From an uncultured Synechococcus sp. (lineage in GTDB: Bacteria; Cyanobacteriota; Cyanobacteriia; PCC-6307; Cyanobiaceae): DNA of 64,000 nucleotides. Within the stretch, counting starts at the first letter, position 1; the number at the start of each line of letters is the position of its first letter. The notes below the pieces were generated by a model, which saw nothing but the letters and a program-made list of their open reading frames with translations, did not search any database and had not been told where the DNA came from. Of this stretch, positions 1 to 64,000 are shown one piece after another. The stretch lies in assembly GCA_913049535.1 (NCBI GenBank), contig CAJWYF010000005.1, positions 9,962 to 73,961 of the forward strand, in the 5' to 3' direction. Position numbers and translations under genes: made by a program.

Positions 1-302
1 AGCTCAGGGAGAAGGCCGTCTGGGTCGATGAGGCTGTCTGCATCGGCTGCCGCTACTGCGCCAATGTGGCTTGCAATACCTTCATGGTGGAATCCAGCTA
101 CGGGCGCTCCCGGGTGATTCGCCAGGACGGCGACAGTGGCGAGCGGATTCAAGAAGCCATCGACACCTGCCCGGTCGATTGCATCCATTGGGTCGAGTTT
201 GAGCAACTCGAGGAATTGCGTCAGCGTCTGGCGGGCCAGGAGTTGCTGCCCTTGGGACTGCCCTCGGCGACTCGGCACAAACGGACGCTGCCCAGGCCAT
301 GA
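1..302 (+). CDS. 4Fe-4S ferredoxin-domain protein, 5'-truncated by window edge
   Basis: Frame open from nt 3: AVWVDEAVCIGCRYCANVAC...AIDTCPVDCIHW (CxxCxxC plus CP motifs). Confidence 0.85.
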   Translation, partial: LREKAVWVDEAVCIGCRYCANVACNTFMVESSYGRSRVIRQDGDSGERIQEAIDTCPVDCIHWVEFEQLEELRQRLAGQELLPLGLPSATRHKRTLPRP

Positions 303-1510
303 TTCCAACCCGACGGTTTGGCCGCACCGAGCTGCCCATGCCCGTGCTCAGCCTGGGCGGGATGCGCTTTCAGCAGAGCTGGAGCGACCTCGATGCCAGT
401 GCGATCGAAGCGGAAAGCCAGCGCAACCTAGAAGCGACCCTGGAAGCGGCCGTTGCCGCTGGCTTCCATCACATTGAGACGGCTCGGTATTACGGCACCT
501 CAGAGCTGCAGCTCGGCCCGGCCTTAGCCAGACACCCCGATCCCCAGCGCATCCTGCAGACCAAAATTCCCCCCAGGGATGACCCCGCCGCCTTTGAAGC
601 CGAACTGGAACGCAGTTTTCAGCTGCTGGGTGTGCAACGGGTGGATCTTCTGGCCGTGCATGGCATCAATCTGCATGAGCATCTCGAGCAGACCGTGCGT
701 TCCGGCGGTTGCCTTGACGTGCTGCGGCGCTGGCAAGGGGAGGGCGCCATCGGTCACATCGGCTTTTCAACCCATGGCCCGCTCGATCTGATCCTCGATG
801 CCATCGCCACCGATGTCTTTGATTACGTCAACGTGCATTGGTATTACATCCGCCAGGACAACGATCCGGCCCTGACGGCGGCGCGGGAGCGGGACATGGG
901 GGTGTTTCTGATCAGTCCCACCGATAAGGGCGGTCATTTGCATTCACCCTCCAAGCGATTGCTGCAGTTATGCGATCCCCTGCATCCGATCGTCTTCAAT
1001 GATTTGTTCTGCTTGACGGATCCGCGCGTTCACACGATCAGTGTCGGTGCAGCGCGGCCATCGGATCTGGATCTGCACCTGCAGGCAGTGGCGCAGCTCG
1101 ATCGCGCGGGCCAGCTGGTGCCGCCGGTGGCGGAGCGACTGCAGGCTGCTCTGGTCGAGACGTTGGGGGCTCCCTGGGTTGAGACCTGGCAGCAGGGTTT
1201 GCCGAGCTGGCCTGAAACCCCTGGCGACATCAACCTGCCGGTGCTGCTCTGGCTGCACACCCTGCTGGAGGGTTGGGGCCTTGAGAGCTATGCCAAGGCC
1301 CGTTACGGTTTGCTGGGCAATGGCAGCCACTGGTTTCCCGGCCGCAATGCCGCCAGGTTCGAGGCTGGCGCTGATGAACCTGCAGCTGTGAGCGCCGAGC
1401 AGCTCGATCAGGTGCTGGCCTCGAGCCCGTGGAGAGAGGAGATCCCTGCGATCCTCCGCCTGCTCAAGCAACGGCTCGGCGGTGCCAGTGTCCGTCGCCT
1501 GGGCCCCTAG
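299..1510 (+). CDS. Aldo/keto reductase family oxidoreductase
   Basis: RRFGRTELPMPVLSLGGM, HIETARYYGTSE, GHIGFSTHG motifs; 403 aa; ATGA overlap with upstream gene. Confidence 0.9.
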   Translation: MIPTRRFGRTELPMPVLSLGGMRFQQSWSDLDASAIEAESQRNLEATLEAAVAAGFHHIETARYYGTSELQLGPALARHPDPQRILQTKIPPRDDPAAFEAELERSFQLLGVQRVDLLAVHGINLHEHLEQTVRSGGCLDVLRRWQGEGAIGHIGFSTHGPLDLILDAIATDVFDYVNVHWYYIRQDNDPALTAARERDMGVFLISPTDKGGHLHSPSKRLLQLCDPLHPIVFNDLFCLTDPRVHTISVGAARPSDLDLHLQAVAQLDRAGQLVPPVAERLQAALVETLGAPWVETWQQGLPSWPETPGDINLPVLLWLHTLLEGWGLESYAKARYGLLGNGSHWFPGRNAARFEAGADEPAAVSAEQLDQVLASSPWREEIPAILRLLKQRLGGASVRRLGP

Positions 1511-1511
1511 T

Positions 1512-2261
1512 TCAGACCAGGGGTTGTTTGCCGGGCACGCCCACGGCCCGTGGGTAGGTGCGCGGACAAGGACCGCTGGGGGTCAGGGCGATCACATGGC
1601 GCTGACCGCGCTCGGCGGGCAAGGTCATCCCTTGGGGGGCAGCCATCGTTGCGTTCAACAGAGCAGCAGCCCGCTGCAGCTGGCGGCTGTCCTCCTGCTG
1701 CCATTGGCCGCGGTAGAGCAGGGCTGTGCCGTTGCTTTTCAACAGCGGCACCAGGTATTCAGCAACGACCGGAGCTGCTGCGACCGCTCGAGCCACCGCC
1801 AGGTCAAAGCGGCCGCGACAGGCAGGATCACGGCCGGTTTTTTCAGCGCGCTCGCAGCGCAGCTGCACCCTTGGCTGCAGGCCGAGCTCCAGGGCCATCG
1901 CCTCCACGGCCTGCAGCTTGCGGCCGACTGAATCCACCAGGGTCACCTGCGCCTGGGGCAGGGCAATGGCGATGGCCAGGCCAGGAAAGCCACCGCCGGT
2001 GCCCACGTCGATCACCTGCAGCGGATCGCTGCTGCCATGCCAGCGCTGCAGTGGCCAGAGGCTGTCAAAAATCTGACTGATCCAGTAGTCATCGCCTTCC
2101 ACCAGCCGCGTCAGATTGACGCGGCTGTTCCAGAGGCGCAGCAGGTGCTGAAGTTCGTTGAACTGCTCGACCTGCGCGGCTGTGGGCTGCCAGCCCAGCA
2201 GCTCCCAGGGGGCGGAGGTGGTCAGAAGGCACCGGGCAACCTTCTTAGGATCGCAAGCCAC
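1512..2261 (-). CDS. rsmG: 16S rRNA (guanine527-N7)-methyltransferase RsmG/GidB
   Basis: [35 protein letters not shown] motifs. Confidence 0.95.
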
Positions 2262-2277
2262 GGTCCCAACCGCCGCC

Positions 2278-2847
2278 TTGGCTGCAACGCCCCCGAGCCT
2301 CTACAGCCTTCTGCAGGTGCCGCCTGAAGCCAGCACCGAGCAGTTGCGCAGTGCCTTCCGCCTGCTGAGCAAGCGCTTTCATCCCGACACCACCGAGCTG
2401 CCTGAGGTGGAGGCCGCCGCCCGCTTCCGCCAGCTGCAGGAGGCGATGGCGGTGCTCGGGGACCCCGAGCGGCGACGGCGTTACGACGATCTGCTGCGGG
2501 CCCAGGCGCTCAACCGTGAGCAGCAGCGCCAGGCAGCGAATACCTGGCGCCCCAACACCGATCCCCCCGGTCGTCGTCCCCTCTCGGGCGGGGAATGGTT
2601 CGCCCTGCTGCTGCTGGCTTTGGCCTTGCTCTTCTCGTTGGTGCTGGGTATCGGGTTGGCGTGGTGGCGCGGAGCTGAAGTCCTGCAGAGCGCTCAGCCT
2701 TTGGAGCAGCTCAGTGCACTGGTGGATCGCACCAGAGAGGTGGTTGAGGTTTCGTTGCCGAAGGCTGCACCAGCAGAGGAAGCCGAGCAGAGTCCAGCGG
2801 CAGTGCCCACCCAGTCCTCCGATTCCGCATCAACCGGTTCAGCCTGA
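2278..2847 (+). CDS. J-domain (DnaJ-like) protein with one TM helix
   Basis: LYSLLQV...KRFHPD J-domain; hydrophobic [24 protein letters not shown]; TTG at 2278 chosen to avoid overlap with rsmG. Confidence 0.8.
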
Positions 2848-3108
2848 ATGCTTCCCAGCTCCGACACTCCCCTCTACAGCCATCCGTTGCCCGCCCTGGA
2901 GCAGTGGCTGCAGACCAGCGGCTTCATCCAGTCGCCGGCGGATCCATGCCTCTGGACGCTGGTGCGCTCCCAGTGGACAGCAGAGCTGATCCTGCAAAGC
3001 GACGGCTTGGTGATCAGCTGGACCGCTGAGGGCCGCAGCACCCAGCGGGGGTTTTCCTACGGGCTGACCCGGGCCGATTTGGAGAGTGCCATTTTGGCGG
3101 GCCCTTAG
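2848..3108 (+). CDS. DUF3143-like conserved cyanobacterial protein
   Basis: MLPSSDTPLYSHPLPALEQWL...LTRADLESAIL pattern. Confidence 0.75.
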   Translation: MLPSSDTPLYSHPLPALEQWLQTSGFIQSPADPCLWTLVRSQWTAELILQSDGLVISWTAEGRSTQRGFSYGLTRADLESAILAGP

Positions 3109-4400
3109 GCCCGCGCGCTCAGCTGCTCCAGCACATCATTCAGCACGGCGTAGCAATGCTCGAGCTCCTGATCATTGATGCACAGCGGCGGCATCAGGTA
3201 GACGACCGAACCCAGGGGCCTGACAAACAATCCTTTGCCCAGGCAGAGCCGTTGCACCTCCAGGCCAATGGGCTGGAGATAGCCGCTGGCGCCGGCCAGT
3301 TCAAAGGCGGCGATGCTGCCCAGCAGGCGCGGGCGCTGCACGATCGCTTGGGATGCCAGGCGCTCAAGCTGGGGCCGGTGCCGCGCCTCGATGGAGCTGA
3401 AGCGCTCCGGTCTGGCTTGAAGCAGCTCCAGGCTGGCCACGGCCGCAGCGCAACCCAGGGGGTTGGCCGTGAAACTGTGCCCATGGAAAAAGGTGCACTC
3501 CGGTTCGGGCCCGACGAATTGTTGGTAGAGCTCCTCGCTCGCCAGCGTGACGCCCATGGGCAGGAATCCACCGGTCAGGCCTTTGGAGAGGGCCACGAGA
3601 TCCGGTGTGATGCCCGCCCGCAGTGAGGCGAACAGTGCGCCGCAGCGCCCAAAGCCGGTGAGGACTTCATCGGCGATCAGCAGGGCACCGGCTTGATGCA
3701 CCCGCTGCTGCACGGCCTGCAGAAAGGTTGGTCGCACCATGGCCATGCCCCCAGCCCCCTGCAACAAGGGCTCGAGGATCACCGCTGCGGTGGGTGTTTC
3801 AAGCAGCTGCTCGAGCTGGCTCAGCGCTTGTTGTTCTTTGTGCTCACAGGCGTCATCACCCCACCAGGTGGCGGGCCAGGGAGCGCGGGCCACCTCAAAC
3901 AGCTTGGGCTCGAAGGGGGCGCTGAACAGTCCCCGTTCACCAACGGCCATGGCGCCAAAGGTGTCGCCGTGATACGCCCCATCGAAGGCGATCACCTGGT
4001 GGCGCTGCCCGCCCTGACGCCAGCTGCGCTGCAGCGCCATCTTGATGGCCACCTCAACGGCAGTGGAGCCGTTGTCGGAGAAGAACATCCGCTCCAGCCC
4101 AGGCCAAAGCGCGCAGACCCGTTCCGACAGCTCGGTGGCGGGCTGGTGACGGAAATTGGCGAAGATCACCTGCTCGAGGGTCTCGGCCTGGCGGGCGATG
4201 GCCGCGGCAATGCTGGGTTCGCTGTGGCCATGCAGGGTCACCCACCAGCTGCTGATGCCATCGATCAGCCGGCGGCCATCCTCCAGTTCCAGCCAGACGC
4301 CATCGCCCCGCTTGATTGGCAGTGGTGCCGGACCCCGGCCCGGTTGGGTGAAGGGATGCCAGAGGTGCGGATGCCAGCCGCTGCTGTTTGCCTCAGTCAT
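3105..4400 (-). CDS. bioA: Adenosylmethionine-8-amino-7-oxononanoate aminotransferase
   Basis: LWHPFTQ, IDGISSWWVTLHGH, SDNGSTAVEVAIKMA, IADEVLTGFGR, LSKGLTGG, HGHSFTANPL; ATG at 4400. Confidence 0.95.
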   Translation of the reverse strand: MTEANSSGWHPHLWHPFTQPGRGPAPLPIKRGDGVWLELEDGRRLIDGISSWWVTLHGHSEPSIAAAIARQAETLEQVIFANFRHQPATELSERVCALWPGLERMFFSDNGSTAVEVAIKMALQRSWRQGGQRHQVIAFDGAYHGDTFGAMAVGERGLFSAPFEPKLFEVARAPWPATWWGDDACEHKEQQALSQLEQLLETPTAAVILEPLLQGAGGMAMVRPTFLQAVQQRVHQAGALLIADEVLTGFGRCGALFASLRAGITPDLVALSKGLTGGFLPMGVTLASEELYQQFVGPEPECTFFHGHSFTANPLGCAAAVASLELLQARPERFSSIEARHRPQLERLASQAIVQRPRLLGSIAAFELAGASGYLQPIGLEVQRLCLGKGLFVRPLGSVVYLMPPLCINDQELEHCYAVLNDVLEQLSARA

Positions 4401-5811
4401 GGGGACGGGCCATGCGGGTGGGGTTGACCGCTGCATCAAAAGCCTCTGCGCTGATGGCATCGAGGTTGAGTGCGGCCTCCTTCAGGCTCAGGCCTTCGCC
4501 ATGGGCATGCAGGGCGATCTTGGCGGCGCGGTCGTAGCCGATCACCGGGGCCAGGGCGGTGACCAGCATCAGCGACTGGTCGCGGAAGTGCTCCACCTTG
4601 GCGTGGTTCAGCTCCAGCCCCGCCACCAGATGTTGCTCCAGGCTGCAGCAGCAGTCCGCCAGCAGCTGGCCGCTGCGCAGCAGGTTGAGGCCCAGGAGTG
4701 GTTTGTAGACATTCATCTGCAGGTGGCCGCCACTGCCAGCGATGGCGACGGCCTGGTCGAGACCCAGGATCTGGGCGGTGGCCATGGCCACGGCTTCGCA
4801 TTGGGTGGGATTGACCTTGCCTGGCATGATCGAGCTGCCCGGTTCATTGGCGGGCAGTTGCAGTTCCCCCAGACCCGCGCGGGGGCCACAGGCCAGCAGC
4901 CTGATGTCATTCACGATCTTGTGCAGGGCCCCGGCCAGCAGCCTCAGCCGTGCCATCTGCTGCACCAGCGCGTCATGGCTGCCCATCAGCGCAAAGCGGT
5001 TGCCATCGCAGCGCCAGGTCACCCCCTCCCAGCTGCTGAGCAGGCGGCAGGCTTCATCGGCGAACGTTGCAGGCGCCCCCAGGCCCGTTCCCACCGCGGT
5101 GCCGCCGAGGGGGATGCAGCGCAGCTCGCTGAAGCCATCAACGATGCGATCTCCTGCTGCGCTCAGTTGCGCTGCCCAACCTCCCAGCTCCTGGCCCACG
5201 GTGAGGGGCACCGCATCCTGCAGGTGGGTGCGGCCGATTTTGACCACCTCAGCCCAGCGTGAAGCCTTGTTCTCAAGGGCCCCTGTCAGCTTCTCCAGGG
5301 CAGGAAGCAGCGTGAGGCGTTGCTGCCGCTCAGCAGCCAGGTGAATGGCGCTGGGGAAGACGTCATTGGTGCTCTGGCTGCGGTTGACATGGTCGTTGGG
5401 GTGCACGCAGCTCTTGCTGCCCCGCGGGAGGCCGGCCAGCTCGCAGGCGCGGTTGGCGATCACCTCATTGACGTTCATGTTCGTCTGGGTGCCGCTGCCG
5501 CTCTGCCAGCTGGAGAGCGGAAATTCCCCGTCCAGTTGGCCGCTTTCGACTTCAGTGGCCGCGGTGGTGATCCAGCCGCAACGCTCAGCATCCACCAGCC
5601 CCAGGCTGGCGTTGGCGCTCACTGCCGCCCGTTTCAAGGTGGCGATGGCGTGGATCAAGGGCCTGGGCACCGGATCATCACCAAGACGAAACTGTTGCCT
5701 TGCACGCTCGGTCTGGGCACCCCAGTAACGCTCAGCGGGGACCATCACCTGACCGAGGCTGTCCTGCTCCGTGCGCCAGGTCTGGTTTGTGACCTCTTGC
5801 TGATCAGCCAT
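4393..5811 (-). CDS. fumC: Class II fumarate hydratase
   Basis: DSLGQV, WQSGSGTQTNMNVNEVIAN, HPNDHVNRSQSTND, KIGRTHLQDAVP, GSSIMPGKVNPTQCE signature. Confidence 0.93.
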   Translation of the reverse strand: MADQQEVTNQTWRTEQDSLGQVMVPAERYWGAQTERARQQFRLGDDPVPRPLIHAIATLKRAAVSANASLGLVDAERCGWITTAATEVESGQLDGEFPLSSWQSGSGTQTNMNVNEVIANRACELAGLPRGSKSCVHPNDHVNRSQSTNDVFPSAIHLAAERQQRLTLLPALEKLTGALENKASRWAEVVKIGRTHLQDAVPLTVGQELGGWAAQLSAAGDRIVDGFSELRCIPLGGTAVGTGLGAPATFADEACRLLSSWEGVTWRCDGNRFALMGSHDALVQQMARLRLLAGALHKIVNDIRLLACGPRAGLGELQLPANEPGSSIMPGKVNPTQCEAVAMATAQILGLDQAVAIAGSGGHLQMNVYKPLLGLNLLRSGQLLADCCCSLEQHLVAGLELNHAKVEHFRDQSLMLVTALAPVIGYDRAAKIALHAHGEGLSLKEAALNLDAISAEAFDAAVNPTRMARPHD

Positions 5812-5885
5812 AAGGCAATGGAAAGGTCTAGCGAGTTCTTAATCGTTCATCTCTACCACTGAGCTGAGTCCGCTAGGGCCTCGCG

Positions 5886-6389
5886 ATGCTGGAGAACCTG
5901 CTCCCCCCGCTCAACGACAAGAACCTGCCGTGGATGGATGTCCTCCATCCAATCGTGGTGCACTTCGTGATCGCCATGGCGCTGATCACCGTGGTGTTCG
6001 ATCTGATCGGCGTCATCACCCGCAAACCCAACCTGTTTGAGGTGAGTTTCTGGAACTTGGTGGTGGCCACCGTGGCCATCTTCGTGGCCATCATCTTTGG
6101 ACAGGTGGAGGCCGGGTTGGCCGGGCCCTACGGCGGTGCCCGCGACATCCTCAATTACCACAGCACGATCGGCTGGTCCCTTGCTGGTGTGCTCTCGCTG
6201 CTGACGGGCTGGCGCTACGTGGTTCGCCAGAAGGACCCGGCGGCGTTGCCGACAGGCTTCCTGGTCATTGACGGGGTGCTCGCTGCCCTGGTGTTCACCC
6301 AGGTGTATCTCGGCGACAAGCTCGTCTGGGTCTATGGGCTGCACACCGTTCCTGTGGTGGAAGCGATGCGTAGCGGAGTGATCTCATGA
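5886..6389 (+). CDS. DUF2231-type membrane protein
   Basis: LHPIVVHFVIAM motif, about 4 hydrophobic helices; immediately upstream of oxidase genes. Confidence 0.8.
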   Translation: MLENLLPPLNDKNLPWMDVLHPIVVHFVIAMALITVVFDLIGVITRKPNLFEVSFWNLVVATVAIFVAIIFGQVEAGLAGPYGGARDILNYHSTIGWSLAGVLSLLTGWRYVVRQKDPAALPTGFLVIDGVLAALVFTQVYLGDKLVWVYGLHTVPVVEAMRSGVIS

Positions 6390-7006
6390 GCTTGTTGAGC
6401 ACCATCGTCTCCCCCATCAACGAGATCGTTGATTCCCTGGGGCCCAATGACCTTCCTTACAGCATTCCGCTGCACCCGAACCTGGTGCACATGACCATCG
6501 GTCTGTTCTCGATCGGCATCGCCTTCGACTACGCCGGTGCGTTTTATCCCCTTGAAAAGCGGGTGTTTCGCTTCCTGGCCCTGCCGGTGACGCGCGTCGG
6601 TTTTCATGACGTCGGCTGGTACAACGTGCTGGCCTGCAGCATCGTCACGTTCTTCACCGTGGCGGCCGGCTTCTACGAGATGCTGCTGGCGGTGCCCCTG
6701 CCGGGGGTCAAGACCGTGCTGGGCCAAGGGGCCATCACCACCATGCTCTGGCATGCCGTCGGTGGTGTGGCCCTGCTGCTGATCATCGTCGCGATGACGA
6801 TCTGGCGCGGCTTCATGCGCTTTGTCTGGCGCAAGGACCTGGGCCGTCAAGTGAGTTGGCTCTACCTGGCCGCCGGTGCCTTCATCCTCGTCGTGCTTGG
6901 GGTCCACGGCAGCCTTGGCGCCTGGCTGGCCAGTGAGTTCGGTGTTCACATCACGGCTGACCAGCTGCTGGCAGCCGGCGCCAACGTTCAGGAGGTGCTG
7001 CCATGA
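6386..7006 (+). CDS. DUF2231-type membrane protein (second paralog)
   Basis: LHPNLVHMTIG motif, about 4 TM helices; ATGA overlaps at both ends. Confidence 0.8.
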   Translation: MSLLSTIVSPINEIVDSLGPNDLPYSIPLHPNLVHMTIGLFSIGIAFDYAGAFYPLEKRVFRFLALPVTRVGFHDVGWYNVLACSIVTFFTVAAGFYEMLLAVPLPGVKTVLGQGAITTMLWHAVGGVALLLIIVAMTIWRGFMRFVWRKDLGRQVSWLYLAAGAFILVVLGVHGSLGAWLASEFGVHITADQLLAAGANVQEVLP

Positions 7007-7938
7007 CGACCACCACAAACAACAAAAGCCCCAACGTCGGCGCCATCGTCATCATTGCGGTGGCCGTTGCCCTGAACCTGGTGCTGGCTGTCCTGATGGC
7101 GCGCTGGTCCTACAGCTGGTTTCCGCCGCAGGCCTCCAGTGCAGCTCCCTATGTCGACGACCTCTTTGCCTTGGAGACAGGGATCGGCTCTTTCCTCTGG
7201 TTTGGCCTGACCGGAGTGATTGGCTGGACGTTGCTCTTCAATCGCGCCCCCAAATACGACGAGAGCTACGGCGAGCCGATCGAGGGCAACAACCGCCTTG
7301 AGATCACCTGGACGGTGATTCCAACGGTGATCGTGTTTGCGATCGCGATCTACTCCATGCAGGTCAACGACAAGCTTGATGCCCTCGGGCCGAAACAGAA
7401 GTACGCCCTGGGGACCGATCCGGCGACTGTGGCGGCGGTGGATCCTCGCGCCACGGTGGGCCCCATTGATGTGATTGCGCGGCAATGGAGCTGGGAGTTC
7501 ATCTACCCCGATGGCGTGCGCAGCTCCGAGTTGCATCTGCCGATCAACCAACGGGTCAACTTCCGCCTGATCAGTGAGGACGTCAACCACAGCTTCTATG
7601 TGCCGGCGTTCCGTCTCAAGCAGGACATCATCCCCGGAAGCGTTATTTCCTACAGCCTCACCCCCACCCGTGAAGGTCGTTTTCGTCTGCGGGACGCCAT
7701 GTTCAGCGGCGCTTACTTCTCGCAAAACCAGACCGATGTGATCGTCGAGTCCGATGAGGCGTACAGCAGCTGGCTCAAAGCCACGGCCAAGCAGCCGCTG
7801 CAGCCTGGCCTGAGCCCCGGCAGTGACCTCTACGCCAAACGTCTGGCCAATGGCGACAAGGGCTGGGCCACGGTGCCGCCAGCTCCGGCGCCTCTGGTCA
7901 ATGACCCCGGTGATGCCTCTATCCCCCACGACGCCTGA
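7003..7938 (+). CDS. ctaC: Heme-copper oxidase subunit II, ARTO type (CtaCII), lacking CuA ligands
   Basis: PIEGNNRLEITWT, ARQWSWEFIY, DVNHSFYVPAFRLKQDIIPG; the CuA loop CxExCx3Hx2M is replaced by DAMFSGAYFSQN. Confidence 0.9.
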   Translation: MTTTTNNKSPNVGAIVIIAVAVALNLVLAVLMARWSYSWFPPQASSAAPYVDDLFALETGIGSFLWFGLTGVIGWTLLFNRAPKYDESYGEPIEGNNRLEITWTVIPTVIVFAIAIYSMQVNDKLDALGPKQKYALGTDPATVAAVDPRATVGPIDVIARQWSWEFIYPDGVRSSELHLPINQRVNFRLISEDVNHSFYVPAFRLKQDIIPGSVISYSLTPTREGRFRLRDAMFSGAYFSQNQTDVIVESDEAYSSWLKATAKQPLQPGLSPGSDLYAKRLANGDKGWATVPPAPAPLVNDPGDASIPHDA

Positions 7939-7943
7939 GCATC

Positions 7944-9632
7944 ATGACCTCAACCAAGTTTGATCCCCGCATCCTCAAGGCGCCGCACCCAGTCCCTGGC
8001 GCACCTGATAACTGGAAGCGTTTTTTCAGCTTCAACACCGATGCCAAGGTCATCGGCATTCAATACATCGCCACCTCCCTGCTTTTCCTGCTGGTGGGCG
8101 GCCTGCTGGCCATGATTGTCCGCGGTGAGTTGATCACACCGCCTGCTGATCTGGTCGATCCCACCGTCTACAACGGCCTGTACACGATGCACGGGACAGT
8201 GATGCTGTTCCTGTTCCTGTTCCCTGTTCTCAATGGTCTGAACAACCTGCTGATCCCCACCATGATCGGTGCCCCGGATATGGCCTTCCCGCGGTTGAAT
8301 GCCGCGGCGTTCTGGCTGGTGCCGGTCTTTGCGGTGCTGTTGATGGGCAGCTTCTTCCTGCCTGGCGGCCCTGCGCAGGCGGGTTGGTGGTCCTACCCGC
8401 CGATCAGTATTCAGAACCCCATGGGGCTTTTCTTCAATGGCGAGCAGCTCTGGCTGCTGGCGGTCGCTCTCTCGGGAATTTCTTCCATCTTTGGTGCGAT
8501 CAATTTCGTCACCACGATTGTTCGCATGCGGGCCCCTGGGATGGGCTTTTTCAAAATGCCGCTCTACTGCTGGACCGCCTGGGGGGCCCAGATCATCCAG
8601 CTGATCGGACTGCCTGCCCTCACCGGTGGGGCCATCATGCTGCTGTTTGATCTCAGCTTTGGCACCAGTTTCTTCCGCCCAGAGGGTGGGGGTGATCCGG
8701 TGCTGTATCAACACTTTTTCTGGTTTTATTCCCACCCTGCCGTCTACGTGATGGTGCTGCCGGTGTTTGGCATCTTCTCGGAGGTGTTCACCTGCTATGC
8801 CCGCAAACCATTGTTTGGTTACAAGTTCGTAGCGCTGGCTTCCTTCGGGATTGTTTTTCTCTCCCTGATTGTCTGGGTGCACCACATGTTCTACACAGGC
8901 ACGCCCAACTGGATGCGCATCCTGTTCATGTTCACCACCATGACCATTGCTGTGCCCACAGGTGTCAAGGTGTTTGCCTGGGTGGCCACGCTATGGGGCG
9001 GCAAGCTGCGCCTGACGACGCCCATGCTGTTCTGTCTGGGTGGTCTGATCAATTTCATCTTTGCCGGTATCACCGGCGTGATGTTGGGCACCGTGCCGAT
9101 TGATATCCATGTGGGCAACACCTACTTTGTCGTGGCCCACTTCCACTACGTCATCTTCAACGCCATTGTGCTTGGCGTGTTCGCCGCGGTGTACCACTGG
9201 TTCCCGAAGTTCACGGGGCATATGTATTACGAGGGGTTGGGTAAACTCCATTTCGCGCTCACCTTCATTGGCTGCACACTCAACTGGCTGCCGTTGCACT
9301 GGGCTGGCCTGCTGGGCATGCCCCGGCGGGTGGCTTCCTACGACCCGGAATTCGCGATTTGGAATGTGATTGCCAGCATCGGCGCCTTCATGCTCGGCGT
9401 GGCAGCGATTCCGTTCATTCTCAACATGGTGAGTTCCTGGGCGCGTGGGCCCCAGTCACCTCCCAACCCCTGGGGCGCCATTGGCCTGGAGTGGCTGCTG
9501 CCCTCGCCCCCCCCGGCGGAGAACTTTGAGGACGATGTACCCACCGTGATCAACAACCCCTACGGCTATGGCCTGGGTGAACCCCAGGTGGCCGATGAGG
9601 AGTACTACATCCGTCGCGCCCAGGAGGCCTGA
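7944..9632 (+). CDS. ctaD: Heme-copper oxidase subunit I (A2-type YSHPAVY), ARTO CtaDII
   Basis: TMHG, FWFYSHPAVY, WVHHM, VAHFHY metal-ligand motifs intact. Confidence 0.95.
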   Translation: MTSTKFDPRILKAPHPVPGAPDNWKRFFSFNTDAKVIGIQYIATSLLFLLVGGLLAMIVRGELITPPADLVDPTVYNGLYTMHGTVMLFLFLFPVLNGLNNLLIPTMIGAPDMAFPRLNAAAFWLVPVFAVLLMGSFFLPGGPAQAGWWSYPPISIQNPMGLFFNGEQLWLLAVALSGISSIFGAINFVTTIVRMRAPGMGFFKMPLYCWTAWGAQIIQLIGLPALTGGAIMLLFDLSFGTSFFRPEGGGDPVLYQHFFWFYSHPAVYVMVLPVFGIFSEVFTCYARKPLFGYKFVALASFGIVFLSLIVWVHHMFYTGTPNWMRILFMFTTMTIAVPTGVKVFAWVATLWGGKLRLTTPMLFCLGGLINFIFAGITGVMLGTVPIDIHVGNTYFVVAHFHYVIFNAIVLGVFAAVYHWFPKFTGHMYYEGLGKLHFALTFIGCTLNWLPLHWAGLLGMPRRVASYDPEFAIWNVIASIGAFMLGVAAIPFILNMVSSWARGPQSPPNPWGAIGLEWLLPSPPPAENFEDDVPTVINNPYGYGLGEPQVADEEYYIRRAQEA

Positions 9633-9635
9633 ATT

Positions 9636-10238
9636 ATGACCAGCTCAGATCCTTCCATGCAACTCAATCACACCCCTGGCCACATCAAGCACTCCGGCCA
9701 TAATCTCACGGGTTTTGTGATTTTTCTCTGCTCTGAGAGCATCATCTTTTTGGCTTTCTTTGCCGGTTTTACGCTCTTCAAGCTGACCTCGCCGGAGTGG
9801 CTTCCACCAGGCGTCGAGGGCCTCGAGGTCAGGATGCCTCTGATTAATACCGTTGTGTTGGTAAGCTCCAGCTTTGTGGCCTACTTTGCCGAGCGCTATC
9901 TGCATAAGGGCAACCTCTGGGGCTTTCGCATCGTCTGGTTCATCACCATGTTGATGGGCGCTTACTTTGTTTATGGGCAGTATGTGGAATGGTCCAGCCT
10001 TGAGTTCGGCCTCGGCAGTGGTGTGTTCGGAGGGACCTTCTATTTGCTCACAGGATTCCATGGCTTGCATGTGATCACAGGCATTGGATTGATGGGGCTC
10101 ATGCTTTATCACTCCTTCCGTCCTGGCAACTATGAGAAAGGAGATATGGGCGTCACCGCTGTGAGTCTGTTCTGGCACTTCGTGGATGTGATTTGGATCA
10201 TCCTTTTTGTGCTCATTTACGTCTGGCAACGCTACTGA
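9636..10238 (+). CDS. ctaE: Heme-copper oxidase subunit III, ARTO CtaEII
   Basis: IFLCSESIIF, TGFHGLHV, FWHFVDVIW motifs. Confidence 0.93.
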   Translation: MTSSDPSMQLNHTPGHIKHSGHNLTGFVIFLCSESIIFLAFFAGFTLFKLTSPEWLPPGVEGLEVRMPLINTVVLVSSSFVAYFAERYLHKGNLWGFRIVWFITMLMGAYFVYGQYVEWSSLEFGLGSGVFGGTFYLLTGFHGLHVITGIGLMGLMLYHSFRPGNYEKGDMGVTAVSLFWHFVDVIWIILFVLIYVWQRY

Positions 10239-10248
10239 GGAGCCGATC

Positions 10249-11766
10249 ATGATCATCGACGACCAGGTTTACGACGTCATCGTTATTGGCAGCGGTGCTG
10301 CCGGTGGCACCCTTGCCGGGGACCTGGCAGGAAAGGGGCACCGGGTGCTGCTGTTGGAGCGGGGCCGCCAGATGCCCTTGCGGGATCAAAACGTGGCCGA
10401 TGTGCAACTGCTGCGCATGAAAGAGCGCTTCCACCCCCAGGAGCGTTGGTTTGGCCCTGATGGTGATCCCTTTGCACCGCAGTCGATGTATGCCCTGGGG
10501 GGCAACACCAAGATCTGGGGGGCGGTTCTTGAGCGCATGCGCGAGAGGGACTTTGGGCCATTGCCTCTGCAAGAGGGTGTTTCCCCTGACTGGGAGCTCA
10601 GCTACAGCGATCTTGCGCCCTATTACGACCAGGCCGAAGCACTCTTCTGTGTCCATGGCCGCGCCGGTGTCGACCCGACGGAGCCGCCGCGTCAGAGGGA
10701 TTACGCCCAGTCACCCCGCCCGGTGGAGCCCTTTCTCAATGAATTGCGTGGTGCGCTGGAGCGTCAGGGCTGCAAGCCCTATGAGTTGCCCTTGAGCTGG
10801 TCGGACAACAAAGAAGACCCCAGCGGAGATGCTGAGCTCTTTGGTGTTGCACCTGCCATCGCCGATCAGCAGGTGCAGTTGCGCACCGATGCAGTGGTTC
10901 GCCGTCTGCATGTCAACCCCTCCGGCACGGAGGTGCGGGGCGTTGAAGCCTGTATCGCCGGACAGGACTGGTTGTTCCAATCCCATCTCGTGGTGCTGGC
11001 CGCTGGGGCGATCAATACGCCTGTGATCCTGCTGCGTTCGACCAACGACAGCCATCCCCGGGGATTGGCCAATGGTTCCGACCAGGTGGGTCGCAACCTC
11101 ATGAAGCCGCAGCTGACCTCCATCCTGCAGCTGGCCGCAGCCCCCAACAGTGGCCGTTACCAGCGCTCGTTCGGCGTCAATGACTATTACTTCGGCGATA
11201 AGAACGTCAGTTTTCCCCTGGGTCATCTCCAGAGTTGTGGTGGGGTCCTGCAGGACGCCCTGTTTGCTGAATCCCCGCCGGTGCTCTCGCTGGTGGCGAA
11301 GCTGATGCCGAATTTTGGCCTCGAGGAGCTGGCTTCCCGTTCCGTCGCCTGGTGGGCCATGAGTGAGGTGCTGCCCGACTCCCATAACAAGGTTTATCTG
11401 CAGGGTGAGCAGATCCGCATCAACTACATCGCCAACAACCGCGAGGCCCATGACCGCCTCGTCTACCGCTGGATTGACACCTTGCAGGCGGTGGAAGCCG
11501 ATCCGCTCACCCATGTGGTGCGACAGGCCCCAACCCACCCCCGTGGTGAGGCCCCGTTGAGCGTGATGGGGTACGCCTGCGGCACCTGCCGGATGGGCAG
11601 CAATCCAGCCACATCGGTGGTTGATCTGCAGGGCCGCAGCCATGAGCTACGCAACCTCTACATCGCCGATGCCAGCGTCTTCCCCAGCTGCCCCAGCATC
11701 GGCACAGGCCTGACAACAATTGCGCTGTCGCTGCGGCTGGCGCAACACCTCGAATCGGAATTCTGA
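10249..11766 (+). CDS. GMC-family FAD oxidoreductase 1 (no Cys cluster; Tyr at the usual catalytic His position)
   Basis: YDVIVIGSGAAGG, LGGNTKIWG, LAAGAINTP, GYACGTCRMG, NLYIADASVFP; ATG 10249 after GAGGAG. Confidence 0.9.
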   Translation: MIIDDQVYDVIVIGSGAAGGTLAGDLAGKGHRVLLLERGRQMPLRDQNVADVQLLRMKERFHPQERWFGPDGDPFAPQSMYALGGNTKIWGAVLERMRERDFGPLPLQEGVSPDWELSYSDLAPYYDQAEALFCVHGRAGVDPTEPPRQRDYAQSPRPVEPFLNELRGALERQGCKPYELPLSWSDNKEDPSGDAELFGVAPAIADQQVQLRTDAVVRRLHVNPSGTEVRGVEACIAGQDWLFQSHLVVLAAGAINTPVILLRSTNDSHPRGLANGSDQVGRNLMKPQLTSILQLAAAPNSGRYQRSFGVNDYYFGDKNVSFPLGHLQSCGGVLQDALFAESPPVLSLVAKLMPNFGLEELASRSVAWWAMSEVLPDSHNKVYLQGEQIRINYIANNREAHDRLVYRWIDTLQAVEADPLTHVVRQAPTHPRGEAPLSVMGYACGTCRMGSNPATSVVDLQGRSHELRNLYIADASVFPSCPSIGTGLTTIALSLRLAQHLESEF

Positions 11767-14474
11767 TGTCGTTCACTGAGGCTTCAGCGCAAGCCATGCC
11801 GCCGAGTTCAGAGCATCGGCGCATGGCCGAGCGCGATGAAAAGCAGGTCCCCTGGATGCGATGGGGCAGTTACCTCAGCGATCGACAGTGGGGCACGGTG
11901 CGTGAGGACTACTCAGCAAGTGGTGATGCCTGGAGCTCTTTTCCCCATGACCATGCCCGCTCACGCACCTATCGCTGGGGCGAAGATGGTCTGCTGGGCA
12001 TCTGTGATCAGCGCTGTTTCCTTTGCTTTGGCATCGCACTGTGGAATGGCAAGGATCCGATCTTGAAGGAGCGACCCTTCGGACTGGGCAATGGTGAGGG
12101 GAATCATGGGGAGGACATCAAGGATTACTTTTTTCATCTGCTGAATACCCCCACCCATAGCTTCATGCGCGGGCTCTACAAATACCCCCAGCAGGAATTC
12201 CCGTATCAGCATCTGGTGGAAGAAAACGGCCGCCGGGGCCGCGATGAACCTGAATACGAGCTGGTTGAAACAGGCATTTTTGATGATAATCGCTATTTCG
12301 ATGTCATTGTTGATTACGCCAAGGCCAGCCCCGAAGATGTGCTGATTCGCATCCGCATCATCAATCGTGGCCCGGATGCAGCTCCCCTGACCTTGCTCCC
12401 GTCCCTCTGGATGCGTAACACCTGGGACTGGGGTTACAGCGATGCATGGCGTCAGCGCCACCCCCTCAAGCGGATCGCAACAGGTGTCGAAACCGCTGAT
12501 TTGAACAGTCTTGGCACCTATCAACTGGTTTGCCGGGAGCAGGGATCGTGGCTGTTCACAGAAAATCAGACCAACACGGAGCGCCTTTACGGCCAGCCCA
12601 ACCAGCAGCCTTATGTGAAGGATGCATTCCACCGCTATGTGATCGATGGCGATACCACAGCGGTGAATCCACAGCAGGAAGGAACCAAGGCGGCCTTGCT
12701 GCTTGAGAACACCATCCCTGCTGGAGATGAGTGGGTGGTGGATCTGCGTTTGGCCCGCCAGATGCCAGCGGCGCCTTTTGCGGCGGAGTTTGATCAGATC
12801 TTGCAAGAGCGGGAACGGGACTGCCTGGCCTATTTCCACTCCTGCGCCCCCAATCTCAGTGCGGCAGATGCCCTGATCTTCCGCTCAGCGGCCAGTGGCC
12901 TGCTGTGGTGCAAAAAGTTCTACCGCTGGGTCGTGATTCGGTGGCTCAGTGGTGATCCCAATCACCCCACTCCGCCCGTGGAGAGGCTCAAGACCGAGAA
13001 CGCCTACTGGCGCCGTCTTTACGCCGATGATGTGATCTCCATGCCGGATAGCTGGGAGTACCCCTACTTCTGCCAGTGGGATCTGATGTTCCACTCGGTG
13101 TCCTTCGCACCCATTGATCCGGCCACGGCCAAAGTCCAAAGCATGCTGCTGCGCAGCCCGCGCTACACGGCTCCAAATGCACAAACCCCTGCTTATGAGT
13201 GGGCCTTGTCGGATCCCAATCCACCGATTGGTGCATGGGCTGCCCTGCGTGTGTTTCAGATTGAACGCCATGACCGCGGTAGTGGCGATCTTCCCTATCT
13301 GCGCGCCGCAATGCGCAAGCTCATCCTTGAGTACGGCTGGTGGGCGAACCGGAATGATCGCTCCGGTGACAATGTTTTTGAGGGTGGATTCCTTGGTCTT
13401 GACAATATCGGGGTGTTTGATCGCCGTTATCCACTGCCCGATGGCAGTGTGATTGAACAGTGTGATGGCACGGCATGGATGGCTATGTTGAGTCTCAATC
13501 TGCTTGAGATCGCCGTCATCCTTTCCGCGGAGGAGCCGGAGTATGGCGATTTAGCGGAACGCTTTGTCTATGACTTTGCGCAGTTGGCCTCCACATTGAA
13601 CACCGATGCGGTGATTAATGATACGGCCAAGGTGATGCGCAGCTATCGGAGCTGGGATGAGCAAGATGGCTTTTATTACGACGTCATTAAGCGGCCGGAT
13701 GGCAGCTGGGACTATCTGCGGTCTCGCTCGATCTCTGGCCTGATTCCTCTGCTTGCGGTGGCCAGCTTTGATGTGGATACCGTGCAGCGTGTGGACTCAT
13801 TGAATGTCAATGCCATTCTGCGCCCATTTCTTTCTGAGCGCATCAGTCCTGCTTGGATCAATGAGCATTTTGGACGCTGGAATAATGATCGCACCTTGTT
13901 CTCGCTTGTTCCTGAAGATCATCTCAGGCGCATCCTCGAGTACGTCTTTGATGAGGATGAATTCCTCTCCCCCCATGGGATTCGATCACTGTCCAAGATC
14001 TATGAGCAGAATCCCTATACCTTCCATGAGGGTCTGGAGACAGGCACGCTTGCTTACAGCCCGGCAGACAGTCCTGTTGCCATGTTCGGAGGTAATTCGA
14101 ACTGGCGCGGTCCAGTGTGGATGCCGTTCAATTATCTCCTGATCGAATCGTTGCAGAAATTCGGCCACTATTACGGGGATAGCTTCAAAGTTGAATTCCC
14201 CACACGCTCTGGCCATTGGATCAGTCTCTGGGAGGCCTCGCTGGAGCTGGAAAAGCGTCTGGTGGGCCTGTTCCGCTGTGGTGAGGATGGGCGCCGGCCC
14301 TTCAATGGGGCCGTTGATCTCTTTCAGCATGACCCCCACTGGAAGGATCTGTTGCTATTCAATGAGTACTTCCACGGCGATAACGGCTCTGGTGTTGGTG
14401 CCAGTCACCAGACGGGCTGGACAGCGATCGTGCTGAAGATGATCACCCAATTGCAGCGCTACAGCTCGATGTAG
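11766..14474 (+). CDS. GH63-related (MGH1-like six-hairpin) glycoside hydrolase 1, 902 aa
   Basis: [80 protein letters not shown]. Confidence 0.85.
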   Translation: MSFTEASAQAMPPSSEHRRMAERDEKQVPWMRWGSYLSDRQWGTVREDYSASGDAWSSFPHDHARSRTYRWGEDGLLGICDQRCFLCFGIALWNGKDPILKERPFGLGNGEGNHGEDIKDYFFHLLNTPTHSFMRGLYKYPQQEFPYQHLVEENGRRGRDEPEYELVETGIFDDNRYFDVIVDYAKASPEDVLIRIRIINRGPDAAPLTLLPSLWMRNTWDWGYSDAWRQRHPLKRIATGVETADLNSLGTYQLVCREQGSWLFTENQTNTERLYGQPNQQPYVKDAFHRYVIDGDTTAVNPQQEGTKAALLLENTIPAGDEWVVDLRLARQMPAAPFAAEFDQILQERERDCLAYFHSCAPNLSAADALIFRSAASGLLWCKKFYRWVVIRWLSGDPNHPTPPVERLKTENAYWRRLYADDVISMPDSWEYPYFCQWDLMFHSVSFAPIDPATAKVQSMLLRSPRYTAPNAQTPAYEWALSDPNPPIGAWAALRVFQIERHDRGSGDLPYLRAAMRKLILEYGWWANRNDRSGDNVFEGGFLGLDNIGVFDRRYPLPDGSVIEQCDGTAWMAMLSLNLLEIAVILSAEEPEYGDLAERFVYDFAQLASTLNTDAVINDTAKVMRSYRSWDEQDGFYYDVIKRPDGSWDYLRSRSISGLIPLLAVASFDVDTVQRVDSLNVNAILRPFLSERISPAWINEHFGRWNNDRTLFSLVPEDHLRRILEYVFDEDEFLSPHGIRSLSKIYEQNPYTFHEGLETGTLAYSPADSPVAMFGGNSNWRGPVWMPFNYLLIESLQKFGHYYGDSFKVEFPTRSGHWISLWEASLELEKRLVGLFRCGEDGRRPFNGAVDLFQHDPHWKDLLLFNEYFHGDNGSGVGASHQTGWTAIVLKMITQLQRYSSM

Positions 14475-14484
14475 CGCTGCAATT
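14449..14484. repeat. Perfect 15-bp inverted repeat with 6-nt loop spanning the GH63-1 stop codon
   Basis: AATTGCAGCGCTACA-gctcga-TGTAGCGCTGCAATT. Confidence 0.9.
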
Positions 14485-14507
14485 CCACACACCTCCCCTG
14501 GCCTGCT

Positions 14508-16061
14508 ATGGACACGCATTACGACGTGCTGATTATCGGCAGTGGTGCCGGTGGTGGCACCTTGGCCCGGTGCCTCGCTGAAGCCGGTCGTCGGGTGCTG
14601 GTGCTTGAGCGGGGTGGGTGGTTGCCCCGCGAACCACAGAACTGGGATTCAGCCGAAGTGTTCCAGGCCAACCGCTACGTCTCTCCTGATCTCTGGAAAG
14701 ACAAGAACGGCCATGCGTTTCAACCCGGCAGTCATTACTTCGTTGGTGGTGCGACCAAGATGTATGGGGCCGCTCATTTCCGTTTTCGCGAACGCGATTT
14801 TGAGGAGGTGGTGCATGTCGATGGGATTTCCCCGTCCTGGCCACTGCGTTACAGCGACTTTGAGCCGTATTACACCAAGGCTGAAGCGACGTATCACGTG
14901 CATGGTCTGCGCGGTGAAGACCCCACCGAGCCACCCGCCAGTGGTCCCTACCCCCATCCCCCGGTGGCCCATGAACCGCGGATGCAGCAGTTGGTGGATG
15001 ATTTCCACGGTCAGGGGTTGCATCCCTTCCACATGCCTGTGGGTGTGAATCTCCTTGAGGACAACCTGCCGTTCAGTGCCTGCGTGAAGTGCAACCGCTG
15101 TGATGGTTTCCCTTGTTTGGTTCACGCCAAAGGTGATGCTGAGGTGATGGGGATGCGTCCCGGTCTCGCGGCGCCAACGCCACTGACATTGCTGACCCAT
15201 GCGGAAGTCAAACGACTGATCACCGATGCCAGCGGCCGCACGGTGACGCAGGTGGAGGTCGAGCATGAGGGAGAGCTGCGCAGCTTCTCCGCTGATCTGG
15301 TGGTGGTGAGCTGCGGTGCAGCCAATTCAGCGCGTCTGCTGTTGATGTCGGCGAATGATCACCACCCCCATGGTTTGGCTAACAGCTCCAATCAGGTGGG
15401 TCGCAATTACATGTATCACAACTGCAAAGTGGTGGTCGCCGTGGGGCACGAGCCCAACCACACGGTCTTTCAGAAGACCCCAGCTGTGAACGATTGGTAC
15501 TTCGGTGATCAGGACTTTGACTATCCCATGGGTCACGTGCAGATGACCGGTAAGACCAATGGCGCCATGATCAAAGGCTACAAACCAAAGCTGACGGCCA
15601 TGGCTCCGGCCTGGGCCATGGATCAGATTGCGAGCCATGCCCTTGATTTCTGGCTTCAGACGGAAGACTTACCTCTGAGTGAGAATCGCGTCACGGTTGA
15701 TCGCACTGGTCAGATCACCCTGAGCTATACCCCGACCAATGAGCAGGCGTCAGAGCAATTGAGACATCGTTTGGAGGCGACCCTTGATCGGGCTTATGCC
15801 AAAAATCATTGGGCTGAGCGCGAGATCTATTACGGATCAGCAATGAATATTGCTGCAGTGGGGCATCAATCGGGTACCTGCCGTTTTGGCACTGATCCCT
15901 CCACATCGGTGCTCGATGTGAATTGCAAGGCCCACGATCTTGACAATCTCTATGTCGTCGACACCAGCTTCATGCCGAGCATCAGTGCGGTCAACCCATC
16001 GCTGACCGCGATCGCCAATGCGATTCGCGTTTCTGAGCATCTGCTCGAGCGGCTGGCCTGA
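14508..16061 (+). CDS. GMC-family FAD oxidoreductase 2 with Cys-rich Fe-S-type motif
   Basis: YDVLIIGSGAGGG, VGGATKMYG, CVKCNRCDGFPC, GHQSGTCRFG, NLYVVDTSFMP. Confidence 0.9.
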   Translation: MDTHYDVLIIGSGAGGGTLARCLAEAGRRVLVLERGGWLPREPQNWDSAEVFQANRYVSPDLWKDKNGHAFQPGSHYFVGGATKMYGAAHFRFRERDFEEVVHVDGISPSWPLRYSDFEPYYTKAEATYHVHGLRGEDPTEPPASGPYPHPPVAHEPRMQQLVDDFHGQGLHPFHMPVGVNLLEDNLPFSACVKCNRCDGFPCLVHAKGDAEVMGMRPGLAAPTPLTLLTHAEVKRLITDASGRTVTQVEVEHEGELRSFSADLVVVSCGAANSARLLLMSANDHHPHGLANSSNQVGRNYMYHNCKVVVAVGHEPNHTVFQKTPAVNDWYFGDQDFDYPMGHVQMTGKTNGAMIKGYKPKLTAMAPAWAMDQIASHALDFWLQTEDLPLSENRVTVDRTGQITLSYTPTNEQASEQLRHRLEATLDRAYAKNHWAEREIYYGSAMNIAAVGHQSGTCRFGTDPSTSVLDVNCKAHDLDNLYVVDTSFMPSISAVNPSLTAIANAIRVSEHLLERLA

Positions 16062-16078
16062 GCCTGAAGGATGATTCA

Positions 16079-18784
16079 ATGGCACGCAAGCTGAACGTTC
16101 AATCAACACCTGAGTGGATGCGGGTCCTTGAGGATCAGCGGGGTGATATTGACTGGGGGCTATGGGGGACGTACCTACCGGATCGACAGTGGGGAACGGT
16201 TCGTGAGTGCTATTGCCCCAGCCTGGATGCTTGGCGCTCGTTCACCCATGATCAATCCCGATCGAGGGTGTATCGCTGGGGCGAGGATGGACTGCTGGGC
16301 TTGAGTGATCGCCATTGCATGCTTTGCTTTGCACCGAGTTTCTGGAATCACCGTGATCCAATCCTCAAAGAACGTTTGTTTGGCTTGGCAAACCATGAGG
16401 GCAATCACGGAGAAGATGTTAAAGAGGTTTATTATCATCTTCTGAATACGCCAAGTCACAGTTATGCCAAGGGTTTGTACGTCTATCCCATTCAGGCATT
16501 CCCTTACGATGAACTGGTGGATGCCAATCAGGCCCGAGCTCGTACTGAGGCTGAGTATGAGCTAGAGGATACTGGCGTCTTTAAGGAGTTGGGTGCTTTT
16601 CACTGTTATGTGGAGTATGCCAAAAATCATTTCAATGATCTTCTGATTCGCATCACTGTAGAAAATCAATCGCAGTTCTCGGCACCAATCACCATCCTCC
16701 CCACTCTCTGGATTCGTAATCAGTGGGATTGGGGCTACCCTGAAATTCAAAAAGGCTCAATCAGGCCTGGTGAGCATCATTCCCTTGATATCAGCAGTAT
16801 CAAAGGTGTAGGCCCTGGTCGCTTTCGCTATGAGGAGTTGGAGGAGTATTCTTTTTATTGTGATCAGCCCAATTCATGGATTTTTACCGATAATGAAACC
16901 AACCATGATGTGGTTTTTTCGCAGGCTTCAAAGACGCCTTACACCAAGGACGCTTTTCATCGCTTTGTGGTGGATGGTCAGAGCAATGCTGTTAACGCTG
17001 TGGGGGGGACAAAAGCCGCCATGGTTTGTCAGCGGGAGCTTTCAGCTGGTGAGTCGTGGACGATTTGTTGCCGCCTGAGTCAAATTGCCACGGATGATCC
17101 GTTTGGCGGTGAGTTTGATGTGATGATGCGGCGCCGCGCCATGGAGGCGCAGCAGTTTTACGCTGCATCATTTCAAGCTCTTGAGTTGGAGCCCAGCGGT
17201 CAACACTATGCAACGTATTGCGCAGCATCGGCAGGTTTGCTTTGGTCTAAAAAGTTTTACTCCTTTAATGTACGGCGTTGGCTGAAGGGAGATCCAGGCC
17301 ATCCTGTGCCGGCAGAACAGCGCAAGTTGACGGATTATGCCAATTGGAAATATCTGAACTCAACCGGACTCTTTTTAATGCCTGATGCTTGGGAATATCC
17401 CTATTTTTGTAAATGGGATCTGATGTTTCATGCCGTTGCCTGCGCTGATCTTGATCCAGCTCTTGCTAAACAGCAGGTCAATATTCTCAGGACCAGCGAA
17501 TATGCAGCATCCAATGCCCAGGTTCCCGCCTATGAATGGGCTTTCTCCGATGTAGACCCACCATTAGGCGCCTGGGCTGCTTGGCGCGTCTTCACAACAG
17601 ACCGCAGCCGTCGCAGGGATGGAGATTGGGACTTTCTGGTTGATGCCTGGCGCCTGTTGCTTGTGGAATATGGCTGGTGGGCGAACCGCACGGACCGTAC
17701 AGGGCACGAGCTATTTGATGGTGGCTTCCTTGGCCTTGACAATATTTCGCCATTTGATCGTCGCTATCCACTGAAAGATGGACGTCGTATCGAGCAGGCG
17801 GACGGGACAGCTTGGATGGCATTCCTGACCCTTTATATGCTCAAGATCACCGTAGCGATTGACCAACATGATGGTTTGGCAGATGTTTCTGAGATGGTCA
17901 ATCGATTCAAGATGAGCTTCATCAATCTTGTGGTGACGATGAATCATGCTGATGAGCGTGGTTATCAGTGCTGGGATCCAGAAGATCAGTTTTATTATGA
18001 TTTGCTGTCTTCAGCTGATGGACGCGCTGAGTATGTCAAAGTGCGCTCATTGACAGGTGTGATTCCACTGCTGGCTGTTCAGTCTTTCTCAAAGGAAGAA
18101 GTGGAGTATGACCAGCGCCTTGATATTGATGAATTTCGGCGCTCCTATTCACGCTTTTATTCACAAGACGCTTTTTACGACTCTATTCATCACCTTGGTC
18201 GCTATGGCACCGGCCGCTATCTGTATGCAGTGGTTTCGCCCGAACGCTTGCGTCAAATCTGTCGATGGTTGTTTGATGAGGACGAGTTTCTTTCCCCTTA
18301 CGGTATTCGCTCATTGTCCAAACACTACCAAGACCATCCTTACCGCTATGACGTTGCTGGTGAGACCTTTCAGATTGAGTACACGCCAGCTGATAGTCCA
18401 GTTTCCATGTTCGGGGGCAATTCAAACTGGCGAGGACCTGTCTGGATCCCCATCAACTATCTTCTGATTGAAGCGCTGCAGGAGTATTTCCGTGCGCTTG
18501 GGCGTGACTTCCTCATTGAGTATCCAACAGGTTCAGGTCAATATCTGAATCTTGAGCAGATTGCCAGCGATTTGCGCAACCGGCTGCTGGCTTTATTTGC
18601 GGCGGATGAATCAGGCCTGCCGCCCTTTGTTCCCCCCGGCTCATACCGCGACACCCATCGGGAGCTGGTGCCCCATCTGTTGTTTCATGAGTATTTCAAT
18701 GGTGACACCGGCCAGGGGGTTGGCGCCAGCCATCAGACCGGCTGGACTGCGATGGTTCGGCGCCTGATTCTGCAGTGCTCTTGA
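16079..18784 (+). CDS. GH63-related (MGH1-like) glycoside hydrolase 2, 901 aa
   Basis: [79 protein letters not shown]. Confidence 0.85.
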   Translation: MARKLNVQSTPEWMRVLEDQRGDIDWGLWGTYLPDRQWGTVRECYCPSLDAWRSFTHDQSRSRVYRWGEDGLLGLSDRHCMLCFAPSFWNHRDPILKERLFGLANHEGNHGEDVKEVYYHLLNTPSHSYAKGLYVYPIQAFPYDELVDANQARARTEAEYELEDTGVFKELGAFHCYVEYAKNHFNDLLIRITVENQSQFSAPITILPTLWIRNQWDWGYPEIQKGSIRPGEHHSLDISSIKGVGPGRFRYEELEEYSFYCDQPNSWIFTDNETNHDVVFSQASKTPYTKDAFHRFVVDGQSNAVNAVGGTKAAMVCQRELSAGESWTICCRLSQIATDDPFGGEFDVMMRRRAMEAQQFYAASFQALELEPSGQHYATYCAASAGLLWSKKFYSFNVRRWLKGDPGHPVPAEQRKLTDYANWKYLNSTGLFLMPDAWEYPYFCKWDLMFHAVACADLDPALAKQQVNILRTSEYAASNAQVPAYEWAFSDVDPPLGAWAAWRVFTTDRSRRRDGDWDFLVDAWRLLLVEYGWWANRTDRTGHELFDGGFLGLDNISPFDRRYPLKDGRRIEQADGTAWMAFLTLYMLKITVAIDQHDGLADVSEMVNRFKMSFINLVVTMNHADERGYQCWDPEDQFYYDLLSSADGRAEYVKVRSLTGVIPLLAVQSFSKEEVEYDQRLDIDEFRRSYSRFYSQDAFYDSIHHLGRYGTGRYLYAVVSPERLRQICRWLFDEDEFLSPYGIRSLSKHYQDHPYRYDVAGETFQIEYTPADSPVSMFGGNSNWRGPVWIPINYLLIEALQEYFRALGRDFLIEYPTGSGQYLNLEQIASDLRNRLLALFAADESGLPPFVPPGSYRDTHRELVPHLLFHEYFNGDTGQGVGASHQTGWTAMVRRLILQCS

Positions 18785-18820
18785 TGGCTACCTTTGGAGG
18801 GTCCATCTCGTGTCGCGGCC

Positions 18821-19234
18821 ATGACAATCGGTGATGTCCTGAAAACCACCGTTAGCCATCCCTTCATCACCCGCATCAATCACATTGCGCTGATGGCCAG
18901 GCCCGGTGAGCATCATCAGGCTCGTGCATTTTATGCTGGTCTGCTGGGGATGACGGAAGTTCCGTTGCCGGATGATCTTTGTGGCAACAGCAATCTTGAT
19001 CTCGTTTGGTTCGTCTTTAATGACGTGATGATTCATGTCTCCTTCACAGATGACTATGTGCCTGTGCCTGTTGGTCGGCATGTCTGCATTGAGGTGGAGA
19101 ATCTTGGTGATCTGCGCGTCAGAATGGAAGCGGCTGGTTGTGGGATTGAGGAGCAGGTGAGGCTGCCGGATCGAGAGCGGTTCTTTGTCTCCGACCCCTT
19201 TGGGAACTACTTTGAATTCATGGAATTCAACTGA
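18821..19234 (+). CDS. VOC/glyoxalase-family protein
   Basis: RINHIALM, AFYAGLLGMTEV, HVCIEVENL, FVSDPFGNYFEF; start 18821 (ATG) or 18794 (TTG). Confidence 0.85.
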   Translation: MTIGDVLKTTVSHPFITRINHIALMARPGEHHQARAFYAGLLGMTEVPLPDDLCGNSNLDLVWFVFNDVMIHVSFTDDYVPVPVGRHVCIEVENLGDLRVRMEAAGCGIEEQVRLPDRERFFVSDPFGNYFEFMEFN

Positions 19235-20705
19235 TTGTTGACTTTGGTCCGCGTGCACGGGTGTAGCAAAGCACCCCGCCCAGCACGCTTAAGGCCACCA
19301 GGCTGGCGAACAGTGTGTCTTGCGCTTTGAGATAGATGCTGGCTTCGATTTGGCCGTGGAGCGCCTGGCGCAGCATCGCGGCGGCATAGGCGGTTCCCAC
19401 AGCTGAGCCGATAAAGCTCAATGCCCAGATCACGCCCGAGGCTGTGCCTGTGCGGGCGAGTGGTACAGCATCAAGAGATGCACTGTTGTTGGGTGATACG
19501 AATAAGCCAGACGCCGAGCCAAGCAGCAGCATCGCGCCCACGAGCTTGATGATCACCAGCATGGAGTCTTGGTTCATGCTTCCCGGTCCATGGCCGATCG
19601 AGTTCAGCCAGAGCAGGGCGACCCCGCCGGTGATGAACCCCAAGGTGGTCAGCCAACGTGGTCCAAAACGATCACTGAGGTGACCGGCGATGGGGCCGGC
19701 AACAGCCAAACCCAATGAGTAAGGGAGCATGACCAGGCCGCTCTGGAGAGAATTGAAATGCAGCACGGTCTGGGTGAAAAAGGGGATGGCAAAAAGACAG
19801 GCTGCAACGATGGTGTTGTTGAGCAAACGCGTTCCAGATCCTCGAGCAAATTCGCCGATTCGAAAGAGGCGCACATCGATCAGGGGATGGCTCTGCTTGA
19901 GTTCCACCCAGATGAACCCAAGCAAGCCCGCTAAACCAGCGCTGGTGAGGCCAACGGTGAGCGTCGAGAGTGACTGTTCCTTGGCAAAGTGCTGCACACC
20001 CAACATCAATCCGCCGACACCGATTGAGGCCAACGCAAAGCCAGGCAGATCAAACTGTTGAGGCCCTGCCGTCTTCTGCTCTGGCTCAAGCTGGTCGGAG
20101 CGCAGGATCCAGCAGCCCACCAACAACGAGGCCAGAGCGATGGGCACATTCACAAAGAAGATTGAGCGCCATCCCAGGAGTTGAATCAAGATCCCGCCGA
20201 GCGTGAAACCCAATGCAAAACCCACCGAATACACCGTCCCATTGATCCCCAGGGCCAGGCCGTGTTGCCGCAAGGGGAAGACCGCCAAGGAAATCACATT
20301 GCTGTTGGCCAGCAGGGCTGCAGCTCCGACCGCTTGCAGGGCTCGCATGGCAATGAGCATGCCGATGTTGGGAGCTAGCCCAGACAGCGCTGAGCCCATG
20401 GCGAAGAGCGAAAACCCAACCACAAAGACGGTTTTTCGTCCTCGAATATCGCTGATGCGTCCAGCTGCTGGCAGGGCCAACGCCACCACCACAAAAAAGA
20501 CGGCAATGACCCATTGGGAGCTGGCGACCGACACCTTGAATTCGCTGGTGATGCTCGGTAAGGCCAGATTGGTGATGGTTGAATCAATGCCGATCAGCAG
20601 GATGCTGAGTTGCACGACAAGCAGAGCCCACCATTTGTAGCGGTCTGCTGCGACTTCTTGATCAATCCAGCGGTCCCGAGGGTGCTGCTGTTGAGCGGCC
20701 GCCAT
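19227..20705 (-). CDS. MFS transporter, DHA2 (EmrB/QacA-like) exporter
   Basis: IDSTITNLALPSI, GRISDIRGRK motif A, RALQAVGAA, WRSIFFVNVP, PLIDVRLF; about 14 TM. Confidence 0.9.
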   Translation of the reverse strand: MAAAQQQHPRDRWIDQEVAADRYKWWALLVVQLSILLIGIDSTITNLALPSITSEFKVSVASSQWVIAVFFVVVALALPAAGRISDIRGRKTVFVVGFSLFAMGSALSGLAPNIGMLIAMRALQAVGAAALLANSNVISLAVFPLRQHGLALGINGTVYSVGFALGFTLGGILIQLLGWRSIFFVNVPIALASLLVGCWILRSDQLEPEQKTAGPQQFDLPGFALASIGVGGLMLGVQHFAKEQSLSTLTVGLTSAGLAGLLGFIWVELKQSHPLIDVRLFRIGEFARGSGTRLLNNTIVAACLFAIPFFTQTVLHFNSLQSGLVMLPYSLGLAVAGPIAGHLSDRFGPRWLTTLGFITGGVALLWLNSIGHGPGSMNQDSMLVIIKLVGAMLLLGSASGLFVSPNNSASLDAVPLARTGTASGVIWALSFIGSAVGTAYAAAMLRQALHGQIEASIYLKAQDTLFASLVALSVLGGVLCYTRARGPKSTIS

Positions 20706-20874
20706 TGATCTGCATTGTCTCCAGGCATGGTAGGCAGCACTTCAGCGCGACTCTGATTCACCTGGAATCTGTTGTTAAGTCCTGACGGCTGGGGCTCAAG
20801 CACGAAGACATGTTGGCGCTGTGATCTGCTGCTGCTTCGTGATTGCTAAAGACGCTGGTGATGCATGACGAGCG

Positions 20875-21831
20875 ATGCCAAATCTCCTGTGCCTCCAAGG
20901 CCTGATCAGGAATTGCAGCGATCTTGATGGCCTCAAGAACTGGTATGTCGAGCAACTTGGCTTGACGCTTGCATGGGAGCAGCGCTGCACGGCGGCATGG
21001 ATTTCTGAGCTGTTTCCAGGGACTGTTGCTGCAAGCTTGGACTGTTGTGCCTTGCGACTGGGCCAGGAGACGTTGTGGTTGATGTCCTGGCCCGAGGTGT
21101 TGATGCAGCCGATGCCTGCCGCAACCCGGGGAATTGACCACTGGTTTCAGCACATTTGTCTGGTGAGTGATGCGCTGGAGAGGGCTTATGCCGAACGGTT
21201 GCAAGGCGCCTGCCGTCCCATTTCCACCGCTCCCCAGACCTTGCCCGAGTGGAATCGGGGTGCTGCAGGGATTCAGGCGGTGAAGTTCTTTGACCTTGAA
21301 GGGCACCCCCTCGAGCTGCTGCAGTTTCCGCCGGGGAAGGGGGCGCCGCGTTGGCATGCTGATCACGATGGCTCCGGCCAGCCTCGGGGGATCGATCACA
21401 CCGCGATTTCCATTGCTGACACCACCATCAGCCTGTCGTTTTATGGCGAGCTCTTGGGGCTCCAGCGTGTCGGCGGAGGCCTCAACCATGGTCCTGAACA
21501 GGATGCGCTGGATGGACTGGAGTCAGCCCGCGTTGAGATCACCGCGCTGCAGGCTCAACCCGGCCAGATGGGGGTTGAGTTCCTTCACTATCAGAGTCCA
21601 CGCGGTGGCATGAGCCGCGCCGATGCCCGTTGGAGTGATCTGGTGAACGACACGATGGTGATCCAAGCCGATGGGATTCGCGATCTTCACGCTCGCGCTC
21701 AGGCATCGCCGTGGGCTCAGCACTGCAGCTCTCTGGTTTCGCTCCCCTTGCCCCTGTTTGGCGGAGAGTTGGGATTCACCCTGCGGGATCCCGACCTGCA
21801 TGGGGTGCTCCTGGTGGGTGAGGATCGCTAG
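20875..21831 (+). CDS. Two-domain VOC-family protein
   Basis: FQHICLVS, KFFDLEGHPLELLQFP, GIDHTAISIAD, GVEFLHY. Confidence 0.8.
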   Translation: MPNLLCLQGLIRNCSDLDGLKNWYVEQLGLTLAWEQRCTAAWISELFPGTVAASLDCCALRLGQETLWLMSWPEVLMQPMPAATRGIDHWFQHICLVSDALERAYAERLQGACRPISTAPQTLPEWNRGAAGIQAVKFFDLEGHPLELLQFPPGKGAPRWHADHDGSGQPRGIDHTAISIADTTISLSFYGELLGLQRVGGGLNHGPEQDALDGLESARVEITALQAQPGQMGVEFLHYQSPRGGMSRADARWSDLVNDTMVIQADGIRDLHARAQASPWAQHCSSLVSLPLPLFGGELGFTLRDPDLHGVLLVGEDR

Positions 21832-22268
21832 TCGGTGGTTACGGCAAGCAGTTCGCGCAGGGCCTGCACACCGGCGCTGGCAATGGCACTGTCCTCAGCA
21901 GGTGTCATGCCTGAAACGCCAACGGCGCCGAGACATTGATCCCCTGCCATCAACGGCAGGCCTCCACCCATGGAGACCGCTGGCTGGTTCAGGGCCATGC
22001 TCAATTGCAGCAAAGCAGGTCGGTTGGTGTTGATGGAGGCCTCGAGATCGGCGGTGGCTTTGCCGCTAAGGGCCGCCATTCGGGCCTTGGCGATGGCTAT
22101 CTCACAGCTGGCTGGTGCTGCTTGATGCAGACGTTTGAAGCGCAGTAGGTAGCCATCCATGCCCACCAGAGCAATCGAGACACGCGCCTGGTTGCGCTGC
22201 GCAGCCGCATCTGCTGCGGCCATGATCACGTCGCTATCGGCGGACTCGAGACAGAGGATGGATCGCAT
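21828..22268 (-). CDS. GlcG/HbpS-family heme-binding protein
   Basis: IAIAKARMAA, GGGLPL...LGAVGVSG...ED..IA..G. Confidence 0.85.
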   Translation of the reverse strand: MRSILCLESADSDVIMAAADAAAQRNQARVSIALVGMDGYLLRFKRLHQAAPASCEIAIAKARMAALSGKATADLEASINTNRPALLQLSMALNQPAVSMGGGLPLMAGDQCLGAVGVSGMTPAEDSAIASAGVQALRELLAVTTD

Positions 22269-22525
22269 CAGTTCCAGAGAATGCGCATGAGCCAGAGATG
22301 ACCCTGGAGTTCCACGCCTGCAGCAATCGGTGCCAGCTCTTCGGGCGTTAAGCGAAGCGTCGCCTCGGCTTGATGGGTCACCACATCAATGCCGCTGAAG
22401 GCGAACCCGTGCAGGCGGCCCAGCGCTGCAACTTCATCGAGATTGGGGCAGCTGGCGCATTGCTCACGCAAGGCAGGATCTGCCTTGACCTGGCGCAGGA
22501 AGGCTTCCAATTGCTCGTTGGCCAT
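22268..22525 (-). CDS. Nif11-like leader peptide family protein, 85 aa
   Basis: MANEQLEAFLRQVKADPALREQ...GFAFS...LTPEELAPIAAG then 15-aa tail; TGATG overlap with GlcG gene. Confidence 0.8.
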   Translation of the reverse strand: MANEQLEAFLRQVKADPALREQCASCPNLDEVAALGRLHGFAFSGIDVVTHQAEATLRLTPEELAPIAAGVELQGHLWLMRILWN

Positions 22526-22529
22526 GGGA

Positions 22530-23459
22530 TTAGATGTCGGTGGTTGGCAGGCCGCGGGTGTTGGTGAACAGGGCGTACACGGCGTTTGTGGCACAGATGA
22601 ACAGCCGGCAGTTCTGACGATCCCCGAAGCACAGATTCGACACCCGGCGGGGCACCAGCACCTTGCCGATCAACTGGCCGTCAGGGGCTATGCAATGGAC
22701 CCCATCTGCGGCACTGCACCAAAGGTTTCCCTGCTCATCCACCCGGAATCCATCGGCCCATCCGGGGTTGATTTTGTGAAAAATCTCTCCGCCACTGAGG
22801 CTGCGGCCATCCTCAGACACCTGGAACACCCGGATGTACTGGCGAGGTTCTAACGCTCCTGGGGTGCCGGATTCAGCGACATACAGCAGCCGTTCATCTG
22901 GTGAGAAAGCCAAGCCATTGGGACCGTCAAAATCGGTGGCCATGGCATCGATCTGACCGCTGGTGGGGTCAAGGCGATAGAGCGCTGGTGGTTGCTCTGA
23001 AGTGTGGCGACCTCCTTCGTAATCGCTCATCAAGCCGTAAAGGGGATCGCTGAACCAGATCGATCCATCGCGGGTCACGGTCACATCATTAGGGCTGTTG
23101 AGTCGCTTGCCGCCAGCGTGGGTGGCAAGCACAGTGATGTGTCCGTCCAGTTCGCGGCGTGTGAGACAGCGGCTGCGGTGATGGCACTGAATCAGACGGC
23201 CCTGGCGATCCCGGATTTGGCCGTTGGCGAACTCCGATGGCTCAAGAAAGGTGGTGAGGCCGTGCTGGCTGCTCCAGCGCAAGGTGCGGTTGCTGGGGAT
23301 GTCGTTGAACAACAGGCATTGGTGATCGCCAAACCAAACCGGGCCTTCTGGCCATCGGAATCCACTGGCCAGGCACTCCAGCTCTGCGTTGAAGAGCACG
23401 AGTGCATCAAAGCGGGGGTCAAAGCTTTCCGTGCAGCTGGAGGGTTGATGGCTCATCAC
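22530..23459 (-). CDS. SMP-30/gluconolactonase/LRE family protein
   Basis: WPEGPVW, LNSPNDV, PNGLAFSPDE, ADGFRVDEQGNLW, SNLCFG. Confidence 0.9.
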   Translation of the reverse strand: MMSHQPSSCTESFDPRFDALVLFNAELECLASGFRWPEGPVWFGDHQCLLFNDIPSNRTLRWSSQHGLTTFLEPSEFANGQIRDRQGRLIQCHHRSRCLTRRELDGHITVLATHAGGKRLNSPNDVTVTRDGSIWFSDPLYGLMSDYEGGRHTSEQPPALYRLDPTSGQIDAMATDFDGPNGLAFSPDERLLYVAESGTPGALEPRQYIRVFQVSEDGRSLSGGEIFHKINPGWADGFRVDEQGNLWCSAADGVHCIAPDGQLIGKVLVPRRVSNLCFGDRQNCRLFICATNAVYALFTNTRGLPTTDI

Positions 23460-23902
23460 TGCTCCGGCCTGGGGGGTGGGGACATTGCGGCGCCGAGCTG
23501 GACGATCATCAGGCGGCAGGGCTCATCCCCCACGACCCAGGAGAGATGGCCCCGCTTGCCGTCCTGGGCCATGGTGTTTTGATCGCCGCCGAAGGAGAGA
23601 TCGCCAACGCCCATCTCCACCCGTTGGCCATCCATGGTTTCAACGGCCCAGGCACCACTGATCGGCATCACCCATTGCGGCGCGGGATTCTCATGCCAAG
23701 GACTGCTCCACCCGGCTGGCAGTACAGAAAACAGCACCGTGGCATCACCAGAGCACGGGGCGGAGAGCCATTGCGGGGTGTTGCCTGAGGTGATCTCCTG
23801 CATCTTGAAATCCTGCAGCATCTGACGTGTTTGATGAGTGATGCCGCTGTTGTCAGTCCAGACATGCCAGAAGGGGATTCCAGGTTGCTCTTGTGATGTC
23901 AT
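23456..23902 (-). CDS. Cupin-domain protein
   Basis: LPAGWSSPWHENPAPQW, VETMDG, GHLSWVVGDEP; start 23902 (ATG) or 23989 (GTG) uncertain. Confidence 0.75.
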   Translation of the reverse strand: MTSQEQPGIPFWHVWTDNSGITHQTRQMLQDFKMQEITSGNTPQWLSAPCSGDATVLFSVLPAGWSSPWHENPAPQWVMPISGAWAVETMDGQRVEMGVGDLSFGGDQNTMAQDGKRGHLSWVVGDEPCRLMIVQLGAAMSPPPRPEQ

Positions 23903-24031
23903 GCCGACTCCCCGTGCTTCATCGGCATAGGCGCTAGTGGTAAAGAATGCGTTGTTACTGCTGGCATCTGGTGGCTTTAGATCTTGCACAGCATTGGATG
24001 TCTAGCCTGAAGACCATGCGGCTGTTTTGTC

Positions 24032-24526
24032 ATGAATCTGACGGTTGTTGAATTACTCGTGCCGGCCCCACCGTCAACGGCAGAAGAGTTTTCCTTATTG
24101 GTGATGCGGCTATTTATTGGCATTAGTTTCATTCGCCATGGCTGGCCCAAGCTGCGCAACCTCAAGACGTGGGCCACATCCATGCGTACGCCAGCCTGGC
24201 TGTGCTTCCTCTCGGCAGCTTCCATGTTCCTCGCGGGCCTGGTGCTGCTTCCTGGGCTGCTGACCCCGCTGGCAGCCCTCGCCATTTTGTTGAACATGGC
24301 CTATGCCATGGTTCTCGAGGCGCGGTCTGGTTTGCCCTTCTTTGCTCCAGATCCGTATCAGATTCCTGACGGTGAATATGAAGGGCCGGAAGGCCTTGGT
24401 GAGCCACCGAGTTGGGAGAAAGCTGCGATGTATGTGGTGATGTGCTTCGTCTTGATGTTTGCAGGTGGTGGTCTGCTTTCTCTCGATAACCTCTTGATTG
24501 CCGATCTGCTGCAAGCTTGGGCATGA
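24032..24526 (+). CDS. DoxX-family membrane protein
   Basis: LLVMRLFIGISFIRHGWPKL, LLTPLAALAIL, GGGLLSLD. Confidence 0.8.
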   Translation: MNLTVVELLVPAPPSTAEEFSLLVMRLFIGISFIRHGWPKLRNLKTWATSMRTPAWLCFLSAASMFLAGLVLLPGLLTPLAALAILLNMAYAMVLEARSGLPFFAPDPYQIPDGEYEGPEGLGEPPSWEKAAMYVVMCFVLMFAGGGLLSLDNLLIADLLQAWA

Positions 24527-25320
24527 CGTCCAGCTCTGTCGTGATGATTGAACGATTCCTTGACGGCAAAGTTGCCATTGTTACCGGTGCCAACACCGGG
24601 ATCGGCAAGTCGATCGCAGAGGAGCTGGCCAAGCGGGGGGCCAAGGTTGTGATCAACTACCGCTCCCACCCCGAGCGCACCGATGAGATCGTCGCTGCAA
24701 TCCAAGCAGCAGGTGGTGAGGCGATTGGTGCCCAGGCGGATGTGACAGAGCTCGATCAGCTCCAGGGTGTCGTCGATACAGCCGTTTCCACCTATGGCCG
24801 GCTCGACATCATGGTCAACAACGCCGGCCTCGAGACCCGCACCTCGGTCCTCGACACCACTCCTGAGGACTATGACAAGGTGCTTGATGTCAACCTCAAG
24901 AGCGCGTTCTTTGGCACGCAATTTGCGGCCAAGCAGATGATCAAGCAGGGCGGTGGCGGCCGCATCATCAACATCTCCTCCGTGCATGAGGACTGGCCGA
25001 TGCCCAACAACACCGCCTACTGCCTCTCCAAAGGTGGGGTCCGCATGCTCACCCGCACGGCCGGGCTTGAGCTCGCTCCCCACGGCATCACGATGGTGAA
25101 CATCGGTCCTGGAGCCGTTGATACTCCCATCAATGCCTCCTATGCCGGCAACCAGGCGTTGCTGGCAAAGCTCAACGCAGCGATTCCGCTTGGCCGCATG
25201 GCTGAACCCGAGGAAATTGCTTCAGTGGCTGCGTTCGTTGCCAGCGATGGCGCCAGCTACATCACCGCCACCAGCATCTTTGCCGATGGCGGCATCATGC
25301 AGAGCAGCCCTGGGCTCTGA
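24523..25320 (+). CDS. SDR oxidoreductase, glucose 1-dehydrogenase-like
   Basis: TGANTGIG, VVINYRS, VNNAG, NISSVHE, YCLSKGG (YxxxK), NIGPGAVDTPIN, PLGRMAEPEEIA; pattern matches Bacillus Gdh-type SDRs; ATGA overlap with DoxX. Confidence 0.8.
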   Translation: MTSSSVVMIERFLDGKVAIVTGANTGIGKSIAEELAKRGAKVVINYRSHPERTDEIVAAIQAAGGEAIGAQADVTELDQLQGVVDTAVSTYGRLDIMVNNAGLETRTSVLDTTPEDYDKVLDVNLKSAFFGTQFAAKQMIKQGGGGRIINISSVHEDWPMPNNTAYCLSKGGVRMLTRTAGLELAPHGITMVNIGPGAVDTPINASYAGNQALLAKLNAAIPLGRMAEPEEIASVAAFVASDGASYITATSIFADGGIMQSSPGL

Positions 25321-25325
25321 GCGCT

Positions 25326-25985
25326 TCAGCCGGTGCCGCCCAACTTGGCGTGATCCCACACACGCTGCAGCGTCTGTTGATTGAGCTCCTGCTGCGGTGT
25401 GAGCTCCGCTAGGACCGGAACCTTGCCAACGGTTTCCAAGGTTTCACGGTTGGCAGGGTGCAGAGGGCCATTGAGCACCAACCCCAGCACAGGGATCGTG
25501 CGTGCTGCCAGGGCCTCCAGCGACAGCAAGGTGTGATTCAAGGTGCCCAGGCCGCTGCGGGCCACCAGCAGCACGGGCAGTTCCCAGCGCTTGATCTGCT
25601 CGATCTGCATCAGGTCATCGCGCAGGGGCACCAGCAGACCGCCAGCGGTTTCCACCACCAGGGGACCTTCAACGGCCGGCAACTCAAGCCGGGAGGCATC
25701 CACGCTGATTCCTTCATCCCGCGCTGCCTGGTTCGGCGAAGCCGGTGCGGCCAGCCGGTAAGCCTCCGGCAGCACGCAGGGAGGTGTGCTGCCTCGGCGC
25801 AGGCCGGTGAGCCCCGCAACGCGGCCGCTGTCACCGCCCAGCTCCAGCTCTCCGCACTGGACCGGCTTCCAGTAGCTGGCTCCTAGACCCTGCACCAGCA
25901 GGGCGCTGACCACGGTTTTGCCCACGTCGGTGTCGGTGCCCACCACCACAAGGCGGCCATCGCTGGGGATCCAGGCAGGGTTCAC
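25326..25985 (-). CDS. bioD: Dethiobiotin synthase
   Basis: VVGTDTDVGKT, YWKPVQCG, VETAGGLLVP, LGTLNHTLL; GTG at 25985 overlaps bioC stop. Confidence 0.93.
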   Translation of the reverse strand: MNPAWIPSDGRLVVVGTDTDVGKTVVSALLVQGLGASYWKPVQCGELELGGDSGRVAGLTGLRRGSTPPCVLPEAYRLAAPASPNQAARDEGISVDASRLELPAVEGPLVVETAGGLLVPLRDDLMQIEQIKRWELPVLLVARSGLGTLNHTLLSLEALAARTIPVLGLVLNGPLHPANRETLETVGKVPVLAELTPQQELNQQTLQRVWDHAKLGGTG

Positions 25986-26740
25986 AGGCGGCGTGCCAGC
26001 AACAGCAAGAGTCTCCAGCGCAGCACGGCGCGTCCATCGTCGCTGAGGGGCCAATGGCGCAGCAGCTGCCGCAGCTCGGTGGCGCGCAACTGATGGCTGG
26101 CACCGCCGTGCACCCCGAGATGCCGCAGTTCCCGCAGGAAATCCATCGGGCTGGGATAAGAGCAGCTGAAGCTCAGCACTTGCTGCTGGTGGATGGCCGC
26201 CACCCCATCGAGTGCCTCGCTCAGCGCTTCTGAGGCCGGCAACTTCAGCGCGCTGCAGCGCACACCGGCTGCTTGAGCGGCTTGATGCCAGCTGCAGAGG
26301 CTGCCGGCTACCGGCACGGTGAGCGCCAGCCAGCCCTGAGGCGCCAGTGCTTGGGCCCACTGCCGCAGCTGTGCCGCTGGCCGCTGCAGCCAGTGCAACG
26401 CAAAGCTGCTCAAAAGCAGTGAGCTGCACTCTGCTTCGGGAGGCAGTCCCTGGTTGAGATCCCAGTGCAACTGTTGCCCCTGTGGCACCTCAGCCTCCGC
26501 CAGCAGGGCAGGGCAGTTGTCCACCAGCAGCGGCTTGATCGCCGGGCGTTGCATGGCCAAGGCCCGGCTGAGATTGCCCGAGCCGGCCCCCAGATCAAGC
26601 ACAGGCCCGGGCCCCAGGGGCAGATCGCTGCAGTGATGGGCCAAGCGCCAGGCCACGGCCTGCTGCAGCCGGGCCTCACGGGCGTAGCGCGCAGCTCCCT
26701 GGCTGAAGGCCGTGACGCTGCTGCGTGCCACCGGATTCAA
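25982..26740 (-). CDS. bioC: Malonyl-ACP O-methyltransferase (BioC-like)
   Basis: VLDLGAGSG SAM motif, SSFALHW; position in bio cluster; TTG at 26740 overlaps upstream stop. Confidence 0.8.
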   Translation of the reverse strand: MNPVARSSVTAFSQGAARYAREARLQQAVAWRLAHHCSDLPLGPGPVLDLGAGSGNLSRALAMQRPAIKPLLVDNCPALLAEAEVPQGQQLHWDLNQGLPPEAECSSLLLSSFALHWLQRPAAQLRQWAQALAPQGWLALTVPVAGSLCSWHQAAQAAGVRCSALKLPASEALSEALDGVAAIHQQQVLSFSCSYPSPMDFLRELRHLGVHGGASHQLRATELRQLLRHWPLSDDGRAVLRWRLLLLLARRL

Positions 26741-27456
26741 CGCAACTCCGCAATCCACTGCAGCACCTGAGCAGGCAGAGAGGGCACCATCAGGCCATGG
26801 CCCACCCCATCGAGTGGAAGCACTGTCGCTTTCGGCAGGGCCTGCCGTAGGGCTTCCCGGCTCAGGGGGTGAACGATCTGATCGTCGCTGGCCTCCACCA
26901 ACAGTACTGGCGCCGCCTGCGGAAACGAGGCCGGCAGGTCGCTGCAGTGCGCCAACACCGCCAGGTCATCCCGCAGGCGGGCCAGTCCCTGGGCTTGCAC
27001 CGGTCCGTCTTCCACCCCGGCAGGCAGCAGCTCCACCGGCTGGGGTTCGGCCACCCGAATGCGGAAATCGGCGAACAGTTGCGGCAGTTCGCCAGCAGCG
27101 AGGCGCTCGTCCATGCGCCGCAGGGCCAGCGCCAGCGGCCGACCTGCAGCACCGCTGGGTACAAAACGGCCAAAGCTGGCCAGCAGCACCACCGCCTCAG
27201 CGGCCGCCAGGGTCTGCGGTGGCACCAGATGCATGCCAAGGGAATTCAGCAGCAACGCGCGGCGGCCCGGTCCCTCCCAGTCCGGTTGGGCTGCTGGGAA
27301 ACGGCCATAGCCCCGTTCGAAACATCGCAATGGCCACTTCCGCAGCTCGCAGCTGCGGCGAAAACCATTCCAGGCGCGCTGGTCACTGCCCCAGCCATGC
27401 ATGCACAGCAGTTGCCAGTTGGTTGTCACGGCCGCCCCTTGGCTGCTCTCCATCAT
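26737..27456 (-). CDS. Alpha/beta hydrolase, BioH/BioK-type pimeloyl-ACP methyl ester esterase
   Basis: MHGWG, NSLG nucleophile elbow, DQIV, GVGHG; lies between bioF and bioC. Confidence 0.75.
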   Translation of the reverse strand: MMESSQGAAVTTNWQLLCMHGWGSDQRAWNGFRRSCELRKWPLRCFERGYGRFPAAQPDWEGPGRRALLLNSLGMHLVPPQTLAAAEAVVLLASFGRFVPSGAAGRPLALALRRMDERLAAGELPQLFADFRIRVAEPQPVELLPAGVEDGPVQAQGLARLRDDLAVLAHCSDLPASFPQAAPVLLVEASDDQIVHPLSREALRQALPKATVLPLDGVGHGLMVPSLPAQVLQWIAELR

Positions 27457-28604
27457 TGAGTGCCGCTGCAGCGCTCCAGCACCTCGAGCACGCTGCCCAG
27501 GGCATGGTCAGGCAGCTGGGGCCGCAGGCTCAAGCGCAGCATCGCCTCGCCCTCCGGCACCGTCGGTGGTCGGATCGGCACCACCAAAAGGCCGCGCTGC
27601 TCCAGTGCGGCAGCGGCTTCATTGGCGCGGCGGTCATCCCCCAGTTTGATGGCCAGCACCGGACCTTGCCCCGGCGGGCGTGGCCAGCCGGATGCTGCGA
27701 TCGCCGCTCGCCACTGCTCGGCCGTGTTGCACAGCTGTTGGCGTCGCACGTCCCCTTCTGCCCCTGCAATCAGTCGCAGGGCCGCCAGTGCCGCTGCGGC
27801 CAGTGGCGGCGCCAAGGCGGTGGTGTAGCGGAAGGCGCCACTGCCCTGTAGCAGGGCGTCCCCCAGGGCTTGATCGCAGGCCAGAAAGGCGCCGCCGCTG
27901 CCGAAGGCCTTGCCGAAGGTGCCGCAGAGCAGGCTGATGCCTTGATGCCCGTGCCCCAGACCGCGTCCACCAGGGCCCAGGACCCCCAGGGCATGGGCTT
28001 CATCGAGCAGTAGGGCTGCATCGTGCTGATGGCAGAGCCCAACGAGGGCGCTGATGTCTGGGCTGCTGCCCTCCATGGAAAACAGGCTTTCGCTGAGCAC
28101 CACCAGTTGTCGCTGGGGGTCGTCGCGCCGTTGCTGCATCAGCCGTTGCTGCAGATCGCTGAGGTCGTTATGGGCAAAGCGCTGCAGCCTGGCGCCGCAG
28201 GCGCGCACGCCCACCAAAAGCGAGTGGTGGATCCGCCGGTCGGCCAGCACCAGGCTGTGACGGTCAGCCAGGATCTGCAGGGCGGCGATATTGGCCTGAA
28301 AGCCACTGGGATAGAGCAGGACCCGCTCTCTCCCCAGCCAGTTCGCCAGCTCGTGTTCCAGGGCTTGGTGCTCCGGCCGGCTGCCGCTCACCAGCCGCGA
28401 GGCTCCGCTGCCAACGCCGCTGCGGCTGATGCAATCGATGGCGGCCTGTTTGAGCAGGGGATGGTCGCTCAGCGCCAGGGTGTTGTTGCTGGCCAGATCC
28501 AGCAGGGCTGAGGCGGGCTCCTCGGCCAGATGTCCGGCACCCTGGTGCACAAACGTGCGCAACCGGCGGCGGCGATGCGGACTCTGCTCACCCATAGGAT
28601 TCAT
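27453..28604 (-). CDS. bioF: 8-amino-7-oxononanoate synthase
   Basis: GSGASRLVSG, SGFQAN, ESLFSMEG, LDEAHALG, GTFGKAFG, YTTALAP, IRPPTVP. Confidence 0.92.
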   Translation of the reverse strand: MNPMGEQSPHRRRRLRTFVHQGAGHLAEEPASALLDLASNNTLALSDHPLLKQAAIDCISRSGVGSGASRLVSGSRPEHQALEHELANWLGRERVLLYPSGFQANIAALQILADRHSLVLADRRIHHSLLVGVRACGARLQRFAHNDLSDLQQRLMQQRRDDPQRQLVVLSESLFSMEGSSPDISALVGLCHQHDAALLLDEAHALGVLGPGGRGLGHGHQGISLLCGTFGKAFGSGGAFLACDQALGDALLQGSGAFRYTTALAPPLAAAALAALRLIAGAEGDVRRQQLCNTAEQWRAAIAASGWPRPPGQGPVLAIKLGDDRRANEAAAALEQRGLLVVPIRPPTVPEGEAMLRLSLRPQLPDHALGSVLEVLERCSGTQ

Positions 28605-28606
28605 CC

Positions 28607-31396
28607 ATGACTTCCGCCACCGCCGACGCCGCTGCTGCTGACGGTGGACTGCATCGCTCGGACCCGGGAGGTCTGGATCCGTCGGTGCTGTTTCCCTTCC
28701 CCCTCGATGACTTCCAGTTGGAGGCCATCGCTGCATTGAACCAGGGCCATTCGGTGGTGGTGAGTGCGCCCACCGGATCCGGCAAAACCCTGATCGGTGA
28801 ATACGCCATTCACCGGGCTCTGGCCCACGGCCAACGCGTGTTCTACACGACCCCTTTGAAGGCGCTCTCCAACCAGAAGCTGCGCGACTTCAGAGAGCAG
28901 TTCGGCGCTGAGAAGGTCGGTCTGATGACCGGTGATCTGACCGCCAATCGGGAAGCTCCGATCGTGGTGATGACCACCGAGATCTTCCGCAACATGCTCT
29001 ATGCGGAACTCGATGACGGCATCGATCCGCTGGAGGGCGTGGAGGCGGTGGTGCTGGATGAGTGCCACTACATGAATGACTCCCAGCGCGGCACCGTCTG
29101 GGAGGAATCCATCATCCACTGCCCGCCTCCAATCCAGCTGGTGGCGCTCTCAGCAACGGTTGCCAATGCCGGGCAGTTGACCGACTGGATCGAGCAGGTG
29201 CATGGCCCCAGCGATCTGATCGTCAGCGACTACCGGCCGGTGCCGCTGCAGTTCAGCTTCTGCAGCGCCAAGGGGCTGCATCCGTTGCTCAATGATCAGG
29301 GCACAGGCCTGCATCCCAACTGCAAGGTGTGGCGCGCCCCCAAGGGCCATCACCGCCGCGGCAAAAACCCCAAGCCGCCCCAGCCTGAACCGCCCTCGAT
29401 GGCCTTTGCGGTGGCGCAGCTGGTCGATCGTCAGATGGTGCCTGCGATCGTCTTTCTCTTCAGTCGGCGGGGCTGTGACAAGGCCGTACGCGATCTGCTC
29501 AAGGCCTCTTTGGTGAATGAGCAGGAGGCGGCGGAATTACGCCGCCGCTTTGATGCCTTTGCCCGCAATTCACCGGAGGCGGTGCGTGACGGCGTTCATG
29601 CCGAAGCCCTGCTGCGCGGTGTGGCCGCCCACCATGCCGGCGTGCTGCCGGCGTGGAAGGAGTTGATCGAAGAGCTCTTCCAGGCCGGTCTGGTGAAAGT
29701 GGTGTTTGCCACTGAAACCCTCGCTGCTGGCATCAACATGCCGGCCCGCACCACGGTGATCTCCTCGCTCTCCAAGCGCACCGAGAACGGGCATCGGCCG
29801 CTGATGGCCAGTGAATTTCTGCAGATGGCCGGCCGCGCCGGCCGCCGCGGGCTCGATACCCAGGGCTACGTGGTGACGATGCAGAGCCGTTTTGAGGGGG
29901 TCCGGGAGGCCGGTCAGCTGGCCACCAGTCCTCCTGATCCGCTGGTCAGTCAGTTCATGCCCAGCTACGGCATGGTGCTCAACCTGCTGGCCCGCTACGA
30001 CCTCGACAAGGCCAAGGAGCTGGTGGAGCGGAGCTTTGGGCGCTACCTGGCCACCCTCGATCTGGCCGAGGATCAGGCGCGCATCGCTGAACTGCGCCAG
30101 CAGCTGGAGCTGCTCGGAGAGTCGGTGCCCGATGTCCCCTGGGAGGACTTCGAGGACTACGAAAAGCAGCGCGGCCGCTTGCGGGAAGAGCGACGCTTGC
30201 TGCGCATCCTGCAGCAGCAGGCCGAGGAGACCCTGGCCCATGAGCTGACGCTGGCCTTGCAGTTCGCCAGCCCCGGCACCTTGGTGAGCCTGAAGGCCCC
30301 CCAGCTCAAGGGGGCTGTCGCAGCAGCGGTGATTGTCGACAAGCTCGATGGTCCTGGGCAGTTCCCGCTGCTGCAGTGCCTCACCGAGGACAACATCTGG
30401 ATCGTTGTCCCTTGCAACGCTGTGGTGGGACTGCATGCCGAGCTCAGCTGCCTGCAGGTCGACGAGATCGCCACCCCAGCAATGGAGCGTCCTGGTGAAT
30501 TGCGCCACGGCGATCAGACCAGCGGAGGGCTTGCTCTGGCGGTGGCGGCGATGGCCCGCCGGCATGACATGCACACCCCCCAGTACGACCTGGCTGGGGA
30601 GGTGCGTGAGCATGCCGAACTGGTGCACGCCCTCGAGGAGGAGCTGGAACTGCATCCCGCCCATCGCTGGGGTGATCGCAAGCAGCTCAAGAAGCAGCGG
30701 CGGCGCATGGAGGAGCTGGAGCTGGAGATCGCCGAGCGTCAGCAGGTGCTGCACCAACGGGCCAATCGCCACTGGGAGACGTTCCTTTCGCTGATCGAAA
30801 TCCTGCAGCATTTCGGCTGCCTGGATGAGCTGGAACCCACCGAGATCGGTCGCACGGTGGCGGCGCTGCGGGGGGATAACGAGCTCTGGCTTGGTCTGGC
30901 CTTGATGAGCGGCCACTGTGATGAGCTCTCTCCCTCAGATCTGGCTTCGGTGCTGGAGGCGATCTCCACAGAAGTCAGCCGGCCTGATCTTTGGACGGCG
31001 TATCCGCCACCACCACAAGCTGAGGAGGTGCTGCATGACATCCGCGGGCTCAGGCGTGAGCTCCTGCGTCAGCAGGAGCGCCACAACGTGCTGTTCCCGG
31101 TCTGGTGGGAGCCGGATCTAATGGGGCTGGTGAAGGCCTGGGCCGATGGCGAAAGCTGGAGTGATCTGATCGCCAACACCTCACTCGATGAAGGCGATGT
31201 GGTCCGCTTGCTACGTCGCACTGTCGATCTGCTGGCCCAGCTTCCCTATTGCCCTGCGGTGAGTGAGGAGTTGCGCCGTAATGGCCGCCGGGCGCTGCAG
31301 CTGATCAATCGCTTCCCGGTGAAGGAAGCAGTGGTGGAAGGTGTGGTGGATGATTCGCTCAATCCGGCCACTCAGCGGGCTGCTGGGACTGACTAG
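28607..31396 (+). CDS. Ski2-like SF2 DEAD/DEAH RNA helicase (HelY family)
   Basis: APTGSGKT, TPLKALSNQK, DECH, LSAT, HHAG, FATETLAAGINMPA, QMAGRAGRRG. Confidence 0.92.
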   Translation: MTSATADAAAADGGLHRSDPGGLDPSVLFPFPLDDFQLEAIAALNQGHSVVVSAPTGSGKTLIGEYAIHRALAHGQRVFYTTPLKALSNQKLRDFREQFGAEKVGLMTGDLTANREAPIVVMTTEIFRNMLYAELDDGIDPLEGVEAVVLDECHYMNDSQRGTVWEESIIHCPPPIQLVALSATVANAGQLTDWIEQVHGPSDLIVSDYRPVPLQFSFCSAKGLHPLLNDQGTGLHPNCKVWRAPKGHHRRGKNPKPPQPEPPSMAFAVAQLVDRQMVPAIVFLFSRRGCDKAVRDLLKASLVNEQEAAELRRRFDAFARNSPEAVRDGVHAEALLRGVAAHHAGVLPAWKELIEELFQAGLVKVVFATETLAAGINMPARTTVISSLSKRTENGHRPLMASEFLQMAGRAGRRGLDTQGYVVTMQSRFEGVREAGQLATSPPDPLVSQFMPSYGMVLNLLARYDLDKAKELVERSFGRYLATLDLAEDQARIAELRQQLELLGESVPDVPWEDFEDYEKQRGRLREERRLLRILQQQAEETLAHELTLALQFASPGTLVSLKAPQLKGAVAAAVIVDKLDGPGQFPLLQCLTEDNIWIVVPCNAVVGLHAELSCLQVDEIATPAMERPGELRHGDQTSGGLALAVAAMARRHDMHTPQYDLAGEVREHAELVHALEEELELHPAHRWGDRKQLKKQRRRMEELELEIAERQQVLHQRANRHWETFLSLIEILQHFGCLDELEPTEIGRTVAALRGDNELWLGLALMSGHCDELSPSDLASVLEAISTEVSRPDLWTAYPPPPQAEEVLHDIRGLRRELLRQQERHNVLFPVWWEPDLMGLVKAWADGESWSDLIANTSLDEGDVVRLLRRTVDLLAQLPYCPAVSEELRRNGRRALQLINRFPVKEAVVEGVVDDSLNPATQRAAGTD

Positions 31397-31479
31397 GACA
31401 GTCCTTCAATCACTGAAATTCTGCCGCCGCTAGTTATCGGACTGGCTCTGAAAGTTTGGAAGGCTGTCTTAGCAGGCTT

Positions 31480-31710
31480 TTATTTATCGGTCGGTTGCCA
31501 GAGCGGCGAACCAATCGGCGGCATGACCTCAGCAAGTTCCAGCATCTGGGCGTGAGTGAAGCCGATCTCACTATTGAAGACAGCAGTGAGGTGGTCCCGC
31601 GATAACTCGAGTCCTTCTAGGACAGCTGCTTCACGGCTGGAGGCATTGGTGGGCTCAAGGCGCGACTGGTGGCCATCCCAGAAGCAGAGCCAGTAATTGG
31701 GGTTGTTCAT
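31480..31710 (-). CDS. Hypothetical protein, 76 aa
   Basis: ATG-started ORF 6 nt downstream of the neighbouring co-oriented ORF. Confidence 0.5.
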   Translation of the reverse strand: MNNPNYWLCFWDGHQSRLEPTNASSREAAVLEGLELSRDHLTAVFNSEIGFTHAQMLELAEVMPPIGSPLWQPTDK

Positions 31711-31716
31711 GACTGC

Positions 31717-31917
31717 TCATCCGAGCTGTTCAACGGGTGCGTCGGTGGGCGTGTCAGTGGGTGCATCGATTACTGAGACTGTTAAACCCATTAACCCAAG
31801 TGCCGCAATGCAGATAACAAAAGTGCGAATGGACACTCCCTTGGCTTGATTGGGTGCGAACGCTTCACGAATGGACGAGGTTGTTTTGATCGTGGTCCGG
31901 TTGGTGTTGTCGGTCAT
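31717..31917 (-). CDS. Small single-TM hypothetical protein, 66 aa
   Basis: GAGGT Shine-Dalgarno upstream; hydrophobic FVICIAALGLMGLTVSVI. Confidence 0.6.
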   Translation of the reverse strand: MTDNTNRTTIKTTSSIREAFAPNQAKGVSIRTFVICIAALGLMGLTVSVIDAPTDTPTDAPVEQLG

Positions 31918-31972
31918 GGTTTGACCTCTGTTTCGACCCTTTCACTATCACTGCCATTGATGGTTCCCCGCT

Positions 31973-31997
31973 TCCCCCAAAAGGGTGAATTGCCCTT
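31973..31997 (-). promoter_or_regulatory. Repeated upstream element, copy 1
   Basis: + strand TCCCCCAAAAGGGTGAATTGCCCTT; 21/25 identical to copy 3. Confidence 0.55.
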
Positions 31998-32002
31998 GGC
32001 CC

Positions 32003-32134
32003 TTATTGCCGCCTGCCGAGCACGTAACCGATCAGTAATCCAGAGCCAACGTTCAGTAAGGCCATTTGCAGGCGCTCCAGATCCTTGTCACTCATGCCTC
32101 TGCTGAACGCCAATGCACCAGAGATCAGCAGCAT
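32003..32134 (-). CDS. Small hydrophobic ORF, 43 aa (not in ORF track)
   Basis: MLLISGALAFSRGMSDKDLERLQMALLNVGSGLLIGYVLGRRQ; translated by hand. Confidence 0.5.
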   Translation of the reverse strand: MLLISGALAFSRGMSDKDLERLQMALLNVGSGLLIGYVLGRRQ

Positions 32135-32142
32135 GAAAACCG

Positions 32143-32325
32143 CTAGCCAATAGACACGCCCCTTGCTTTGGCGCTTGCCTGAACCACTTGATCCTCTGCT
32201 CGATATCGATCTCCCAGTTGGTGGTTGCTTGACCCCGCTGCATCGGTTTGGCTCAAGCGCTTGGCCTCCGCTTCATCCCGGGCCATTTCCTCTTCGACCT
32301 GGCGGAGTTGTTCTTTGGGGTCCAT
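32143..32325 (-). CDS. Small charged ORF, 60 aa
   Basis: MDPKEQLRQVEEEMARDEAEAKR...; GGAGG 9 nt upstream of ATG. Confidence 0.55.
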   Translation of the reverse strand: MDPKEQLRQVEEEMARDEAEAKRLSQTDAAGSSNHQLGDRYRAEDQVVQASAKARGVSIG

Positions 32326-32386
32326 CCGCTCAGCCTCCCGTAGTCGCTGGGGTCGTGGCGAGGAAAGCAGGGAAAGCTGGCTGCTG

Positions 32387-32530
32387 CTACCGGAAACGGG
32401 TCTCGATCTCCAGGGGTTGATTGGCTGGTGGTGCCAGCTCGAGGCTGTAGGCGGTGAACCCGACGCAGGCGAGCAGGGAGACGGCGATGACCAGCGGCCA
32501 AGTGCCAAAGATTTCTTGGAGGACTTTCAT
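32387..32530 (-). CDS. Small single-TM ORF, 47 aa (not in ORF track)
   Basis: MKVLQEIFGTWPLVIAVSLLACVGFTAYSLELAPPANQPLEIETRFR; 9 nt after upstream ORF. Confidence 0.5.
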   Translation of the reverse strand: MKVLQEIFGTWPLVIAVSLLACVGFTAYSLELAPPANQPLEIETRFR

Positions 32531-32539
32531 CGTTCAGGT

Positions 32540-32644
32540 TCAGAGGATGATTTCGGTGCGTGTGTTGCGCTCTGCCATCGCATTGATCAAGGTGCGGGCA
32601 GTCAGTGCGAAAGCGGTGCTGGCGATGACGGCGACGAGGGTCAT
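32540..32644 (-). CDS. Small hydrophobic ORF, 34 aa (not in ORF track)
   Basis: MTLVAVIASTAFALTARTLINAMAERNTRTEIIL; GGAG upstream. Confidence 0.45.
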   Translation of the reverse strand: MTLVAVIASTAFALTARTLINAMAERNTRTEIIL

Positions 32645-32694
32645 GGGTCTTGCTCCGATGCCTTCACCATCACGCCGGAGCCAGCATCAGTGGA

Positions 32695-32715
32695 TCCCCA
32701 AAGGAGTGAATGGCC
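32695..32715 (-). promoter_or_regulatory. Repeated upstream element, copy 2
   Basis: + strand TCCCCAAAGGAGTGAATGGCC. Confidence 0.45.
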
Positions 32716-32773
32716 AACAACAACTCCTGCTTCAGCAGGGGCAGGCAGCGCTCGCCACTCTTGGGTTTGATCA

Positions 32774-33502
32774 TCAGAGACTTAATCCATAGATGGTTGC
32801 GAATTCATCCTGAAATGGAGAAGCTTTCAGGAGCTCGGTAATACCCAATTCGTCCTGCCAATCGATGATCGATCGTTCCCAGCCCTCTTCCCAGCGAGGC
32901 GAGAAAAGATCAGGCACCTTTTGACCAACGGTGATGCCAAAACCGATGGCATCCCAGATCAATCGGTGCTCACTTGGCTCGTAGGCACCACGTAGCATCC
33001 ACGAGGACAGAATTCCAATCTGAAAAGGGCTTGATCCAGAGCTTGCATAAAATGCTGTCGCTGCGGCTTCACCTGCGACGGTGATCGGAAGACCAAGAAT
33101 CGTGTGGTGAATTTCGTGCAGACGCGCACCTCTTGTGATGACGAACTCTTCATCCGTTTGGGATTCTGGCACCTGAGCCTGATTCACTAAAAAAGAAATA
33201 CCCAGCCTCTCCAGGCGGCGTTGGACGCACCATCCAAGGCTTCCTTGGGGCATGGCAGCCATCTGCTCAAAATCTGGCCAAATCTGTGAAGGCCGGTTGG
33301 CAAGCAAGGCCTGAACTTTCGGGGTGGCCAGGGTTCTTTCTAGAATGCTTTTTTCCAGCTTGGTGTTTGCTGGAATGCCAAAATATCGGGCGTGTTGGAA
33401 GGCTTTGTGAGGCTGTTTTGCTGTCTGCAGAATGGAAATCCCTAGTTTTGCAGCACCCTTGGAAAATGAGGAGCGGACGTAATGCTGTTGTTTTGAAGTC
33501 AT
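32774..33502 (-). CDS. Coq4-family protein
   Basis: MPQGSLG, RLHEIHHTILG...AGEA (Coq4 HDxxH-x-E type metal motif); start 33502 preferred, 33523/33526 possible. Confidence 0.75.
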   Translation of the reverse strand: MTSKQQHYVRSSFSKGAAKLGISILQTAKQPHKAFQHARYFGIPANTKLEKSILERTLATPKVQALLANRPSQIWPDFEQMAAMPQGSLGWCVQRRLERLGISFLVNQAQVPESQTDEEFVITRGARLHEIHHTILGLPITVAGEAAATAFYASSGSSPFQIGILSSWMLRGAYEPSEHRLIWDAIGFGITVGQKVPDLFSPRWEEGWERSIIDWQDELGITELLKASPFQDEFATIYGLSL

Positions 33503-33552
33503 CGCTTGATGAAGCTCTGCCATCAATGTCGCTGGAACCCCAGAAGATGTGC

Positions 33553-33577
33553 TCCCCCGAAAGGGTGATTGGCCCCT
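33553..33577 (-). promoter_or_regulatory. Repeated upstream element, copy 3
   Basis: + strand TCCCCCGAAAGGGTGATTGGCCCCT. Confidence 0.55.
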
Positions 33578-33734
33578 GAGACTTTGCTGAGTTGGCGACA
33601 GAACAAGCCACAGCCCTCGCCGTAGCAGGGGCCGTGGCTTGCTCAGCCTGGGGATGGATCACGGCAGCCCGTGCCCTGCTTCCCCATGCGCTGGTGAGCT
33701 GTGCCTCAGTCTCCGCAGAGACAACGCCGACGGA

Positions 33735-35030
33735 TCAGATCGCCAAACGGGCGTAGATGGTGTCGAGCTGGGCTTGATGCCGCTCGGTGCTGAAGCAGTC
33801 CGCCAGCTGCTCAGCGCTGATGCGTTCGGTGACCTCCGGATCGTTCTCGAGCGCCTTGCGGAAGTTGCCGCCCTCCACGTTCCAGGCGGCGTGGGCATGG
33901 CCCTGCACCAGCCGGTAGGCGTCTTCTCTGCTCATGCCGCTCTCCACCAGGGCCAACAGCACCGTTTGGCTGAACACCACACCGCCGTAGCGATTCATGT
34001 TGCGCAGCATCGTGTCGGGATACACCTGCAGGCCACTGACCACCTTGGTCATCTCCCGCAGCATGAAGTGCAGGGTGGCGCTCACATCAGGCAGCATCAT
34101 GCGCTCCACTGAGCTGTGGCTGATGTCCCGCTCGTGCCAGAGCGCCACGTTCTCCAGGGCCGCCACCGTGTAGCTGCGCAGCACGCGGGCCAGCCCACTG
34201 ATGCGCTCGCTGCGGATGGGGTTGCGCTTGTGGGGCATGGCCGAACTGCCCTTCTGCCCCTTGGCGAAGGCTTCCTCCACCTCCAGCACATCACTGCGCT
34301 GCAGGTTGCGGATTTCCGTGGAGAAGCGCTCCAGGGCGGTGCCCACCAAGGCCAGGGTCTGCACGTAATCAGCGTGCCGGTCGCGGCTGATCACCTGGGT
34401 GCTGGCTGGATCAGGCCGCAGCCCGAGCAGTTCACAGGCTCGTTCTTCGATCTGGGGCTCGGTGTTGGCGTAGTTGCCCATTGCGCCACTGATCTGGCCG
34501 ACGCTGACGGCTTTCTGCAGTCGCTTGAGGCGTTTGATGTTGCGCTCGGTTTCCGCCAGCCAACCGGCGAGCTTGAAGCCAAAGGTGATGGGCTCACCGT
34601 GGATGGCGTGGGAACGCCCGATCATCACGGTGTGTTTGTGGGCCCGTGCCTGCATCCGGATGGCTTCTGCCAGCTTGTCCAGCTCCTGGCGCAGCAGCTG
34701 CACCGATGCCCGCAGCTGCAGGGCCAGGCCCGTGTCGAGCACGTCGGAGCTGGTCATGCCGACATGGATGTAACGCCCGGCATCGCCCACATGCTCGTTG
34801 ACGTTGGTGAGGAACGCGATCACGTCGTGACGCACCTCCGCCTCGATCTCAAGGATCCGCTCGCGACTGAAGGCTGCCTTGTCTTTGATCGTCGCCAAGG
34901 CCTCAGCCGGCACGCGCCCCTGATCGGCTTGAGCCTCACAGACAGCAACCTCAACGTCCAGCCAGCTCTGGAACTTGGCCTCCTCGGTCCAGATCCCGCC
35001 CATCTCCGGCAGGGTGTAGCGCTCGATCAA
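33735..35030 (-). CDS. purB: Adenylosuccinate lyase
   Basis: MIERYTLPEMG, RHDVIAF, GMTSSDVLDT, GRSHAIHGEP, GSSAMPHKRNP. Confidence 0.96.
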   Translation of the reverse strand: MIERYTLPEMGGIWTEEAKFQSWLDVEVAVCEAQADQGRVPAEALATIKDKAAFSRERILEIEAEVRHDVIAFLTNVNEHVGDAGRYIHVGMTSSDVLDTGLALQLRASVQLLRQELDKLAEAIRMQARAHKHTVMIGRSHAIHGEPITFGFKLAGWLAETERNIKRLKRLQKAVSVGQISGAMGNYANTEPQIEERACELLGLRPDPASTQVISRDRHADYVQTLALVGTALERFSTEIRNLQRSDVLEVEEAFAKGQKGSSAMPHKRNPIRSERISGLARVLRSYTVAALENVALWHERDISHSSVERMMLPDVSATLHFMLREMTKVVSGLQVYPDTMLRNMNRYGGVVFSQTVLLALVESGMSREDAYRLVQGHAHAAWNVEGGNFRKALENDPEVTERISAEQLADCFSTERHQAQLDTIYARLAI

Positions 35031-35056
35031 AGGTCCAGCTCAACCAATCGACCAAA

Positions 35057-35275
35057 TTAGCCGGGGCTGAGACTGCGGCGAGCCACTTCCCACTGGACCA
35101 TGGGGCCCCAGGCTTGTTGGCGCACCCAGCAACGGCGGCCCTCACAACGGATCAGCTCAAAGGCGGGCAGATCACTGGGGTGGTGCTGCAGCTTGACAAA
35201 GCTCCCCGGTGCCAGGCGCTGGGGAAAGGGCACCACGTCCCCGCTGGATTCGTGGCGTTGGATCGTTTGAGCCAT
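35057..35275 (-). CDS. Conserved small cyanobacterial hypothetical protein
   Basis: 72 aa, LPAFELIRCEGRRCWVRQQAWG; fits the purB-tlyA gap. Confidence 0.6.
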   Translation of the reverse strand: MAQTIQRHESSGDVVPFPQRLAPGSFVKLQHHPSDLPAFELIRCEGRRCWVRQQAWGPMVQWEVARRSLSPG

Positions 35276-35409
35276 CGACCCTCAGGCGTTGGATAGATCT
35301 TCGCGGGGTTTTTCCTTCTGTGAGAAGTCCGTCTGGATTTCCTCGGATTTGCAGGCGAGCTCTGTGATGGAATGCAATTGAACCCCTGCAACCAGGGCGT
35401 ATTTGCCCT

Positions 35410-36225
35410 ATGGCCAAGCGTCAACGCCTTGATCTGCGCCTGATGGAGCTCGGGCTGGTGAGCAGTCGTCAGCAGGCTCAGCAACTCATCCGCGCTGGCA
35501 AAGTTCGCCTTGGCGATGCAGTCCTCGATAAGCCAGGCCACGAGATTTCCCTCGAGGCTCTGCCTCAGGTCACCATGCCGCCGCGCTTTGTCTCCCGCGG
35601 TGGTGAGAAGTTGGCCGCCGCGCTCGATCAGTTGCCCGTCCAGGTGCAGGGACGTTGCTGTCTGGATGCCGGCATCTCCACCGGTGGCTTCAGCGACTGT
35701 CTGCTGCAACGGGGCGCCAGCCGCATCTATGGCGTCGATGTCGGTTATGGCCAGACCGCCTGGAGCCTGCGACAGGATCCGCGCCTGGTGTTGCGCGAGC
35801 GCACCAACCTGCGCCATCTGCTCCCGGAAGAGCTCTACGGCCCTGCTGACCAACAGCCTGATCTGGCTGTAGCGGATCTCTCGTTCATTTCCCTGGCTCT
35901 GGTGCTGCAGCCGCTGCAGCGCCTACTCGCTGGCGGCAGCCGCGCAGAAGCGGTCCTTCTTGTCAAACCGCAGTTTGAAGTGGGCCGCGAGCGGGTCGGC
36001 AAAGGGGGGGTGGTCCGTGACCCGGCAGCCCATGCCGATGCCATCGATGGCGTGGCAGCTGCGGCCCTGGCCCTGGACTGGCATCCCCACGGACTGGTGG
36101 GATCACCCATCACCGGGGCTGCCGGCAACCATGAGTACCTGCTCTGGCTTGGCCCCAAACCTGCTGTTGCCGTGGGGCCATGGCCTGAGCTGGTTCAGGA
36201 GGTGGTGCGCCGCACCAATGGCTGA
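35410..36225 (+). CDS. tlyA: TlyA-family rRNA methyltransferase (S4 plus FtsJ-like domains)
   Basis: KRQRLDL, FVSRGGEKL, LDAGISTGGFSDCLLQRGA, DVGYGQ, DLSFISL, LVKPQFE, GNHEYL. Confidence 0.93.
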   Translation: MAKRQRLDLRLMELGLVSSRQQAQQLIRAGKVRLGDAVLDKPGHEISLEALPQVTMPPRFVSRGGEKLAAALDQLPVQVQGRCCLDAGISTGGFSDCLLQRGASRIYGVDVGYGQTAWSLRQDPRLVLRERTNLRHLLPEELYGPADQQPDLAVADLSFISLALVLQPLQRLLAGGSRAEAVLLVKPQFEVGRERVGKGGVVRDPAAHADAIDGVAAAALALDWHPHGLVGSPITGAAGNHEYLLWLGPKPAVAVGPWPELVQEVVRRTNG

Positions 36226-36226
36226 T

Positions 36227-36613
<387 letters not shown>

Positions 36614-36630
36614 TCAACCGTAGTGATCAC

Positions 36631-36644
36631 GTAACACTCGTTAC
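36631..36644. promoter_or_regulatory. NtcA binding site between divergent glnB and queF
   Basis: GTA-ACACTCGT-TAC, exact GTA-N8-TAC and palindromic GTAAC/GTTAC; 66 nt upstream of glnB ATG. Confidence 0.7.
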
Positions 36645-36699
36645 CGATCCTGCTTCTCATCGACCGACTGCTCCATTGACATCCCCAGACCCTGGCCCT

Positions 36700-37095
36700 G
36701 TGAGCGAAAGCAGCACGCAGCGCCCCTCCTACGGCGAGCGAGCCATTGCAGAAGCCGAGCTGATCTGCTTCGACAACCCACGTCAGGGACGGCCCTATGA
36801 CGTGGCCATCACCCTGCCGGAATTCACCTGCAAGTGTCCTTTCTCGGGCTATCCCGACTTCGCCCGGTTGGAGCTGACTTACCAGCCCGGTCCCAAAGTG
36901 CTTGAGCTCAAGGCGCTCAAGCTCTACATCAACAGCTGGCGTGATCAGGCCATCTCCCATGAGGAAGTGGTCAATCGCATCCTGGATGATCTGGTGAAGG
37001 CTGCATCACCGGAGTGGATGCAGTTGGTCGCTGATTTCAATCCTCGAGGCAATGTCCATACGGTGATCACCGTCAGACACGGCGAGCGGGGTTAA
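36700..37095 (+). CDS. queF: NADPH-dependent 7-cyano-7-deazaguanine reductase
   Basis: [34 protein letters not shown]; GTG start. Confidence 0.95.
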
Positions 37096-38387
37096 TGGCG
37101 TTCGCCCCCAGTGGCCATGGCTGCGAGCTGCGGCAGCTCATCGGCAAAGGCCACCAGATTGCGGTTGCATAAACCGGCAAGGTGCAAGCGGTCATCCGCT
37201 GCGATAGCCCAGAGCTGGCGGGTGGCCACCAGGCTCAGACCACCACCGACCAGGATGATGGCAAATCCCCCATAGACCAGTGGCACGCCGGGATCCCGCT
37301 TGATGAGCAGGCCGCTGGCGGGCAGAACCTCCGCCACCCGCAGCGGCAAGCCTTGAATCTCAACGGGCTCCCCGCCCACCGGCAGCAGTCCCAGCAGGCT
37401 GCTGTCGGGTCCAAAGACCTGAACGGGCCCCTGCTCGCTCTGGAGAGCCAGCAGCACAGGTGCGGTGCCATCCGGTCTGGTGGGAAGCACCAGACCCCAG
37501 ACCTGATCACCGAGTTCTGGGAATGTCTGCAACGGCAGCTGCAGCAGCGGGCTTTGGCCGAACTGCAGCGTCACCGCCGCCAGCGCCCAGTCGGCCTGGT
37601 ACACCGTCACACCCCGGTGTCGCAGCGGGTGGTTGACGCTCACATCGGCGCTCTGGGTTTGGCTTGCATCGCCATCGCGCAGCAGCAGATGGGAGGCGAA
37701 TTGTTCGGGCCGCCCGGCTGGGTCGCGATCGATATGGAACGCTTCCAGCTGCAATTCCAGCTGGGTGCTCCCCTGGGGGTCCATCAGCTCCAGGGAGCGG
37801 CCGGGGGCAAGAAAGCGCTCCAGTCGTTGGCCGCCGAAGGCACCTATCACGGCGCCGACCATGAAAATGATCAGGCCGGTGTGGACCAACAGAGGCCCCA
37901 CCCTGCCGATCAGGCCGCGGCGTGCTGCCAAACGCCCGCTCTGACGCCGCACAGCCCAACCTTGCTGCTGCAGCTGCTGATCGAGACGATCCAGGTCCTG
38001 CTCAGGATTGCTGCTGTCGAGGCTGGTCGCTGCCGCCAGCTTGCTGAGCTGGCGCGGCTGGCGGTAATCAATCCAGCGGAGTCCCGCTTGCAGCGCGGGC
38101 CACTGCCGCCGGAGGCTGCACAACAGCAGAGCCAGACCAAGCCAGGCCAGCAGCAGCAGGAACCACTGACTGGTGTAGAGGTGATCGAGTTGCAGTTGCA
38201 GCAAGTTATTGCCGTTGATCAGACCCAGCCACGGCGCTGCGTCGTAGCGCTCGCGATAGAAGCTGGCCGGCTCGCCTTGGGGAATGGCCGTGCCGATGCC
38301 ACTGCAGGTGGCAATCAAGAGCAACAGGACGATGGCCACGCGCAGATCGGAGAGCCATGCCGCCAATTTCAGGGCCAGGGTCTTCAT
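37092..38387 (-). CDS. ccs1: Cytochrome c biogenesis protein Ccs1/ResB (CcsB)
   Basis: [41 protein letters not shown]; ATG 38387 overlaps ccdA stop. Confidence 0.92.
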
Positions 38388-39097
38388 GGCAGGCGTGCCA
38401 CCAGGCTCAGGCCTCCAACCCCCACCAGCACAGCACCGCTGATGGGCGGTATCCACTGGCTGATGGAGCGCAGTGCCAGCAGGCGGGGCAGCGCTGCAGC
38501 CAAGCTGCCGGCCAGAAGGAGGGGTAGCACCTGCCCGGCACCAAAACAGGCCAACAGGACCACGCCAAGCAAGGGCTGGCCGCTGGCTGCAATCCAGCCC
38601 AGCAGCACTGCCAGCACCGGCGTTGTGCATGGGGAGGCGGCAAGCCCAAAGGCCAGGCCGGCGGCAATCGGCCCCAGGCCGGGTGGGGCGAGTTTGCGCC
38701 AACGCTCGGGGTCAGGGCCGGATGGGAGACGCAGGGGCAGCAGGCCGAGCAGGTTCAGCCCCATCAGCACGGCCAGGACGGCGACGGCAATGGACAGCGC
38801 TTCTGGCGTCTGCCCATACAGCTTGCCCAGCAGGGCACTAGCGCTGCCAAGCACCACCAGGGAGCCGACGACGCCGCTGCAGAATCCAGCGCTGCGGCGC
38901 CATGCGGCACCCTCGCCGAAACCGGCCAGGTAAGCCAGGCTCACCGGCAGGATCGAGAGGCTGCAAGGCCCCAGGCTGGTGAGCAGACCACCGCTGAACA
39001 CAAGCAACAGGGTCAGCGGGGTGGGATGCTCCAACCCGTTGCGCAGCAGCTGCTCACTGGCTTGGGCCAGGTCGGCGAGCGAGATCGGAACCATCAC
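38384..39097 (-). CDS. ccdA: Cytochrome c biogenesis protein CcdA
   Basis: [13 protein letters not shown] and [11 protein letters not shown] Cys-Pro motifs. Confidence 0.92.
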
Positions 39098-39106
39098 GGC
39101 TGCAGC

Positions 39107-40084
39107 CTATCGAGCGGGCGGGGCACTCCATGGGGCTTGATCGATGAATGTGGCCACAGGCACCGGGCTCTGTCGCTCGTAACCCTCCGGCAACCAGAGG
39201 TCGCCCATCGGTGAGGCGTAATGGATCTGCCATTGATGGAAAGCATTCAGGCGGCGAGGCTCCTCCCGCATCAGATCGGCGTAGGTCTGGACGGCACGCA
39301 CATAGTTCCAGCTGTTGTTGTACCCCCAGATCGCCTGCGGCATGTTCTCCGGTCCGCCGCGTCGCACGAGGTAGCGGGCTGCCGCAGCGATGGCATCGGC
39401 TGGATCATCGATGGAGCCCGCGCCGATGCCTGGCTCAGCCCATGTGGTGGGCAGAAACTGCATCGGGCCGCGAGCACCCGCCACCGACAGCCCCTGCAGG
39501 CGACCCATCCCTGTCTCCACAAGGTTGATCGCTGCAAGGGTGGCCCAGTCGATCCCGGTCTGACGCTCGGCCTCTTGGTAAAAGCTCAGCAGTTCAGCGG
39601 CCGGCACTGGACTGACGATGCGCCAGGCGGGGAGCTGGGCCGGCGGCGGGCTGTTGCGATGCATCGCCAGAAACTCGCGCCTGGCCTGCACTTGCCGTTC
39701 GGCCACAGGGCGCAGCGGGGCGCTGAGTTGCTTCAAAACGTCCCCGTCCCAATCGCGGTGGTGGGACCAGCGGCGGTAGAGCACCTGTTGCCGGTGGGCT
39801 AGCGCCGCGAAATCCGGACCGGCTGGATCCATCGCCAACAAGGCCTTCTCCACCTGTTGCAGCTGTTTCCCCAAGGCGGCAGCAGTGTTGGGCACCTGCG
39901 GGTAGCGGCGACCGTTGGGGGCGGGAACACCGCCTGGCGCTGAGGTGACGGACTGTTGGCTTGTCGGCTCAGCCTGGGGCTGCTGTGCAACGGAGGCCGA
40001 TGGTGGTTGGGCCGCGCCGCATGCGCTTAGGAGGGCGACAGCTGCGAGGAGGGCGATAGGGGTTCGGTGGTTTCCAGAGAACAT
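39107..40084 (-). CDS. Lytic transglycosylase (SLT/MltB-like domain), predicted lipoprotein
   Basis: Lipobox LLSA-C; LAAINLVETGMG (catalytic Glu), ARGPMQFLPTTW, AAARYL, YNNS..YV. Confidence 0.8.
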   Translation of the reverse strand: MFSGNHRTPIALLAAVALLSACGAAQPPSASVAQQPQAEPTSQQSVTSAPGGVPAPNGRRYPQVPNTAAALGKQLQQVEKALLAMDPAGPDFAALAHRQQVLYRRWSHHRDWDGDVLKQLSAPLRPVAERQVQARREFLAMHRNSPPPAQLPAWRIVSPVPAAELLSFYQEAERQTGIDWATLAAINLVETGMGRLQGLSVAGARGPMQFLPTTWAEPGIGAGSIDDPADAIAAAARYLVRRGGPENMPQAIWGYNNSWNYVRAVQTYADLMREEPRRLNAFHQWQIHYASPMGDLWLPEGYERQSPVPVATFIDQAPWSAPPAR

Positions 40085-41190
40085 CGAACGAGCAATCCGG
40101 CAGTGAAGAGGCTGGCCAACAGAGAGTTGCCGCCATAGCTGACCAAAGGCAAGGGCAGTCCAGTGGTGGGCATGGCGCCGCTGGCCACGGCGATATTCAG
40201 TATCGACTGACCCACGAGCAATGTGGTGCAGCCAATCGCGACAAGACGCAACTGATTCCCTCGGGCCCTCAGGGCCACGCGCAAGCCAAGGAGCGCAAAG
40301 ACGCTGAGGAACAGCAGCAGGGTCACTGAGCCAATGAAGCCGAACTCTTCGGCGTAGACGGCAAAGATGAAGTCCGTCGTTTGAATCGGGAGATACATGA
40401 GCTTCTGCGTGCTCAGTCCGTAGCCGCTGCCGCTGATGCCGCCTGAGCCGATGGCCAGCAGGCTTTGCACCAGTTGATAGCCGTGACCCTGGGGATCCTG
40501 CCAGGGATCGAGAAAGGAGGTGACCCGCATGCGCTGGTAGGAGTTCACCAGGATGCTCACCGTGCCGGCAGTGAAGCCAAGCCCTGCTGTTCCCACCAGC
40601 CAGTGCAGCGGCAGACCGGAAGCCAGGGCGGTCAGCCACAGCAGCAGGCCGGTCAGGGCGGCGGTGCTGAGGTTGGGCTGCTTGAGGATCAGCAGGATGA
40701 GGCCAGCGAAGATGGCCAGCCACAGCACCCGTTGCTCCAGGCCGAGGCGGCGCCAGTGGGAAAAGAGCATGGCCCCTTGCAGCACCACAAACGGTTTGAT
40801 CAGTTCAGTGGGTTGCAGCTGAATGGGGCCGAGGACCAGCCAGCGGCTGGCCCCATTGACGGTGGTTCCCATCACGAGAGTCAGTGCCACCAGGCCCGTG
40901 CCGATGAGCAAGGCAGGAGCTGCTAGCCGGAGCCAGCGGCGCATGGGGGCTCGGATCACCATCAAAAACAGCCCCCAGCCAGCGATCATCCAGATCACCT
41001 GGCGCTTGATCGTGTAGAGGGCATCACCCAGTTCGCGCTCGGAAATCCACCAGCTGGCCGAGGTCAGGACCAGCAGACCAAACACACTCCAGGTGATGAC
41101 CAGGCCCAGGAGCAGCCGAGTTTCCGCAGGCCAGAGGCTGAGGTGCAGCGGCAGAAGTCCCTGGCGGGGCTGGCTGCTGGACCTGGGCAT
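40027..41190 (-). CDS. ftsW: FtsW/RodA/SpoVE peptidoglycan glycosyltransferase
   Basis: NGASRWL, QPTELIK, KQPNLSTA, FLDPWQDP.G.GYQL, TTDFIF, LPLVSYGG. Confidence 0.92.
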   Translation of the reverse strand: MPRSSSQPRQGLLPLHLSLWPAETRLLLGLVITWSVFGLLVLTSASWWISERELGDALYTIKRQVIWMIAGWGLFLMVIRAPMRRWLRLAAPALLIGTGLVALTLVMGTTVNGASRWLVLGPIQLQPTELIKPFVVLQGAMLFSHWRRLGLEQRVLWLAIFAGLILLILKQPNLSTAALTGLLLWLTALASGLPLHWLVGTAGLGFTAGTVSILVNSYQRMRVTSFLDPWQDPQGHGYQLVQSLLAIGSGGISGSGYGLSTQKLMYLPIQTTDFIFAVYAEEFGFIGSVTLLLFLSVFALLGLRVALRARGNQLRLVAIGCTTLLVGQSILNIAVASGAMPTTGLPLPLVSYGGNSLLASLFTAGLLVRCSLETTEPLSPSSQLSPS

Positions 41191-41254
41191 GGCAGATCAA
41201 TGTCCAATAGCCCATTCAGCCGTGTGATGGACAGCAGTGCTTCGGTGTAGGGAC

Positions 41255-41280
41255 AAAAAAAAGCCCGGCTTGCGCCGGGC
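41255..41280 (-). terminator. Intrinsic terminator of apcABC
   Basis: - strand GCCCGGC-GCAA-GCCGGGC-T8. Confidence 0.9.
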
Positions 41281-41301
41281 CTCAGGATTCGATGGTCGCG
41301 A

Positions 41302-41502
41302 TCAGTTGCCGACGTTCGTCTGCAGCCGCCCGGTGGCCAGTTCCACCTTGATGATCTTCCCGCCCTGCTTCATGATCCGCTGCTGTTCAGCGAACCAGCT
41401 GTCGTAGGGCACCCACTTGGTGAAGTAGGTGTTTTGAATCTCCCTCTGGGTCCTGACTTTCTCAGGACTGGGAATGCAGGCAGTGACTTTGAAGAGACGC
41501 AT
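41302..41502 (-). CDS. apcC: Phycobilisome core small linker Lc7.8
   Basis: MRLFKVTACIPS...RTQREIQNTYFTKWVPYDSWFAEQQRI. Confidence 0.96.
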   Translation of the reverse strand: MRLFKVTACIPSPEKVRTQREIQNTYFTKWVPYDSWFAEQQRIMKQGGKIIKVELATGRLQTNVGN

Positions 41503-41533
41503 GGTGCTCCTTGAATGAAGGGGAGCGTGATGC

Positions 41534-42022
41534 TCAGTTGCCCAGGCCGGAGCAGATGTAGTCGAAGTAGACCGCCATCTCCTTGCCAGCATCGGGACCA
41601 ACCAGAGCTGCGGTGGCTTCCTTCATGGCCTGGATGGCCTGAACGGTGGCGCCGATGGGCACACCCAGAGAGTTGTAGGTCTCCTTGAGGCCGTTGAGGA
41701 CACGCTCATCGAGGATGGAGGTGTCACCAGCCAGCATGGCGTAGGTGGAATACCGCAGGTAGTAGTCCATGTCGCGGATGCAGGCTGCATAGCGACGGGT
41801 GGTGTACATGTTCCCGCCGGGGCGGGTGATGTCGGAGTAAAGCAGGGCTTTGGCGACGGCGTCACGGATGATGGCCGAGGCGTTGGCACTGATCGTCGCG
41901 GCGGCACGAACGCGCAGCTCACCGCTGGCGAAGTACTGCTCAAGGCGGCCCATGGAGCCGGTGTCGAGGTAGAGACCTTGAACGTCAGACTGGTTGATGA
42001 CGTTGGTGATCGCGTCTTGCAT
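41534..42022 (-). CDS. apcB: Allophycocyanin beta subunit
   Basis: [26 protein letters not shown]. Confidence 0.98.
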
Positions 42023-42059
42023 GGAATCCTGAGGTGGAGGTGAAGGAAGCGTTCGGGCC

Positions 42060-42545
42060 TCAGGAGAGGGCGCCGATCACATAGTCGAAGTAGAAGCCAG
42101 CTTCCTCGGCGTCTTCGCCGGTGAGCAGGCCCATGGCGGCGTTTTTCATTTCACGCACGGACAGCGCCATGGCCTCAAGGTTGGTGCCAAGAGCCTTGTA
42201 CATCTCTTTGGCACCGATCACGCCGATCTCTTCAATCGGGGTGACATCACCAGCGACCACGCCGTAGGTCACGAGGCGAAGGTAGTAATCCATGTCACGC
42301 AGACAGGTGGCGGTCATCTCATCGCCATAGGCGTTGCCGCCTGGGGAGATGACATCGGGACGACGCTGAAACAGCGCGCCACCGGCCTGCTTCACAATCC
42401 GCTCGCGACCCTCGGCCAAGACCTGGGCGACGCGAAGACGGCGCTGGCCGCCGCTCACGAAAGCCTTGATCTGGTCGAGTTCGCCAGGGCTGAGATAGCG
42501 GGCCTCGGCATCCGCGTTGATGATCGAGTTGGAGACGATGCTCAT
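42060..42545 (-). CDS. apcA: Allophycocyanin alpha subunit
   Basis: [30 protein letters not shown]. Confidence 0.98.
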
Positions 42546-42883
42546 GCAGTTCTGCCTCGAAGCAAGCGGTCGCCTTAGAGGAGACCGGGTCCTGTGGTTT
42601 GGGGGGGGGGTGCCCTCGGCCGAAACCGAGCGCCGGATCAGTGTGACTGATCGCCAGAGCATTCTGTGGCAAGCGCTCAGAATCCCTGGGTCGCTGGTAA
42701 CAGTTCTTCACGGCGGATGGGTTTTCTAGATCCCTTGCCCGGCAGTGCTTTTGGGCTGAGTTGCTAATAATAATTCATGCAATCAGTTGTTAAGAATGAA
42801 GACCTGTTGATTGCCGTTTTTGGTTAAGACTTTGTCTGTCGCTTCAGGTGTTCTCTCTGCCGAGCATATTTCTTGGTTTTCGC

Positions 42884-42911
42884 AAAAAAAATCCCCGCTC
42901 TTGGCGGGGAT
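42884..42911 (-). terminator. Intrinsic terminator downstream of apcE
   Basis: - strand ATCCCCGC-CAAGA-GCGGGGAT-T7. Confidence 0.85.
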
Positions 42912-42942
42912 CAACGTCTGTGGGGTGGTGTGCGCTTACTTG

Positions 42943-45810
42943 TCAGATCGCGGCGTCGCTTGGTGGTGTGATGCCGGCGCTGCCACGCACCAGGGCTGCG
43001 GTGCGGTTCAGGCTCAGCAAAGGGACCCCTGGAGTGGTGGCCAGCCCCTGCGGATAGGGAACGGTGTCAGCTCCAAAGCTTGTGCTGTAGGCCGCTGAAG
43101 TCACAAGGGCGGTGGTGGCTTCCACTTGTCCTTGTGATGCCCGGCAGGTGAGGAATTGGCTGACTTCCTCCGGCAGTGGTGCGCGCCCAAGCAGATTGAG
43201 GTGCGCGGCGGCTGCCGCACGCAGCGGGGCGAGCCCGTGCAGCCGGCGCTGGTAAAGGTCACTGGCAGCCACGAGGGCGACAAAGTCGACAACGCGGATC
43301 GCTCCGTAGCGCAACTGGGACTCCGCATCGCTGAGACGCTCAGCGTCGAAGGGGACGCGGTTCAGGAGCTGGCGGTACACCGCAGCAATGACCTCCTGCA
43401 ATTGGTCTTCACCTGCTGAACTCACCAGCTTCAGGGGGGTGAAGCGTGTCGCTGCTTGGCGTAGCGCATCCGGTTGTGCCCCGGTCAGCATCCGGGTCAT
43501 CACATCGGCGCTGGTCGGGCCGGCCGATGGGCTGCCAAGGCGACGGCTGGGGGTCAGGCTCAGGTCAGGGAGCTTGAAGCCTTTGGAAGCTGAGCCAACC
43601 TCCGCTCCTGACGGCTCTGACACCCTCAGATTGCGTTTCGTCAGATCACCCGGAGTCTTGAGGGTGTCCTTCTGAAGGGCGTCAGGGCGTCTCTCCTGGC
43701 GGAACGATCCTGCTGGCGCCACGACTTTGGAGGTGTCCAGCGCGGGACGGAAGGAGGGCACCCGCCGGCTGCTGACATCAAAAGGAGTGATGAAGCGTTC
43801 GAAGGGAACGGTGTCTTCTCCGAAGGCTTCGGCGTACTCCTGACTGTCGATCAGCGCATCCACCAGGCCGTAGAAGCCCTTGCGCGCTGCGGTGTCGAAG
43901 TAGGCATCGATTTCCCAACGACCAAAGGTGGGGCGTCCTAGCAGCCGGCGATGCATCACCTCGATGGCCTTGGTGATGTACAGACCATTCCAGTAACGAC
44001 GTTGGAAGGCCTTCGAGCGCGCAATGGCGCGAATGAAGTCCCGCAGGCTGAGGTCGCCGTTTTCAAGCCGTGCTTCAGCGGACTTGAGCTGCTCACCTTC
44101 GTAGCCACTGTTGCCCAGAACCTGGGTGTAGACCGCACGGATCACGGCCTGGGTGCTGGCTTCGGTGTTGCGCACACTGGGGGTGCCACCGCGGCTGGGA
44201 ACTGAATTGCCACCTGTGGCGATCTGCTGCAGCCGGACCACACGGGGACCAACGCTGCGGGGTCGCGCGGAACGGAACTCCGGTCCATCGATCTGGCCGG
44301 ATAGATCCAGACCGTTGCCGACCATGAGTCGGCGCGTCCGGTATCCGAACGGTGCTGGTCTTGTGCGCACCGAGGCGGTTGCCGAGGGGAAGATGGCGCC
44401 ATAGCTCAAGGCCAGAGGGTCATTGCCACCGCCGTAGGCGTGTTGATCGCCCAGAGGCTGGCGGTAGGACGCGTAGAGGGTGAGGTACTGCGGCGCACCG
44501 TCGAAGGGGGCGCTGAATCGGAACAGCTTGCGATTCGAGCCCCAGCCCGCACTCTCCTGGGCCTCTTCGCCCAGATCGCGCAGGTAGGGCACGGTCTCTT
44601 CGCCGAAGACCCGCGCGTACTCCATGGAGTTGACCAGTGCGTCCACCAGTCCATTGAGGCCCTGGGCGCTGACGATGGAGAAGTAACGGCGGAACTCCTC
44701 GATCGAACTCACCCCACGGCCGAGGAAGTGGCGGAAGGCCAGCTCCACCGCACGGGTGTTCGAGAAACGGCTGAAGAACTGCTGGCGATACTCCTTGCTG
44801 CGACCAAGGGCGCGGATGAATTCCCGCGTGGAAATCTGCCCCTGCACCACCTGGGACGCTTCCACAGCACAGGGGGCCTGGGAGTAGGCCTTGGCGATAT
44901 CCCGCTGGAAGACCTGGCGGTAGGCCGCCTTGATGATTTCTGCCTTCTCCACCCCGGAGAGTCCCGGCTTCATCACAAAGCGCTGGGGTGTTTCTGCCGC
45001 CAGGGCGTAGATGGCTGGAAGCTGCAGGCCCTGCTGCTGAGGGCTGCCGGGCCGTTGACGGGTGGAGGGGGTGGCGACGGCAAGTTCTTCGAGCAGAACG
45101 TTGAAGCAGGCAATAACCAGGGACCGTGCTTCGGAGCCGACCTCAAACAAGGCTCCTGCTGCCGCACGCATCTCCTGCAGGGCCAGGTTGGTGGCCGGCA
45201 AGGAGCAATTTTTTTCAAGGATGTCCCTCAACCCGCGCGCATTCACCCGCAGGATGCTCGGATCGCCTGCAACGACGGCATACCCCACGTAGCGCACAAA
45301 CCAGCCAAGGTCCCGCATTGACTTGCGAGTCCGCTCGGCTCCATACCTGGAGATATTGATCGGGCTGAAACCCGTCGGGATGATGACGCGCACATCAGGC
45401 CCGGTGCTCAAGCCACCAAAAAGGCGGCTGAGAAGTCCACCACTTTTGGTCTCACCACCCTCGACAAAGGTCTGCACCGACGCATTGAACGCCTGTTGGT
45501 CGGTGGCCAGAACCTCGCCGGCGTCGTTGGCTGCTGGAGCTCCGACTGGGGCGTCCAGATAGGACAAGGGCGTCCCACCAACGAAAATTCTGTTGGCGGC
45601 TCTGGCCACAATCGCCGTGGCGTTGGCGCTCAGCTTGTTGGATGCCTCGACACGGGCCTGTCCGCTTTGGAAGAACGTGATCAGGTTCTCCAGCTCGCCG
45701 CGATCCGGGAAGCGGTCCTGTTGCTCCGCCTGGCGAACGCTGGAAAGAGGCAGGGTGTCGTACAGCTGGGGGCTGACCCTGGGGCTGCCGCTGCTTGCGG
45801 TCACAGACAT
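42943..45810 (-). CDS. apcE: Phycobilisome core-membrane linker LCM (three REP domains)
   Basis: MSVTASSGSPRV, AEQQDRFP, ILEKNCS; three repeats (IKAAYRQVF, IRAVYTQVLG, IAAVYRQLL). Confidence 0.97.
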   Translation of the reverse strand: MSVTASSGSPRVSPQLYDTLPLSSVRQAEQQDRFPDRGELENLITFFQSGQARVEASNKLSANATAIVARAANRIFVGGTPLSYLDAPVGAPAANDAGEVLATDQQAFNASVQTFVEGGETKSGGLLSRLFGGLSTGPDVRVIIPTGFSPINISRYGAERTRKSMRDLGWFVRYVGYAVVAGDPSILRVNARGLRDILEKNCSLPATNLALQEMRAAAGALFEVGSEARSLVIACFNVLLEELAVATPSTRQRPGSPQQQGLQLPAIYALAAETPQRFVMKPGLSGVEKAEIIKAAYRQVFQRDIAKAYSQAPCAVEASQVVQGQISTREFIRALGRSKEYRQQFFSRFSNTRAVELAFRHFLGRGVSSIEEFRRYFSIVSAQGLNGLVDALVNSMEYARVFGEETVPYLRDLGEEAQESAGWGSNRKLFRFSAPFDGAPQYLTLYASYRQPLGDQHAYGGGNDPLALSYGAIFPSATASVRTRPAPFGYRTRRLMVGNGLDLSGQIDGPEFRSARPRSVGPRVVRLQQIATGGNSVPSRGGTPSVRNTEASTQAVIRAVYTQVLGNSGYEGEQLKSAEARLENGDLSLRDFIRAIARSKAFQRRYWNGLYITKAIEVMHRRLLGRPTFGRWEIDAYFDTAARKGFYGLVDALIDSQEYAEAFGEDTVPFERFITPFDVSSRRVPSFRPALDTSKVVAPAGSFRQERRPDALQKDTLKTPGDLTKRNLRVSEPSGAEVGSASKGFKLPDLSLTPSRRLGSPSAGPTSADVMTRMLTGAQPDALRQAATRFTPLKLVSSAGEDQLQEVIAAVYRQLLNRVPFDAERLSDAESQLRYGAIRVVDFVALVAASDLYQRRLHGLAPLRAAAAAHLNLLGRAPLPEEVSQFLTCRASQGQVEATTALVTSAAYSTSFGADTVPYPQGLATTPGVPLLSLNRTAALVRGSAGITPPSDAAI

Positions 45811-45969
45811 GTAAGGAGCTCCTCTGGCAACCGGCCAACACCGGGGCTCGAGCACGTTACGGCTGAGCCGATCAGGGCTGAGGGACGTTTAGACAAATGT
45901 TTGCAGCTCTGCTCTGAGGGTCGGCATGCCCAATGAGAGGCTCAAGTTCTGATCTGCAGTGCCCTCCTG

Positions 45970-47175
45970 ATGACGGGGAATTCGCCCAGTGATGGCGCCA
46001 CGCCGCTGGTGAGCGCCTTTTACGACCGATTCCCGTATCCCGGTGATCCTGTCCAGGACGGTCCGCCGCCGGGATACAACTGGCGTTGGTCGCTGGACGA
46101 TATCGACAGCTTCTGTCGCGGCGAACGTCGCCCTGCCATCGAGGGGATGTGCATCCTTGATGCGGGCTGCGGCACAGGCGTCAGCACCGACTATCTCGCC
46201 CACCTCAATCCCGGGACCGATATCTTGGCCATCGACATCAGTGCAGGGGCGCTGGCGGTGGCCCGTGAGCGCCTCAACCGCTCAGGAGCCCATCAACAAG
46301 CGCGTGTTCGCCTCGAGCAGCGCAGCTTGCTCGATCTGAGCGCTGAGGGGCCTTTCGATCACATCAATAGTGTGGGGGTGCTGCATCACCTGGCAGAACC
46401 CCTGGCTGGTCTTCGGGCCTTGGCTCCGTTGCTGGTCGCCGGTGGAACGCTTCATCTCTTTCTCTATGCCGATGCTGGGCGTTGGGAGATTCATCGCATC
46501 CAACGGGCTCTGGCGCTGCTCGGCGCGTCTGGTGACGCCGAAGGCTTGAAGCTGGGTCGCGCTCTGCTGGCGGAGCTGCCTGAGGAGAACCGGCTACGGC
46601 AGCGCCATGAGCAGCGCTGGGCGATTGACACCGCGCCTGACGCGAACTTTGCCGATATGTACCTGCACCCGCAGGAGACCAGTTACGACCTGCGGGGCCT
46701 CTGGGATTTCCTCGCGGCAGCTGGGTTCCGCTTCCTTGGCTTCAGCAACCCTGAGCAGTGGGATCTGAGCAGGGTGCTGCAAGGGGACCTGTTGGAGAGG
46801 GCTCAAGCCCTGTCTCAGACAGAACGCTGGCTGCTGATGGAAGCCCTGGATCCTGAGATCAGCCATTTTGAATTCTTTGTCTCCAACGAGGAGCTGAGCC
46901 CATGCTCCTGGGGCGATGACGCCGCCCTGCTGTTGGCCCAGCCCCGGCGCAGCCGATGTCTTTGGGGTTGGCCAGGCCAGCGCTTGCTGGATCGCAACCT
47001 GGCACCGCTCAACCTCAGCGAGGACCAGTTCGCCTTGCTTGAGGCGCTCGAGGCCTGTGATGCAGACGCTCCTGGCCTTGGGGATCTGCCCTTGGCATGG
47101 ACCGCTGAGCGGCGTTGTGCCGTCGCCCGAGAGTTGTTGAGCAGCGGCGTACTTTCATTGGCCCGGAAGGCCTGA
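45970..47175 (+). CDS. Class I SAM-dependent methyltransferase
   Basis: YDRFPYP, ILDAGCGTG, AIDIS, GVLHHL, DMYLHPQE. Confidence 0.88.
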   Translation: MTGNSPSDGATPLVSAFYDRFPYPGDPVQDGPPPGYNWRWSLDDIDSFCRGERRPAIEGMCILDAGCGTGVSTDYLAHLNPGTDILAIDISAGALAVARERLNRSGAHQQARVRLEQRSLLDLSAEGPFDHINSVGVLHHLAEPLAGLRALAPLLVAGGTLHLFLYADAGRWEIHRIQRALALLGASGDAEGLKLGRALLAELPEENRLRQRHEQRWAIDTAPDANFADMYLHPQETSYDLRGLWDFLAAAGFRFLGFSNPEQWDLSRVLQGDLLERAQALSQTERWLLMEALDPEISHFEFFVSNEELSPCSWGDDAALLLAQPRRSRCLWGWPGQRLLDRNLAPLNLSEDQFALLEALEACDADAPGLGDLPLAWTAERRCAVARELLSSGVLSLARKA

Positions 47176-47320
47176 GCTCACGTGATAGATTCCGCGGGCC
47201 CTGGCCGCCTGAAGCGCTTGCGACATCCCCGGCGACCAGCTTCTTTCGCCCATGTGAGAGAAGTTTTCGCCTCTGGATTGCAAATCTCTTCGGCAGCTTT
47301 TTCCTGTGATCTCTGATCCC

Positions 47321-47704
47321 ATGGCCGACTACCGGCGCGTTCAGCGCCGGTTCTTGTTGTTCACACTCGCGTTCACTGCGGTCTGTGTTCCACTTTCGGC
47401 GCTTTGGTTCAGCTCGATGACGGTGATGAGTTTGGCCATTGGTTGCATCGGCGGTCTGCTCTACCTCCTGCTTCTCTCCCGTTCGGTGGCGAAGCTTGGG
47501 CCCCAGAGCCGACAGCTGGGACGAGCACAATTGCTTGTTCCCGTGGTGCTCGTGCTGTTGTCATCGCGCTGGGATCTTTTCCAGCTGGTGCCTGCACTGA
47601 TCGGTTTTCTGATCTACAAACCTGCGGTGATTCTCAGCACCGCACTGGACCTCCGTGACGGTCAATCCGTTGCCGAGGCCTCTCCCAAGCCCTCAAACGC
47701 CTAG
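47321..47704 (+). CDS. atp1: ATP synthase protein I (Atp1/UncI)
   Basis: Small 4-TM protein ending GFLIYKPA; first gene of atp operon. Confidence 0.85.
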   Translation: MADYRRVQRRFLLFTLAFTAVCVPLSALWFSSMTVMSLAIGCIGGLLYLLLLSRSVAKLGPQSRQLGRAQLLVPVVLVLLSSRWDLFQLVPALIGFLIYKPAVILSTALDLRDGQSVAEASPKPSNA

Positions 47705-47710
47705 GAACCG

Positions 47711-48873
<1,163 letters not shown>

Positions 48874-48883
48874 TTTGAGGACT

Positions 48884-48905
48884 AGGGGGCGTTTCCACGC
48901 CCCCT
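48884..48905 (+). promoter_or_regulatory. 9-bp stem-loop after subunit c gene, no U-tract; likely mRNA stability/processing element
   Basis: AGGGGGCGT-TTCC-ACGCCCCCT. Confidence 0.6.
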
Positions 48906-48944
48906 GATCACCCTCGCTCTCTCTGTCCCAGCGCCCCCGGTTCC

Positions 48945-49412
48945 ATGCACAGCTGGCTTCTGCTGGCCGAAGCAGCTGCCCCTAAAGGCGGCCTGTTCGA
49001 TCTCGACGCCACCCTGCCGTTGATGGCAGTCCAGGTGGTTTTGCTCACCTTCATTCTCAACGCACTGTTCTTCCGCCCTGTCGGTAAGGCCGTTGAGGAC
49101 CGCGAGGGTTTCATCAGCACCAGCCGTGCCCAGGCCAAGGAAAAGCTGGCCCAGGCCGAGCGCCTTGAAGCCGAACTCAAGGCCCAGCTGCTTGATGCCC
49201 GTAAGCAGTCCCTGGCTGTGATCCAGGAGGCAGAGGAAGAAGTTGATCGCTTGTTCCGTGAAGCTCTTGCTCTGGCCCAGAGCGAAGCCAATGCGGTTCG
49301 CGAGAAAGCCCGCGTCCAGGTGGACGCTCAAAAGGCCGAAGCCTTTGCCGGCATTGATGCTCAGGCTGAGAAGCTTGGCTCCCTCATCGTTGACCGCTTG
49401 CTGGCCGCCTGA
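48945..49412 (+). CDS. atpF2: ATP synthase F0 subunit b' (cyanobacterial atpG)
   Basis: [24 protein letters not shown]. Confidence 0.95.
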
Positions 49413-49927
49413 TGACAACACTCCTTCCCACCGTTCTGGCCAACCACGGGTTCGGCCTGAACTTCAACATCCTTGAGACCAACCTGCTCAACCTGGTCCT
49501 CGTGATCGTGTTGCTGGTGTATTTCCTCAAGGGATTCCTGGGCAACATCCTCGAGCGTCGCCGCGAGGCGATCCTCGCTGACCTCAAAGATGCTGAAGAG
49601 CGTCTTGTCACGGCAGCCAAAGCCCTCGAGGAGGGCCAAAGCGAGTTGGCTCAGGCCAAATCCACCGCTGAAAAGATTCTGGCCGAGGCCAAGCAGCGCG
49701 CCAGCTTGATTCGGCAGGACGGTGAGCGCCGCACTGTCGAAGAGATGGCCCGCGTCAAGCAAGACGCCAACGCCAACCTCAATGCCGAAGCGGCGCGTGT
49801 CGTTGAGGCCCTGCGGGCGGAAACCGCACGGGTCGCCATCGATAAAGCTCTCGCTGCCCTGCCGCAGCGTCTGGATGACGCCAAGCGGGCGGAGCTGATT
49901 GATCGTTCCATCGAGGCACTCGGATAA
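49412..49927 (+). CDS. atpF: ATP synthase F0 subunit b
   Basis: FGLNFNILETNLLNL, LERRREAIL. Confidence 0.95.
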   Translation: MTTLLPTVLANHGFGLNFNILETNLLNLVLVIVLLVYFLKGFLGNILERRREAILADLKDAEERLVTAAKALEEGQSELAQAKSTAEKILAEAKQRASLIRQDGERRTVEEMARVKQDANANLNAEAARVVEALRAETARVAIDKALAALPQRLDDAKRAELIDRSIEALG

Positions 49928-49931
49928 GGCC

Positions 49932-50477
49932 ATGCCCCTGCTCAACACCCTCGCAACTCCATACGCTGACGCCCTGCTTCAAGTGGGTGAGGCTCGTGGA
50001 GCCACGGATGCCCTGGCTGAAGAAGCCAAAGCACTGCTTGAAGCCTGGAACACCAGTGCGGAACTGAGGGACGCCATGCGTTCCCCCGTGCTGTCCGTCG
50101 ACGGCAAGAAAAAGGCGCTCACCAGTTTATTCAGCGCCGGCGCCAGCCCAGCGATGCTCAACCTGCTGAAGCTGCTGGCTGACCGCCAACGGATCGGCAT
50201 CCTCGACGCCGTTCTGGAGCGCTTCCTCGAACTCCATCGTGAGCTTCGCGGAATCACCCTGGCTCACGTCACATCCGCCACTGCTCTGACCGAAGAGCAG
50301 CAGACCAAACTCACCGAGAAGGTGAAGGCCGTGGCCGGCACCGCTTCCGTGGACATCGATATGTCTGTGGATCCCACCCTGATCGGTGGTTTTGTGGTGC
50401 GCCTTGGCTCCAAAGTGATCGACGCCAGCCTGCAGGGCCAGGTACGGCGTCTTGGCCTGTCCCTGGCACGGGCCTGA
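49932..50477 (+). CDS. atpH: ATP synthase F1 subunit delta (cyanobacterial atpD)
   Basis: MPLLNTLATPYADALL, VDPTLIGGFVV, IDASL. Confidence 0.95.
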   Translation: MPLLNTLATPYADALLQVGEARGATDALAEEAKALLEAWNTSAELRDAMRSPVLSVDGKKKALTSLFSAGASPAMLNLLKLLADRQRIGILDAVLERFLELHRELRGITLAHVTSATALTEEQQTKLTEKVKAVAGTASVDIDMSVDPTLIGGFVVRLGSKVIDASLQGQVRRLGLSLARA

Positions 50478-52040
<1,563 letters not shown>

Positions 52041-52051
52041 GGATCTGAGTC

Positions 52052-52990
52052 ATGGCGAACCTGAAAGAGATCCGCGACCGGATCAAGTCCATCAAGAACA
52101 CGCGAAAGATCACTGAAGCCATGCGCTTGGTGGCGGCAGCCAAGGTGCGCCGCGCTCAGGATTTGGTCCTGCGCAGCCGTCCTTTCGCCGACCGTCTGGC
52201 CAGGGTGCTGGAAAGCCTCCAGAGCCGCATTGCTCTGGAAGCTGCCGATACCCCTTTGCTGCAGGCCCGCGATCCGCAACACATCACCCTTGTGGCGATG
52301 ACCGGTGATCGCGGTCTCTGCGGCGGCTTCAACGCCAACATCATCAAGCGCACCGAGCAGCGTTTTGCTGAGCTCAAGGCCACCGGTCATGAGGTGGCGC
52401 TGATCCTGGTGGGTCGCAAGGTTTCCACCTACTTCCAGAACCGTGATTACCCAATCACGGCCAGCTTCACCGGCCTTGACCAGCTGCCCACCTCAGCGGA
52501 TGCCATGCAGGTGTCGGATGCCATTCAGGCTGAATTCCTCGGCGGCGCCACCGATCGGGTTGAGCTGGTGTTCACCAAGTTCATCAACCTGGTGAGCACG
52601 ACCCCTGTTTACCAAACACTGCTGCCGCTTGATCCCCAGGGGATTGCGCAGGCTGATGATGAAATCTTCCGTTTCATCGGTAAAGAGGGTGATTCCGCTG
52701 CAGCGGCCTCCAATCAGGCTGACAAACTCAAGTCGGATCTTGTGTTTGAGCAGACCCCCAGCCAGCTGCTTGATGTTCTGCTTCCTCTCTATCTGCAGAA
52801 CCAGGTGTTGCGTTCGTTGCAGGAATCCGCAGCCAGTGAATTGGCCAGCCGGATGACAGCCATGAACAACGCCAGCGATAACGCCAAGGCCTTGGCCAAG
52901 ACGTTGACCCTTGATTACAACAAAGCCCGCCAAGCGGCCATCACCCAGGAAATCCTTGAGGTGGTTGGCGGTGCCGCAGCGATGGGTTGA
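52052..52990 (+). CDS. atpG: ATP synthase F1 subunit gamma (cyanobacterial atpC)
   Basis: MANLKEIRDRI, DRGLCG, RMTAMNNASDNA, ARQAAITQE. Confidence 0.98.
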   Translation: MANLKEIRDRIKSIKNTRKITEAMRLVAAAKVRRAQDLVLRSRPFADRLARVLESLQSRIALEAADTPLLQARDPQHITLVAMTGDRGLCGGFNANIIKRTEQRFAELKATGHEVALILVGRKVSTYFQNRDYPITASFTGLDQLPTSADAMQVSDAIQAEFLGGATDRVELVFTKFINLVSTTPVYQTLLPLDPQGIAQADDEIFRFIGKEGDSAAAASNQADKLKSDLVFEQTPSQLLDVLLPLYLQNQVLRSLQESAASELASRMTAMNNASDNAKALAKTLTLDYNKARQAAITQEILEVVGGAAAMG

Positions 52991-53008
52991 GCCAGCGGGC
53001 TCTGTTTG

Positions 53009-53033
53009 ACCGGCCCTGAGGGGCCGGTTTTTT
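53009..53033 (+). terminator. Intrinsic terminator of atp operon
   Basis: ACCGGCCC-TGA-GGGCCGGT followed by T run. Confidence 0.88.
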
Positions 53034-53042
53034 TATGCCTGG

Positions 53043-53810
53043 ATGTCGTTCATGAGACCTCACTCCTCCGCTGAGCTGCAGCTGGAGCCGCTCTTCCCGA
53101 TGGCCTTGGCCAGGGCCCAGTTGCACCTTGATCCACTCGATCTGGCCGCATGGATGCAGCAGGTGCTGCATCTGCGTGGTGCTGCAGCTGGCAATCCGCA
53201 GCATGGCTGCGCGTGGACCGGTGACATCAACGGTGTCTGGCAGCTGCACCGCCTGCCCCTGTTTGCACCCCTGGTGCGGCAGCTGCAGCAGCACGTGGAG
53301 GTGTATCTCCAGGAGCTGGGCTTTGATCCATCCCAGGTGTTGCCCATGATCCAGCGCTCATGGCCGGTGGTGAGCGAGCCGGGTCAGCAGGTGGGTCGCC
53401 ATCACCATCCCAATGCCCATCTCAGCGCCTTGCTCTACCTCAACGGTGATGGCCGGGGTGAAACCGGCTGCCTCAGGTTGTTTGCCCCCCACCAATGCAA
53501 TGAACTGGTGCCAGGTCTGTCCGTGGGCCATGGTGGACCGTTGCGCGAGCAGGATCCCGCCCGGCGGCGCTGGAATGCACCCTGGTTGGATCATGCCCCT
53601 GTTGCCGGAGAGTTGCTGCTCTTCCCGGCGGCGCTGGATCATGCGGTCACCGAGAACTGCAGCGCGGATGAGCAGAGGCTTTCCATCGCCTTTGATCTGG
53701 TGCTGTGCTCCCCCCGCCCAACGCCTGAGAACGCCACCCCTGCGGAGTACCTCTCGCCCCACCCCAGTCAGTGGGACCCGTTGCGTCAGGATGAGCCGCT
53801 GAACCCGTGA
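53043..53810 (+). CDS. Putative 2OG-Fe(II) oxygenase (TIGR02466-like)
   Basis: LFPMAL, RSWPVV, HHHPNAHLSA, LLFPAALDHAV, RLSIAFDL. Confidence 0.7.
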   Translation: MSFMRPHSSAELQLEPLFPMALARAQLHLDPLDLAAWMQQVLHLRGAAAGNPQHGCAWTGDINGVWQLHRLPLFAPLVRQLQQHVEVYLQELGFDPSQVLPMIQRSWPVVSEPGQQVGRHHHPNAHLSALLYLNGDGRGETGCLRLFAPHQCNELVPGLSVGHGGPLREQDPARRRWNAPWLDHAPVAGELLLFPAALDHAVTENCSADEQRLSIAFDLVLCSPRPTPENATPAEYLSPHPSQWDPLRQDEPLNP

Positions 53811-53828
53811 CAAGCGATTCAACCGACG

Positions 53829-54152
53829 ATGGCAGAGATCTATCAGGTGAGCGTTGAGCTCGACGGACAATGCCATCAGTTTCCATGTAGCGCTGATCAG
53901 ACCGTGCTCAATGCCGCCGAGGCAGCCGGTGTCCCCCTGCCCAGCTCCTGTTGCGCAGGGGTCTGCACCACTTGTGCGGCCAGCATTCAGGCCGGCCAGG
54001 TGCACCAGCCTGATGCCATGGGCGTCAAGGAGGAGTTGCGTGAAAAGGGGTTTGCCCTGCTGTGCGTCAGCTATCCACGCTCTGATGTGCAGTTCATTGC
54101 CGGGCAGGAAGACGCCCTCTACGAGGCCCAATTCGGTCAGTACCAGAAGTGA
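53829..54152 (+). CDS. 2Fe-2S ferredoxin
   Basis: SCCAGVCTTC...LLCVSYP. Confidence 0.92.
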   Translation: MAEIYQVSVELDGQCHQFPCSADQTVLNAAEAAGVPLPSSCCAGVCTTCAASIQAGQVHQPDAMGVKEELREKGFALLCVSYPRSDVQFIAGQEDALYEAQFGQYQK

Positions 54153-54346
54153 TGCAGCCCGAGCTGGGGCTGCAAAGCATGCAGCTGGTGTTGCCCTGGC
54201 CTGATCACATCCCCTGCTCAGCCCTGCGCGGTTGGATCCGCCAGCAGTTGGCCCGTCACGGTGAGCCGCTGCGCTGGTCCATCACGGCCGTTGAATCCGT
54301 TGATCAGACCCGCCAACTGCGCCTGGAGGCGGTCGTGCTGCAATGA
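54152..54346 (+). CDS. Small conserved hypothetical protein
   Basis: GEPLRWSIT...LRLEAVV; stop/start overlaps on both sides. Confidence 0.65.
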   Translation: MQPELGLQSMQLVLPWPDHIPCSALRGWIRQQLARHGEPLRWSITAVESVDQTRQLRLEAVVLQ

Positions 54347-55398
54347 CCAGCGCCCCCCTGCCCACCTTGATGGTGGTGCCGACCGGGATCGGTTGTGCCA
54401 TCGGCGGTTACGCAGGTGATGCCCTGCCCAGTGCTCGCCTCTTGGCCGCCGCCAGCGGTTGCCTGATCACCCATCCCAACGTGATGAACGGGGCGGCCTT
54501 GTACTGGCGTGATCCCCGCATGCATTACGTGGAGGGTTACAGCCTCGACCGTTTTGCGGCGGCGGAGTGGGTGCTGCGACCTGTCCGTCGTCAGCGGATC
54601 GGTCTGTTGCTGGATGTCGGGATCGAGCCGGAGCTGGCCCAGCGGCAGATTCAAGTGGCCGAAGGCTGCAGCGCCACCCTCGGCTTGGAGATCGGACCGG
54701 TGGTGCAGACCGATCAACCGCTGGAGGTGCAGCTGGAGCTCGGTGCCAGCGGTGCTTCCAGCGGCCGGATTGCTGCTCCTGGGACGTTGCTGCGCGCGGG
54801 CGAGCGTCTCAAACAGGCCGGAGCCACCGCGATTGCCGTGGTGGCGCGCTTCCCGGAAGATCCTGACAGTGAAGCGCTGGCGGCGTACCGGCAGGGCAGC
54901 GGCGTCGATGCGCTGGCTGGTGCTGAGGCGGTGATCAGCCACCTGCTGGTGCGCCACTTGCAGCTGCCCTGTGCCCATGCCCCGGCTCTGGCCCCCCTGC
55001 CGTTGGACCCGGCGCTGGATCCACGGGCCGCCGGGGAAGAGTTGGGCTATACCTTTCTGGCGTGCGTGCTGGTGGGTCTGAGCTGCGCCCCCGATCTGTT
55101 GCCCGCCGCTCAAGCCCAGCCTGGCGATCTCCTGGCCCAACAGCTTGGTGCGGTGGTGGCTCCCCAGGGCGCGTTGGGTGGGGAAGCGGTGCTGGCCTGT
55201 CTTGAGCGTGGTGTTCCCTTGATCAGCGTGGCCAACCCATCGCTGCTGGCGGTGGATCAAGCCGCCCTTGGACTGGAGTGCGGCGTTCTGCAGGCGTCGA
55301 GTTACAGCGAGGCGGCAGGTCTGCTGCTGGCGCTGCGTGAAGGCCTGGCCCCAGCGGCCCTGACCCGTCCTGTCTCACCGCTGCAACGACTGCCGTGA
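54343..55398 (+). CDS. DUF3326-family protein
   Basis: VVPTGIGCAIGGYAGDA, ITHPNVMNGA, GVDALAGAEAVISH. Confidence 0.85.
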   Translation: MTSAPLPTLMVVPTGIGCAIGGYAGDALPSARLLAAASGCLITHPNVMNGAALYWRDPRMHYVEGYSLDRFAAAEWVLRPVRRQRIGLLLDVGIEPELAQRQIQVAEGCSATLGLEIGPVVQTDQPLEVQLELGASGASSGRIAAPGTLLRAGERLKQAGATAIAVVARFPEDPDSEALAAYRQGSGVDALAGAEAVISHLLVRHLQLPCAHAPALAPLPLDPALDPRAAGEELGYTFLACVLVGLSCAPDLLPAAQAQPGDLLAQQLGAVVAPQGALGGEAVLACLERGVPLISVANPSLLAVDQAALGLECGVLQASSYSEAAGLLLALREGLAPAALTRPVSPLQRLP

Positions 55399-55796
55399 TG
55401 GGATTGGGATTTGGCTCGGCCTGCCCCTGTGGCGGCGGCCGCTACCAGCACTGCTGCGCTCCGTTTCATCGGGGTGAGCAACGGCCGGCAACACCTGAGC
55501 AGCTGATGCGTTCCCGTTACAGCGCCTTTGCCTTGGGCCTTGCGGCCTACCTTGAGGCCACCCATGCCGGCGGTGGCCCGGTCACGATCGATCCCCAGCT
55601 GCGCTGGCTCGGCCTCAAGGTGCTCCACAGCAGCGCCACCACACCCACCGATGTGGAGGGAACCGTGCGTTTCATCGCGCGCTACCGCGCGGGTGGCGGT
55701 GACGGCCAGCTGCGTGAGCACTCCCTGTTTCAGCGGCGCGGTGGCCGCCGCGATGGCGATTGGCTCTACATCCGAGCACTGGATGCACCGGAGTGA
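55395..55796 (+). CDS. YchJ-family (SEC-C motif) protein
   Basis: CPCGGGRYQHCC, TPEQLMRSRYSAF, VRFIARY, EHSLF, WLY. Confidence 0.88.
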   Translation: MMGLGFGSACPCGGGRYQHCCAPFHRGEQRPATPEQLMRSRYSAFALGLAAYLEATHAGGGPVTIDPQLRWLGLKVLHSSATTPTDVEGTVRFIARYRAGGGDGQLREHSLFQRRGGRRDGDWLYIRALDAPE

Positions 55797-55798
55797 GT

Positions 55799-56938
55799 TC
55801 AGCGCAGGCAGGCCATGGGATGACGCGGCGTCAGGTTGAGGGCACGGCCGACACCGGGATGGCACACCGATCCCTCCACGGTGTTGAGCCCTGAGAGCAG
55901 TTCAGGGCGTTCGGTGACGGCTTCCCTGAGGCCCCTTCCGGCAATGGTGGAGATGTAGGGCAGCGTGACACTTACCAGGGCTTCTGTTGAGGTGAAGGGC
56001 ACCGCCCCAGGCATGTTGCCCACGGCGTAGTGCTGAACACCGAATTTCTCAAGCACGGGGTCGGTGTGGGTGGTTTCTTCACTGGTGGCGATGCATCCCC
56101 CCTGGTCGATCGCCACATCGACGATCACCGATCCAGGCCGCATCTGCTGCACCAGCTCTTCGTCCACCAGGGTGGGGGCACGGCCTCCGGGGGTGAGTAC
56201 GGCTCCAATCAGCAAATCGGCCGTGGGCACCACGCGTTCAATCAGGCCCCTGCTGCTGACCAGGCTCACCAGCCGGCCGCGGCGATCGGCCTCCAGGCTG
56301 CGCAGCCGCTGGGGTGAGCGATCCAGCAGCAGCACCTCCGCATCCATGGCGGCGGCGATACGGGCTGCATTCCAGCCCACCGTGCCAGCGCCGAGGACCA
56401 CCACACGCGCCGGTTTGACCCCCGTGCAGCCCCCCAGCAAGACACCGCGGCCGCCATGGGGGCGCTCCAGTAGGTACGCACCCGCCTGGGTGGCCAGGCG
56501 TCCGGCGATTTCGCTCATGGGCGCGAGCAGCGGCAGCGTGCCGTTCTCGAGTTGAACGGTCTCATAGGCAATGGAGGTGCAGCCGCTCTCCAGCAGCGCG
56601 CGACCCACGGCCGGGTAAGCCGCCAGGTGCAGGTAGGTGAACAGCACCAGGTCATGGCGCAGCAAGGGGAACTCCTCGGGCTGCGGTTCCTTGACCTTCA
56701 CCACCAGGTGGGCGGCCCAGGCCTCATCGCGGCTGACCAATGCCGCCCCGGCTGCAGCAAAGGTGGCGTCATCGATGCCGGCACCGGCACCGGCGTCCCG
56801 TTCGATGCGCACCTCCAGCCCCAGGCTGACCAGCTCCCGCACCGCATCTGGGGTCAGTGCAACCCGCTGCTCATCGCGTTTGATCTCCCGCGGAATACCA
56901 ATGCTGCTGATGGAGGCGGCGTGCTGGGGGGCGGCCAT
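55799..56938 (-). CDS. ald: Alanine dehydrogenase
   Basis: IGIPREIK..EQRVALTP, VKVKEP, FTYLHLAA, MSEIAGR, DVAIDQGGC, VGNMPGAVP. Confidence 0.95.
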   Translation of the reverse strand: MAAPQHAASISSIGIPREIKRDEQRVALTPDAVRELVSLGLEVRIERDAGAGAGIDDATFAAAGAALVSRDEAWAAHLVVKVKEPQPEEFPLLRHDLVLFTYLHLAAYPAVGRALLESGCTSIAYETVQLENGTLPLLAPMSEIAGRLATQAGAYLLERPHGGRGVLLGGCTGVKPARVVVLGAGTVGWNAARIAAAMDAEVLLLDRSPQRLRSLEADRRGRLVSLVSSRGLIERVVPTADLLIGAVLTPGGRAPTLVDEELVQQMRPGSVIVDVAIDQGGCIATSEETTHTDPVLEKFGVQHYAVGNMPGAVPFTSTEALVSVTLPYISTIAGRGLREAVTERPELLSGLNTVEGSVCHPGVGRALNLTPRHPMACLR

Positions 56939-56956
56939 GGTGCACTCGTGCTGTCT

Positions 56957-58660
56957 TCAGCGTGGCGATTTCGCCGCAGTGATGCCAGTGCCTGCGGCAA
57001 TCGGCATGCGCCAACCGCTGCCAAAGGCCTGCTCGCTGAGCTTCAGGACAGGGGCTGCCTGGCGGCGTTTGAACTCCGAGCGTTTCAGCAGACGCCAGAT
57101 CTGCTCGACGGTCTGAGGATCCTCACCGGCGGCGATCAACTGCGCTGGCCCGGCATGCTCCTCAATCAGGCTGCGCAGCAGGCGATCGAGCGCTGGGTAG
57201 TCGGGCAATGAATCACTGTCGCGCTGATCCGGACGCAGTTCAGCGCTGGGGGGCTTCTCGCGGATGGCATCGCCGATGAGGGGTCCTTCCGCTGGCAGGC
57301 CGCAACGCCTGCGCTCCTCGGCTGCTGCGGGGCTGTCGAGCCAGCGGGCGAGGCCGTAAACCTCGGTTTTGTAGAGGTCGCCGATCACCGCCAGGCCCCC
57401 GTTCATGTCGCCGTACAGGGTGCAGTACCCCACGGCCAGTTCCGATTTGTTGCCGGTCGCCAGCAGCAGCTGCCCCTCCGCGTTGGCCACGGCCATCAGC
57501 AGGGTGCCGCGGATGCGGGACTGGAGGTTTTCTGCGGTCACGCCTGCCGGAACGACCCCGAGGGCCGGGGTCAGGCTGGCGTCATAGATCCCCATCAACG
57601 CAGCAATCGGCACGGTGGTTGTGCGCAGTTGCAGGCGCTCCGCCAGCGCCTGGGCATCATCGATCGAACCGGTGGAGCTGTAGGGCGAGGGCAACAGCAA
57701 GGCCCTGACCTGCTGGGCACCAAGGGCTGCTGCGGCAACAGCGGCCACCAGCGCCGAGTCGATGCCGCCGCTCAGTCCCAGCAGCGCTGAGCGAAAGCCG
57801 CACTTGCTGGCGTAGTCCTGCACGCCCAGCACCAGCATGCGCCAGATTTCGGCTTCAGGACTTAAGTCATCGAGCGCTTGGCTCAGGGGTTCACGCGTGT
57901 TCCACAGGGCGACGGACCGCTCCGCGCAGGGGAGCTGACAGCAGCGTGAGCCGCTCGTGTTCACCACAAAGCTGCTGCCATCAAAGATCAATTCATCGTT
58001 GCCCCCCACCTGATTGACGTAAACCACCGGGCAGCCAAGACGGCTTGCTGCGGCGGCGGCCAGCTGCTGGCGGCGGCGGGACTTGCCCTGGGCGTAGGGG
58101 GACGCGGAGAGATTGATCAGCAGCTGCGGATGCAGGGGCACCAACGCAGCGATCGGATCGCAACTGGGTTGGGGCTGACCGGTGATGGCCTCATCCACCC
58201 AGAGGTCTTCGCAGAGGCTCAGCCCCAGTCGCACAGGCGGCTGGCCCTGGAGCTTCAGCTCGAGAAGACCGGGCTCCTGGCCTGCTGTGAAGTAGCGCCG
58301 CTCATCAAAGACGTCGTAGCTGGGCAGCAGCCGCTTGCGGGCCACCACCTTCCACTGCTGCTCGTGCACCAGGGCCAGCGCGTTGTACATCGCCCGTGGC
58401 TGCCGCTCCACCACACCCAGCAGCAACGCCAACTCAGGCGGCAGGCTGGCGGCGAGATGGTCCAGCTGCTGGTCCTGCAGCGCAACCAGGTCCTGTTGCA
58501 GCAGCAGATCGCGCGGTGGGTAGCCCCACAGGGCCAGTTCCGGGGCCAGGGCCAGCTGGGCTCCAGCTGCAGCGGCTTGGCAGGCATCGCTCAGCAGCGC
58601 GGCCGTATTGCCGCGCAGATCACCCACCAGGGGATTCGACTGGATCAGGGCGATCCGCAC
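56957..58660 (-). CDS. nadE: Glutamine-dependent NAD+ synthetase
   Basis: Nitrilase triad (PEL, RKRLLP, CED); LGLSGGIDSA, ENLQSRIRG, GNKSE, PSAELRPDQ.D. Confidence 0.95.
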   Translation of the reverse strand: MRIALIQSNPLVGDLRGNTAALLSDACQAAAAGAQLALAPELALWGYPPRDLLLQQDLVALQDQQLDHLAASLPPELALLLGVVERQPRAMYNALALVHEQQWKVVARKRLLPSYDVFDERRYFTAGQEPGLLELKLQGQPPVRLGLSLCEDLWVDEAITGQPQPSCDPIAALVPLHPQLLINLSASPYAQGKSRRRQQLAAAAASRLGCPVVYVNQVGGNDELIFDGSSFVVNTSGSRCCQLPCAERSVALWNTREPLSQALDDLSPEAEIWRMLVLGVQDYASKCGFRSALLGLSGGIDSALVAAVAAAALGAQQVRALLLPSPYSSTGSIDDAQALAERLQLRTTTVPIAALMGIYDASLTPALGVVPAGVTAENLQSRIRGTLLMAVANAEGQLLLATGNKSELAVGYCTLYGDMNGGLAVIGDLYKTEVYGLARWLDSPAAAEERRRCGLPAEGPLIGDAIREKPPSAELRPDQRDSDSLPDYPALDRLLRSLIEEHAGPAQLIAAGEDPQTVEQIWRLLKRSEFKRRQAAPVLKLSEQAFGSGWRMPIAAGTGITAAKSPR

Positions 58661-59259
58661 AGGGCCGGAGGGAGGTCGTCACTGGTGAAACCGTAGAGGT
58701 TCTGCGCCACCAGCTCCGGTAACAGGGTGGCCGGGACGAGTTCCGGGTTGGGGTGGCGGCGGATGATGGAGCTGGCGGAAGCCGGAATTTCCAGCGGCAG
58801 CTCTTCAATGCTTGCCCCCAGAGTCCTGAGTCGATCCAGGGCATCGGCTGCCAGCGGCCAGCCCTGCCGTGGCACGACGGCCAGGCGGCATTGGCCGAGC
58901 CATTCGCCAACCGCATACCAGCGGGGGATTTGCTCCACCAGGTCGGTGCCCACCACAAAGACGGGTTCCTCCTGCGGAAACAAACGCTGGGCTGCGCTGA
59001 TGCTGTCGATGGCGCGGCGGCTGCTGAGGTCCTGGCGCAGCTGCAACCGATGGGGCTCTTGATGGGCTGCAAGGCTCTCCACTACAGCCCCCAGCAGCGC
59101 TGCGCGCACCTCCAGGGGCGCACCATGCTCCTTAAAAGGGTTGTCACTGGCCCAGGTGCAGACCCTCGGGTAGAGCTGCAGCAGTCCGGCAAGAACGGCT
59201 TGGTGCCCAACGGTTGGTGGATCGGCGCTGGTGCCGAACAGGGCCATGGCGCTGGTCAT
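58645..59259 (-). CDS. nadD: Nicotinate-nucleotide adenylyltransferase
   Basis: LFGTSADPPTVGH, DNPFK, FVVGTDL, SSSIIR; ATG 59259 overlaps upstream stop. Confidence 0.9.
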   Translation of the reverse strand: MTSAMALFGTSADPPTVGHQAVLAGLLQLYPRVCTWASDNPFKEHGAPLEVRAALLGAVVESLAAHQEPHRLQLRQDLSSRRAIDSISAAQRLFPQEEPVFVVGTDLVEQIPRWYAVGEWLGQCRLAVVPRQGWPLAADALDRLRTLGASIEELPLEIPASASSIIRRHPNPELVPATLLPELVAQNLYGFTSDDLPPALCGSP

Positions 59260-60545
59260 GGAAGCCCCACCTCCGGCGCCCAGGGCCTGTGGTGTTGCAG
59301 CCAGCGGCTGGCCTGGGGATCGAGGCGCTGCAAGCGCCGCAGCAGGCTGGCCGGGCGGCTGGGGCCGCGGTGCACCGAAAGCAGCAGCTGGCGCGTCGCT
59401 TCTCGGCCGGTCATGCGGGTGCCATGGACCGCCAGGGCTGCCTGGGCCAGGGCCACAGGCGCGGCAGGCGCCAGGCTGAGACCACCGCTGATGGGCGCGG
59501 CCAGCAGCAGCAGTTGTTTGATCAGCCCCAGTCCCCCTTGGAGCCCCCACTGCACCCCGCCCATCAGCAGGCTCTGCCCGCCGATCCGCTGCAGCAGCCG
59601 GCGGGTCATGGGACCGTGCAGCGGGACGCCATAGAGCTTGGCCAGCTGCACGATCAACGTGCTGTCCACCGCCGCGCTACCCGCGAGATCCAGCAGCACC
59701 AACGGGTTGGCGGCCAGGCCTGCGGCTTTGACGCTGGCGCAGCGGCCGATCAGGGCCTGGGCGGCTTGACGCCGCTGTCCCAGGCGCCAGCTCAGCAGTC
59801 GCCCGCTGAAGCCATCAGCCGCTCGCAGACTGTTGATGGCCAGCAGCAGCTCGCCGTGCTGCTCAAGTAGGGCATCGAGCCGCTCTAGCAGCGGCTCCAC
59901 CTCCGGCGCTACCGCCACGGTTCGCACCCGTCCATCGGCCAGCAGGGCCGGCCGGCGCGGTGCGGCGGCCACCCAGATCAAGGCGTCGCTCGAGCCGCTG
60001 CGGCGCTGGATGGCCTGTTCAAGTTCGCGCTGCTGTTCTGCGCTGTAGTGATCGGCGCGATTGGCCACCAGCAGTACCGGTTTGCCGCTGGCCCGCAGGG
60101 TGTCGAGGGCTGCCAGCTCAGGGTTGCTGATGTCCCCATCAAGAACCATCACCACCAGATCGCTGCCGGTGGCCACGCGCCGCGCCAACCGCTGCCGCGC
60201 GGCCGCTGCGATTTCATCGATTCCCGGGGTGTCGACCAATTCCAGCTGGCCGCCATGGCCCCAGGGGCGATGCCAGGGGGCAACGGCCTGATGGCGTGTG
60301 GAGCCATGGGCCACATCCGTCGCGAAGTGCGCCTGGCCGAGCAGGGCATTGAGCAGGCTGCTCTTGCCCACACCCACACGGCCGAAAACCGCCAGGCGCA
60401 GCTCACGCCGCTCGAGCCGTTGCAGTTGCCGGTCCAGGCTCTGCAACTCAGGACCCAGCAGGGACTGCTCGCGCCGGCTGAGCTGCAGTTCGGCGCGCCA
60501 GCGCTGCAGGCAGCGGGTGATGCTGTCGGTGCGATGGGGTGGCAT
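59256..60545 (-). CDS. GTP-binding protein with DUF697-like C-terminal domain
   Basis: GRVGVGKSS, DTPG, NRAD (NKxD-like); C-terminal hydrophobic region. Confidence 0.85.
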   Translation of the reverse strand: MPPHRTDSITRCLQRWRAELQLSRREQSLLGPELQSLDRQLQRLERRELRLAVFGRVGVGKSSLLNALLGQAHFATDVAHGSTRHQAVAPWHRPWGHGGQLELVDTPGIDEIAAAARQRLARRVATGSDLVVMVLDGDISNPELAALDTLRASGKPVLLVANRADHYSAEQQRELEQAIQRRSGSSDALIWVAAAPRRPALLADGRVRTVAVAPEVEPLLERLDALLEQHGELLLAINSLRAADGFSGRLLSWRLGQRRQAAQALIGRCASVKAAGLAANPLVLLDLAGSAAVDSTLIVQLAKLYGVPLHGPMTRRLLQRIGGQSLLMGGVQWGLQGGLGLIKQLLLLAAPISGGLSLAPAAPVALAQAALAVHGTRMTGREATRQLLLSVHRGPSRPASLLRRLQRLDPQASRWLQHHRPWAPEVGLP

Positions 60546-61543
60546 CAGCGCAGGGGCTCCGCTCGGGGCCGCTTCCAGCCGGCCAAGACCGCCAGCACCA
60601 CCTCGGCACCGACAAGGCCGACGAAAGCGCCGAATTCATCCACCACCACACGAACCGAGTCGCTGTCCCGGCGGAAACTGGTGAGCAGCCGGTCGGCGCG
60701 GATCATTTCCGGCACAAACTGCACCGGTTCCGAGAGGCTGGCCGCTGTGGCATGGCCGCGGCCTTGCACCAGTGCCGTCAGCAGGCTGTCGCGGCTGGAG
60801 ACCCCCAGCACCTCATCCACCTCCTCCCCCAGGACAACCCACCAGGGGTCCTCTTGGCTGAGAAGGGTGTCGCGCAGATCATCCAGCCGAGCCTGCGCAC
60901 GGATGGTCGGTGCCGAGACCCGCGGCAGCATCAAATCCCGTGCGGTGAGGTCATTGAGTTGAAAGACCTTGGCAATCATTGCCGCCTCATCGGCTTCGAT
61001 GCGGCCGGTCTGGGAGCCGAGCCTGGCGAGCAGGCGAATCTCGCCTTCATCGGTGGTCAGCTCGGCCTGCTCGCTGAGGCTGGGCATCAGCCGCTCGAGC
61101 AGCACGATCAGCGGTGTCCCCAGCCGCGTCAGCAGGGCCAGGGTGGGCGCCGCCAGCAGGGACGTGCTGGCCGCCATGCGGGTGCCGAAGGCTTTGGGCA
61201 GGATCTCTCCCATCAGGATCACCAGGACGGTGAAGCTGAAGGAGAAGGCGGTCAGTGCTGATCCCTGCAGGCCGTGGTGGCGAAAGATCACAGCGGCCAA
61301 GGCGCCGAGCATCAGGCTGCCGAAGATGTTGAAGACGTTGTTCACCACCACCAGCACCACCAGCACGCGGCCGAGGCGGTTTTTGAGGCTCTGCAGCAGC
61401 TGCGCGCCCGGCACGCCACGAGCCACCATTTCATGTACGCGCAGCGGATTCACCGTCAGCAGGGCCGCCTCAACCCCTGAGCAGAGGGCCGACCCGGCGA
61501 CCAACACGACCACGAGGCCGGCTAAGACGAGGAAATCGCTCAC
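60545..61543 (-). CDS. CNNM/DUF21-CBS domain membrane protein (CorC/HlyC-like)
   Basis: SGVEAALL, GEILPKA, LTARDLMLPR, VVDEFG; GTG 61543. Confidence 0.85.
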   Translation of the reverse strand: MSDFLVLAGLVVVLVAGSALCSGVEAALLTVNPLRVHEMVARGVPGAQLLQSLKNRLGRVLVVLVVVNNVFNIFGSLMLGALAAVIFRHHGLQGSALTAFSFSFTVLVILMGEILPKAFGTRMAASTSLLAAPTLALLTRLGTPLIVLLERLMPSLSEQAELTTDEGEIRLLARLGSQTGRIEADEAAMIAKVFQLNDLTARDLMLPRVSAPTIRAQARLDDLRDTLLSQEDPWWVVLGEEVDEVLGVSSRDSLLTALVQGRGHATAASLSEPVQFVPEMIRADRLLTSFRRDSDSVRVVVDEFGAFVGLVGAEVVLAVLAGWKRPRAEPLR

Positions 61544-61611
61544 GGAAACCCGGGCGCCGGGCCAACCTGACACACTCATTTAACCGCCTGCCCCAAGGGC
61601 CGTCAGACCCC

Positions 61612-62922
61612 GTGCCGATCTCTCACGCCGCCCGGCGTCAATTGTTCATCGACGCCCTTGAGGGCCAGGCCGCTGTGATTCCAGCGGCACAGGCGATGCA
61701 ACACCACGCCGATGTGGAGTTTCCCTTCCGTCAGAACAGCGATTTCTGGTACCTGACTGGTTTTGATGAACCGGGCGCAGTGGCCCTGTTTCTGCCGCAT
61801 CGCCCTGAGACCCCCTTCGTGCTGTTCGTCCCGCCCAAGGACGCCACCGCTGAGGTGTGGGAGGGGTTCCGCTGGGGCACCGAGGGGGCGGTGCAGACCT
61901 TCGGGGCTGACATGGCCCATCCCCTGGATCAGCTGGAGGCGTTGCTGCCGGACTACCTCAGCGGCGCCGATGGCATCTGCTTCCGTGTGGGGCGTCATGC
62001 GGCTGTTGAGCCCCTGGTGCTGAGGGCCTGGGCCCAGCAGCTGGACCGTGCGCCGAGGCTGGGGATGGCGCCCCGGCAGCTCAGTGCCCCCTGCCCGATC
62101 CTGCATGCCATGCGGCTGCGCAAGGAGCCCGAGGAACTGGAGCGGATGCGCCTGGCGGCCCGCATCAGCGCCGAGGCCCATGAGCAAGCCCGGCAGATGG
62201 CGCGCCCTGGCCAGAACGAGGCTCAGGTCCGGGCGACGCTGGAGCAACATTTTCTGGCCAGTGGCACCAGGGGTTTCGCTTACCCCTCGATCGTGGCCGG
62301 CGGAGACAACGCCTGCATTCTTCACTACACCGCCAACAACGCACCGCTGCAGGACGGAGACCTGCTGCTGATCGATGCCGGCTGCTCGTTGAGTGACTAC
62401 TACAACGGCGACATCACCCGCACCTTCCCAATCAACGGCCGCTTCACCGGCGAGCAGCGCGAGCTCTACGCCCTGGTGCTGCAAGCCCAGGAAGCAGCGA
62501 TCGCGGAGGTGCGCCCTGGTGCCACCGCCGAGCAGGTGCATGACCGTGCTGTGCGTGTGCTGGTGGAGGGTCTGCTCGAGCTTGGTCTGCTCTGCGGCGA
62601 AGCCGATGGACTGATCGAGCAGGGGGCCTATCGCCACCTTTACATGCATCGCACCGGCCACTGGCTGGGACTCGATGTGCACGACGTGGGGGCCTATCGC
62701 CTCGGTGACCACCACGTCAGCCTTGAGTCGGGCATGGTGCTGACCGTCGAGCCAGGCCTGTACATCAGTGACCGTCTGCAGCCGCCCGAGGGGCAGCCGG
62801 CCATTGATGATCGCTGGAAGGGCATCGGCATCCGCATCGAGGACGATGTGGCCGTGTGTCCCGACGGGGCTGAGGTGCTCTCGGCCGCGGCGCTCAAGAG
62901 CATCGAGGCCATGGAGCGCTGA
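61612..62922 (+). CDS. pepP: Xaa-Pro aminopeptidase (aminopeptidase P)
   Basis: FRQNSDFWYLTG, ILHY, LIDAG, GDITRTFP, HWLGLDVHD, TVEPGLY, IRIEDD. Confidence 0.95.
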   Translation: MPISHAARRQLFIDALEGQAAVIPAAQAMQHHADVEFPFRQNSDFWYLTGFDEPGAVALFLPHRPETPFVLFVPPKDATAEVWEGFRWGTEGAVQTFGADMAHPLDQLEALLPDYLSGADGICFRVGRHAAVEPLVLRAWAQQLDRAPRLGMAPRQLSAPCPILHAMRLRKEPEELERMRLAARISAEAHEQARQMARPGQNEAQVRATLEQHFLASGTRGFAYPSIVAGGDNACILHYTANNAPLQDGDLLLIDAGCSLSDYYNGDITRTFPINGRFTGEQRELYALVLQAQEAAIAEVRPGATAEQVHDRAVRVLVEGLLELGLLCGEADGLIEQGAYRHLYMHRTGHWLGLDVHDVGAYRLGDHHVSLESGMVLTVEPGLYISDRLQPPEGQPAIDDRWKGIGIRIEDDVAVCPDGAEVLSAAALKSIEAMER

Positions 62923-62925
62923 GCT

Positions 62926-64000
62926 CTAGACCAGCTCCAGCACAAACCAGAACAGGAACACCACCAGCAGCATCAAGCCTTCGCTGCCGAGCACCCGGTT
63001 GTGGGGCCGCAGCAGGAACAAGGTCAGCGCCAGCAGGACCATGGCGTAGGGCTCCAGCCCAAGGATCACCTCGGTGCCGGTGAGCTGGCCGATCACCAGA
63101 ACAGCGGGCACGGTCAGGCTGATGGTGGACAGCACCGAGCCATAGAGGGTGTTCAGGGCCCGTTGCAGCTTCCCTCTGCGGGTGGCCTGAATGGCGTTGA
63201 TCGCCTCTGGGGTCAAGATCAGAGCGGCCACCAGGATGCCCGCCAGGGCCCCTGGCAGGTGCAATTCATTGACGCCGCGCTCGATCAGCTGTCCCATCGA
63301 TTCGGCGATGACCACCACGATGGCGAGGGTGCCCATCAGCAGGGCACCGGCCTGCCAGGGCCCCCCCTGCAACTCGGCGGCATGGCGGCTGGCAGCGGGG
63401 GAGTTCTCATCGAAGGGTTCGATGAAGAAGTCGCGATAGGCCCCCATTTGGTTGGAGAGAAACAGCCCGTACACCACAAGCGCCACGACCGAGAGGACGA
63501 TGTTGAGGGGCAGGCTGAAATTCCCCTGGTCGGTGTCAGTGCTGAAGTTGGGGATGATCAGCACCAGCACACTCATGGTGCTGATGAGGTTGTAGTAGAC
63601 CATCGCCCCTGGAAGGTTGGGCGCGGCAAGGTCCTCGACCCGCATGGGCGCGTTGGGTTTTTGCTTCTTTTTCTGCATGCGCGTGGTCAGGCCCATGCAC
63701 AGTCCGGTGATGCCCGTCAGGGCGATCATCAGCACCGAAAACATCGAATCCCGCGCCAGGGTCGGGTTTTGATCGCCGGTGAGCATGGTGCTGCCGATCA
63801 GCGCCAGTTCGATCACGATCACCGAGCCCGTCAACACGAGGGTGCCGTAGGGCTCCCCCAGCTCCTCGGCCAGCAACTCAGCCTGATCGGCCACCTGGTT
63901 GGAGAGCACCACCACCACGGCACCCAGCAGGGCCAGGCCGGTGATGATGGCTGCAGCACTGCCGGCCAGGAGCCACTCCAAAAGGCCGCTGAAGCTGAGG
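62926..64000 (-). CDS. Ca2+/H+ antiporter (ChaA/CaCA family), 5' end beyond window
   Basis: LGEPYGTL...VIELALI, ARDSMFS, LTPEAINA, NTLYGS; frame stays open to window end. Confidence 0.88.
   Translation of the reverse strand, partial: LSFSGLLEWLLAGSAAAIITGLALLGAVVVVLSNQVADQAELLAEELGEPYGTLVLTGSVIVIELALIGSTMLTGDQNPTLARDSMFSVLMIALTGITGLCMGLTTRMQKKKQKPNAPMRVEDLAAPNLPGAMVYYNLISTMSVLVLIIPNFSTDTDQGNFSLPLNIVLSVVALVVYGLFLSNQMGAYRDFFIEPFDENSPAASRHAAELQGGPWQAGALLMGTLAIVVVIAESMGQLIERGVNELHLPGALAGILVAALILTPEAINAIQATRRGKLQRALNTLYGSVLSTISLTVPAVLVIGQLTGTEVILGLEPYAMVLLALTLFLLRPHNRVLGSEGLMLLVVFLFWFVLELV

What the first reader, a model, noticed from the sequence alone, without database searches (positions are those of the whole stretch)
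5886..19234. One 13-kb operon joining an alternative terminal oxidase to tandem GMC oxidoreductase-glycosidase modules: candidate glycoside-to-oxygen respiratory system
Seen: ten co-oriented genes (DUF2231 x2, ctaCII-DII-EII, GMC1, GH63-1, GMC2, GH63-2, VOC) with overlaps or gaps of only -4, -4, 5, 3, 10, -1, 33, 17 and 9-36 nt, and no U-tailed terminator between the oxidase and sugar genes. Known: CuA-less ARTOs are thought to oxidise quinol; GMC enzymes with a Cys-rich Fe-S motif (e.g. bacterial FAD glucose dehydrogenases) pass electrons from sugars to respiratory carriers; GH63 members hydrolyse glucosyl/mannosyl-glycerate-type solutes; picocyanobacteria make glucosylglycerol and glucosylglycerate. 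Inference: a dedicated chain (glycoside to glucose to lactone, electrons to quinone, then ARTO and O2) for dark, low-oxygen or osmotic-downshift energy or an electron valve. I know of no description of this coupling.
Basis: partly seen in the sequence, partly recalled or inferred. Interest (0 to 1): 0.9.

Follow-up and report, generated by a model that had tools for sequence, protein, structure and literature searches.

The report
ARTO oxidase operon fused to sugar-oxidation module
A small freshwater-type cyanobacterium carries the known "alternative" respiratory oxidase operon with a flavoprotein gene that follows it in most cyanobacteria, joined end to end to a widespread sugar-splitting and sugar-oxidising gene set, which gives a testable lead to what feeds this oxidase.

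Summary
The stretch is a composite, not one invented system.

- **Unit A** (5886-11766): DUF2231a, DUF2231b, ctaCII, ctaDII, ctaEII, GMC1. This is the ARTO operon plus a flavoprotein. GMC1 follows ctaEII in all 35 sampled ARTO genomes outside one family, and in 1 of 36 genomes inside that family. GMC1 has lost the Cys loop and the usual catalytic His/Asn.
- **Unit B**: a GH63-like glycosidase, the Fe-S flavoprotein GMC2 and a glucose-1-dehydrogenase-like SDR, often with a VOC protein, lactonase, GlcG or DoxX. It occurs without ARTO in other cyanobacteria and in five other phyla. The Cyanobiaceae copy groups with the non-cyanobacterial ones.
- **Unit C** (16079-20705): GH63-2, VOC1 and an MFS gene. 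It has low G+C and is missing from the closest relative.

A and B are contiguous in 34 of 41 Cyanobiaceae genomes that have both. Unit B parts also sit beside ARTO-like operons in different arrangements in Microcoleus and Nostoc. A redox link is therefore plausible but unproven. Glucosylglycerol as the substrate is not supported. The A+GMC1 cluster is already tabulated, undiscussed, in a 2023 supplement. Interest is moderate to high.

The parts
5886..6389 (+). DUF2231a, a 4-helix membrane protein and first gene of unit A
   Evidence: Pfam PF09990 E 2e-35. Present upstream of ctaCII in all fetched ARTO loci. Four His are invariant across both paralogues.
6386..7006 (+). DUF2231b, paralogue of DUF2231a, overlapping it by 4 nt
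   Evidence: Pfam PF09990. Conserved order in L024-L031 and L039-L042.
7003..7938 (+). ctaCII, subunit II of ARTO, without CuA
   Evidence: COX2 and COX2_TM hits. CuA ligands are absent when compared with the genome's own CtaCI.
7944..9632 (+). ctaDII, subunit I of ARTO
   Evidence: COX1 E 1e-151. 52% identical to the genome's own ctaDI and 64-97% to ARTO-type copies elsewhere.
9636..10238 (+). ctaEII, subunit III of ARTO
   Evidence: COX3 hit.
10249..11766 (+). GMC1, the ARTO-linked GMC flavoprotein: FAD motif kept, Cys loop deleted, catalytic His replaced by Tyr and Asn by Gly
   Evidence: Found directly after ctaEII in 67 of 67 family genomes and 35 of 35 ARTO genomes outside family f7.
11766..14474 (+). 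GH63-1, a ~900-aa GH63-like glycosidase and the conserved partner of GMC2 (unit B)
   Evidence: Pfam PF03200 and PF22422. Profile hits GH63 structures. The AlphaFold model matches glucosidase I and YgjK. Adjacent to GMC2-type genes in 41 family genomes.
14449..14484 (+). Perfect 14-bp hairpin over the GH63-1 stop codon, with no U tract
   Evidence: A weaker copy occurs in the same genus only.
14508..16061 (+). GMC2, an Fe-S-type GMC dehydrogenase with C-x2-C-x2-C-x4-C and the catalytic His and Asn present
   Evidence: The tree places it with non-cyanobacterial copies.
16079..18784 (+). GH63-2, an old diverged paralogue (49% identical to GH63-1) lying in a low-G+C, strain-specific insert
   Evidence: Absent from the closest relative G130.
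18794..19234 (+). VOC1, a small glyoxalase/VOC-fold protein that is part of the insert
   Evidence: Pfam PF00903. No counterpart in G130 or G023.
19227..20705 (-). DHA2-type MFS efflux permease, part of the insert
   Evidence: Absent from G130 and G023.
20875..21831 (+). VOC2, a two-domain VOC protein and recurrent member of unit B
   Evidence: Follows GMC2 directly in G023 and G130 and recurs beside GMC2-type genes in other phyla.
21828..22268 (-). GlcG/HbpS-like protein
   Evidence: Recurs in unit B loci of other phyla.
22530..23459 (-). SMP-30/gluconolactonase-like lactonase (SGL)
   Evidence: Recurs beside GMC2-type genes in Microcoleus, Nostoc and other phyla.
23456..23989 (-). Cupin protein, coupled to the lactonase gene
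24032..24526 (+). DoxX membrane protein, a possible membrane or quinone partner of unit B
   Evidence: Adjacent to unit B in G023, G130, G109, G039, Microcoleus and Nostoc.
24517..25320 (+). SDR of the glucose-1-dehydrogenase subfamily, a core member of unit B
   Evidence: NF005559 score 234 bits against a cut-off of 215. 46-48% identical to unit B SDRs of other cyanobacteria and 61-68% to those of Actinomycetota, Planctomycetota and Chloroflexia.

Best explanation
The stretch is a composite of three layers.

**Unit A.** This is the cyanobacterial ARTO operon: DUF2231a, DUF2231b, CtaCII (no CuA), CtaDII, CtaEII. It is extended by GMC1, a flavoprotein that descends from Fe-S GMC dehydrogenases. 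GMC1 has lost the Fe-S loop and the canonical catalytic pair. It is therefore more likely an ARTO accessory or redox partner than a sugar dehydrogenase.

**Unit B.** This sugar-oxidation module is widespread in bacteria and was probably acquired horizontally. It contains GH63-like glycosidase GH63-1, the Fe-S flavoprotein GMC2, VOC2, DoxX, a glucose-1-dehydrogenase-like SDR, a lactonase and a cupin. In the Cyanobiaceae ancestor it was inserted directly downstream of unit A, and it is probably read through from it.

**Unit C.** GH63-2, VOC1 and an MFS gene form a strain-specific insert.

**Inferred working.** A cytoplasmic GH63-like enzyme releases a hexose, most likely glucose, from an unidentified alpha-glucoside. 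The hexose is oxidised by the SDR (to NAD(P)H) and by GMC2. GMC2 would pass electrons from FAD through its Fe-S cluster to a membrane carrier, such as DoxX or plastoquinone. The lactonase opens the lactone. ARTO then disposes of the electrons onto O2.

**Shown:** the gene content, motifs, fold and conservation. **Inferred:** the substrate, the electron path and co-transcription.
For: - **Anatomy and domains:**
- **Unit A in the family:** 67 of 151 family genomes have ARTO, and all 67 have a GMC1-type gene. It lies directly after ctaEII wherever both genes are on one contig.
- **Unit A in the phylum:** of 351 genomes, 71 have an ARTO-type ctaD. GMC1 lies 0.6-1.6 kb downstream in 35 of 35 outside family f7 and in 1 of 36 inside it. 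The same six-gene order is seen in 8 of 8 fetched loci from eight families and in named strains.
- **GMC1 against GMC2 motifs:**
- **GMC tree:** ARTO-linked 4-Cys forms (Cyanomargarita, uncultured B12) sit at the base of the GMC1 clade. Cyanobiaceae GMC2 sits inside a clade from other phyla. All key nodes have support 1.0.
- **Unit B:** GH63 and GMC2 are adjacent in 41 family genomes, and 34 of these are contiguous with unit A.
- **Unit B neighbours:** the GMC2-VOC2-DoxX-SDR string is seen in G023.
- **Independent juxtapositions with ARTO-like operons:** Microcoleus has GH63-DUF2231a/b-ctaCDE with a 3-Cys GMC, SGL and DoxX. Nostoc has the ARTO-like genes with VOC2, DoxX, SGL and a GMC. G296 and G459 look the same.
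- **GMC2 relatives:** nearest solved structures are FAD-GDH and FDH.
- **GH63 fold:**
- **Insert C:**
Against: - No transcript data could be obtained. A strong hairpin sits at the GH63-1/GMC2 junction.
- Unit B occurs without ARTO in 4 of 8 outgroup cyanobacteria. It occurs with no oxidase genes in five other phyla.
- Units A and B are on separate contigs or about 8-10 kb apart in 7 of 41 family genomes.
- Conserved adjacency within a strongly syntenic family can be inherited without any function.
- GMC2 has neither the cytochrome c subunit nor the Tat small subunit of its characterised relatives. No membrane anchor has been shown for it.
- An NAD(P)-linked SDR could do the sugar oxidation without any quinone link.
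Confidence: 0.5

Rival explanations
1. The two units are only neighbours. The ARTO+GMC1 operon and the sugar module are functionally independent, and an ancestral insertion placed them side by side in the compact, syntenic genomes of picocyanobacteria. Unit B feeds central carbon metabolism (gluconate, then the OPP or ED pathway). It has no special relation to ARTO.
For: - Unit B is widespread without any oxidase: in outgroup cyanobacteria G431, G478, G329 and G203, and in Actinomycetota, Chloroflexia, Planctomycetota, Acidobacteriota and Verrucomicrobiota.
- The units are split in g39, G116, G087 and G109.
- The flanking genes fumC and the aminotransferase are syntenic too.
- A hairpin lies at the junction.
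Against: - Spacings of 10 and -1 nt in this window, and 10 and -4 nt in G023, are kept across genera.
- In the family, unit B is found only in genomes with ARTO or with GMC1 at a contig edge.
- Unit B parts lie beside ARTO-like operons in different arrangements in Microcoleus, Nostoc, G296 and G459.
- The ARTO-linked GMC lineage itself derives from Fe-S GMC dehydrogenases.
Confidence: 0.3
2. There is a dedicated electron-input complex. The His-rich DUF2231 pair, perhaps haem-binding, together with the GMC flavoprotein(s) replaces the missing CuA entry. ARTO would then receive electrons directly from a flavoprotein dehydrogenase rather than, or in addition to, plastoquinol.
For: - DUF2231a/b and GMC1 are strictly linked to ctaCII-EII.
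- Four His are invariant in both DUF2231 paralogues.
- The basal ARTO-linked GMCs keep the 4-Cys motif.
- CuA is absent.
Against: - GMC1 lacks the Fe-S loop and the catalytic His/Asn in most lineages.
- One whole family with a functional ARTO, the family that matches Anabaena's published alr2729-alr2730-coxB3A3C3 operon (PMC6616624), lacks GMC1.
- The DUF2231 model gave no significant structural match to any cytochrome.
- There is no biochemical evidence.
Confidence: 0.15
3. This is osmolyte recycling. The GH63-like enzymes would hydrolyse glucosylglycerol or glucosylglycerate after an osmotic downshift, and the released glucose would be respired.
For: - Characterised small GH63/MGH enzymes hydrolyse glucosyl- and mannosylglycerate. 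There are weak profile hits to TTHA0978 and to mycobacterial GgH.
- A MIP channel gene lies next to GH63 in three outgroup loci.
Against: - ggpS (TIGR02398) is absent from this genome and from its closest relative. Only 9 of 41 unit B genomes have it, against 51 of 110 others.
- The carriers are largely freshwater Cyanobium or Synechococcus by their record names.
- The known glucosylglycerol hydrolase GghA/Slr1670 belongs to another family, GHL5 (PMC5002435), and no GHL5 hit was seen.
- Unit B is common in soil phyla.
- Glucosylglycerate synthesis genes were not tested.
Confidence: 0.1

Closest known systems
Cyanobacterial ARTO (type-1 alternative respiratory terminal oxidase: ctaCII-DII-EII of Synechocystis; the Qox/Cox3 operon alr2729-alr2730-coxB3-coxA3-coxC3 of Anabaena PCC 7120, PMC6616624)
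   Same: It has the same five genes in the same order, with a DUF2231 pair upstream. Subunit II lacks CuA and subunit I is a distinct paralogue.
   Different: Here, and in most cyanobacteria outside one family, a sixth gene, GMC1, follows ctaEII. In Cyanobiaceae a sugar module is appended as well.
ARTO gene cluster of marine picocyanobacteria in Dore et al. 2023 (ISME J, PMC10119275; ProCAG_016/SynCAG_015, Dataset 6)
   Same: It lists DUF2231 x2, ctaC2, ctaD2, ctaE2 and a 'choline dehydrogenase-like flavoprotein' (CK_00001536) as one co-distributed adjacent cluster tied to low-iron waters.
   Different: The flavoprotein is not discussed in that paper. No GH63 or second GMC was found in the parts of the supplement that are held. 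No mechanism is proposed.
Membrane-bound FAD glucose dehydrogenase of Burkholderia cepacia (6a2u) and fructose dehydrogenase of Gluconobacter (7w2j)
   Same: GMC2 aligns over its full length (E 1e-34 and 1e-25). Its Cys cluster sits where their 3Fe-4S cluster sits, and the catalytic His and Asn are conserved.
   Different: GMC2 has no Tat small subunit, no cytochrome c subunit and no signal peptide. Its Cys spacing, C-x2-C-x2-C-x4-C, is ferredoxin-like. It is predicted to be cytoplasmic.
GH63 glycosidases (ER processing alpha-glucosidase I; E. coli YgjK; small MGH/GgH glucosylglycerate hydrolases)
   Same: Pfam hits are above cut-off. The C-terminal motifs WRGPxW and E-Y-F...HQTGWT are shared. 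The predicted two-domain fold matches glucosidase I and YgjK.
   Different: Sequence identity is only 12-15%. The protein is about 900 aa with a long N-terminal domain. It matches no NCBIfam model and its substrate is unknown.

Membership tests
ARTO (CuA-less haem-copper oxidase of cyanobacteria) | Subunit I is a paralogue distinct from the housekeeping CtaDI | tested here: met
   52% identical to the genome's own ctaDI on contig C36, against 64-97% to ARTO-type copies elsewhere.
ARTO (CuA-less haem-copper oxidase of cyanobacteria) | Subunit II lacks the CuA ligands | tested here: met
   LRDAMFSGAYFSQNQ stands in place of IVCAELCGPYHGGM of CtaCI.
ARTO (CuA-less haem-copper oxidase of cyanobacteria) | Two DUF2231 genes lie upstream, as in the Anabaena alr2729-alr2730-coxB3A3C3 operon | tested here: met
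   PMC6616624.
ARTO (CuA-less haem-copper oxidase of cyanobacteria) | Quinol-oxidising, O2-reducing activity | not testable with these tools
   This needs biochemistry.
GMC oxidoreductase superfamily | N-terminal FAD-binding GxGxxG motif plus the GMC_oxred_C domain | tested here: met
   Both GMC1 and GMC2 have them.
GMC oxidoreductase superfamily | Catalytic His and the His/Asn partner near the C-terminus | tested here: not met
   This verdict is for GMC1. It has Tyr (Asn or His in other lineages) at the His position and Gly/Ser/Pro/Thr at the Asn position. GMC2 has both residues.
Fe-S flavoprotein dehydrogenase catalytic subunits (FAD-GDH, FDH type) | Cys cluster in the loop that binds 3Fe-4S | tested here: met
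   This verdict is for GMC2. The C-x2-C-x2-C-x4-C motif is invariant in 13 of 13 GMC2-type sequences and aligns on the B. cepacia Cys region. GMC1 has a 20-aa deletion at that place.
Fe-S flavoprotein dehydrogenase catalytic subunits (FAD-GDH, FDH type) | Partner cytochrome c subunit and a small subunit carrying a Tat signal | tested here: not met
   No such genes occur among the annotated ORFs from 3.1 to 25.3 kb. GMC2 begins directly with the FAD fold.
Glycoside hydrolase family 63 | N-terminal beta-sandwich plus (alpha/alpha)6 catalytic domain | tested here: met
   The AlphaFold model (pLDDT 71, pTM 0.77) matches Chaetomium, mouse and yeast glucosidase I and E. coli YgjK, with E 1e-11 to 2e-8 and probability 1.0.
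Glycoside hydrolase family 63 | Catalytic Asp (acid) and Glu (base) | tested here: inconclusive
   E867 (EYF) aligns with the Glu-containing motif of yeast glucosidase I. D546 (GLDN) is invariant. Assignment of the acid residue rests on weak alignment.
GghA/Slr1670 glucosylglycerol hydrolase (GHL5) | GHL5-type domain | tested here: not met
   Pfam gives only PF03200 and PF22422. Slr1670 is described as GHL5 (PMC5002435).
NAD(P) glucose 1-dehydrogenase (SDR, NCBIfam NF005559 subfamily) | Score above the curated cut-off | tested here: met
   Window SDR (24517-25320) scores 234 bits against 215. The unit B SDR of L035 scores 232 bits. This is a subfamily-level model, so substrate is not proven.

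The most novel reading that the evidence does not exclude
ARTO may not be simply a plastoquinol oxidase. The strictly co-inherited DUF2231 pair (four invariant His each) and the GMC flavoprotein lineage could form its missing electron-entry module. In picocyanobacteria the appended GH63/GMC2 module would then make a private sugar-to-oxygen chain that bypasses the photosynthetic electron carriers.
Probability: 0.18. Interest if true: 0.85.

Novelty: new variant of a known kind. Interest (0 to 1): 0.6.

Why it matters
The electron donor and physiological role of cyanobacterial ARTO are still unsettled. It has been proposed as a minimal plasma-membrane chain, as an electron valve, and as a contributor to iron reduction. 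It is enriched in low-iron ocean populations (PMC10119275).

A flavoprotein follows ctaEII in every sampled ARTO genome outside one family, and Fe-S sugar dehydrogenase modules are placed beside ARTO repeatedly. Together these give concrete knockout and pull-down targets: GMC1, DUF2231a/b, GMC2 and GH63.

Unit B is also an uncharacterised gene cluster found in several phyla. It combines a GH63-like glycosidase, an Fe-S GMC, an SDR, a VOC protein, a lactonase and GlcG, and its substrate is unknown.

Tried and rejected
- **GH63-like proteins as the known glucosylglycerol hydrolase GghA.** Rejected, because that enzyme belongs to a different family, GHL5.
- **Glucosylglycerol as substrate.** ggpS is absent here and is anti-correlated with unit B. 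Glucosylglycerate synthase was not tested, because I had no reliable model accession.
- **DUF2231 fold search.** There was no significant match. The best was a cytochrome bd-II chain at E 0.37, and otherwise generic four-helix bundles. Haem binding remains a guess.
- **Single-sequence PDB search with GH63-2.** It gave only faint hits. The profile and fold searches were needed.
- **Literature searches.** Joining ARTO or ctaEII with GMC or choline dehydrogenase found nothing. DUF2231 has no functional paper in the library. The pan-genome co-occurrence paper PMC5862535 does not mention ARTO.
- **'Two tandem GMC-GH63 modules' as a duplication unit.** Rejected by the GMC tree and the motifs.
- **Terminator and promoter scans.** They were uninformative, with counts equal to those in shuffled sequence.


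Full report
**1. Observation**

The ten + strand ORFs lie at 5886-19234 exactly as described. The gaps are -4, -4, 5, 3, 10, -1, 33, 17 and 9 (or 36 with the later ATG).

Pfam and NCBIfam assign these domains:
- DUF2231 twice;
- COX2, COX1 and COX3;
- two GMC oxidoreductases;
- two ~900-aa proteins with Glyco_hydro_63 and MGH1-like_GH;
- a VOC protein.

The GMC1 start at 10249 is fixed by an invariant MIIDD N-terminus in 13 orthologues. CtaCII has none of the CuA ligands that the genome's own CtaCI has.

Terminator-like sites are no more frequent than in shuffled sequence. A perfect 14-bp hairpin without a U tract covers the GH63-1 stop codon (-31 kcal/mol, z -3.8). A weaker version exists in the same genus only.

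**2. Host**

The window is contig C5 of a 1.93-Mb assembly that is 90.7% complete. The nearest GH63 proteins are named Synechococcus, Cyanobium or Vulcanococcus, largely from lakes. The host is therefore a picocyanobacterium of the Cyanobiaceae.

**3. Unit A: the ARTO operon plus GMC1**

I tallied the following by hand from the search outputs.

| Sample | ARTO-type ctaD | GMC1-type gene after ctaEII |
|---|---|---|
| 151 genomes of the family | 67 (at least 74% identity) | all 67; the only exceptions to adjacency are contig breaks |
| 351 genomes of the phylum, outside family f7 | 35 | 35 of 35, 0.6-1.6 kb downstream on the same strand |
| 351 genomes of the phylum, inside family f7 | 36 | 1 of 36 |

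- Family f7 fits the published Anabaena operon alr2729-alr2730-coxB3-coxA3-coxC3, which has no such gene (PMC6616624).
- Eight fetched loci from eight families all show DUF2231a-DUF2231b-ctaC-ctaD-ctaE-GMC1.
- Named strains do too: Pseudanabaena, Oculatella LEGE 06141, Leptolyngbya FACHB-8, Phormidium lacuna, Synechococcus CCY 0621 and CS-1332, and Cyanobium CH-040.
- Dore et al. 2023 list this same cluster in Dataset 6, including a 'choline dehydrogenase-like flavoprotein'. They tie it to low-iron waters but do not discuss the flavoprotein.
- No paper joining ARTO with a GMC enzyme was found.

**4. GMC1 is not an ordinary dehydrogenase**

- All GMC1-type sequences keep the FAD motif.
- They have a 20-residue deletion where GMC2 carries C-x2-C-x2-C-x4-C.
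- The catalytic His is Tyr, Asn or His depending on lineage.
- The partner Asn is Gly, Ser, Pro or Thr.

Two ARTO-linked genes, in Cyanomargarita calcarea and an uncultured cyanobacterium, keep the 4-Cys motif but have the GMC1-like C-terminus. They branch at the base of the GMC1 clade with support 1.0. The ARTO-linked flavoprotein therefore descends from an Fe-S GMC dehydrogenase.

**5. GMC2 looks complete**

Its nearest solved relatives are the catalytic subunits of B. cepacia FAD glucose dehydrogenase (E 1.6e-34) and Gluconobacter fructose dehydrogenase. Its Cys motif aligns on their 3Fe-4S region, and the catalytic His and Asn are invariant. It has no signal peptide. It also lacks the small Tat subunit and the cytochrome c subunit of those enzymes.

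**6. The ~900-aa proteins are GH63-like**

- A 16-sequence profile hits yeast, Chaetomium and mouse glucosidase I. It hits TTHA0978 and mycobacterial GgH weakly.
- The AlphaFold model (pLDDT 71, pTM 0.77) matches glucosidase I and E. coli YgjK over both domains, at E down to 1e-11.
- E867 and D546 are invariant and are the likely catalytic pair. The acid assignment is weak.
- They are not the known glucosylglycerol hydrolase GghA, which is in family GHL5.

**7. Unit B is a separate, widespread module**

*In Cyanobiaceae*
- GH63 and GMC2-type genes are adjacent in 41 genomes.
- 34 of these are contiguous with unit A.
- 7 are split: four genomes of genus g39, plus G116 and G087, have the units on other contigs. 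In G109 the units lie about 8-10 kb apart.
- In the sister genome G023 the + strand string is ARTO-GMC1-GH63-GMC2-VOC2-DoxX-SDR. The first three gaps after ctaE are 10, -4 and 27 nt, and the later ones stay under 70 nt.
- The SDR passes the NCBIfam glucose-1-dehydrogenase subfamily cut-off.

*In other cyanobacteria*
- GMC2-type, SDR and GH63 genes cluster with a MIP channel, a VOC protein, GDE-type or GH116 glycosidases, and no oxidase.
- 4 of 8 such genomes lack an ARTO-type ctaD altogether.

*In other phyla*
- The same set (Fe-S GMC, SDR, GH63, VOC2, lactonase, GlcG) occurs in Actinomycetota, Chloroflexia, Planctomycetota, Acidobacteriota and Verrucomicrobiota.
- The window's GMC2 is 57-61% identical and its SDR 61-68% identical to those copies. 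Identity to other cyanobacterial copies is lower (52-55% and 46-48%).
- The tree places Cyanobiaceae GMC2 inside the non-cyanobacterial clade. Horizontal acquisition is likely.

**8. Evidence that the juxtaposition is more than inheritance**

- In Microcoleus sp. S13_B4, GH63-DUF2231a-DUF2231b-ctaC-ctaD-ctaE are co-directional. A 3-Cys GMC2-type gene, a lactonase and DoxX lie next to them.
- In Nostoc sp. DedVER02, an ARTO-like operon is followed by VOC2, DoxX, a lactonase and the same 3-Cys GMC.
- G296 and G459 repeat the Microcoleus pattern.

Sugar-module parts therefore meet ARTO-type operons in at least three different arrangements.

**9. Unit C**

- G+C falls from about 0.62 to 0.50 over 16-19 kb.
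- The closest relative, G130, goes from GMC2 straight to VOC2. It lacks GH63-2, VOC1, the MFS gene and GlcG.
- GH63-2 groups with the second copies of genus g46 (support 100/100), as sister to the Cyanobiaceae GH63-1 clade. It is an old paralogue with patchy retention or transfer.

**10. Substrate**

- ggpS is absent from this genome and from G130.
- Only 9 of 41 unit B genomes carry it, against 51 of 110 others.
- This argues against glucosylglycerol. Glucosylglycerate was not tested.

**11. DUF2231**

Four His are invariant across both paralogues. The model is confident (pLDDT 88.6). It has no significant structural match.

**12. Verdict**

The ARTO operon is known, and its flavoprotein partner is tabulated but unexplained. 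The appended module is a new variant of that operon. A sugar-to-ARTO electron route is plausible (about even odds for some functional link, about 0.18 for a dedicated complex) and unproven.

Earlier agents of this scan reached the same two-module view in other genomes. That agrees with this report but is not independent evidence.

Noticed in passing
window 16000-21000: G+C drops to 0.50-0.57 against 0.60-0.67 around it. This coincides with genes that the closest relative G130 lacks (GH63-2, VOC1, MFS efflux pump).
   Followed up: yes
window 22268-22594 (- strand): A Nif11-like small ORF sits between GlcG and the lactonase. A 51%-identical copy sits in the same place in G130 (L045:4293-4568).
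   Followed up: partly
G126:C9:45243-47858, G150:C3:7240-9858, G010:C8:111357-113990 and others: A third GH63-like paralogue (42-45% identical to GH63-2) occurs in several Cyanobiaceae genera. G126 and G150 have it without ARTO or any GMC gene.
   Followed up: no
L069-L072, L075 (Nostoc, Microcoleus): GMC2-type proteins here have C-x2-C-x2-F-x4-C, with the third Cys replaced by Phe. That leaves three Cys, as expected for a 3Fe-4S cluster rather than a 4Fe-4S cluster.
   Followed up: partly
L050, L051, L106, L110, L112: Several public MAG records have titles that do not fit their content. 'Candidatus Sulfopaludibacter sp. SbA3' and 'Rhizobium sp. Q54' carry a Synechococcus-type ARTO-GMC1-GH63 locus (about 70% identical). 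'uncultured Bifidobacterium' and 'Enterobacteriaceae' MAGs carry soil-type unit B genes. Mis-binning or mislabelling is likely.
   Followed up: no
L032:3139-4002, L033:2164-3027, L036:7317-8159: A MIP (aquaporin or glycerol-facilitator type) channel gene lies directly next to the GH63-like gene in three non-Cyanobiaceae cyanobacteria. This hints at a small polyol as one hydrolysis product.
   Followed up: partly
L037:8010-9017 (G444): A 2Fe-2S ferredoxin domain fused to an adenylate/guanylate cyclase domain lies between two GMC2-type genes.
   Followed up: no
window 5886-7006: Both DUF2231 paralogues share four invariant His (the HPxxVH motif, one mid-helix His and a C-terminal GxH) plus invariant Asp, Glu and Trp-Arg. 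This is compatible with a bound redox cofactor.
   Followed up: partly

Follow-up and report, generated by a model that had tools for sequence, protein, structure and literature searches.

A glucose dehydrogenase-like SDR and a gluconolactonase-family module meet in an island of an uncultured Synechococcus: a plausible glucose-to-gluconate step

The locus lies in a 64,000-nucleotide stretch (here called the window) of contig CAJWYF010000005.1 from an uncultured Synechococcus sp. Four genes are encoded on the minus strand, namely a small cupin (23456-23902, with a possible GTG start at 23989; Cupin_2 score of 25 bits, slightly below the cut-off), an SMP-30/SGL lactonase (22530-23459; PF08450, 159 bits), a Nif11-domain small protein of 85 amino acids (22268-22525; PF07862, and TIGR03798 with 56 bits against a cut-off of 32) and an HbpS/GlcG-like (DUF336) protein (21828-22268; PF03928, 94 bits). 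Divergent from these, on the plus strand, are a DoxX membrane protein (24032-24526; PF07681) and an SDR resembling NAD(P)-dependent glucose 1-dehydrogenases (24523-25320, alternative TTG start at 24517; PDB and NCBIfam matches). The identities and strands that the first-pass annotation had given to these six genes were all confirmed. Also on the plus strand lie a GH63-like (MGH1-like) hydrolase of 902 residues (hydrolase 1, 11766-14474; PF22422 and PF03200), the FAD-dependent GMC dehydrogenase GMC2 (14508-16061; assigned from its nearest solved structures and orthologue context), a second GH63-like hydrolase of 901 residues (hydrolase 2, 16079-18784; Pfam) and the two-domain VOC protein VOC2 of the glyoxalase/dioxygenase superfamily (20875-21831; PF00903).

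The tight coupling proposed for the cupin-lactonase-Nif11-GlcG run is evident at its junctions as read from the sequence: the cupin stop and lactonase start overlap in GTGATG, the TAA stop of the lactonase is followed by a 4-nt gap (TCCC) and the ATG of nif11, and the Nif11 stop and GlcG start overlap in TGATG. The DoxX stop and SDR start likewise overlap (ATGA), and the convergent VOC2 and GlcG-like genes have CTAG in common at their stop codons. The cupin and DoxX genes diverge from a shared intergenic stretch (23903-24031), in which no sigma-70-type consensus was found. The lactonase operon is inverted in this genome, on the strand opposite to VOC2, and is placed between VOC2 and DoxX-SDR; in a complete genome of the same genus, GMC2, VOC, DoxX and SDR are all co-directional.

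The top matches of the SDR among solved structures are all glucose 1-dehydrogenases. The Bacillus megaterium enzyme 1GCO is matched with an E-value of 3e-68 and 233 bits over a gap-free alignment with 113 of 249 residues identical (45%), and the first match other than a glucose dehydrogenase is FabG with 179 bits. NCBIfam model NF005559 scores 234 bits, above its cut-off of 215, and NF006493 scores 264 bits, below its cut-off of 420. The catalytic residues N126, S155, Y168 and K172 are retained, and the SSVHE, YCLSKGG and NIGPGAVDTPIN motifs cited in the first-pass annotation are all present in the translation. Like 1GCO and its cyanobacterial homologues, the protein is a classical SDR of about 260 residues, sharing with them the N-S-Y-K tetrad, the NYRS cofactor-loop motif, SSVHE and NIGPGA(I/V)xTPIN. 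In a tree it clusters with Bacillus glucose dehydrogenase and GH63-linked cyanobacterial SDRs, separate from the genome's own FabG. It is nevertheless set apart from the Bacillus enzyme by its substrate loop, where the stretch from the catalytic Ser to the catalytic Tyr differs (HEDWPMPNNTAY versus HEKIPWPLFVHY), and by C-termini that fall outside the alignment (5 residues of the query and 9 of the 261-residue 1GCO chain), and the picocyanobacterial SDR clade is no closer to the other cyanobacterial glucose dehydrogenase-like clade (45-53% identity) than to Bacillus. At an identity of 45%, SDR specificity is labile. The SDR, the gene of which is already named in public annotation, is best regarded as a probable glucose dehydrogenase. 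1GCO-type glucose dehydrogenases of Spirulina and Lyngbya have been found to be active, glucose-specific and to prefer NADP (2026; bioRxiv 10.64898/2026.04.01.715859). The present SDR differs from Bacillus-type systems in having no accompanying gluconokinase and in its setting, an operon that also contains genes for an alternative terminal oxidase, GMC and GH63 proteins.

The lactonase is 40% identical to 3E5Z, a putative gluconolactonase from Deinococcus, and 39% identical to the Xanthomonas campestris gluconolactonase XC5397 (3DR2), with which and with mammalian SMP-30/regucalcin it shares the six-bladed propeller. All four metal and substrate residues of SMP-30 (E18, N103, N154 and D204) are conserved as E38, N124, N181 and D236. 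XC5397 is exported, whereas no signal peptide was found in the sequence of the present protein, a cytoplasmic lactonase of the SMP-30/gluconolactonase family with an intact active site. A further difference from these relatives is its translational coupling with the cupin and nif11 genes, and its substrate is putative. The lactonase is optional: it is missing from 29 of 54 island-bearing genomes and thus present in about half of them. In Salinicola, its homologues stand last in a sugar ABC-transporter operon. In the picocyanobacterial genus g46, the SDR is followed after 27 nt by another SGL-family gene that is unrelated to this one; its product has a Sec signal peptide although the SDR is a cytoplasmic protein, which counts against a joint glucose-oxidation reading.

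The conserved partners of the lactonase are GMC2, DoxX, the cupin and the two-domain VOC protein. All five genes occur together in Pleurocapsa, Sulfuriferula and two further bacterial contigs, in three of these four loci as one co-directional run; in the fourth (L065) the GMC gene is divergently transcribed. The gene order differs in Pleurocapsa, where VOC stands between cupin and SGL, and Methylobacterium has a partial module with the GMC gene apart from cupin-SGL-VOC. The cupin-SGL order is kept in picocyanobacteria, Methylobacterium, Sulfuriferula and the two further contigs. In these two contigs a GH15 glucosidase gene flanks the module, and one of them also has a glucose dehydrogenase-like SDR and an enolase-superfamily gene. 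In all four full-module loci DoxX (52% identical between this genome and Pleurocapsa) adjoins the GMC2 orthologue, and both share their locus with cupin-SGL-VOC. The "DoxX-SDR pair" of the first-pass annotation is an accidental junction of two modules: across phyla, DoxX groups with GMC2-cupin-SGL-VOC and not with the SDR, and it is probably the membrane or quinone partner of GMC2.

GMC2 itself is the oxidant conserved alongside the lactonase, its orthologues (49-54% identity) lying within DoxX-cupin-SGL-VOC operons. Its nearest solved structures are the alpha subunit of the Burkholderia FAD-glucose dehydrogenase (1.6e-34) and fructose dehydrogenase. It is the same kind of FAD catalytic subunit as in the Burkholderia cepacia complex (6A2U; EC 1.1.5.9) and Gluconobacter fructose dehydrogenase, with a Cys-rich motif (CVKCNRCDGFPC) at the position of their 3Fe-4S cluster, and lactone-forming chemistry of this type would suit a neighbouring lactonase. 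Unlike those complexes, it is cytoplasmic, without a cytochrome c subunit or a Tat-signal small subunit, and the neighbouring position is taken by DoxX. Orthologues outside cyanobacteria have only three Cys in this motif or have lost it. The clade also holds gluconate 2-, sorbitol and glucoside 3-dehydrogenases; since these and fructose dehydrogenase are among its members, oxidation at C1 by GMC2 is not established. The AlphaFold model of the cupin (pLDDT 94) confirms its fold, Foldseek returned generic cupins only (TM ≤0.46), 105 homologues were found, and an alignment shows invariant WHENPxPQW and GH motifs. An SGL gene shares the cupin locus in four of seven distant contexts examined, and in Methylobacterium (L016) besides. 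VOC homologues (30-46% identity) belong to the module in all contexts examined; VOC2 had no match in the PDB. Nif11 is kept at the same position in picocyanobacterial relatives (58-70% identity) and is absent from the module in Pleurocapsa, Sulfuriferula and the two further contigs. The GlcG-like protein is similarly conserved in picocyanobacterial relatives and absent from the module elsewhere. As its solved relatives are 2A2L, NahX, EfgA and PduO-C, this DUF336/HbpS-like protein says nothing about glucose, and we reject it as a glucose-linked gene.

The first-pass annotation would have been refuted by distal genes distributed independently of the GH63/GMC block, but the two turn out to be co-distributed. 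Among 200 family genomes, 54 have both SDR and GMC2, 5 the SDR only, 3 GMC2 only and 138 neither, the 8 discordant genomes all being 53-89% complete; the SDR is a core island gene. The SGL orthologue is nested in this set (24 of 25), and hydrolase 1 co-occurs with SDR and GMC2. In at least 21 other cyanobacterial genomes, a glucose dehydrogenase-like SDR directly precedes a GH63-like gene of about 900 codons, at a distance of 0-177 nt. This conserved adjacency, together with the position of the lactonase module beside GH15 or GH63 genes, fits a hydrolase followed by a glucose oxidant. GH63 and GH15 enzymes are inverting, so that their product is beta-glucose, and this anomer is the one on which EC 1.1.1.47 and FAD-glucose dehydrogenases act. 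Hydrolase 2 lies in a low-GC stretch (GC 0.50-0.55) and varies in occurrence: a same-genus genome (G023; not in L038) is without it, and genus g46 has it at 58% identity.

The window contains no gluconate kinase or dehydratase, as had been noted, and the search of the remaining genome for gntK, edd and eda revealed no gntK, no true edd and only a weak Eda-like aldolase. Gluconokinase and Edd were likewise not found in 16 near-complete island-bearing relatives, so that the route stops at gluconate, for which this lineage has no known further pathway. Also against the route, genomes of cyanobacteria that have the SDR do not have gntK more often (13 of 40) than those that lack the SDR (17 of 40), and proteomics of marine relatives did not find that gluconate or Entner-Doudoroff enzymes played a part (PMC10100731).

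On balance, we lean towards the view that the stretch joins pieces of two conserved modules, the substrate of both being free beta-D-glucose or an aldose much like it. Inverting alpha-glucosidase-like enzymes, GH63-like here and GH15 in other bacteria, would release beta-D-glucose. In the first module, the SDR would be a soluble, Bacillus-type NAD(P)+-dependent aldose 1-dehydrogenase that turns glucose into glucono-1,5-lactone and yields NAD(P)H; it would have stood last in an ancestral island operon of two DUF2231 genes, ARTO ctaCII-DII-EII, GMC1, GH63, GMC2, VOC, DoxX and SDR. In the second module, C1 of the same sugar is most likely oxidised by GMC2, and we infer that its electrons pass via the membrane protein DoxX to the quinone pool. 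The cytoplasmic lactonase would open the lactone to the aldonic acid, one enzyme serving both oxidants and yet dispensable, given the spontaneous hydrolysis that aldonolactones also undergo. The cupin and VOC would be obligatory members of the module, and Nif11 and the GlcG-like protein picocyanobacterial additions.

It is rather unlikely that glucose is not the substrate of the GMC2-DoxX-cupin-SGL-VOC module and that the module handles another aldose, a glycoside-derived lactol or a lactone derived from a quinone or an aromatic compound, with cupin and VOC as dioxygenases or isomerases, the lactonase opening that lactone and the SDR a separate glucose (or other) dehydrogenase tied only to GH63. 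Such a view would account for the strict conservation with the lactonase of cupin, VOC and DoxX, which are unnecessary for plain glucose-to-gluconate chemistry, and would agree with the lack of characterised close relatives of VOC2 and the cupin, with the RidA and DUF336 genes added in relatives, which are typical of reactive-intermediate handling, and with the lack of an SDR adjoining the Pleurocapsa and Sulfuriferula modules. However, glucose-releasing GH15 or GH63 genes lie beside the module in four independent lineages, a glucose dehydrogenase-like SDR adjoins it in one lineage and a 6PGD-like gene in another, the nearest characterised relatives of the lactonase are gluconolactonases, and the nearest solved structure to GMC2 is a glucose dehydrogenase.

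We consider it improbable that the island encodes an oxidise-cleave-reduce route for glycosides, in which a glucoside is oxidised at C2 or C3 by GMC1 and GMC2, the resulting keto-glycoside is cleaved by the GH63-like enzyme or by VOC and cupin, the SDR runs reductively from keto-glucose and NADPH to glucose, and the lactonase is peripheral. The known pathways of this kind use a lyase or sugar-isomerase-type eliminase that is absent here, the nearest relatives of the SDR are glucose dehydrogenases that oxidise C1, and assayed cyanobacterial homologues oxidise glucose. Moreover, two separate lactonase lineages have been recruited beside SDR or GMC2, which indicates a lactone product. These points stand against the glucoside 3-dehydrogenases in the FAD/Fe-S GMC clade, the SDR-GH63-GMC2 trio conserved across cyanobacteria, the hydrolase flanked by two GMC paralogues and the missing gluconate-consuming enzyme. 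Lastly, the minus-strand genes might be miscellaneous damage-control genes at a variable island border that share no pathway. The region is rearranged from genome to genome, a low-GC insertion adjoins it, and a drug-type MFS transporter and VOC proteins are among the neighbours; but the cupin-SGL order conserved from picocyanobacteria to Methylobacterium, Sulfuriferula and the two further contigs, the overlapping start and stop codons and the strong co-distribution render this explanation very improbable and strongly disfavoured.

The preferred reading, with two modules oxidising glucose or a similar aldose, resembles periplasmic oxidation in Gluconobacter and Pseudomonas (membrane glucose dehydrogenase, gluconolactonase and FAD gluconate 2-dehydrogenase) in combining a quinone-linked sugar dehydrogenase, a lactonase, a second FAD/GMC-type dehydrogenase and a terminal oxidase, and in halting at sugar acids. 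It differs in that all proteins lack export signals, no PQQ enzyme is present and the host lives by oxygenic photoautotrophy. The idea that a photoautotroph oxidises glucose non-phosphorylatively has precedents in the 2016 proposal and the active Spirulina and Lyngbya enzymes of 2026, and so is not new. A glucose dehydrogenase/gluconokinase bypass and an Entner-Doudoroff route were proposed for cyanobacteria (Chen et al. 2016, PMC4868481), a proposal since revised (bioRxiv 10.64898/2026.04.01.715859). The first step, by an NAD(P)-dependent glucose dehydrogenase, would be the same here, with a dedicated lactonase in addition; however, with gluconokinase and Edd missing, the bypass is not completable with known enzymes. 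Of the glucose to gluconolactone to gluconate route put forward initially, the part resting on the glucose dehydrogenase-like SDR, the intact lactonase site and the co-distribution stands, whereas the operon logic, the optional lactonase and the missing onward enzymes speak against the remainder. As judged from their sequences, the SDR and the lactonase belong to conserved modules attached to glucose-releasing hydrolases, and a glucose-to-gluconate step is therefore plausible in this picocyanobacterium.

The six genes that the first-pass annotation had described for region 21828-25320 are all real. On the minus strand lie the genes for a cupin (23456-23902, or to 23989 with a GTG start), a lactonase of the SMP-30/gluconolactonase family (SGL; 22530-23459), a Nif11-domain protein (22268-22525) and an HbpS-like/DUF336 protein named 'GlcG' (21828-22268), while the plus strand carries doxX (24032-24526) and the gene for a classical SDR (24517 or 24523 to 25320) that is a putative NAD(P) glucose 1-dehydrogenase. 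The junctions are also as first stated, namely GTGATG for cupin/SGL, TAA-TCCC-ATG for SGL/Nif11, TGATG for Nif11/GlcG and ATGA for DoxX/SDR. The gene for VOC2 (+), a glyoxalase/dioxygenase-superfamily protein, and the GlcG-like gene (-) are convergent, and the same four bases, CTAG (21828-21831), end both in a palindromic stop-codon overlap. No promoter or terminator exceeding the shuffled background was found in a scan of 20600-25500. A biotin operon (bioF, bioH-like, bioC, bioD; 25326-28736, minus strand) forms the right-hand border, which is conserved in the relatives whose loci extend to that side (L012, L015, L038, L039 and L042). The host genome is that of a picocyanobacterium (1.93 Mb, 90.7% complete), with Cyanobium, Vulcanococcus and freshwater Synechococcus as its nearest relatives.

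The SDR aligns without gaps to residues 4-252 of the Bacillus megaterium glucose 1-dehydrogenase 1GCO (113 of 249 residues identical, 45%), including its cofactor motif TGANTGIG (TGxxxGxG type) and the tetrad N126, S155, Y168 and K172. Its top nine PDB sequences (214-233 bits) are glucose dehydrogenases and two equal-length entries deposited as 'Dehydrogenase' and 'IRED', and the first match beyond those nine is FabG with 179 bits. In a maximum-likelihood tree, the clade of the window SDR grouped with the clade of other cyanobacterial SDRs and with the Bacillus enzymes, apart from the FabG-like protein that is its sole close paralogue in the genome (39% identity). Both the PDB ranking and the tree therefore place the SDR nearer to characterised glucose dehydrogenases than to other characterised SDRs. 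Among the NCBIfam models, it exceeded the cut-off of NF005559 "glucose 1-dehydrogenase" (234 versus 215 bits) and fell below that of NF006493 (264 versus 420 bits), and its orthologues are already labelled glucose 1-dehydrogenase in public sources. The catalytic Ser-Tyr loop is unlike that of the Bacillus enzyme and the 1GCO alignment, on which the pocket was compared qualitatively, ends before either C-terminus, so that specificity is not proven. The predicted reaction is the oxidation of beta-D-glucose to glucono-1,5-lactone with NAD(P)+; the assayed homologues are 45-53% identical to this SDR.

The lactonase has a full six-bladed SGL domain at residues 36-290 (PF08450, 159 bits against a gathering score of 26.3), and it shares 40% identity with 3E5Z and 39% with the Xanthomonas gluconolactonase 3DR2. 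In the 4GNB and 3DR2 alignments, its residues E38, N124, N181 and D236 match E18, N103, N154 and D204 of human SMP-30, the divalent-metal and substrate residues of the SMP-30 and XC5397 structures. A signal peptide was not found in this protein. Hydrolysis of D-glucono-1,5-lactone is its predicted function; the SMP-30/SGL family also includes xylono-, arabinono- and further lactonases. The 'GlcG' protein was considered as a sign of glucose metabolism and rejected as such: among solved structures it is related to 2A2L, NahX, the formaldehyde sensor EfgA and the C-terminal domain of PduO, and the name, which stems from the glycolate operon of E. coli, has no bearing on glucose. The Nif11 protein matches the leader model TIGR03798 with 56 bits (cut-off 32) and its place within the metabolic operon is conserved, with no Nif11-leader RiPP maturase among the neighbouring genes examined.

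In 200 genomes of Cyanobiaceae, the GTDB family of the host, we looked for orthologues of the distal genes and of the block encoding the ~900-aa GH63-like hydrolases and the FAD-dependent GMC dehydrogenases. Orthologues were found in 59 genomes for the SDR (identity ≥68%), 57 for GMC2 (≥68%), 60 for GH63_1 (≥60%) and 25 for the lactonase (≥70%), counts that are not phylogenetically independent. SDR and GMC2 occurred together in 54 of the 200 genomes, and every one of the 8 discordant genomes is only 53-89% complete. The distal genes are thus co-distributed with the GH63/GMC block, as the glucose oxidation route proposed in the first-pass annotation would have it. The SDR was present in 24 of the 25 genomes with a lactonase orthologue, and the lactonase was missing from 29 of the 54 genomes in which SDR and GMC2 co-occur, which makes it a nested and optional component.

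In the complete genome of a same-genus relative (G023), the island is one co-directional array of DUF2231a-b, ctaCII-DII-EII (encoding the alternative terminal oxidase ARTO), GMC1, GH63, GMC2, VOC, DoxX and SDR, beyond which lies the convergent biotin operon. This order identifies the DoxX-SDR pair of the window as the terminal part of the island's main operon. In the window, GH63_2, VOC1, an MFS gene and then the inverted lactonase operon lie between GMC2 and DoxX-SDR, and most of the other relatives show the order SDR(-), RidA-cupin-SGL-Nif11-GlcG-VOC-DoxX(+), GMC2(-). The stretch with GH63_2, VOC1 and the MFS gene (16000-20000) has a GC content of 0.50-0.55, versus 0.60-0.69 in the remaining island, and is absent from G023, and an orthologue of GH63_2 (58% identity) occupies the same place in the genus g46. 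Together, these observations suggest that the second hydrolase was recently acquired or exchanged. A RidA (Ribonuc_L-PSP) gene precedes the cupin gene in most relatives (e.g. L004:9065-9502); none is found at that position in the window, where the cupin gene faces DoxX-SDR across ~130 bp. Culturable strains that bear the island and have close orthologues include Synechococcus sp. CS-1331, CS-1324 and HJ21-Hayes. In Synechococcus sp. CS-1324, the SDR gene convergently overlaps that of a 458-aa pyridine-nucleotide-disulphide oxidoreductase (NDH-2-like; L045:10794-12170), and the GH63-GMC2 pair has an Rrf2 regulator upstream instead of ARTO.

The association of the SDR with GH63-like hydrolases extends across the class. 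Among about 400 cyanobacterial genomes searched, GDH-like SDRs with 45-53% identity were found in 102 of the about 360 outside the family, and 900-aa GH63-like genes in 234 of 401. In at least 43 of these 102 genomes the SDR gene and a GH63-like gene are no more than 10 kb apart, and at least 23 SDR copies in at least 21 genomes are located 0-177 nt upstream of a GH63-like gene on the same strand. A GMC2 orthologue (49-55% identity) joins the SDR/GH63 pair in 7 of the 12 loci examined, and further genes in these clusters encode, among others, MIP channels, an OYE flavoprotein and a GDE-type hydrolase. The MIP-family (aquaglyceroporin-like) genes were observed in GH63/GMC2 clusters at L053:10260-11066 and, between GH63 and GMC2, at L057:7054-7899; a 272-aa ORF is found at the equivalent position in L056 (7526-8344). 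The presence of MIP genes hints that the hydrolase might free glycerol besides glucose, i.e. that its substrate might be glucosylglycerol. GH63 and GH15 enzymes are inverting and release beta-glucose, the anomeric form on which EC 1.1.1.47 and FAD-glucose dehydrogenases act, so that the order hydrolase, dehydrogenase, lactonase is chemically coherent.

The possibility that the GH63-like proteins are themselves GghA was rejected. Both 900-aa hydrolases match PF22422 and PF03200 (GH63/MGH1-like), and the Pfam search returned no match to GHL5 (presumably PF14872) for either of them. GghA (Slr1670), the known glucosylglycerol hydrolase, belongs to the GHL5 family (PMC5002435). Marine picocyanobacteria are without GghA, and an alternative route of glucosylglycerol degradation in them "cannot be excluded" (PMC6753628). 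The GH63-like hydrolases may act in the manner of a compatible-solute hydrolase, though they are not GghA.

From loci reached via the contigs of distant cupin homologues, we define here a five-gene module GMC-DoxX-cupin-SGL-VOC that is not a described family. Its genes form one co-directional operon in Sulfuriferula (L064, in the order GMC-DoxX-cupin-SGL-VOC), in Pleurocapsa PCC 7319 (L047, cupin-VOC-SGL-DoxX-GMC) and in another bacterium (L063, from a 4-Mb contig), where the order is SDR-GMC-DoxX-cupin-SGL-VOC-GH15, then a gene of the enolase superfamily. In L065, a 6-phosphogluconate-dehydrogenase-like gene and GMC are divergent from DoxX-cupin-SGL-VOC, with a GH15 gene beside them, and Methylobacterium has GMC and cupin-SGL-VOC. 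The orthologues share with the window proteins identities of 49-52% for GMC (to GMC2), 41-60% for the lactonase, about 55% for the cupin, 52% for DoxX and 30-36% for VOC. In the window itself, GMC2, VOC2, SGL, cupin and DoxX lie within 10 kb, and the module is split and partly inverted. The recurrence of these loci indicates that DoxX belongs with GMC2 and that the lactonase has the FAD enzyme rather than the SDR as its conserved oxidant. The operon logic is thus unlike that of the first-pass annotation, whose pairing of DoxX with the SDR gives way to a pairing with GMC2. In another picocyanobacterial genus, g46, a different SGL-family gene (L039:15938-16909, 30% identity), encoding a protein with a clear Sec signal peptide (MNSFKRFLLALLVFAGSSALA), starts 27 nt downstream of the SDR gene; this neighbourhood is independent support for a link between SDR and lactone. 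The same L039 island also holds genes for a glutathione peroxidase and an MRJP/yellow-type propeller. In Salinicola, SGL homologues end a monosaccharide ABC-transporter operon; operons were picked by hand for the high-GC proteobacterial loci, where greedy ORF calling gave too much noise to tally families.

The nearest solved structure to GMC2 is the catalytic subunit of the Burkholderia FAD-glucose dehydrogenase. At the place of the Fe-S cluster of that enzyme, GMC2 has the Cys motif CVKCNRCDGFPC, which non-cyanobacterial orthologues show in weaker form or have lost. For GMC1, GMC2 and the GH63-like proteins, no NCBIfam family exceeded its cut-off. The motifs WHENPxPQW and GH are invariant across the cupin family, and the fold of the cupin is predicted with confidence (model pLDDT 94). 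A Foldseek search with this model returned generic cupins alone (TM ≤0.46) and thus gave no clue to function, and PDB sequence searches with the cupin and VOC2 yielded nothing usable.

With regard to the fate of gluconate, the earlier observation that neither a gluconate kinase nor a dehydratase is encoded in the window holds genome-wide. The P-loop gluconokinase model TIGR01313 had no match in the host genome (90.7% complete) or in 16 island-bearing relatives (92-100% complete). The FGGY gluconokinase (TIGR01314) had none in the host genome, and the relatives have only generic FGGY kinases (≤132 bits versus a cut-off of 648). Edd was not detected in the host genome, whose sole IlvD/Edd-family gene is IlvD-like (256 bits versus a cut-off of 708), and the match to an Eda-like aldolase is weak (93 bits versus 156). 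Since gluconokinase and Edd are absent, the proposed route ends at gluconate. In other cyanobacteria, gntK was rejected as a companion of the SDR, being present in 13 of 40 genomes with the SDR versus 17 of 40 without it. A decayed gntK fragment (G420:C1:128097-128345, just downstream of L050 9356-12088; TIGR01313, 60 bits, two in-frame stops) directly follows an SDR-GH63 pair in one genome that has an intact gntK elsewhere, and may have been left over from an ancestral cluster SDR-GH63-gntK. Gluconate could possibly be oxidised further by a GMC enzyme or be handled by cupin and VOC chemistry. Export of the sugar acid is also possible in view of the MFS gene in the window and of EamA transporter genes at the equivalent place in relatives. 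Candidates for downstream steps, without counterpart in the picocyanobacterial island, adjoin the module in L063 (an enolase-superfamily (MR_MLE) protein and possible aldonate dehydratase, 10161-11276) and in L065 (the 6-phosphogluconate-dehydrogenase-like protein, 2815-3849).

Non-phosphorylative glucose oxidation in cyanobacteria has, as a general idea, been published before. A glucose dehydrogenase/gluconokinase bypass and the Entner-Doudoroff pathway were proposed in 2016 (PMC4868481) and have been disputed since. The Synechocystis case was withdrawn in a 2026 revision, in which this organism is without either route; the same study found 1GCO-type glucose dehydrogenases of Spirulina and Lyngbya to be glucose-specific and NADP-preferring, and a Lyngbya gluconokinase to be active (bioRxiv 10.64898/2026.04.01.715859). 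In marine picocyanobacteria, proteomics gave no sign that the Entner-Doudoroff pathway is involved (PMC10100731). No published description of the island (ARTO plus GMC) or of the five-gene module was found in the literature searched. New relative to that literature are the recognition of SDR with GH63 and of GMC-DoxX-cupin-SGL-VOC as conserved modules, and the finding that both are fused to ARTO in picocyanobacteria.

Taken together, the GDH-like SDR, the intact lactonase site and the co-distribution sustain the glucose-to-gluconate proposal in part; its operon logic needs revision, the lactonase is an optional component, and no known enzyme leads onward from gluconate. The best reading, towards which we lean on the basis of homology and conserved gene context only, is that glucose (or a similar aldose) is probably converted via the lactone to the aldonate. 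A more elaborate joint reading, which we regard as rather unlikely in its entirety, is that of a dedicated cytoplasmic sugar-burning unit that would end at the sugar acid, with GMC2-DoxX feeding ARTO. Such a unit would operate in Cyanobium-group picocyanobacteria and, in varied forms, in many other cyanobacteria and some heterotrophs. Beta-glucose would be liberated by the GH63-like hydrolase from an alpha-glucoside, which might be a compatible solute (e.g. glucosylglycerol or glucosylglycerate). Two enzymes would then oxidise the glucose side by side, namely an NADP-dependent glucose dehydrogenase and a glucose:quinone oxidoreductase of a new type, i.e. GMC2 anchored by DoxX, from which electrons would pass to ARTO. 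The product would be acted on by lactonase, cupin and VOC, with the carbon halting at, or exiting as, the sugar acid. This would resemble the incomplete sugar oxidation of Gluconobacter, with the difference that the proposed host is a photoautotroph.

If this is true, ARTO, for which we know of no electron donor or role, would gain a physiological electron donor; it is in picocyanobacteria that the five-gene module is physically joined to this oxidase. As a cross-phylum unit, the GMC-DoxX-cupin-lactonase-VOC module is new relative to the literature searched. A glucose dehydrogenase gene of the Bacillus type occurs widely among cyanobacteria, and its usual partners are a GMC dehydrogenase and a GH63-like hydrolase rather than gluconokinase, which changes the question on cyanobacterial glucose oxidation. 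Lastly, the GH63-like hydrolase may supply the missing route of glucosylglycerol breakdown in picocyanobacteria, which are without GghA (PMC6753628).

Follow-up and report, generated by a model that had tools for sequence, protein, structure and literature searches.

A probable expression unit of about 90 bases in front of unrelated tiny accessory genes in one marine Synechococcus lineage

Compact regulatory cassettes that double as sites of genome rearrangement have been described in T4-type phages. The promoter-early stem-loop (PeSL) elements unite a promoter, a G/C-tract stem-loop, a Shine-Dalgarno sequence and an ATG in ∼100 bp; they sit among small ORFans, and recombination between copies leads to insertion or deletion of whole units (Arbiol et al. 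2010, PMC2839356; Comeau et al. 2014, PMC4122927). For prokaryotes, putative mobile promoters and promoter reuse have been reported (Nijveen, Matus-Garcia and van Passel 2012, PMC3575422). Most of the difference between picocyanobacterial genomes is found in small hypervariable islets filled with tiny genes whose function is unknown, and the expression, co-ordination and exchange of such islet genes are poorly understood. Here we describe a putative and hitherto undescribed expression unit of ∼90 bases that precedes tiny accessory genes, unrelated to one another, in a single marine Synechococcus lineage.

The islet is chromosomal and is flanked by purB and a DEAD-box helicase gene. In the window, i.e. 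the whole 64-kb stretch of DNA that was analysed, we found three copies of the core motif AWTCACYCYTTYGGGG on the coding (minus) strand, each with 0 mismatches (31975-31990, 32696-32711 and 33555-33570); no further site was found in the window, even with two mismatches allowed. An earlier sequence-only reading had placed these motifs 58, 52 and 53 nt upstream of the ATGs at 31917, 32644 and 33502, and the distances are correct. Its other observations also hold: the small hairpins of the three copies with GGGGWWCCA, the sequence GTGATRGTGAARGG common to copies 1 and 2, a stop codon closely preceding copy 1, and a terminator-like hairpin (32726-32739) ahead of copy 2. The proposed extent of the site, ∼20 bp, had to be revised; the conserved entity is instead a leader of ∼90 nt. 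The features of the islet, in the direction of transcription, are as follows.

33500..33595, minus strand: copy 3, type 1, opening the unit before the Coq4-like gene (11 ungapped orthologues); a weak -35-like CCAACT (TTGACT in relatives), then 17 bp containing CAGCAAAGTCTCAGGGG, hexamer CCAATC, mini-hairpin TCACCC-TTTC-GGGGGA (33553-33568), leader, ATG at 33502
32774..33502, minus strand: gene for a Coq4-like protein of 242 aa, the cargo of copy 3 (PF05019, E 5e-12)
32716..32739, minus strand: terminator-like hairpin CCTGCTGAAGCAGG with tail AGTTGTTGTT, closing the Coq4 unit and abutting copy 2
32642..32722, minus strand: copy 2, type 2, directly after the terminator-like hairpin (79 bits, E 1e-17); TTGTTGG-CCATTC, hairpin CTCC-TTT-GGGG (core 32696-32711), GGGGATCCA, box 2 GTGATGGTGAAGG (32661-32673), GGAG, ATG at 32644
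32003..32644, minus strand: cargo block of copy 2, four ORFs of 34 aa (32540-32644), 47 aa (32387-32530), 60 aa (32143-32325) and 43 aa (32003-32134), for which Pfam and NCBIfam gave no family
31915..32000, minus strand: copy 1, type 2, inside a transcription unit, a few nt past the stop of the 43-aa ORF (79 bits); GGG-CAATTC, hairpin TTCACCC-TTTT-GGGGGAA (core 31975-31990), GCGGGGAACCA, box 2 GTGATAGTGAAAGG (31938-31951), ATG at 31917
31480..31917, minus strand: cargo of copy 1, a membrane micro-protein of 66 aa (31717-31917) and an ORF of 76 aa (31480-31710)

The Coq4-like protein has orthologues (74-85% identity) with the same leader in strains RCC307, MIT S9452, WH 8017 and MIT S9507. The 60-aa and 43-aa ORFs form a single ORF of 107 aa in other contigs of the population. 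Exact-protein look-ups of the islet genes gave matches in DNA metagenome contigs only.

The motif is far more frequent than expected by chance. In the genome (1.93 Mb) the 16-mer AWTCACYCYTTYGGGG occurs five times, against 0.012 occurrences expected from base composition, and it is absent from the reversed genome; each of the five sites lies between genes and is directed towards an ORF. A profile search of the window, run with no speed filter, returned the three copies only (E from 1e-15 to 1e-17; next best E ∼1), and the same kind of search found additional copies in the genome at C12:27538-27618, C12:27875-27943 and C18:12411-12484 (contig:positions), as well as a weak tandem copy at C2:136814-136913. 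Matches to the exact 14-mer TCACYCYTTYGGGG in 120 relatives were nearly all due to chance, which made a profile search necessary. The pattern GCAATTCA-N9-14-GAAGCGG was too unspecific for a scan of metagenomes, with only chance matches among those listed.

Profile and covariance-model searches detected the leader in 15 of the 301 genomes of the family. This genome has six or seven copies, Synechococcus RCC307 has 11 and MIT S9452 five or six; a few further marine strains, other genera among them, have one each. The motif is conserved across genomes, and every site is located upstream of an ORF and co-oriented with it, as are all 42 members of the alignment. The genes downstream are mutually unrelated; they code for the Coq4-like protein and for micro-proteins of 34-130 aa, several of them hydrophobic or with a signal-like N-terminus.

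The core motif is part of a homologous leader of ∼80-95 nt with a constant order of elements: a GC mini-hairpin (box 1) comes first, then a variable stretch and box 2 GYGAYGGTGAAG, and last the purine-rich ribosome-binding stretch followed by the ATG. Box 1, of the form (T)CACCC-N3-6-GGGGG(A), starts inside or beside a conserved hexamer in all members. Purines of GGAG/GAGA type are found ∼8-13 nt before the ATG. The distance to the start codon is nearly fixed: an ORF of at least 25 codons with an ATG start begins 62-73 nt after the T of TCAC in 36 of the 42 members (mode 66). A conserved upstream ORF starting from the ATG of box 2 (MVK...) was considered and rejected, this ATG being replaced by ACG, ACA or ATA in many members.

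Upstream of box 1 the members fall into types with different promoter-like features. In type 1 copies, which open units, TTGACT is situated exactly 17 bp before the hexamer CAAWTC. Among the 42 members, 17 have a match of at least 4/6 to TTGACA at exactly this distance, though these 17 are mostly homologous and do not make 17 independent observations; at the other offsets from 7 to 34 the same match occurs in 0-3 members (offset 6: 2; offset 35: 6). In L060, one of the members with the 17-bp -35, the spacer is unrelated. Type 2 copies placed after a terminator have TGG-CAATTC; TGG right before the hexamer was seen in six members without a -35, most of which follow a terminator or a T-run. Copy 2 belongs here, with TGG immediately before its hexamer and no -35, and copy 1 has neither -35 nor TGn.

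Conservation in the block of copy 3 has a sharp onset at the -35 hexamer. In the 11 orthologous Coq4 leaders the rise comes abruptly at TTGACT, with major-allele frequencies of 0.52 before it, 0.94 from the -35 up to the hexamer and 0.90 from there to the ATG; third codon positions give 0.82. The type 1 spacer CAGCAAAGTCTCAG is conserved far beyond the need of a plain sigma-70 spacer. As a -10 element the hexamer CAAWTC is poor, with C in place of the expected T-7, and a scan of 31300-33800 with the sigma-70 consensus gave no promoter. Strong intrinsic terminators lie directly upstream of several type 2 copies, so a transcription start of their own would be needed there; the hairpin before copy 2 is homologous in position to strong intrinsic terminators in RCC307 and MIT S9452. 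A start ∼7 nt after the hexamer would leave the 5' arm of the mini-hairpin outside the mRNA. For strain CC9605, an mdRNA-Seq study reports mapped transcription starts (PMC5069720).

Comparison with relatives revealed gain or loss of whole units of element plus ORFs, as the sequence-only reading had suggested one should look for. Between the Coq4 gene and the SSIREA gene RCC307 carries one element, whereas the genome studied here shows two in that place, copy 2 and copy 1, with four ORFs between them. Sequence to the left of copy 2 corresponds to one flank of the RCC307 element and sequence to the right of copy 1 to the other, and the point of crossover falls within the element; this is the one unit indel that was resolved to its breakpoint. 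The same cargo families occur in differing orders and loci across the three genomes; in RCC307, homologues of the copy 1 cargo follow elements at two separate loci. Among 23 environmental contigs of the species, the islet shows no variation.

Taken together, the sequence patterns suggest, as the reading we judge on balance probable, that each of the three motifs forms the core of a portable promoter-plus-leader cassette of ∼90 bp, the cassettes being homologous to one another and a cellular analogue of the phage PeSLs. Each cassette would end at the start codon of its cargo, and would supply a transcription start where one is needed together with a common 5' leader. Type 1 would open units by means of TTGACT, 17 bp and CAAWTC; type 2, placed after an intrinsic terminator, would use TGG-CAATTC in an extended -10 arrangement. 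The leader would present the GC mini-hairpin at or near the predicted start, then box 2 and, ∼10 nt ahead of the ATG, a ribosome-binding stretch rich in purines. Since the same sequence precedes unrelated accessory genes, these genes are probably under one common expression control, and a putative factor reading the hairpin region could provide it. As repeated patches of homology, the cassettes may also serve as crossover points, by which units of cassette and ORFs would be inserted, deleted and reshuffled among Synechococcus of subcluster 5.3 without a dedicated recombinase. The analysis demonstrates the family with its anatomy and distribution, the fixed ATG distance, the lack of a larger conserved RNA fold and one clean unit indel with its crossover in the element; we infer promoter activity, the position of the start, co-regulation and the mechanism of recombination from sequence comparison. 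The options offered initially, a shared promoter or operator, a 5'-UTR motif or a cassette-joining site, are supported overall by the motif and unit-indel searches; the shared signal may act as DNA (promoter or operator) or as RNA.

We also consider a purely RNA-level cis-element, which seems less likely. Transcription would then start upstream of the block, and the hairpin and box 2 would function in the 5' UTR or in intercistronic RNA, either bound by an RNA-binding protein or small RNA or serving as a hairpin for RNase processing or stabilisation, and would so set translation or stability of each following cistron. Some RNA-level role is indicated by copies inside operons that have neither -35 nor TGn and yet retain the hairpin, box 2 and the ATG spacing; examples are copy 1, a few nt past a stop codon, and L088, located at a stop codon. 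The type 3 copies (C12:27875, C2 and two in RCC307) have GAACCMC instead of AWTCAC and hence no hexamer, yet they hold the hairpin and box 2. The higher conservation downstream of the hexamer than at synonymous sites would also fit. Changes in the stem include C-to-U substitutions giving G-U pairs (four cases) and one double change, CUC/GAG; an A-G mismatch conserved in the stem makes the site asymmetric, unlike a symmetric protein operator.

Against a purely RNA-level element stand the terminators directly preceding several type 2 copies and the start of type 1 conservation exactly at a perfect -35 hexamer. Moreover, no conserved RNA fold beyond the mini-hairpin was found: RNAalifold gave only a 4-bp hairpin with no compensatory pair, and in an extended count of pairs the stem was nearly invariant, so covariation was minimal. 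An outer helix CUCAG.../...CUGGG around the hairpin, attractive in single folds, was rejected after permutation of cognate and non-cognate duplexes (p = 0.32). Pairing between UCACC of box 1 and GGUGA of box 2 is contradicted by TCCCC variants that keep GGTGA and by Coq4-type leaders that have no GGTGA. Whole leaders folded no better than shuffled sequences (z from -1.3 to +1.5). Both the sequence and the predicted fold are variable in the middle of the leader, with no multi-helix consensus.

A selfish or neutral dispersed repeat of MITE type, or a functionless relic of segmental duplication, appears improbable. The element is indeed multi-copy and confined to a lineage, has an inverted repeat and is concentrated in a variable islet; still, the co-orientation of 42 members out of 42 with the downstream ORF and the narrow range of ATG distances argue against such an origin, as does a constraint on the leader that exceeds that on synonymous sites and holds across genera. 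Neither terminal inverted repeats nor target duplications were seen in the flanks. The cargo proteins are non-homologous, and the shared leader is therefore not explained by plain gene duplication. Phage origin, considered separately, was not supported: blastn gave no match among 50 697 phage records, and all 42 matches to the core pattern in viral contigs fail the covariance model.

Very improbable, in our view, is a metabolite riboswitch such as a divergent relative of the glutamine-II (Downstream-peptide) class. The gene context is similar, with small ORFs of no known function in marine picocyanobacteria, and there is a superficial likeness at the 5' end, where CGUUCAC plus hairpin in glutamine-II resembles AWUCAC plus hairpin in the motif. 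However, Rfam searched at gathering thresholds over the whole window gave no match at the motif sites, and a permissive search (E up to 10) of 31300-33800 and the other copies gave no family there; the sequence-only reading was right in setting aside the glnA and Downstream-peptide models. The genome does contain four matches to RF01704, of 50-61 bits against a gathering score of 33 bits (on contigs C19, C13 and C4 and at C2:100703), none of them at motif sites; the sole match to RF01739 (C10:4016-4085, 32.6 bits) is below the cut-off and likewise elsewhere. The pseudoknot arms CGUUC...GGAACG are present in the true RF01704 copies of this genome and absent from the three copies and from the 42-member alignment. 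The variable middle of the leader and its folding energy, not significant, are further evidence against a riboswitch.

Of the earlier proposal of a recombination site, the part that stands is the repeated patch of homology; a dedicated site-specific system of integron-like gene cassettes, though it would fit an array in which every short ORF unit has a conserved imperfect palindrome at its boundary and units are shuffled between genomes, with an indel breakpoint in the element, is scarcely credible given that there is no sign of a recombinase near the elements (the sole tyrosine-recombinase-like ORF, PF00589, in this 91% complete genome is on contig C3, with none on C5, C12, C18 or C2, away from every copy), that the element precedes its ORF, with a fixed distance to the ATG and homology up to the start codon, while attC lies 3' of cassettes, that the conserved columns contain no GTTRRRY-type core, and that solitary copies occur at unrelated loci and single copies in other genera.

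Returning to portable promoter-plus-leader cassettes, one may go further and imagine in subcluster 5.3 an integrase-free chromosomal system of micro-protein cassettes, in which one private ∼90-bp signal, the hairpin CACCC-N4-GGGGG together with its leader, is both the common switch of every accessory micro-protein gene and the joint for their capture, excision and exchange. This extension is speculative, and we hold it to be rather doubtful. Under it, the signal may be read by one putative factor, or the G5 run at the predicted start of the transcript may support nucleotide-sensing reiterative transcription of the pyrG type; the Coq4-like unit may have moved between subclusters 5.3 and 5.1 as a cassette.

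A searchable cassette of ∼90 nt is a handle to find and annotate micro-protein genes that are missed by gene callers, several of those described here being 34-47 aa long. It defines a candidate regulon, and the condition that induces it can be looked for in the cultured strain RCC307. The cassette also offers a concrete mechanism for the plasticity of islets without enzymes of mobile elements. If it works like the phage PeSLs, modular shuffling via repeated regulatory cassettes is not confined to phages.

Among known systems the PeSLs are the closest. In both cases a composite of ∼100 bp joins promoter boxes (putative here), a G/C-tract stem-loop at or beside the -10 (here a -10-like hexamer), a ribosome-binding stretch and a start codon; copies are densely interspersed with small ORFs of unknown function within a hypervariable region, terminators insulate the units, and related genomes differ by units of cassette plus ORF with the crossover within the cassette. 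The differences are that PeSLs reside in hyperplastic regions of T4-type phage genomes and our copies in a marine Synechococcus chromosome, that the -10-like hexamer here is non-canonical and the promoter only predicted, that the mini-hairpin carries no U-tract, termination being left to separate upstream hairpins, and that the leader has an extra conserved box (box 2); no mini-circles are known for the cassettes described here. With putative mobile promoters (PMC3575422) the elements share highly similar upstream regions before non-homologous genes, within a genome and across genera; that class is defined by upstream similarity only, whereas here a defined anatomy, a fixed ATG distance and a unit indel can be added. 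Glutamine-II RNAs (RF01704) are also leaders of very small ORFs in marine Synechococcus, with a 5' UCAC followed by a GC hairpin; unlike them, the motif has neither the CGUUC/GGAACG arms nor the second hairpin, its sites are missed by the model, and the true copies in this genome lie at other loci, preceded by NtcA-like GTA-N8-TAC boxes. Integron attC cassettes resemble the islet as an array of short ORFs with imperfect palindromes between units and modular gain and loss; they differ in that the element here is 5' of the ORF and carries expression signals, that no integrase, attI or conserved core site was found here, and that exchange between copies looks homologous.

The islet runs from purB to a convergent helicase gene in the following order:

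33735-35030, minus (coding) strand: purB
33600-33700, minus strand: very stable two-hairpin block, between purB and the three 'element + ORF' units
33555-33570, minus strand: motif copy 3, leader ending at the ATG at 33502
32696-32711, minus strand: motif copy 2, leader ending at the ATG at 32644
31975-31990, minus strand: motif copy 1, leader ending at the ATG at 31917
28607-31396, convergent with the islet units: DEAD-box helicase gene

On the coding strand the motif AWTCACYCYTTYGGGG matched all three sites with 0 mismatches, and the three start codons stand where the sequence-only reading had placed them; no match was found elsewhere in the window with two mismatches allowed. The 16-mer occurs five times in the 1.93-Mb genome (63% G+C) versus 0.012 expected from composition, with zero matches in the reversed genome sequence. 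The repeated motif is genuine, and its frequency far exceeds chance. Both further sites, C12:27547 and C18:12415 on other contigs of this genome, are just upstream of small ORFs. The ORFs preceding these copies (C12 ~27150-27360, C18 ~12016-12160) look paralogous, contain Cys and share ...LPFC...QQVL...; judging from these sequences, whole neighbourhoods may have been duplicated, beyond the leader alone.

The two-hairpin block directly 3' of purB (-62.1 kcal/mol, z = -5.4 versus shuffles) had no match in Rfam. For the first hairpin block (33646-33695), a paralogue of 88% identity lies at C2:137341-137391, also with a terminator after it, and MIT S9452 has a match. A small RNA gene is one possible reading of the two-hairpin block, a conserved terminator module another.

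Of the earlier description, a repeated ~20-bp element, the conserved motif stands and the unit size does not: in a five-copy alignment homology extends from ~10 nt before the motif up to the ATG, giving a ~90-nt leader with these parts:

box 1: A-W-TCAC, then a C-run, 3-6 nt and a G-run
variable stretch of 15-25 nt between box 1 and box 2
box 2: GYGAYGGTGAAG
3' end: purine-rich stretch (GGAG/GAGA) and ATG

The five copies were turned into a profile and a covariance model, and searching the same genome with these added one more copy (C12:27875-27943) and, in tandem arrangement, a weak one (C2:136814-136913). Across the family, this search found the element in 15 of 301 genomes, with 11 copies in RCC307 (G003), 5-6 in MIT S9452 (G007) and one in G006; genomes from three other genera carry one copy apiece, and WH 8017 and MIT S9507 are among the single-copy genomes. 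In 36 of 42 aligned members, an ORF of 25 codons or more opens with an ATG 62-73 nt (mode 66) past the T of TCAC. The G-run of copy 2 (32696-32700, minus strand) is G4 here and G5 in one TARA contig (L269), so the length of the mini-hairpin's 3' arm varies within the species. Upstream of the 60-aa ORF, CCAGCTTTCCCTGCTTTCC (32361-32380, minus strand) looks like the first (5') half of a box 1 of the GCCAGCTTTCCCTCCTTTAGGGG type found in RCC307, without the G-run, and may be a decayed element.

The cargo genes downstream are mutually unrelated. They encode a 242-aa Coq4-family protein (PF05019, E 5e-12), a hydrophobic peptide family (34-36 aa), a 47-aa peptide, a membrane protein family (SSIREA..., 66/119 aa), a secreted-looking MNNAIK protein, a 129-aa MTHWRLP protein and a 361-aa acyltransferase-like ORF; other types are also present. 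For none of the small cargo proteins was a family found in Pfam or NCBIfam. With E1 and E2 for elements of type 1 and type 2, the unit orders are:

this genome: [E1-Coq4] [E2-34aa-47aa-60aa-43aa] [E2-66aa-76aa]
RCC307: [E1-74aa] ... [E1-MNNAIK] [E2-47aa-62aa-76aa'] [E1-Coq4] [E2-119aa]
MIT S9452: [E1-Coq4] [E2-34aa-47aa] [E1-361aa] [E2-57aa] [E2-?]

The MNNAIK unit of this genome is on a separate contig, C12. When the islet was compared with the genus by BLAST, the stretch homologous to RCC307 ran from base 1 of the type-1 block as far as the next element. In a three-way alignment a single RCC307 element has as its left flank that of copy 2 (Coq4 3' end and terminator) and as its right flank that of copy 1 (SSIREA gene). 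As both flanks match, the ~720-bp unit that separates copy 2 from copy 1 represents an indel with its breakpoint inside the element, so that relatives do gain or lose whole units, as the idea of a cassette joint had implied. Within the species the islet is fixed, with an identical arrangement in 23 environmental contigs, TARA Oceans assemblies included.

The 60-aa and 43-aa ORFs (32003-32325, minus strand) are one 107-aa ORF in population contigs L267 and L268, which carry one extra C; the frame is split here and in L266, by either a polymorphism or a homopolymer error. The Coq4-like protein (32774-33502, minus strand) of this RCC307-like genome has 74-85% identity to those of the other-genus strains WH 8017 and MIT S9507, and its leader is conserved along with the gene across those strains (L076-L083). 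Going by the similarity of Coq4 protein and leader, horizontal transfer of the unit as a whole would fit.

There are two main forms of the element. Type 1, the unit-opening form (copy 3, C12:27538-27618, all Coq4 leaders and the RCC307 MNNAIK leader), has the layout (T)TGACTCAG-nAAAGT-CTCAG-nnn-CAAATCACC. In 11 gapless orthologous Coq4 leaders the onset of conservation is abrupt at TTGACT: major-allele frequency is 0.52 upstream, 0.94 from TTGACT to the hexamer CAAWTC and 0.90 from hexamer to ATG, the value at Coq4 third codon positions being 0.82. A match of at least 4/6 to TTGACA lies exactly 17 bp before CAAWTC in 17 of 42 members; other offsets from 7 to 34 gave 0-3 of 42, offset 6 gave 2 and offset 35 gave 6. 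One -35-bearing member, L060 (CTGACC), has an unrelated spacer. Type 2 (copies 2 and 1, and several in RCC307 and MIT S9452) is without a -35. Six members carry TGG immediately 5' of the hexamer, as in an extended -10, and the majority of the six come after an intrinsic terminator or T-run; examples are GCCCCTGCAGAAGCAGGGGCTTTTCATTGG-CAATTC (RCC307) and copy 2, whose preceding hairpin (32726-32739) is weaker. Copy 1 and L088, type 2 members that follow a stop codon by a few nt and lack a terminator, have neither -35 nor TGG. In a third form (C12:27875-27943, the C2 copy and two RCC307 copies) the hairpins make a tandem pair and GAACCMC replaces AWTCAC.

We infer a promoter rather than call one, because the hexamer is non-canonical, with C where a -10 needs T, and a consensus promoter scan called none at the islet. 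If a promoter is right, the transcript would begin at the G run, within the hairpin loop or immediately beyond it. In that case, an additional role, as an operator or at the RNA level, may explain why copies that lack promoter features still keep the hairpin and box 2. The best-supported reading, to which we lean with modest confidence, is a portable promoter-leader cassette. It would give accessory micro-protein genes of unrelated kinds a shared set of expression signals and would also serve as the joint at which the islet recombines.

The main rival is an element that acts purely at the RNA level, as a leader or between cistrons; it appears possible and rather doubtful. RNAalifold retained the 4-bp hairpin alone; in the 42-member alignment its stem is extendable to an almost invariant (T)TC-A-CCC / GGG-G-GA(A), with four G-U cases, one double change (CUC/GAG) and a conserved A-G mismatch. 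Whole leaders showed no folding advantage over their shuffled versions (z -1.3 to +1.5), and the predicted fold varies from one member to the next. Two longer-range pairings were plausible in single folds: that of box 1 UCACC with box 2 GGUGA is contradicted by TCCCC variants, and for an outer CUCAG/CUGGG helix cognate pairs were no better than non-cognate ones (p = 0.32). A conserved upstream ORF (MVK...) in box 2 is rejected, because its ATG is not conserved.

A riboswitch is unlikely. Rfam scans at every copy gave no match with E up to 10, and the copies are not glutamine-II or glnA riboswitches, whose arms had not been seen in the sequence either. The glutamine-II model has four strong matches elsewhere in the genome (50-61 bits; C19:3730-3787, C13:103-162, C4:86672-86726, C2:100703-100758) and none at element sites; each is ahead of a tiny ORF and preceded by a GTA-N8-TAC NtcA-like box. 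The glnA model has one sub-threshold site, away from the elements. The element is neither a known RNA family nor a riboswitch-like fold. The only Rfam family above threshold within the window is the ATPC RNA motif (RF01067; 48463-48555, plus strand, 66.9 bits). We also consider an integron-like site or a selfish repeat unlikely. The genome has one tyrosine-recombinase-like ORF, not on the islet contig. No element copy was found in phage records or viral contigs.

The motif is absent from Rfam, and no description of it was found in the literature searched. The closest described system is the PeSL cassette of T4-type phages, a ~100-bp unit of early promoter, stem-loop, Shine-Dalgarno and ATG, with a G/C-tract stem-loop at or near the -10; PeSLs lie between small ORFans of hyperplastic regions, where units undergo indels via recombination between copies (PMC2839356, PMC4122927). 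The Synechococcus element shares the context and unit indel and, with its putative promoter, would share the anatomy; it differs in being chromosomal, in its non-canonical hexamer and extra leader box, and in using separate terminators. 'Promoter reuse' or putative mobile promoters (PMC3575422) would be a more general fit.
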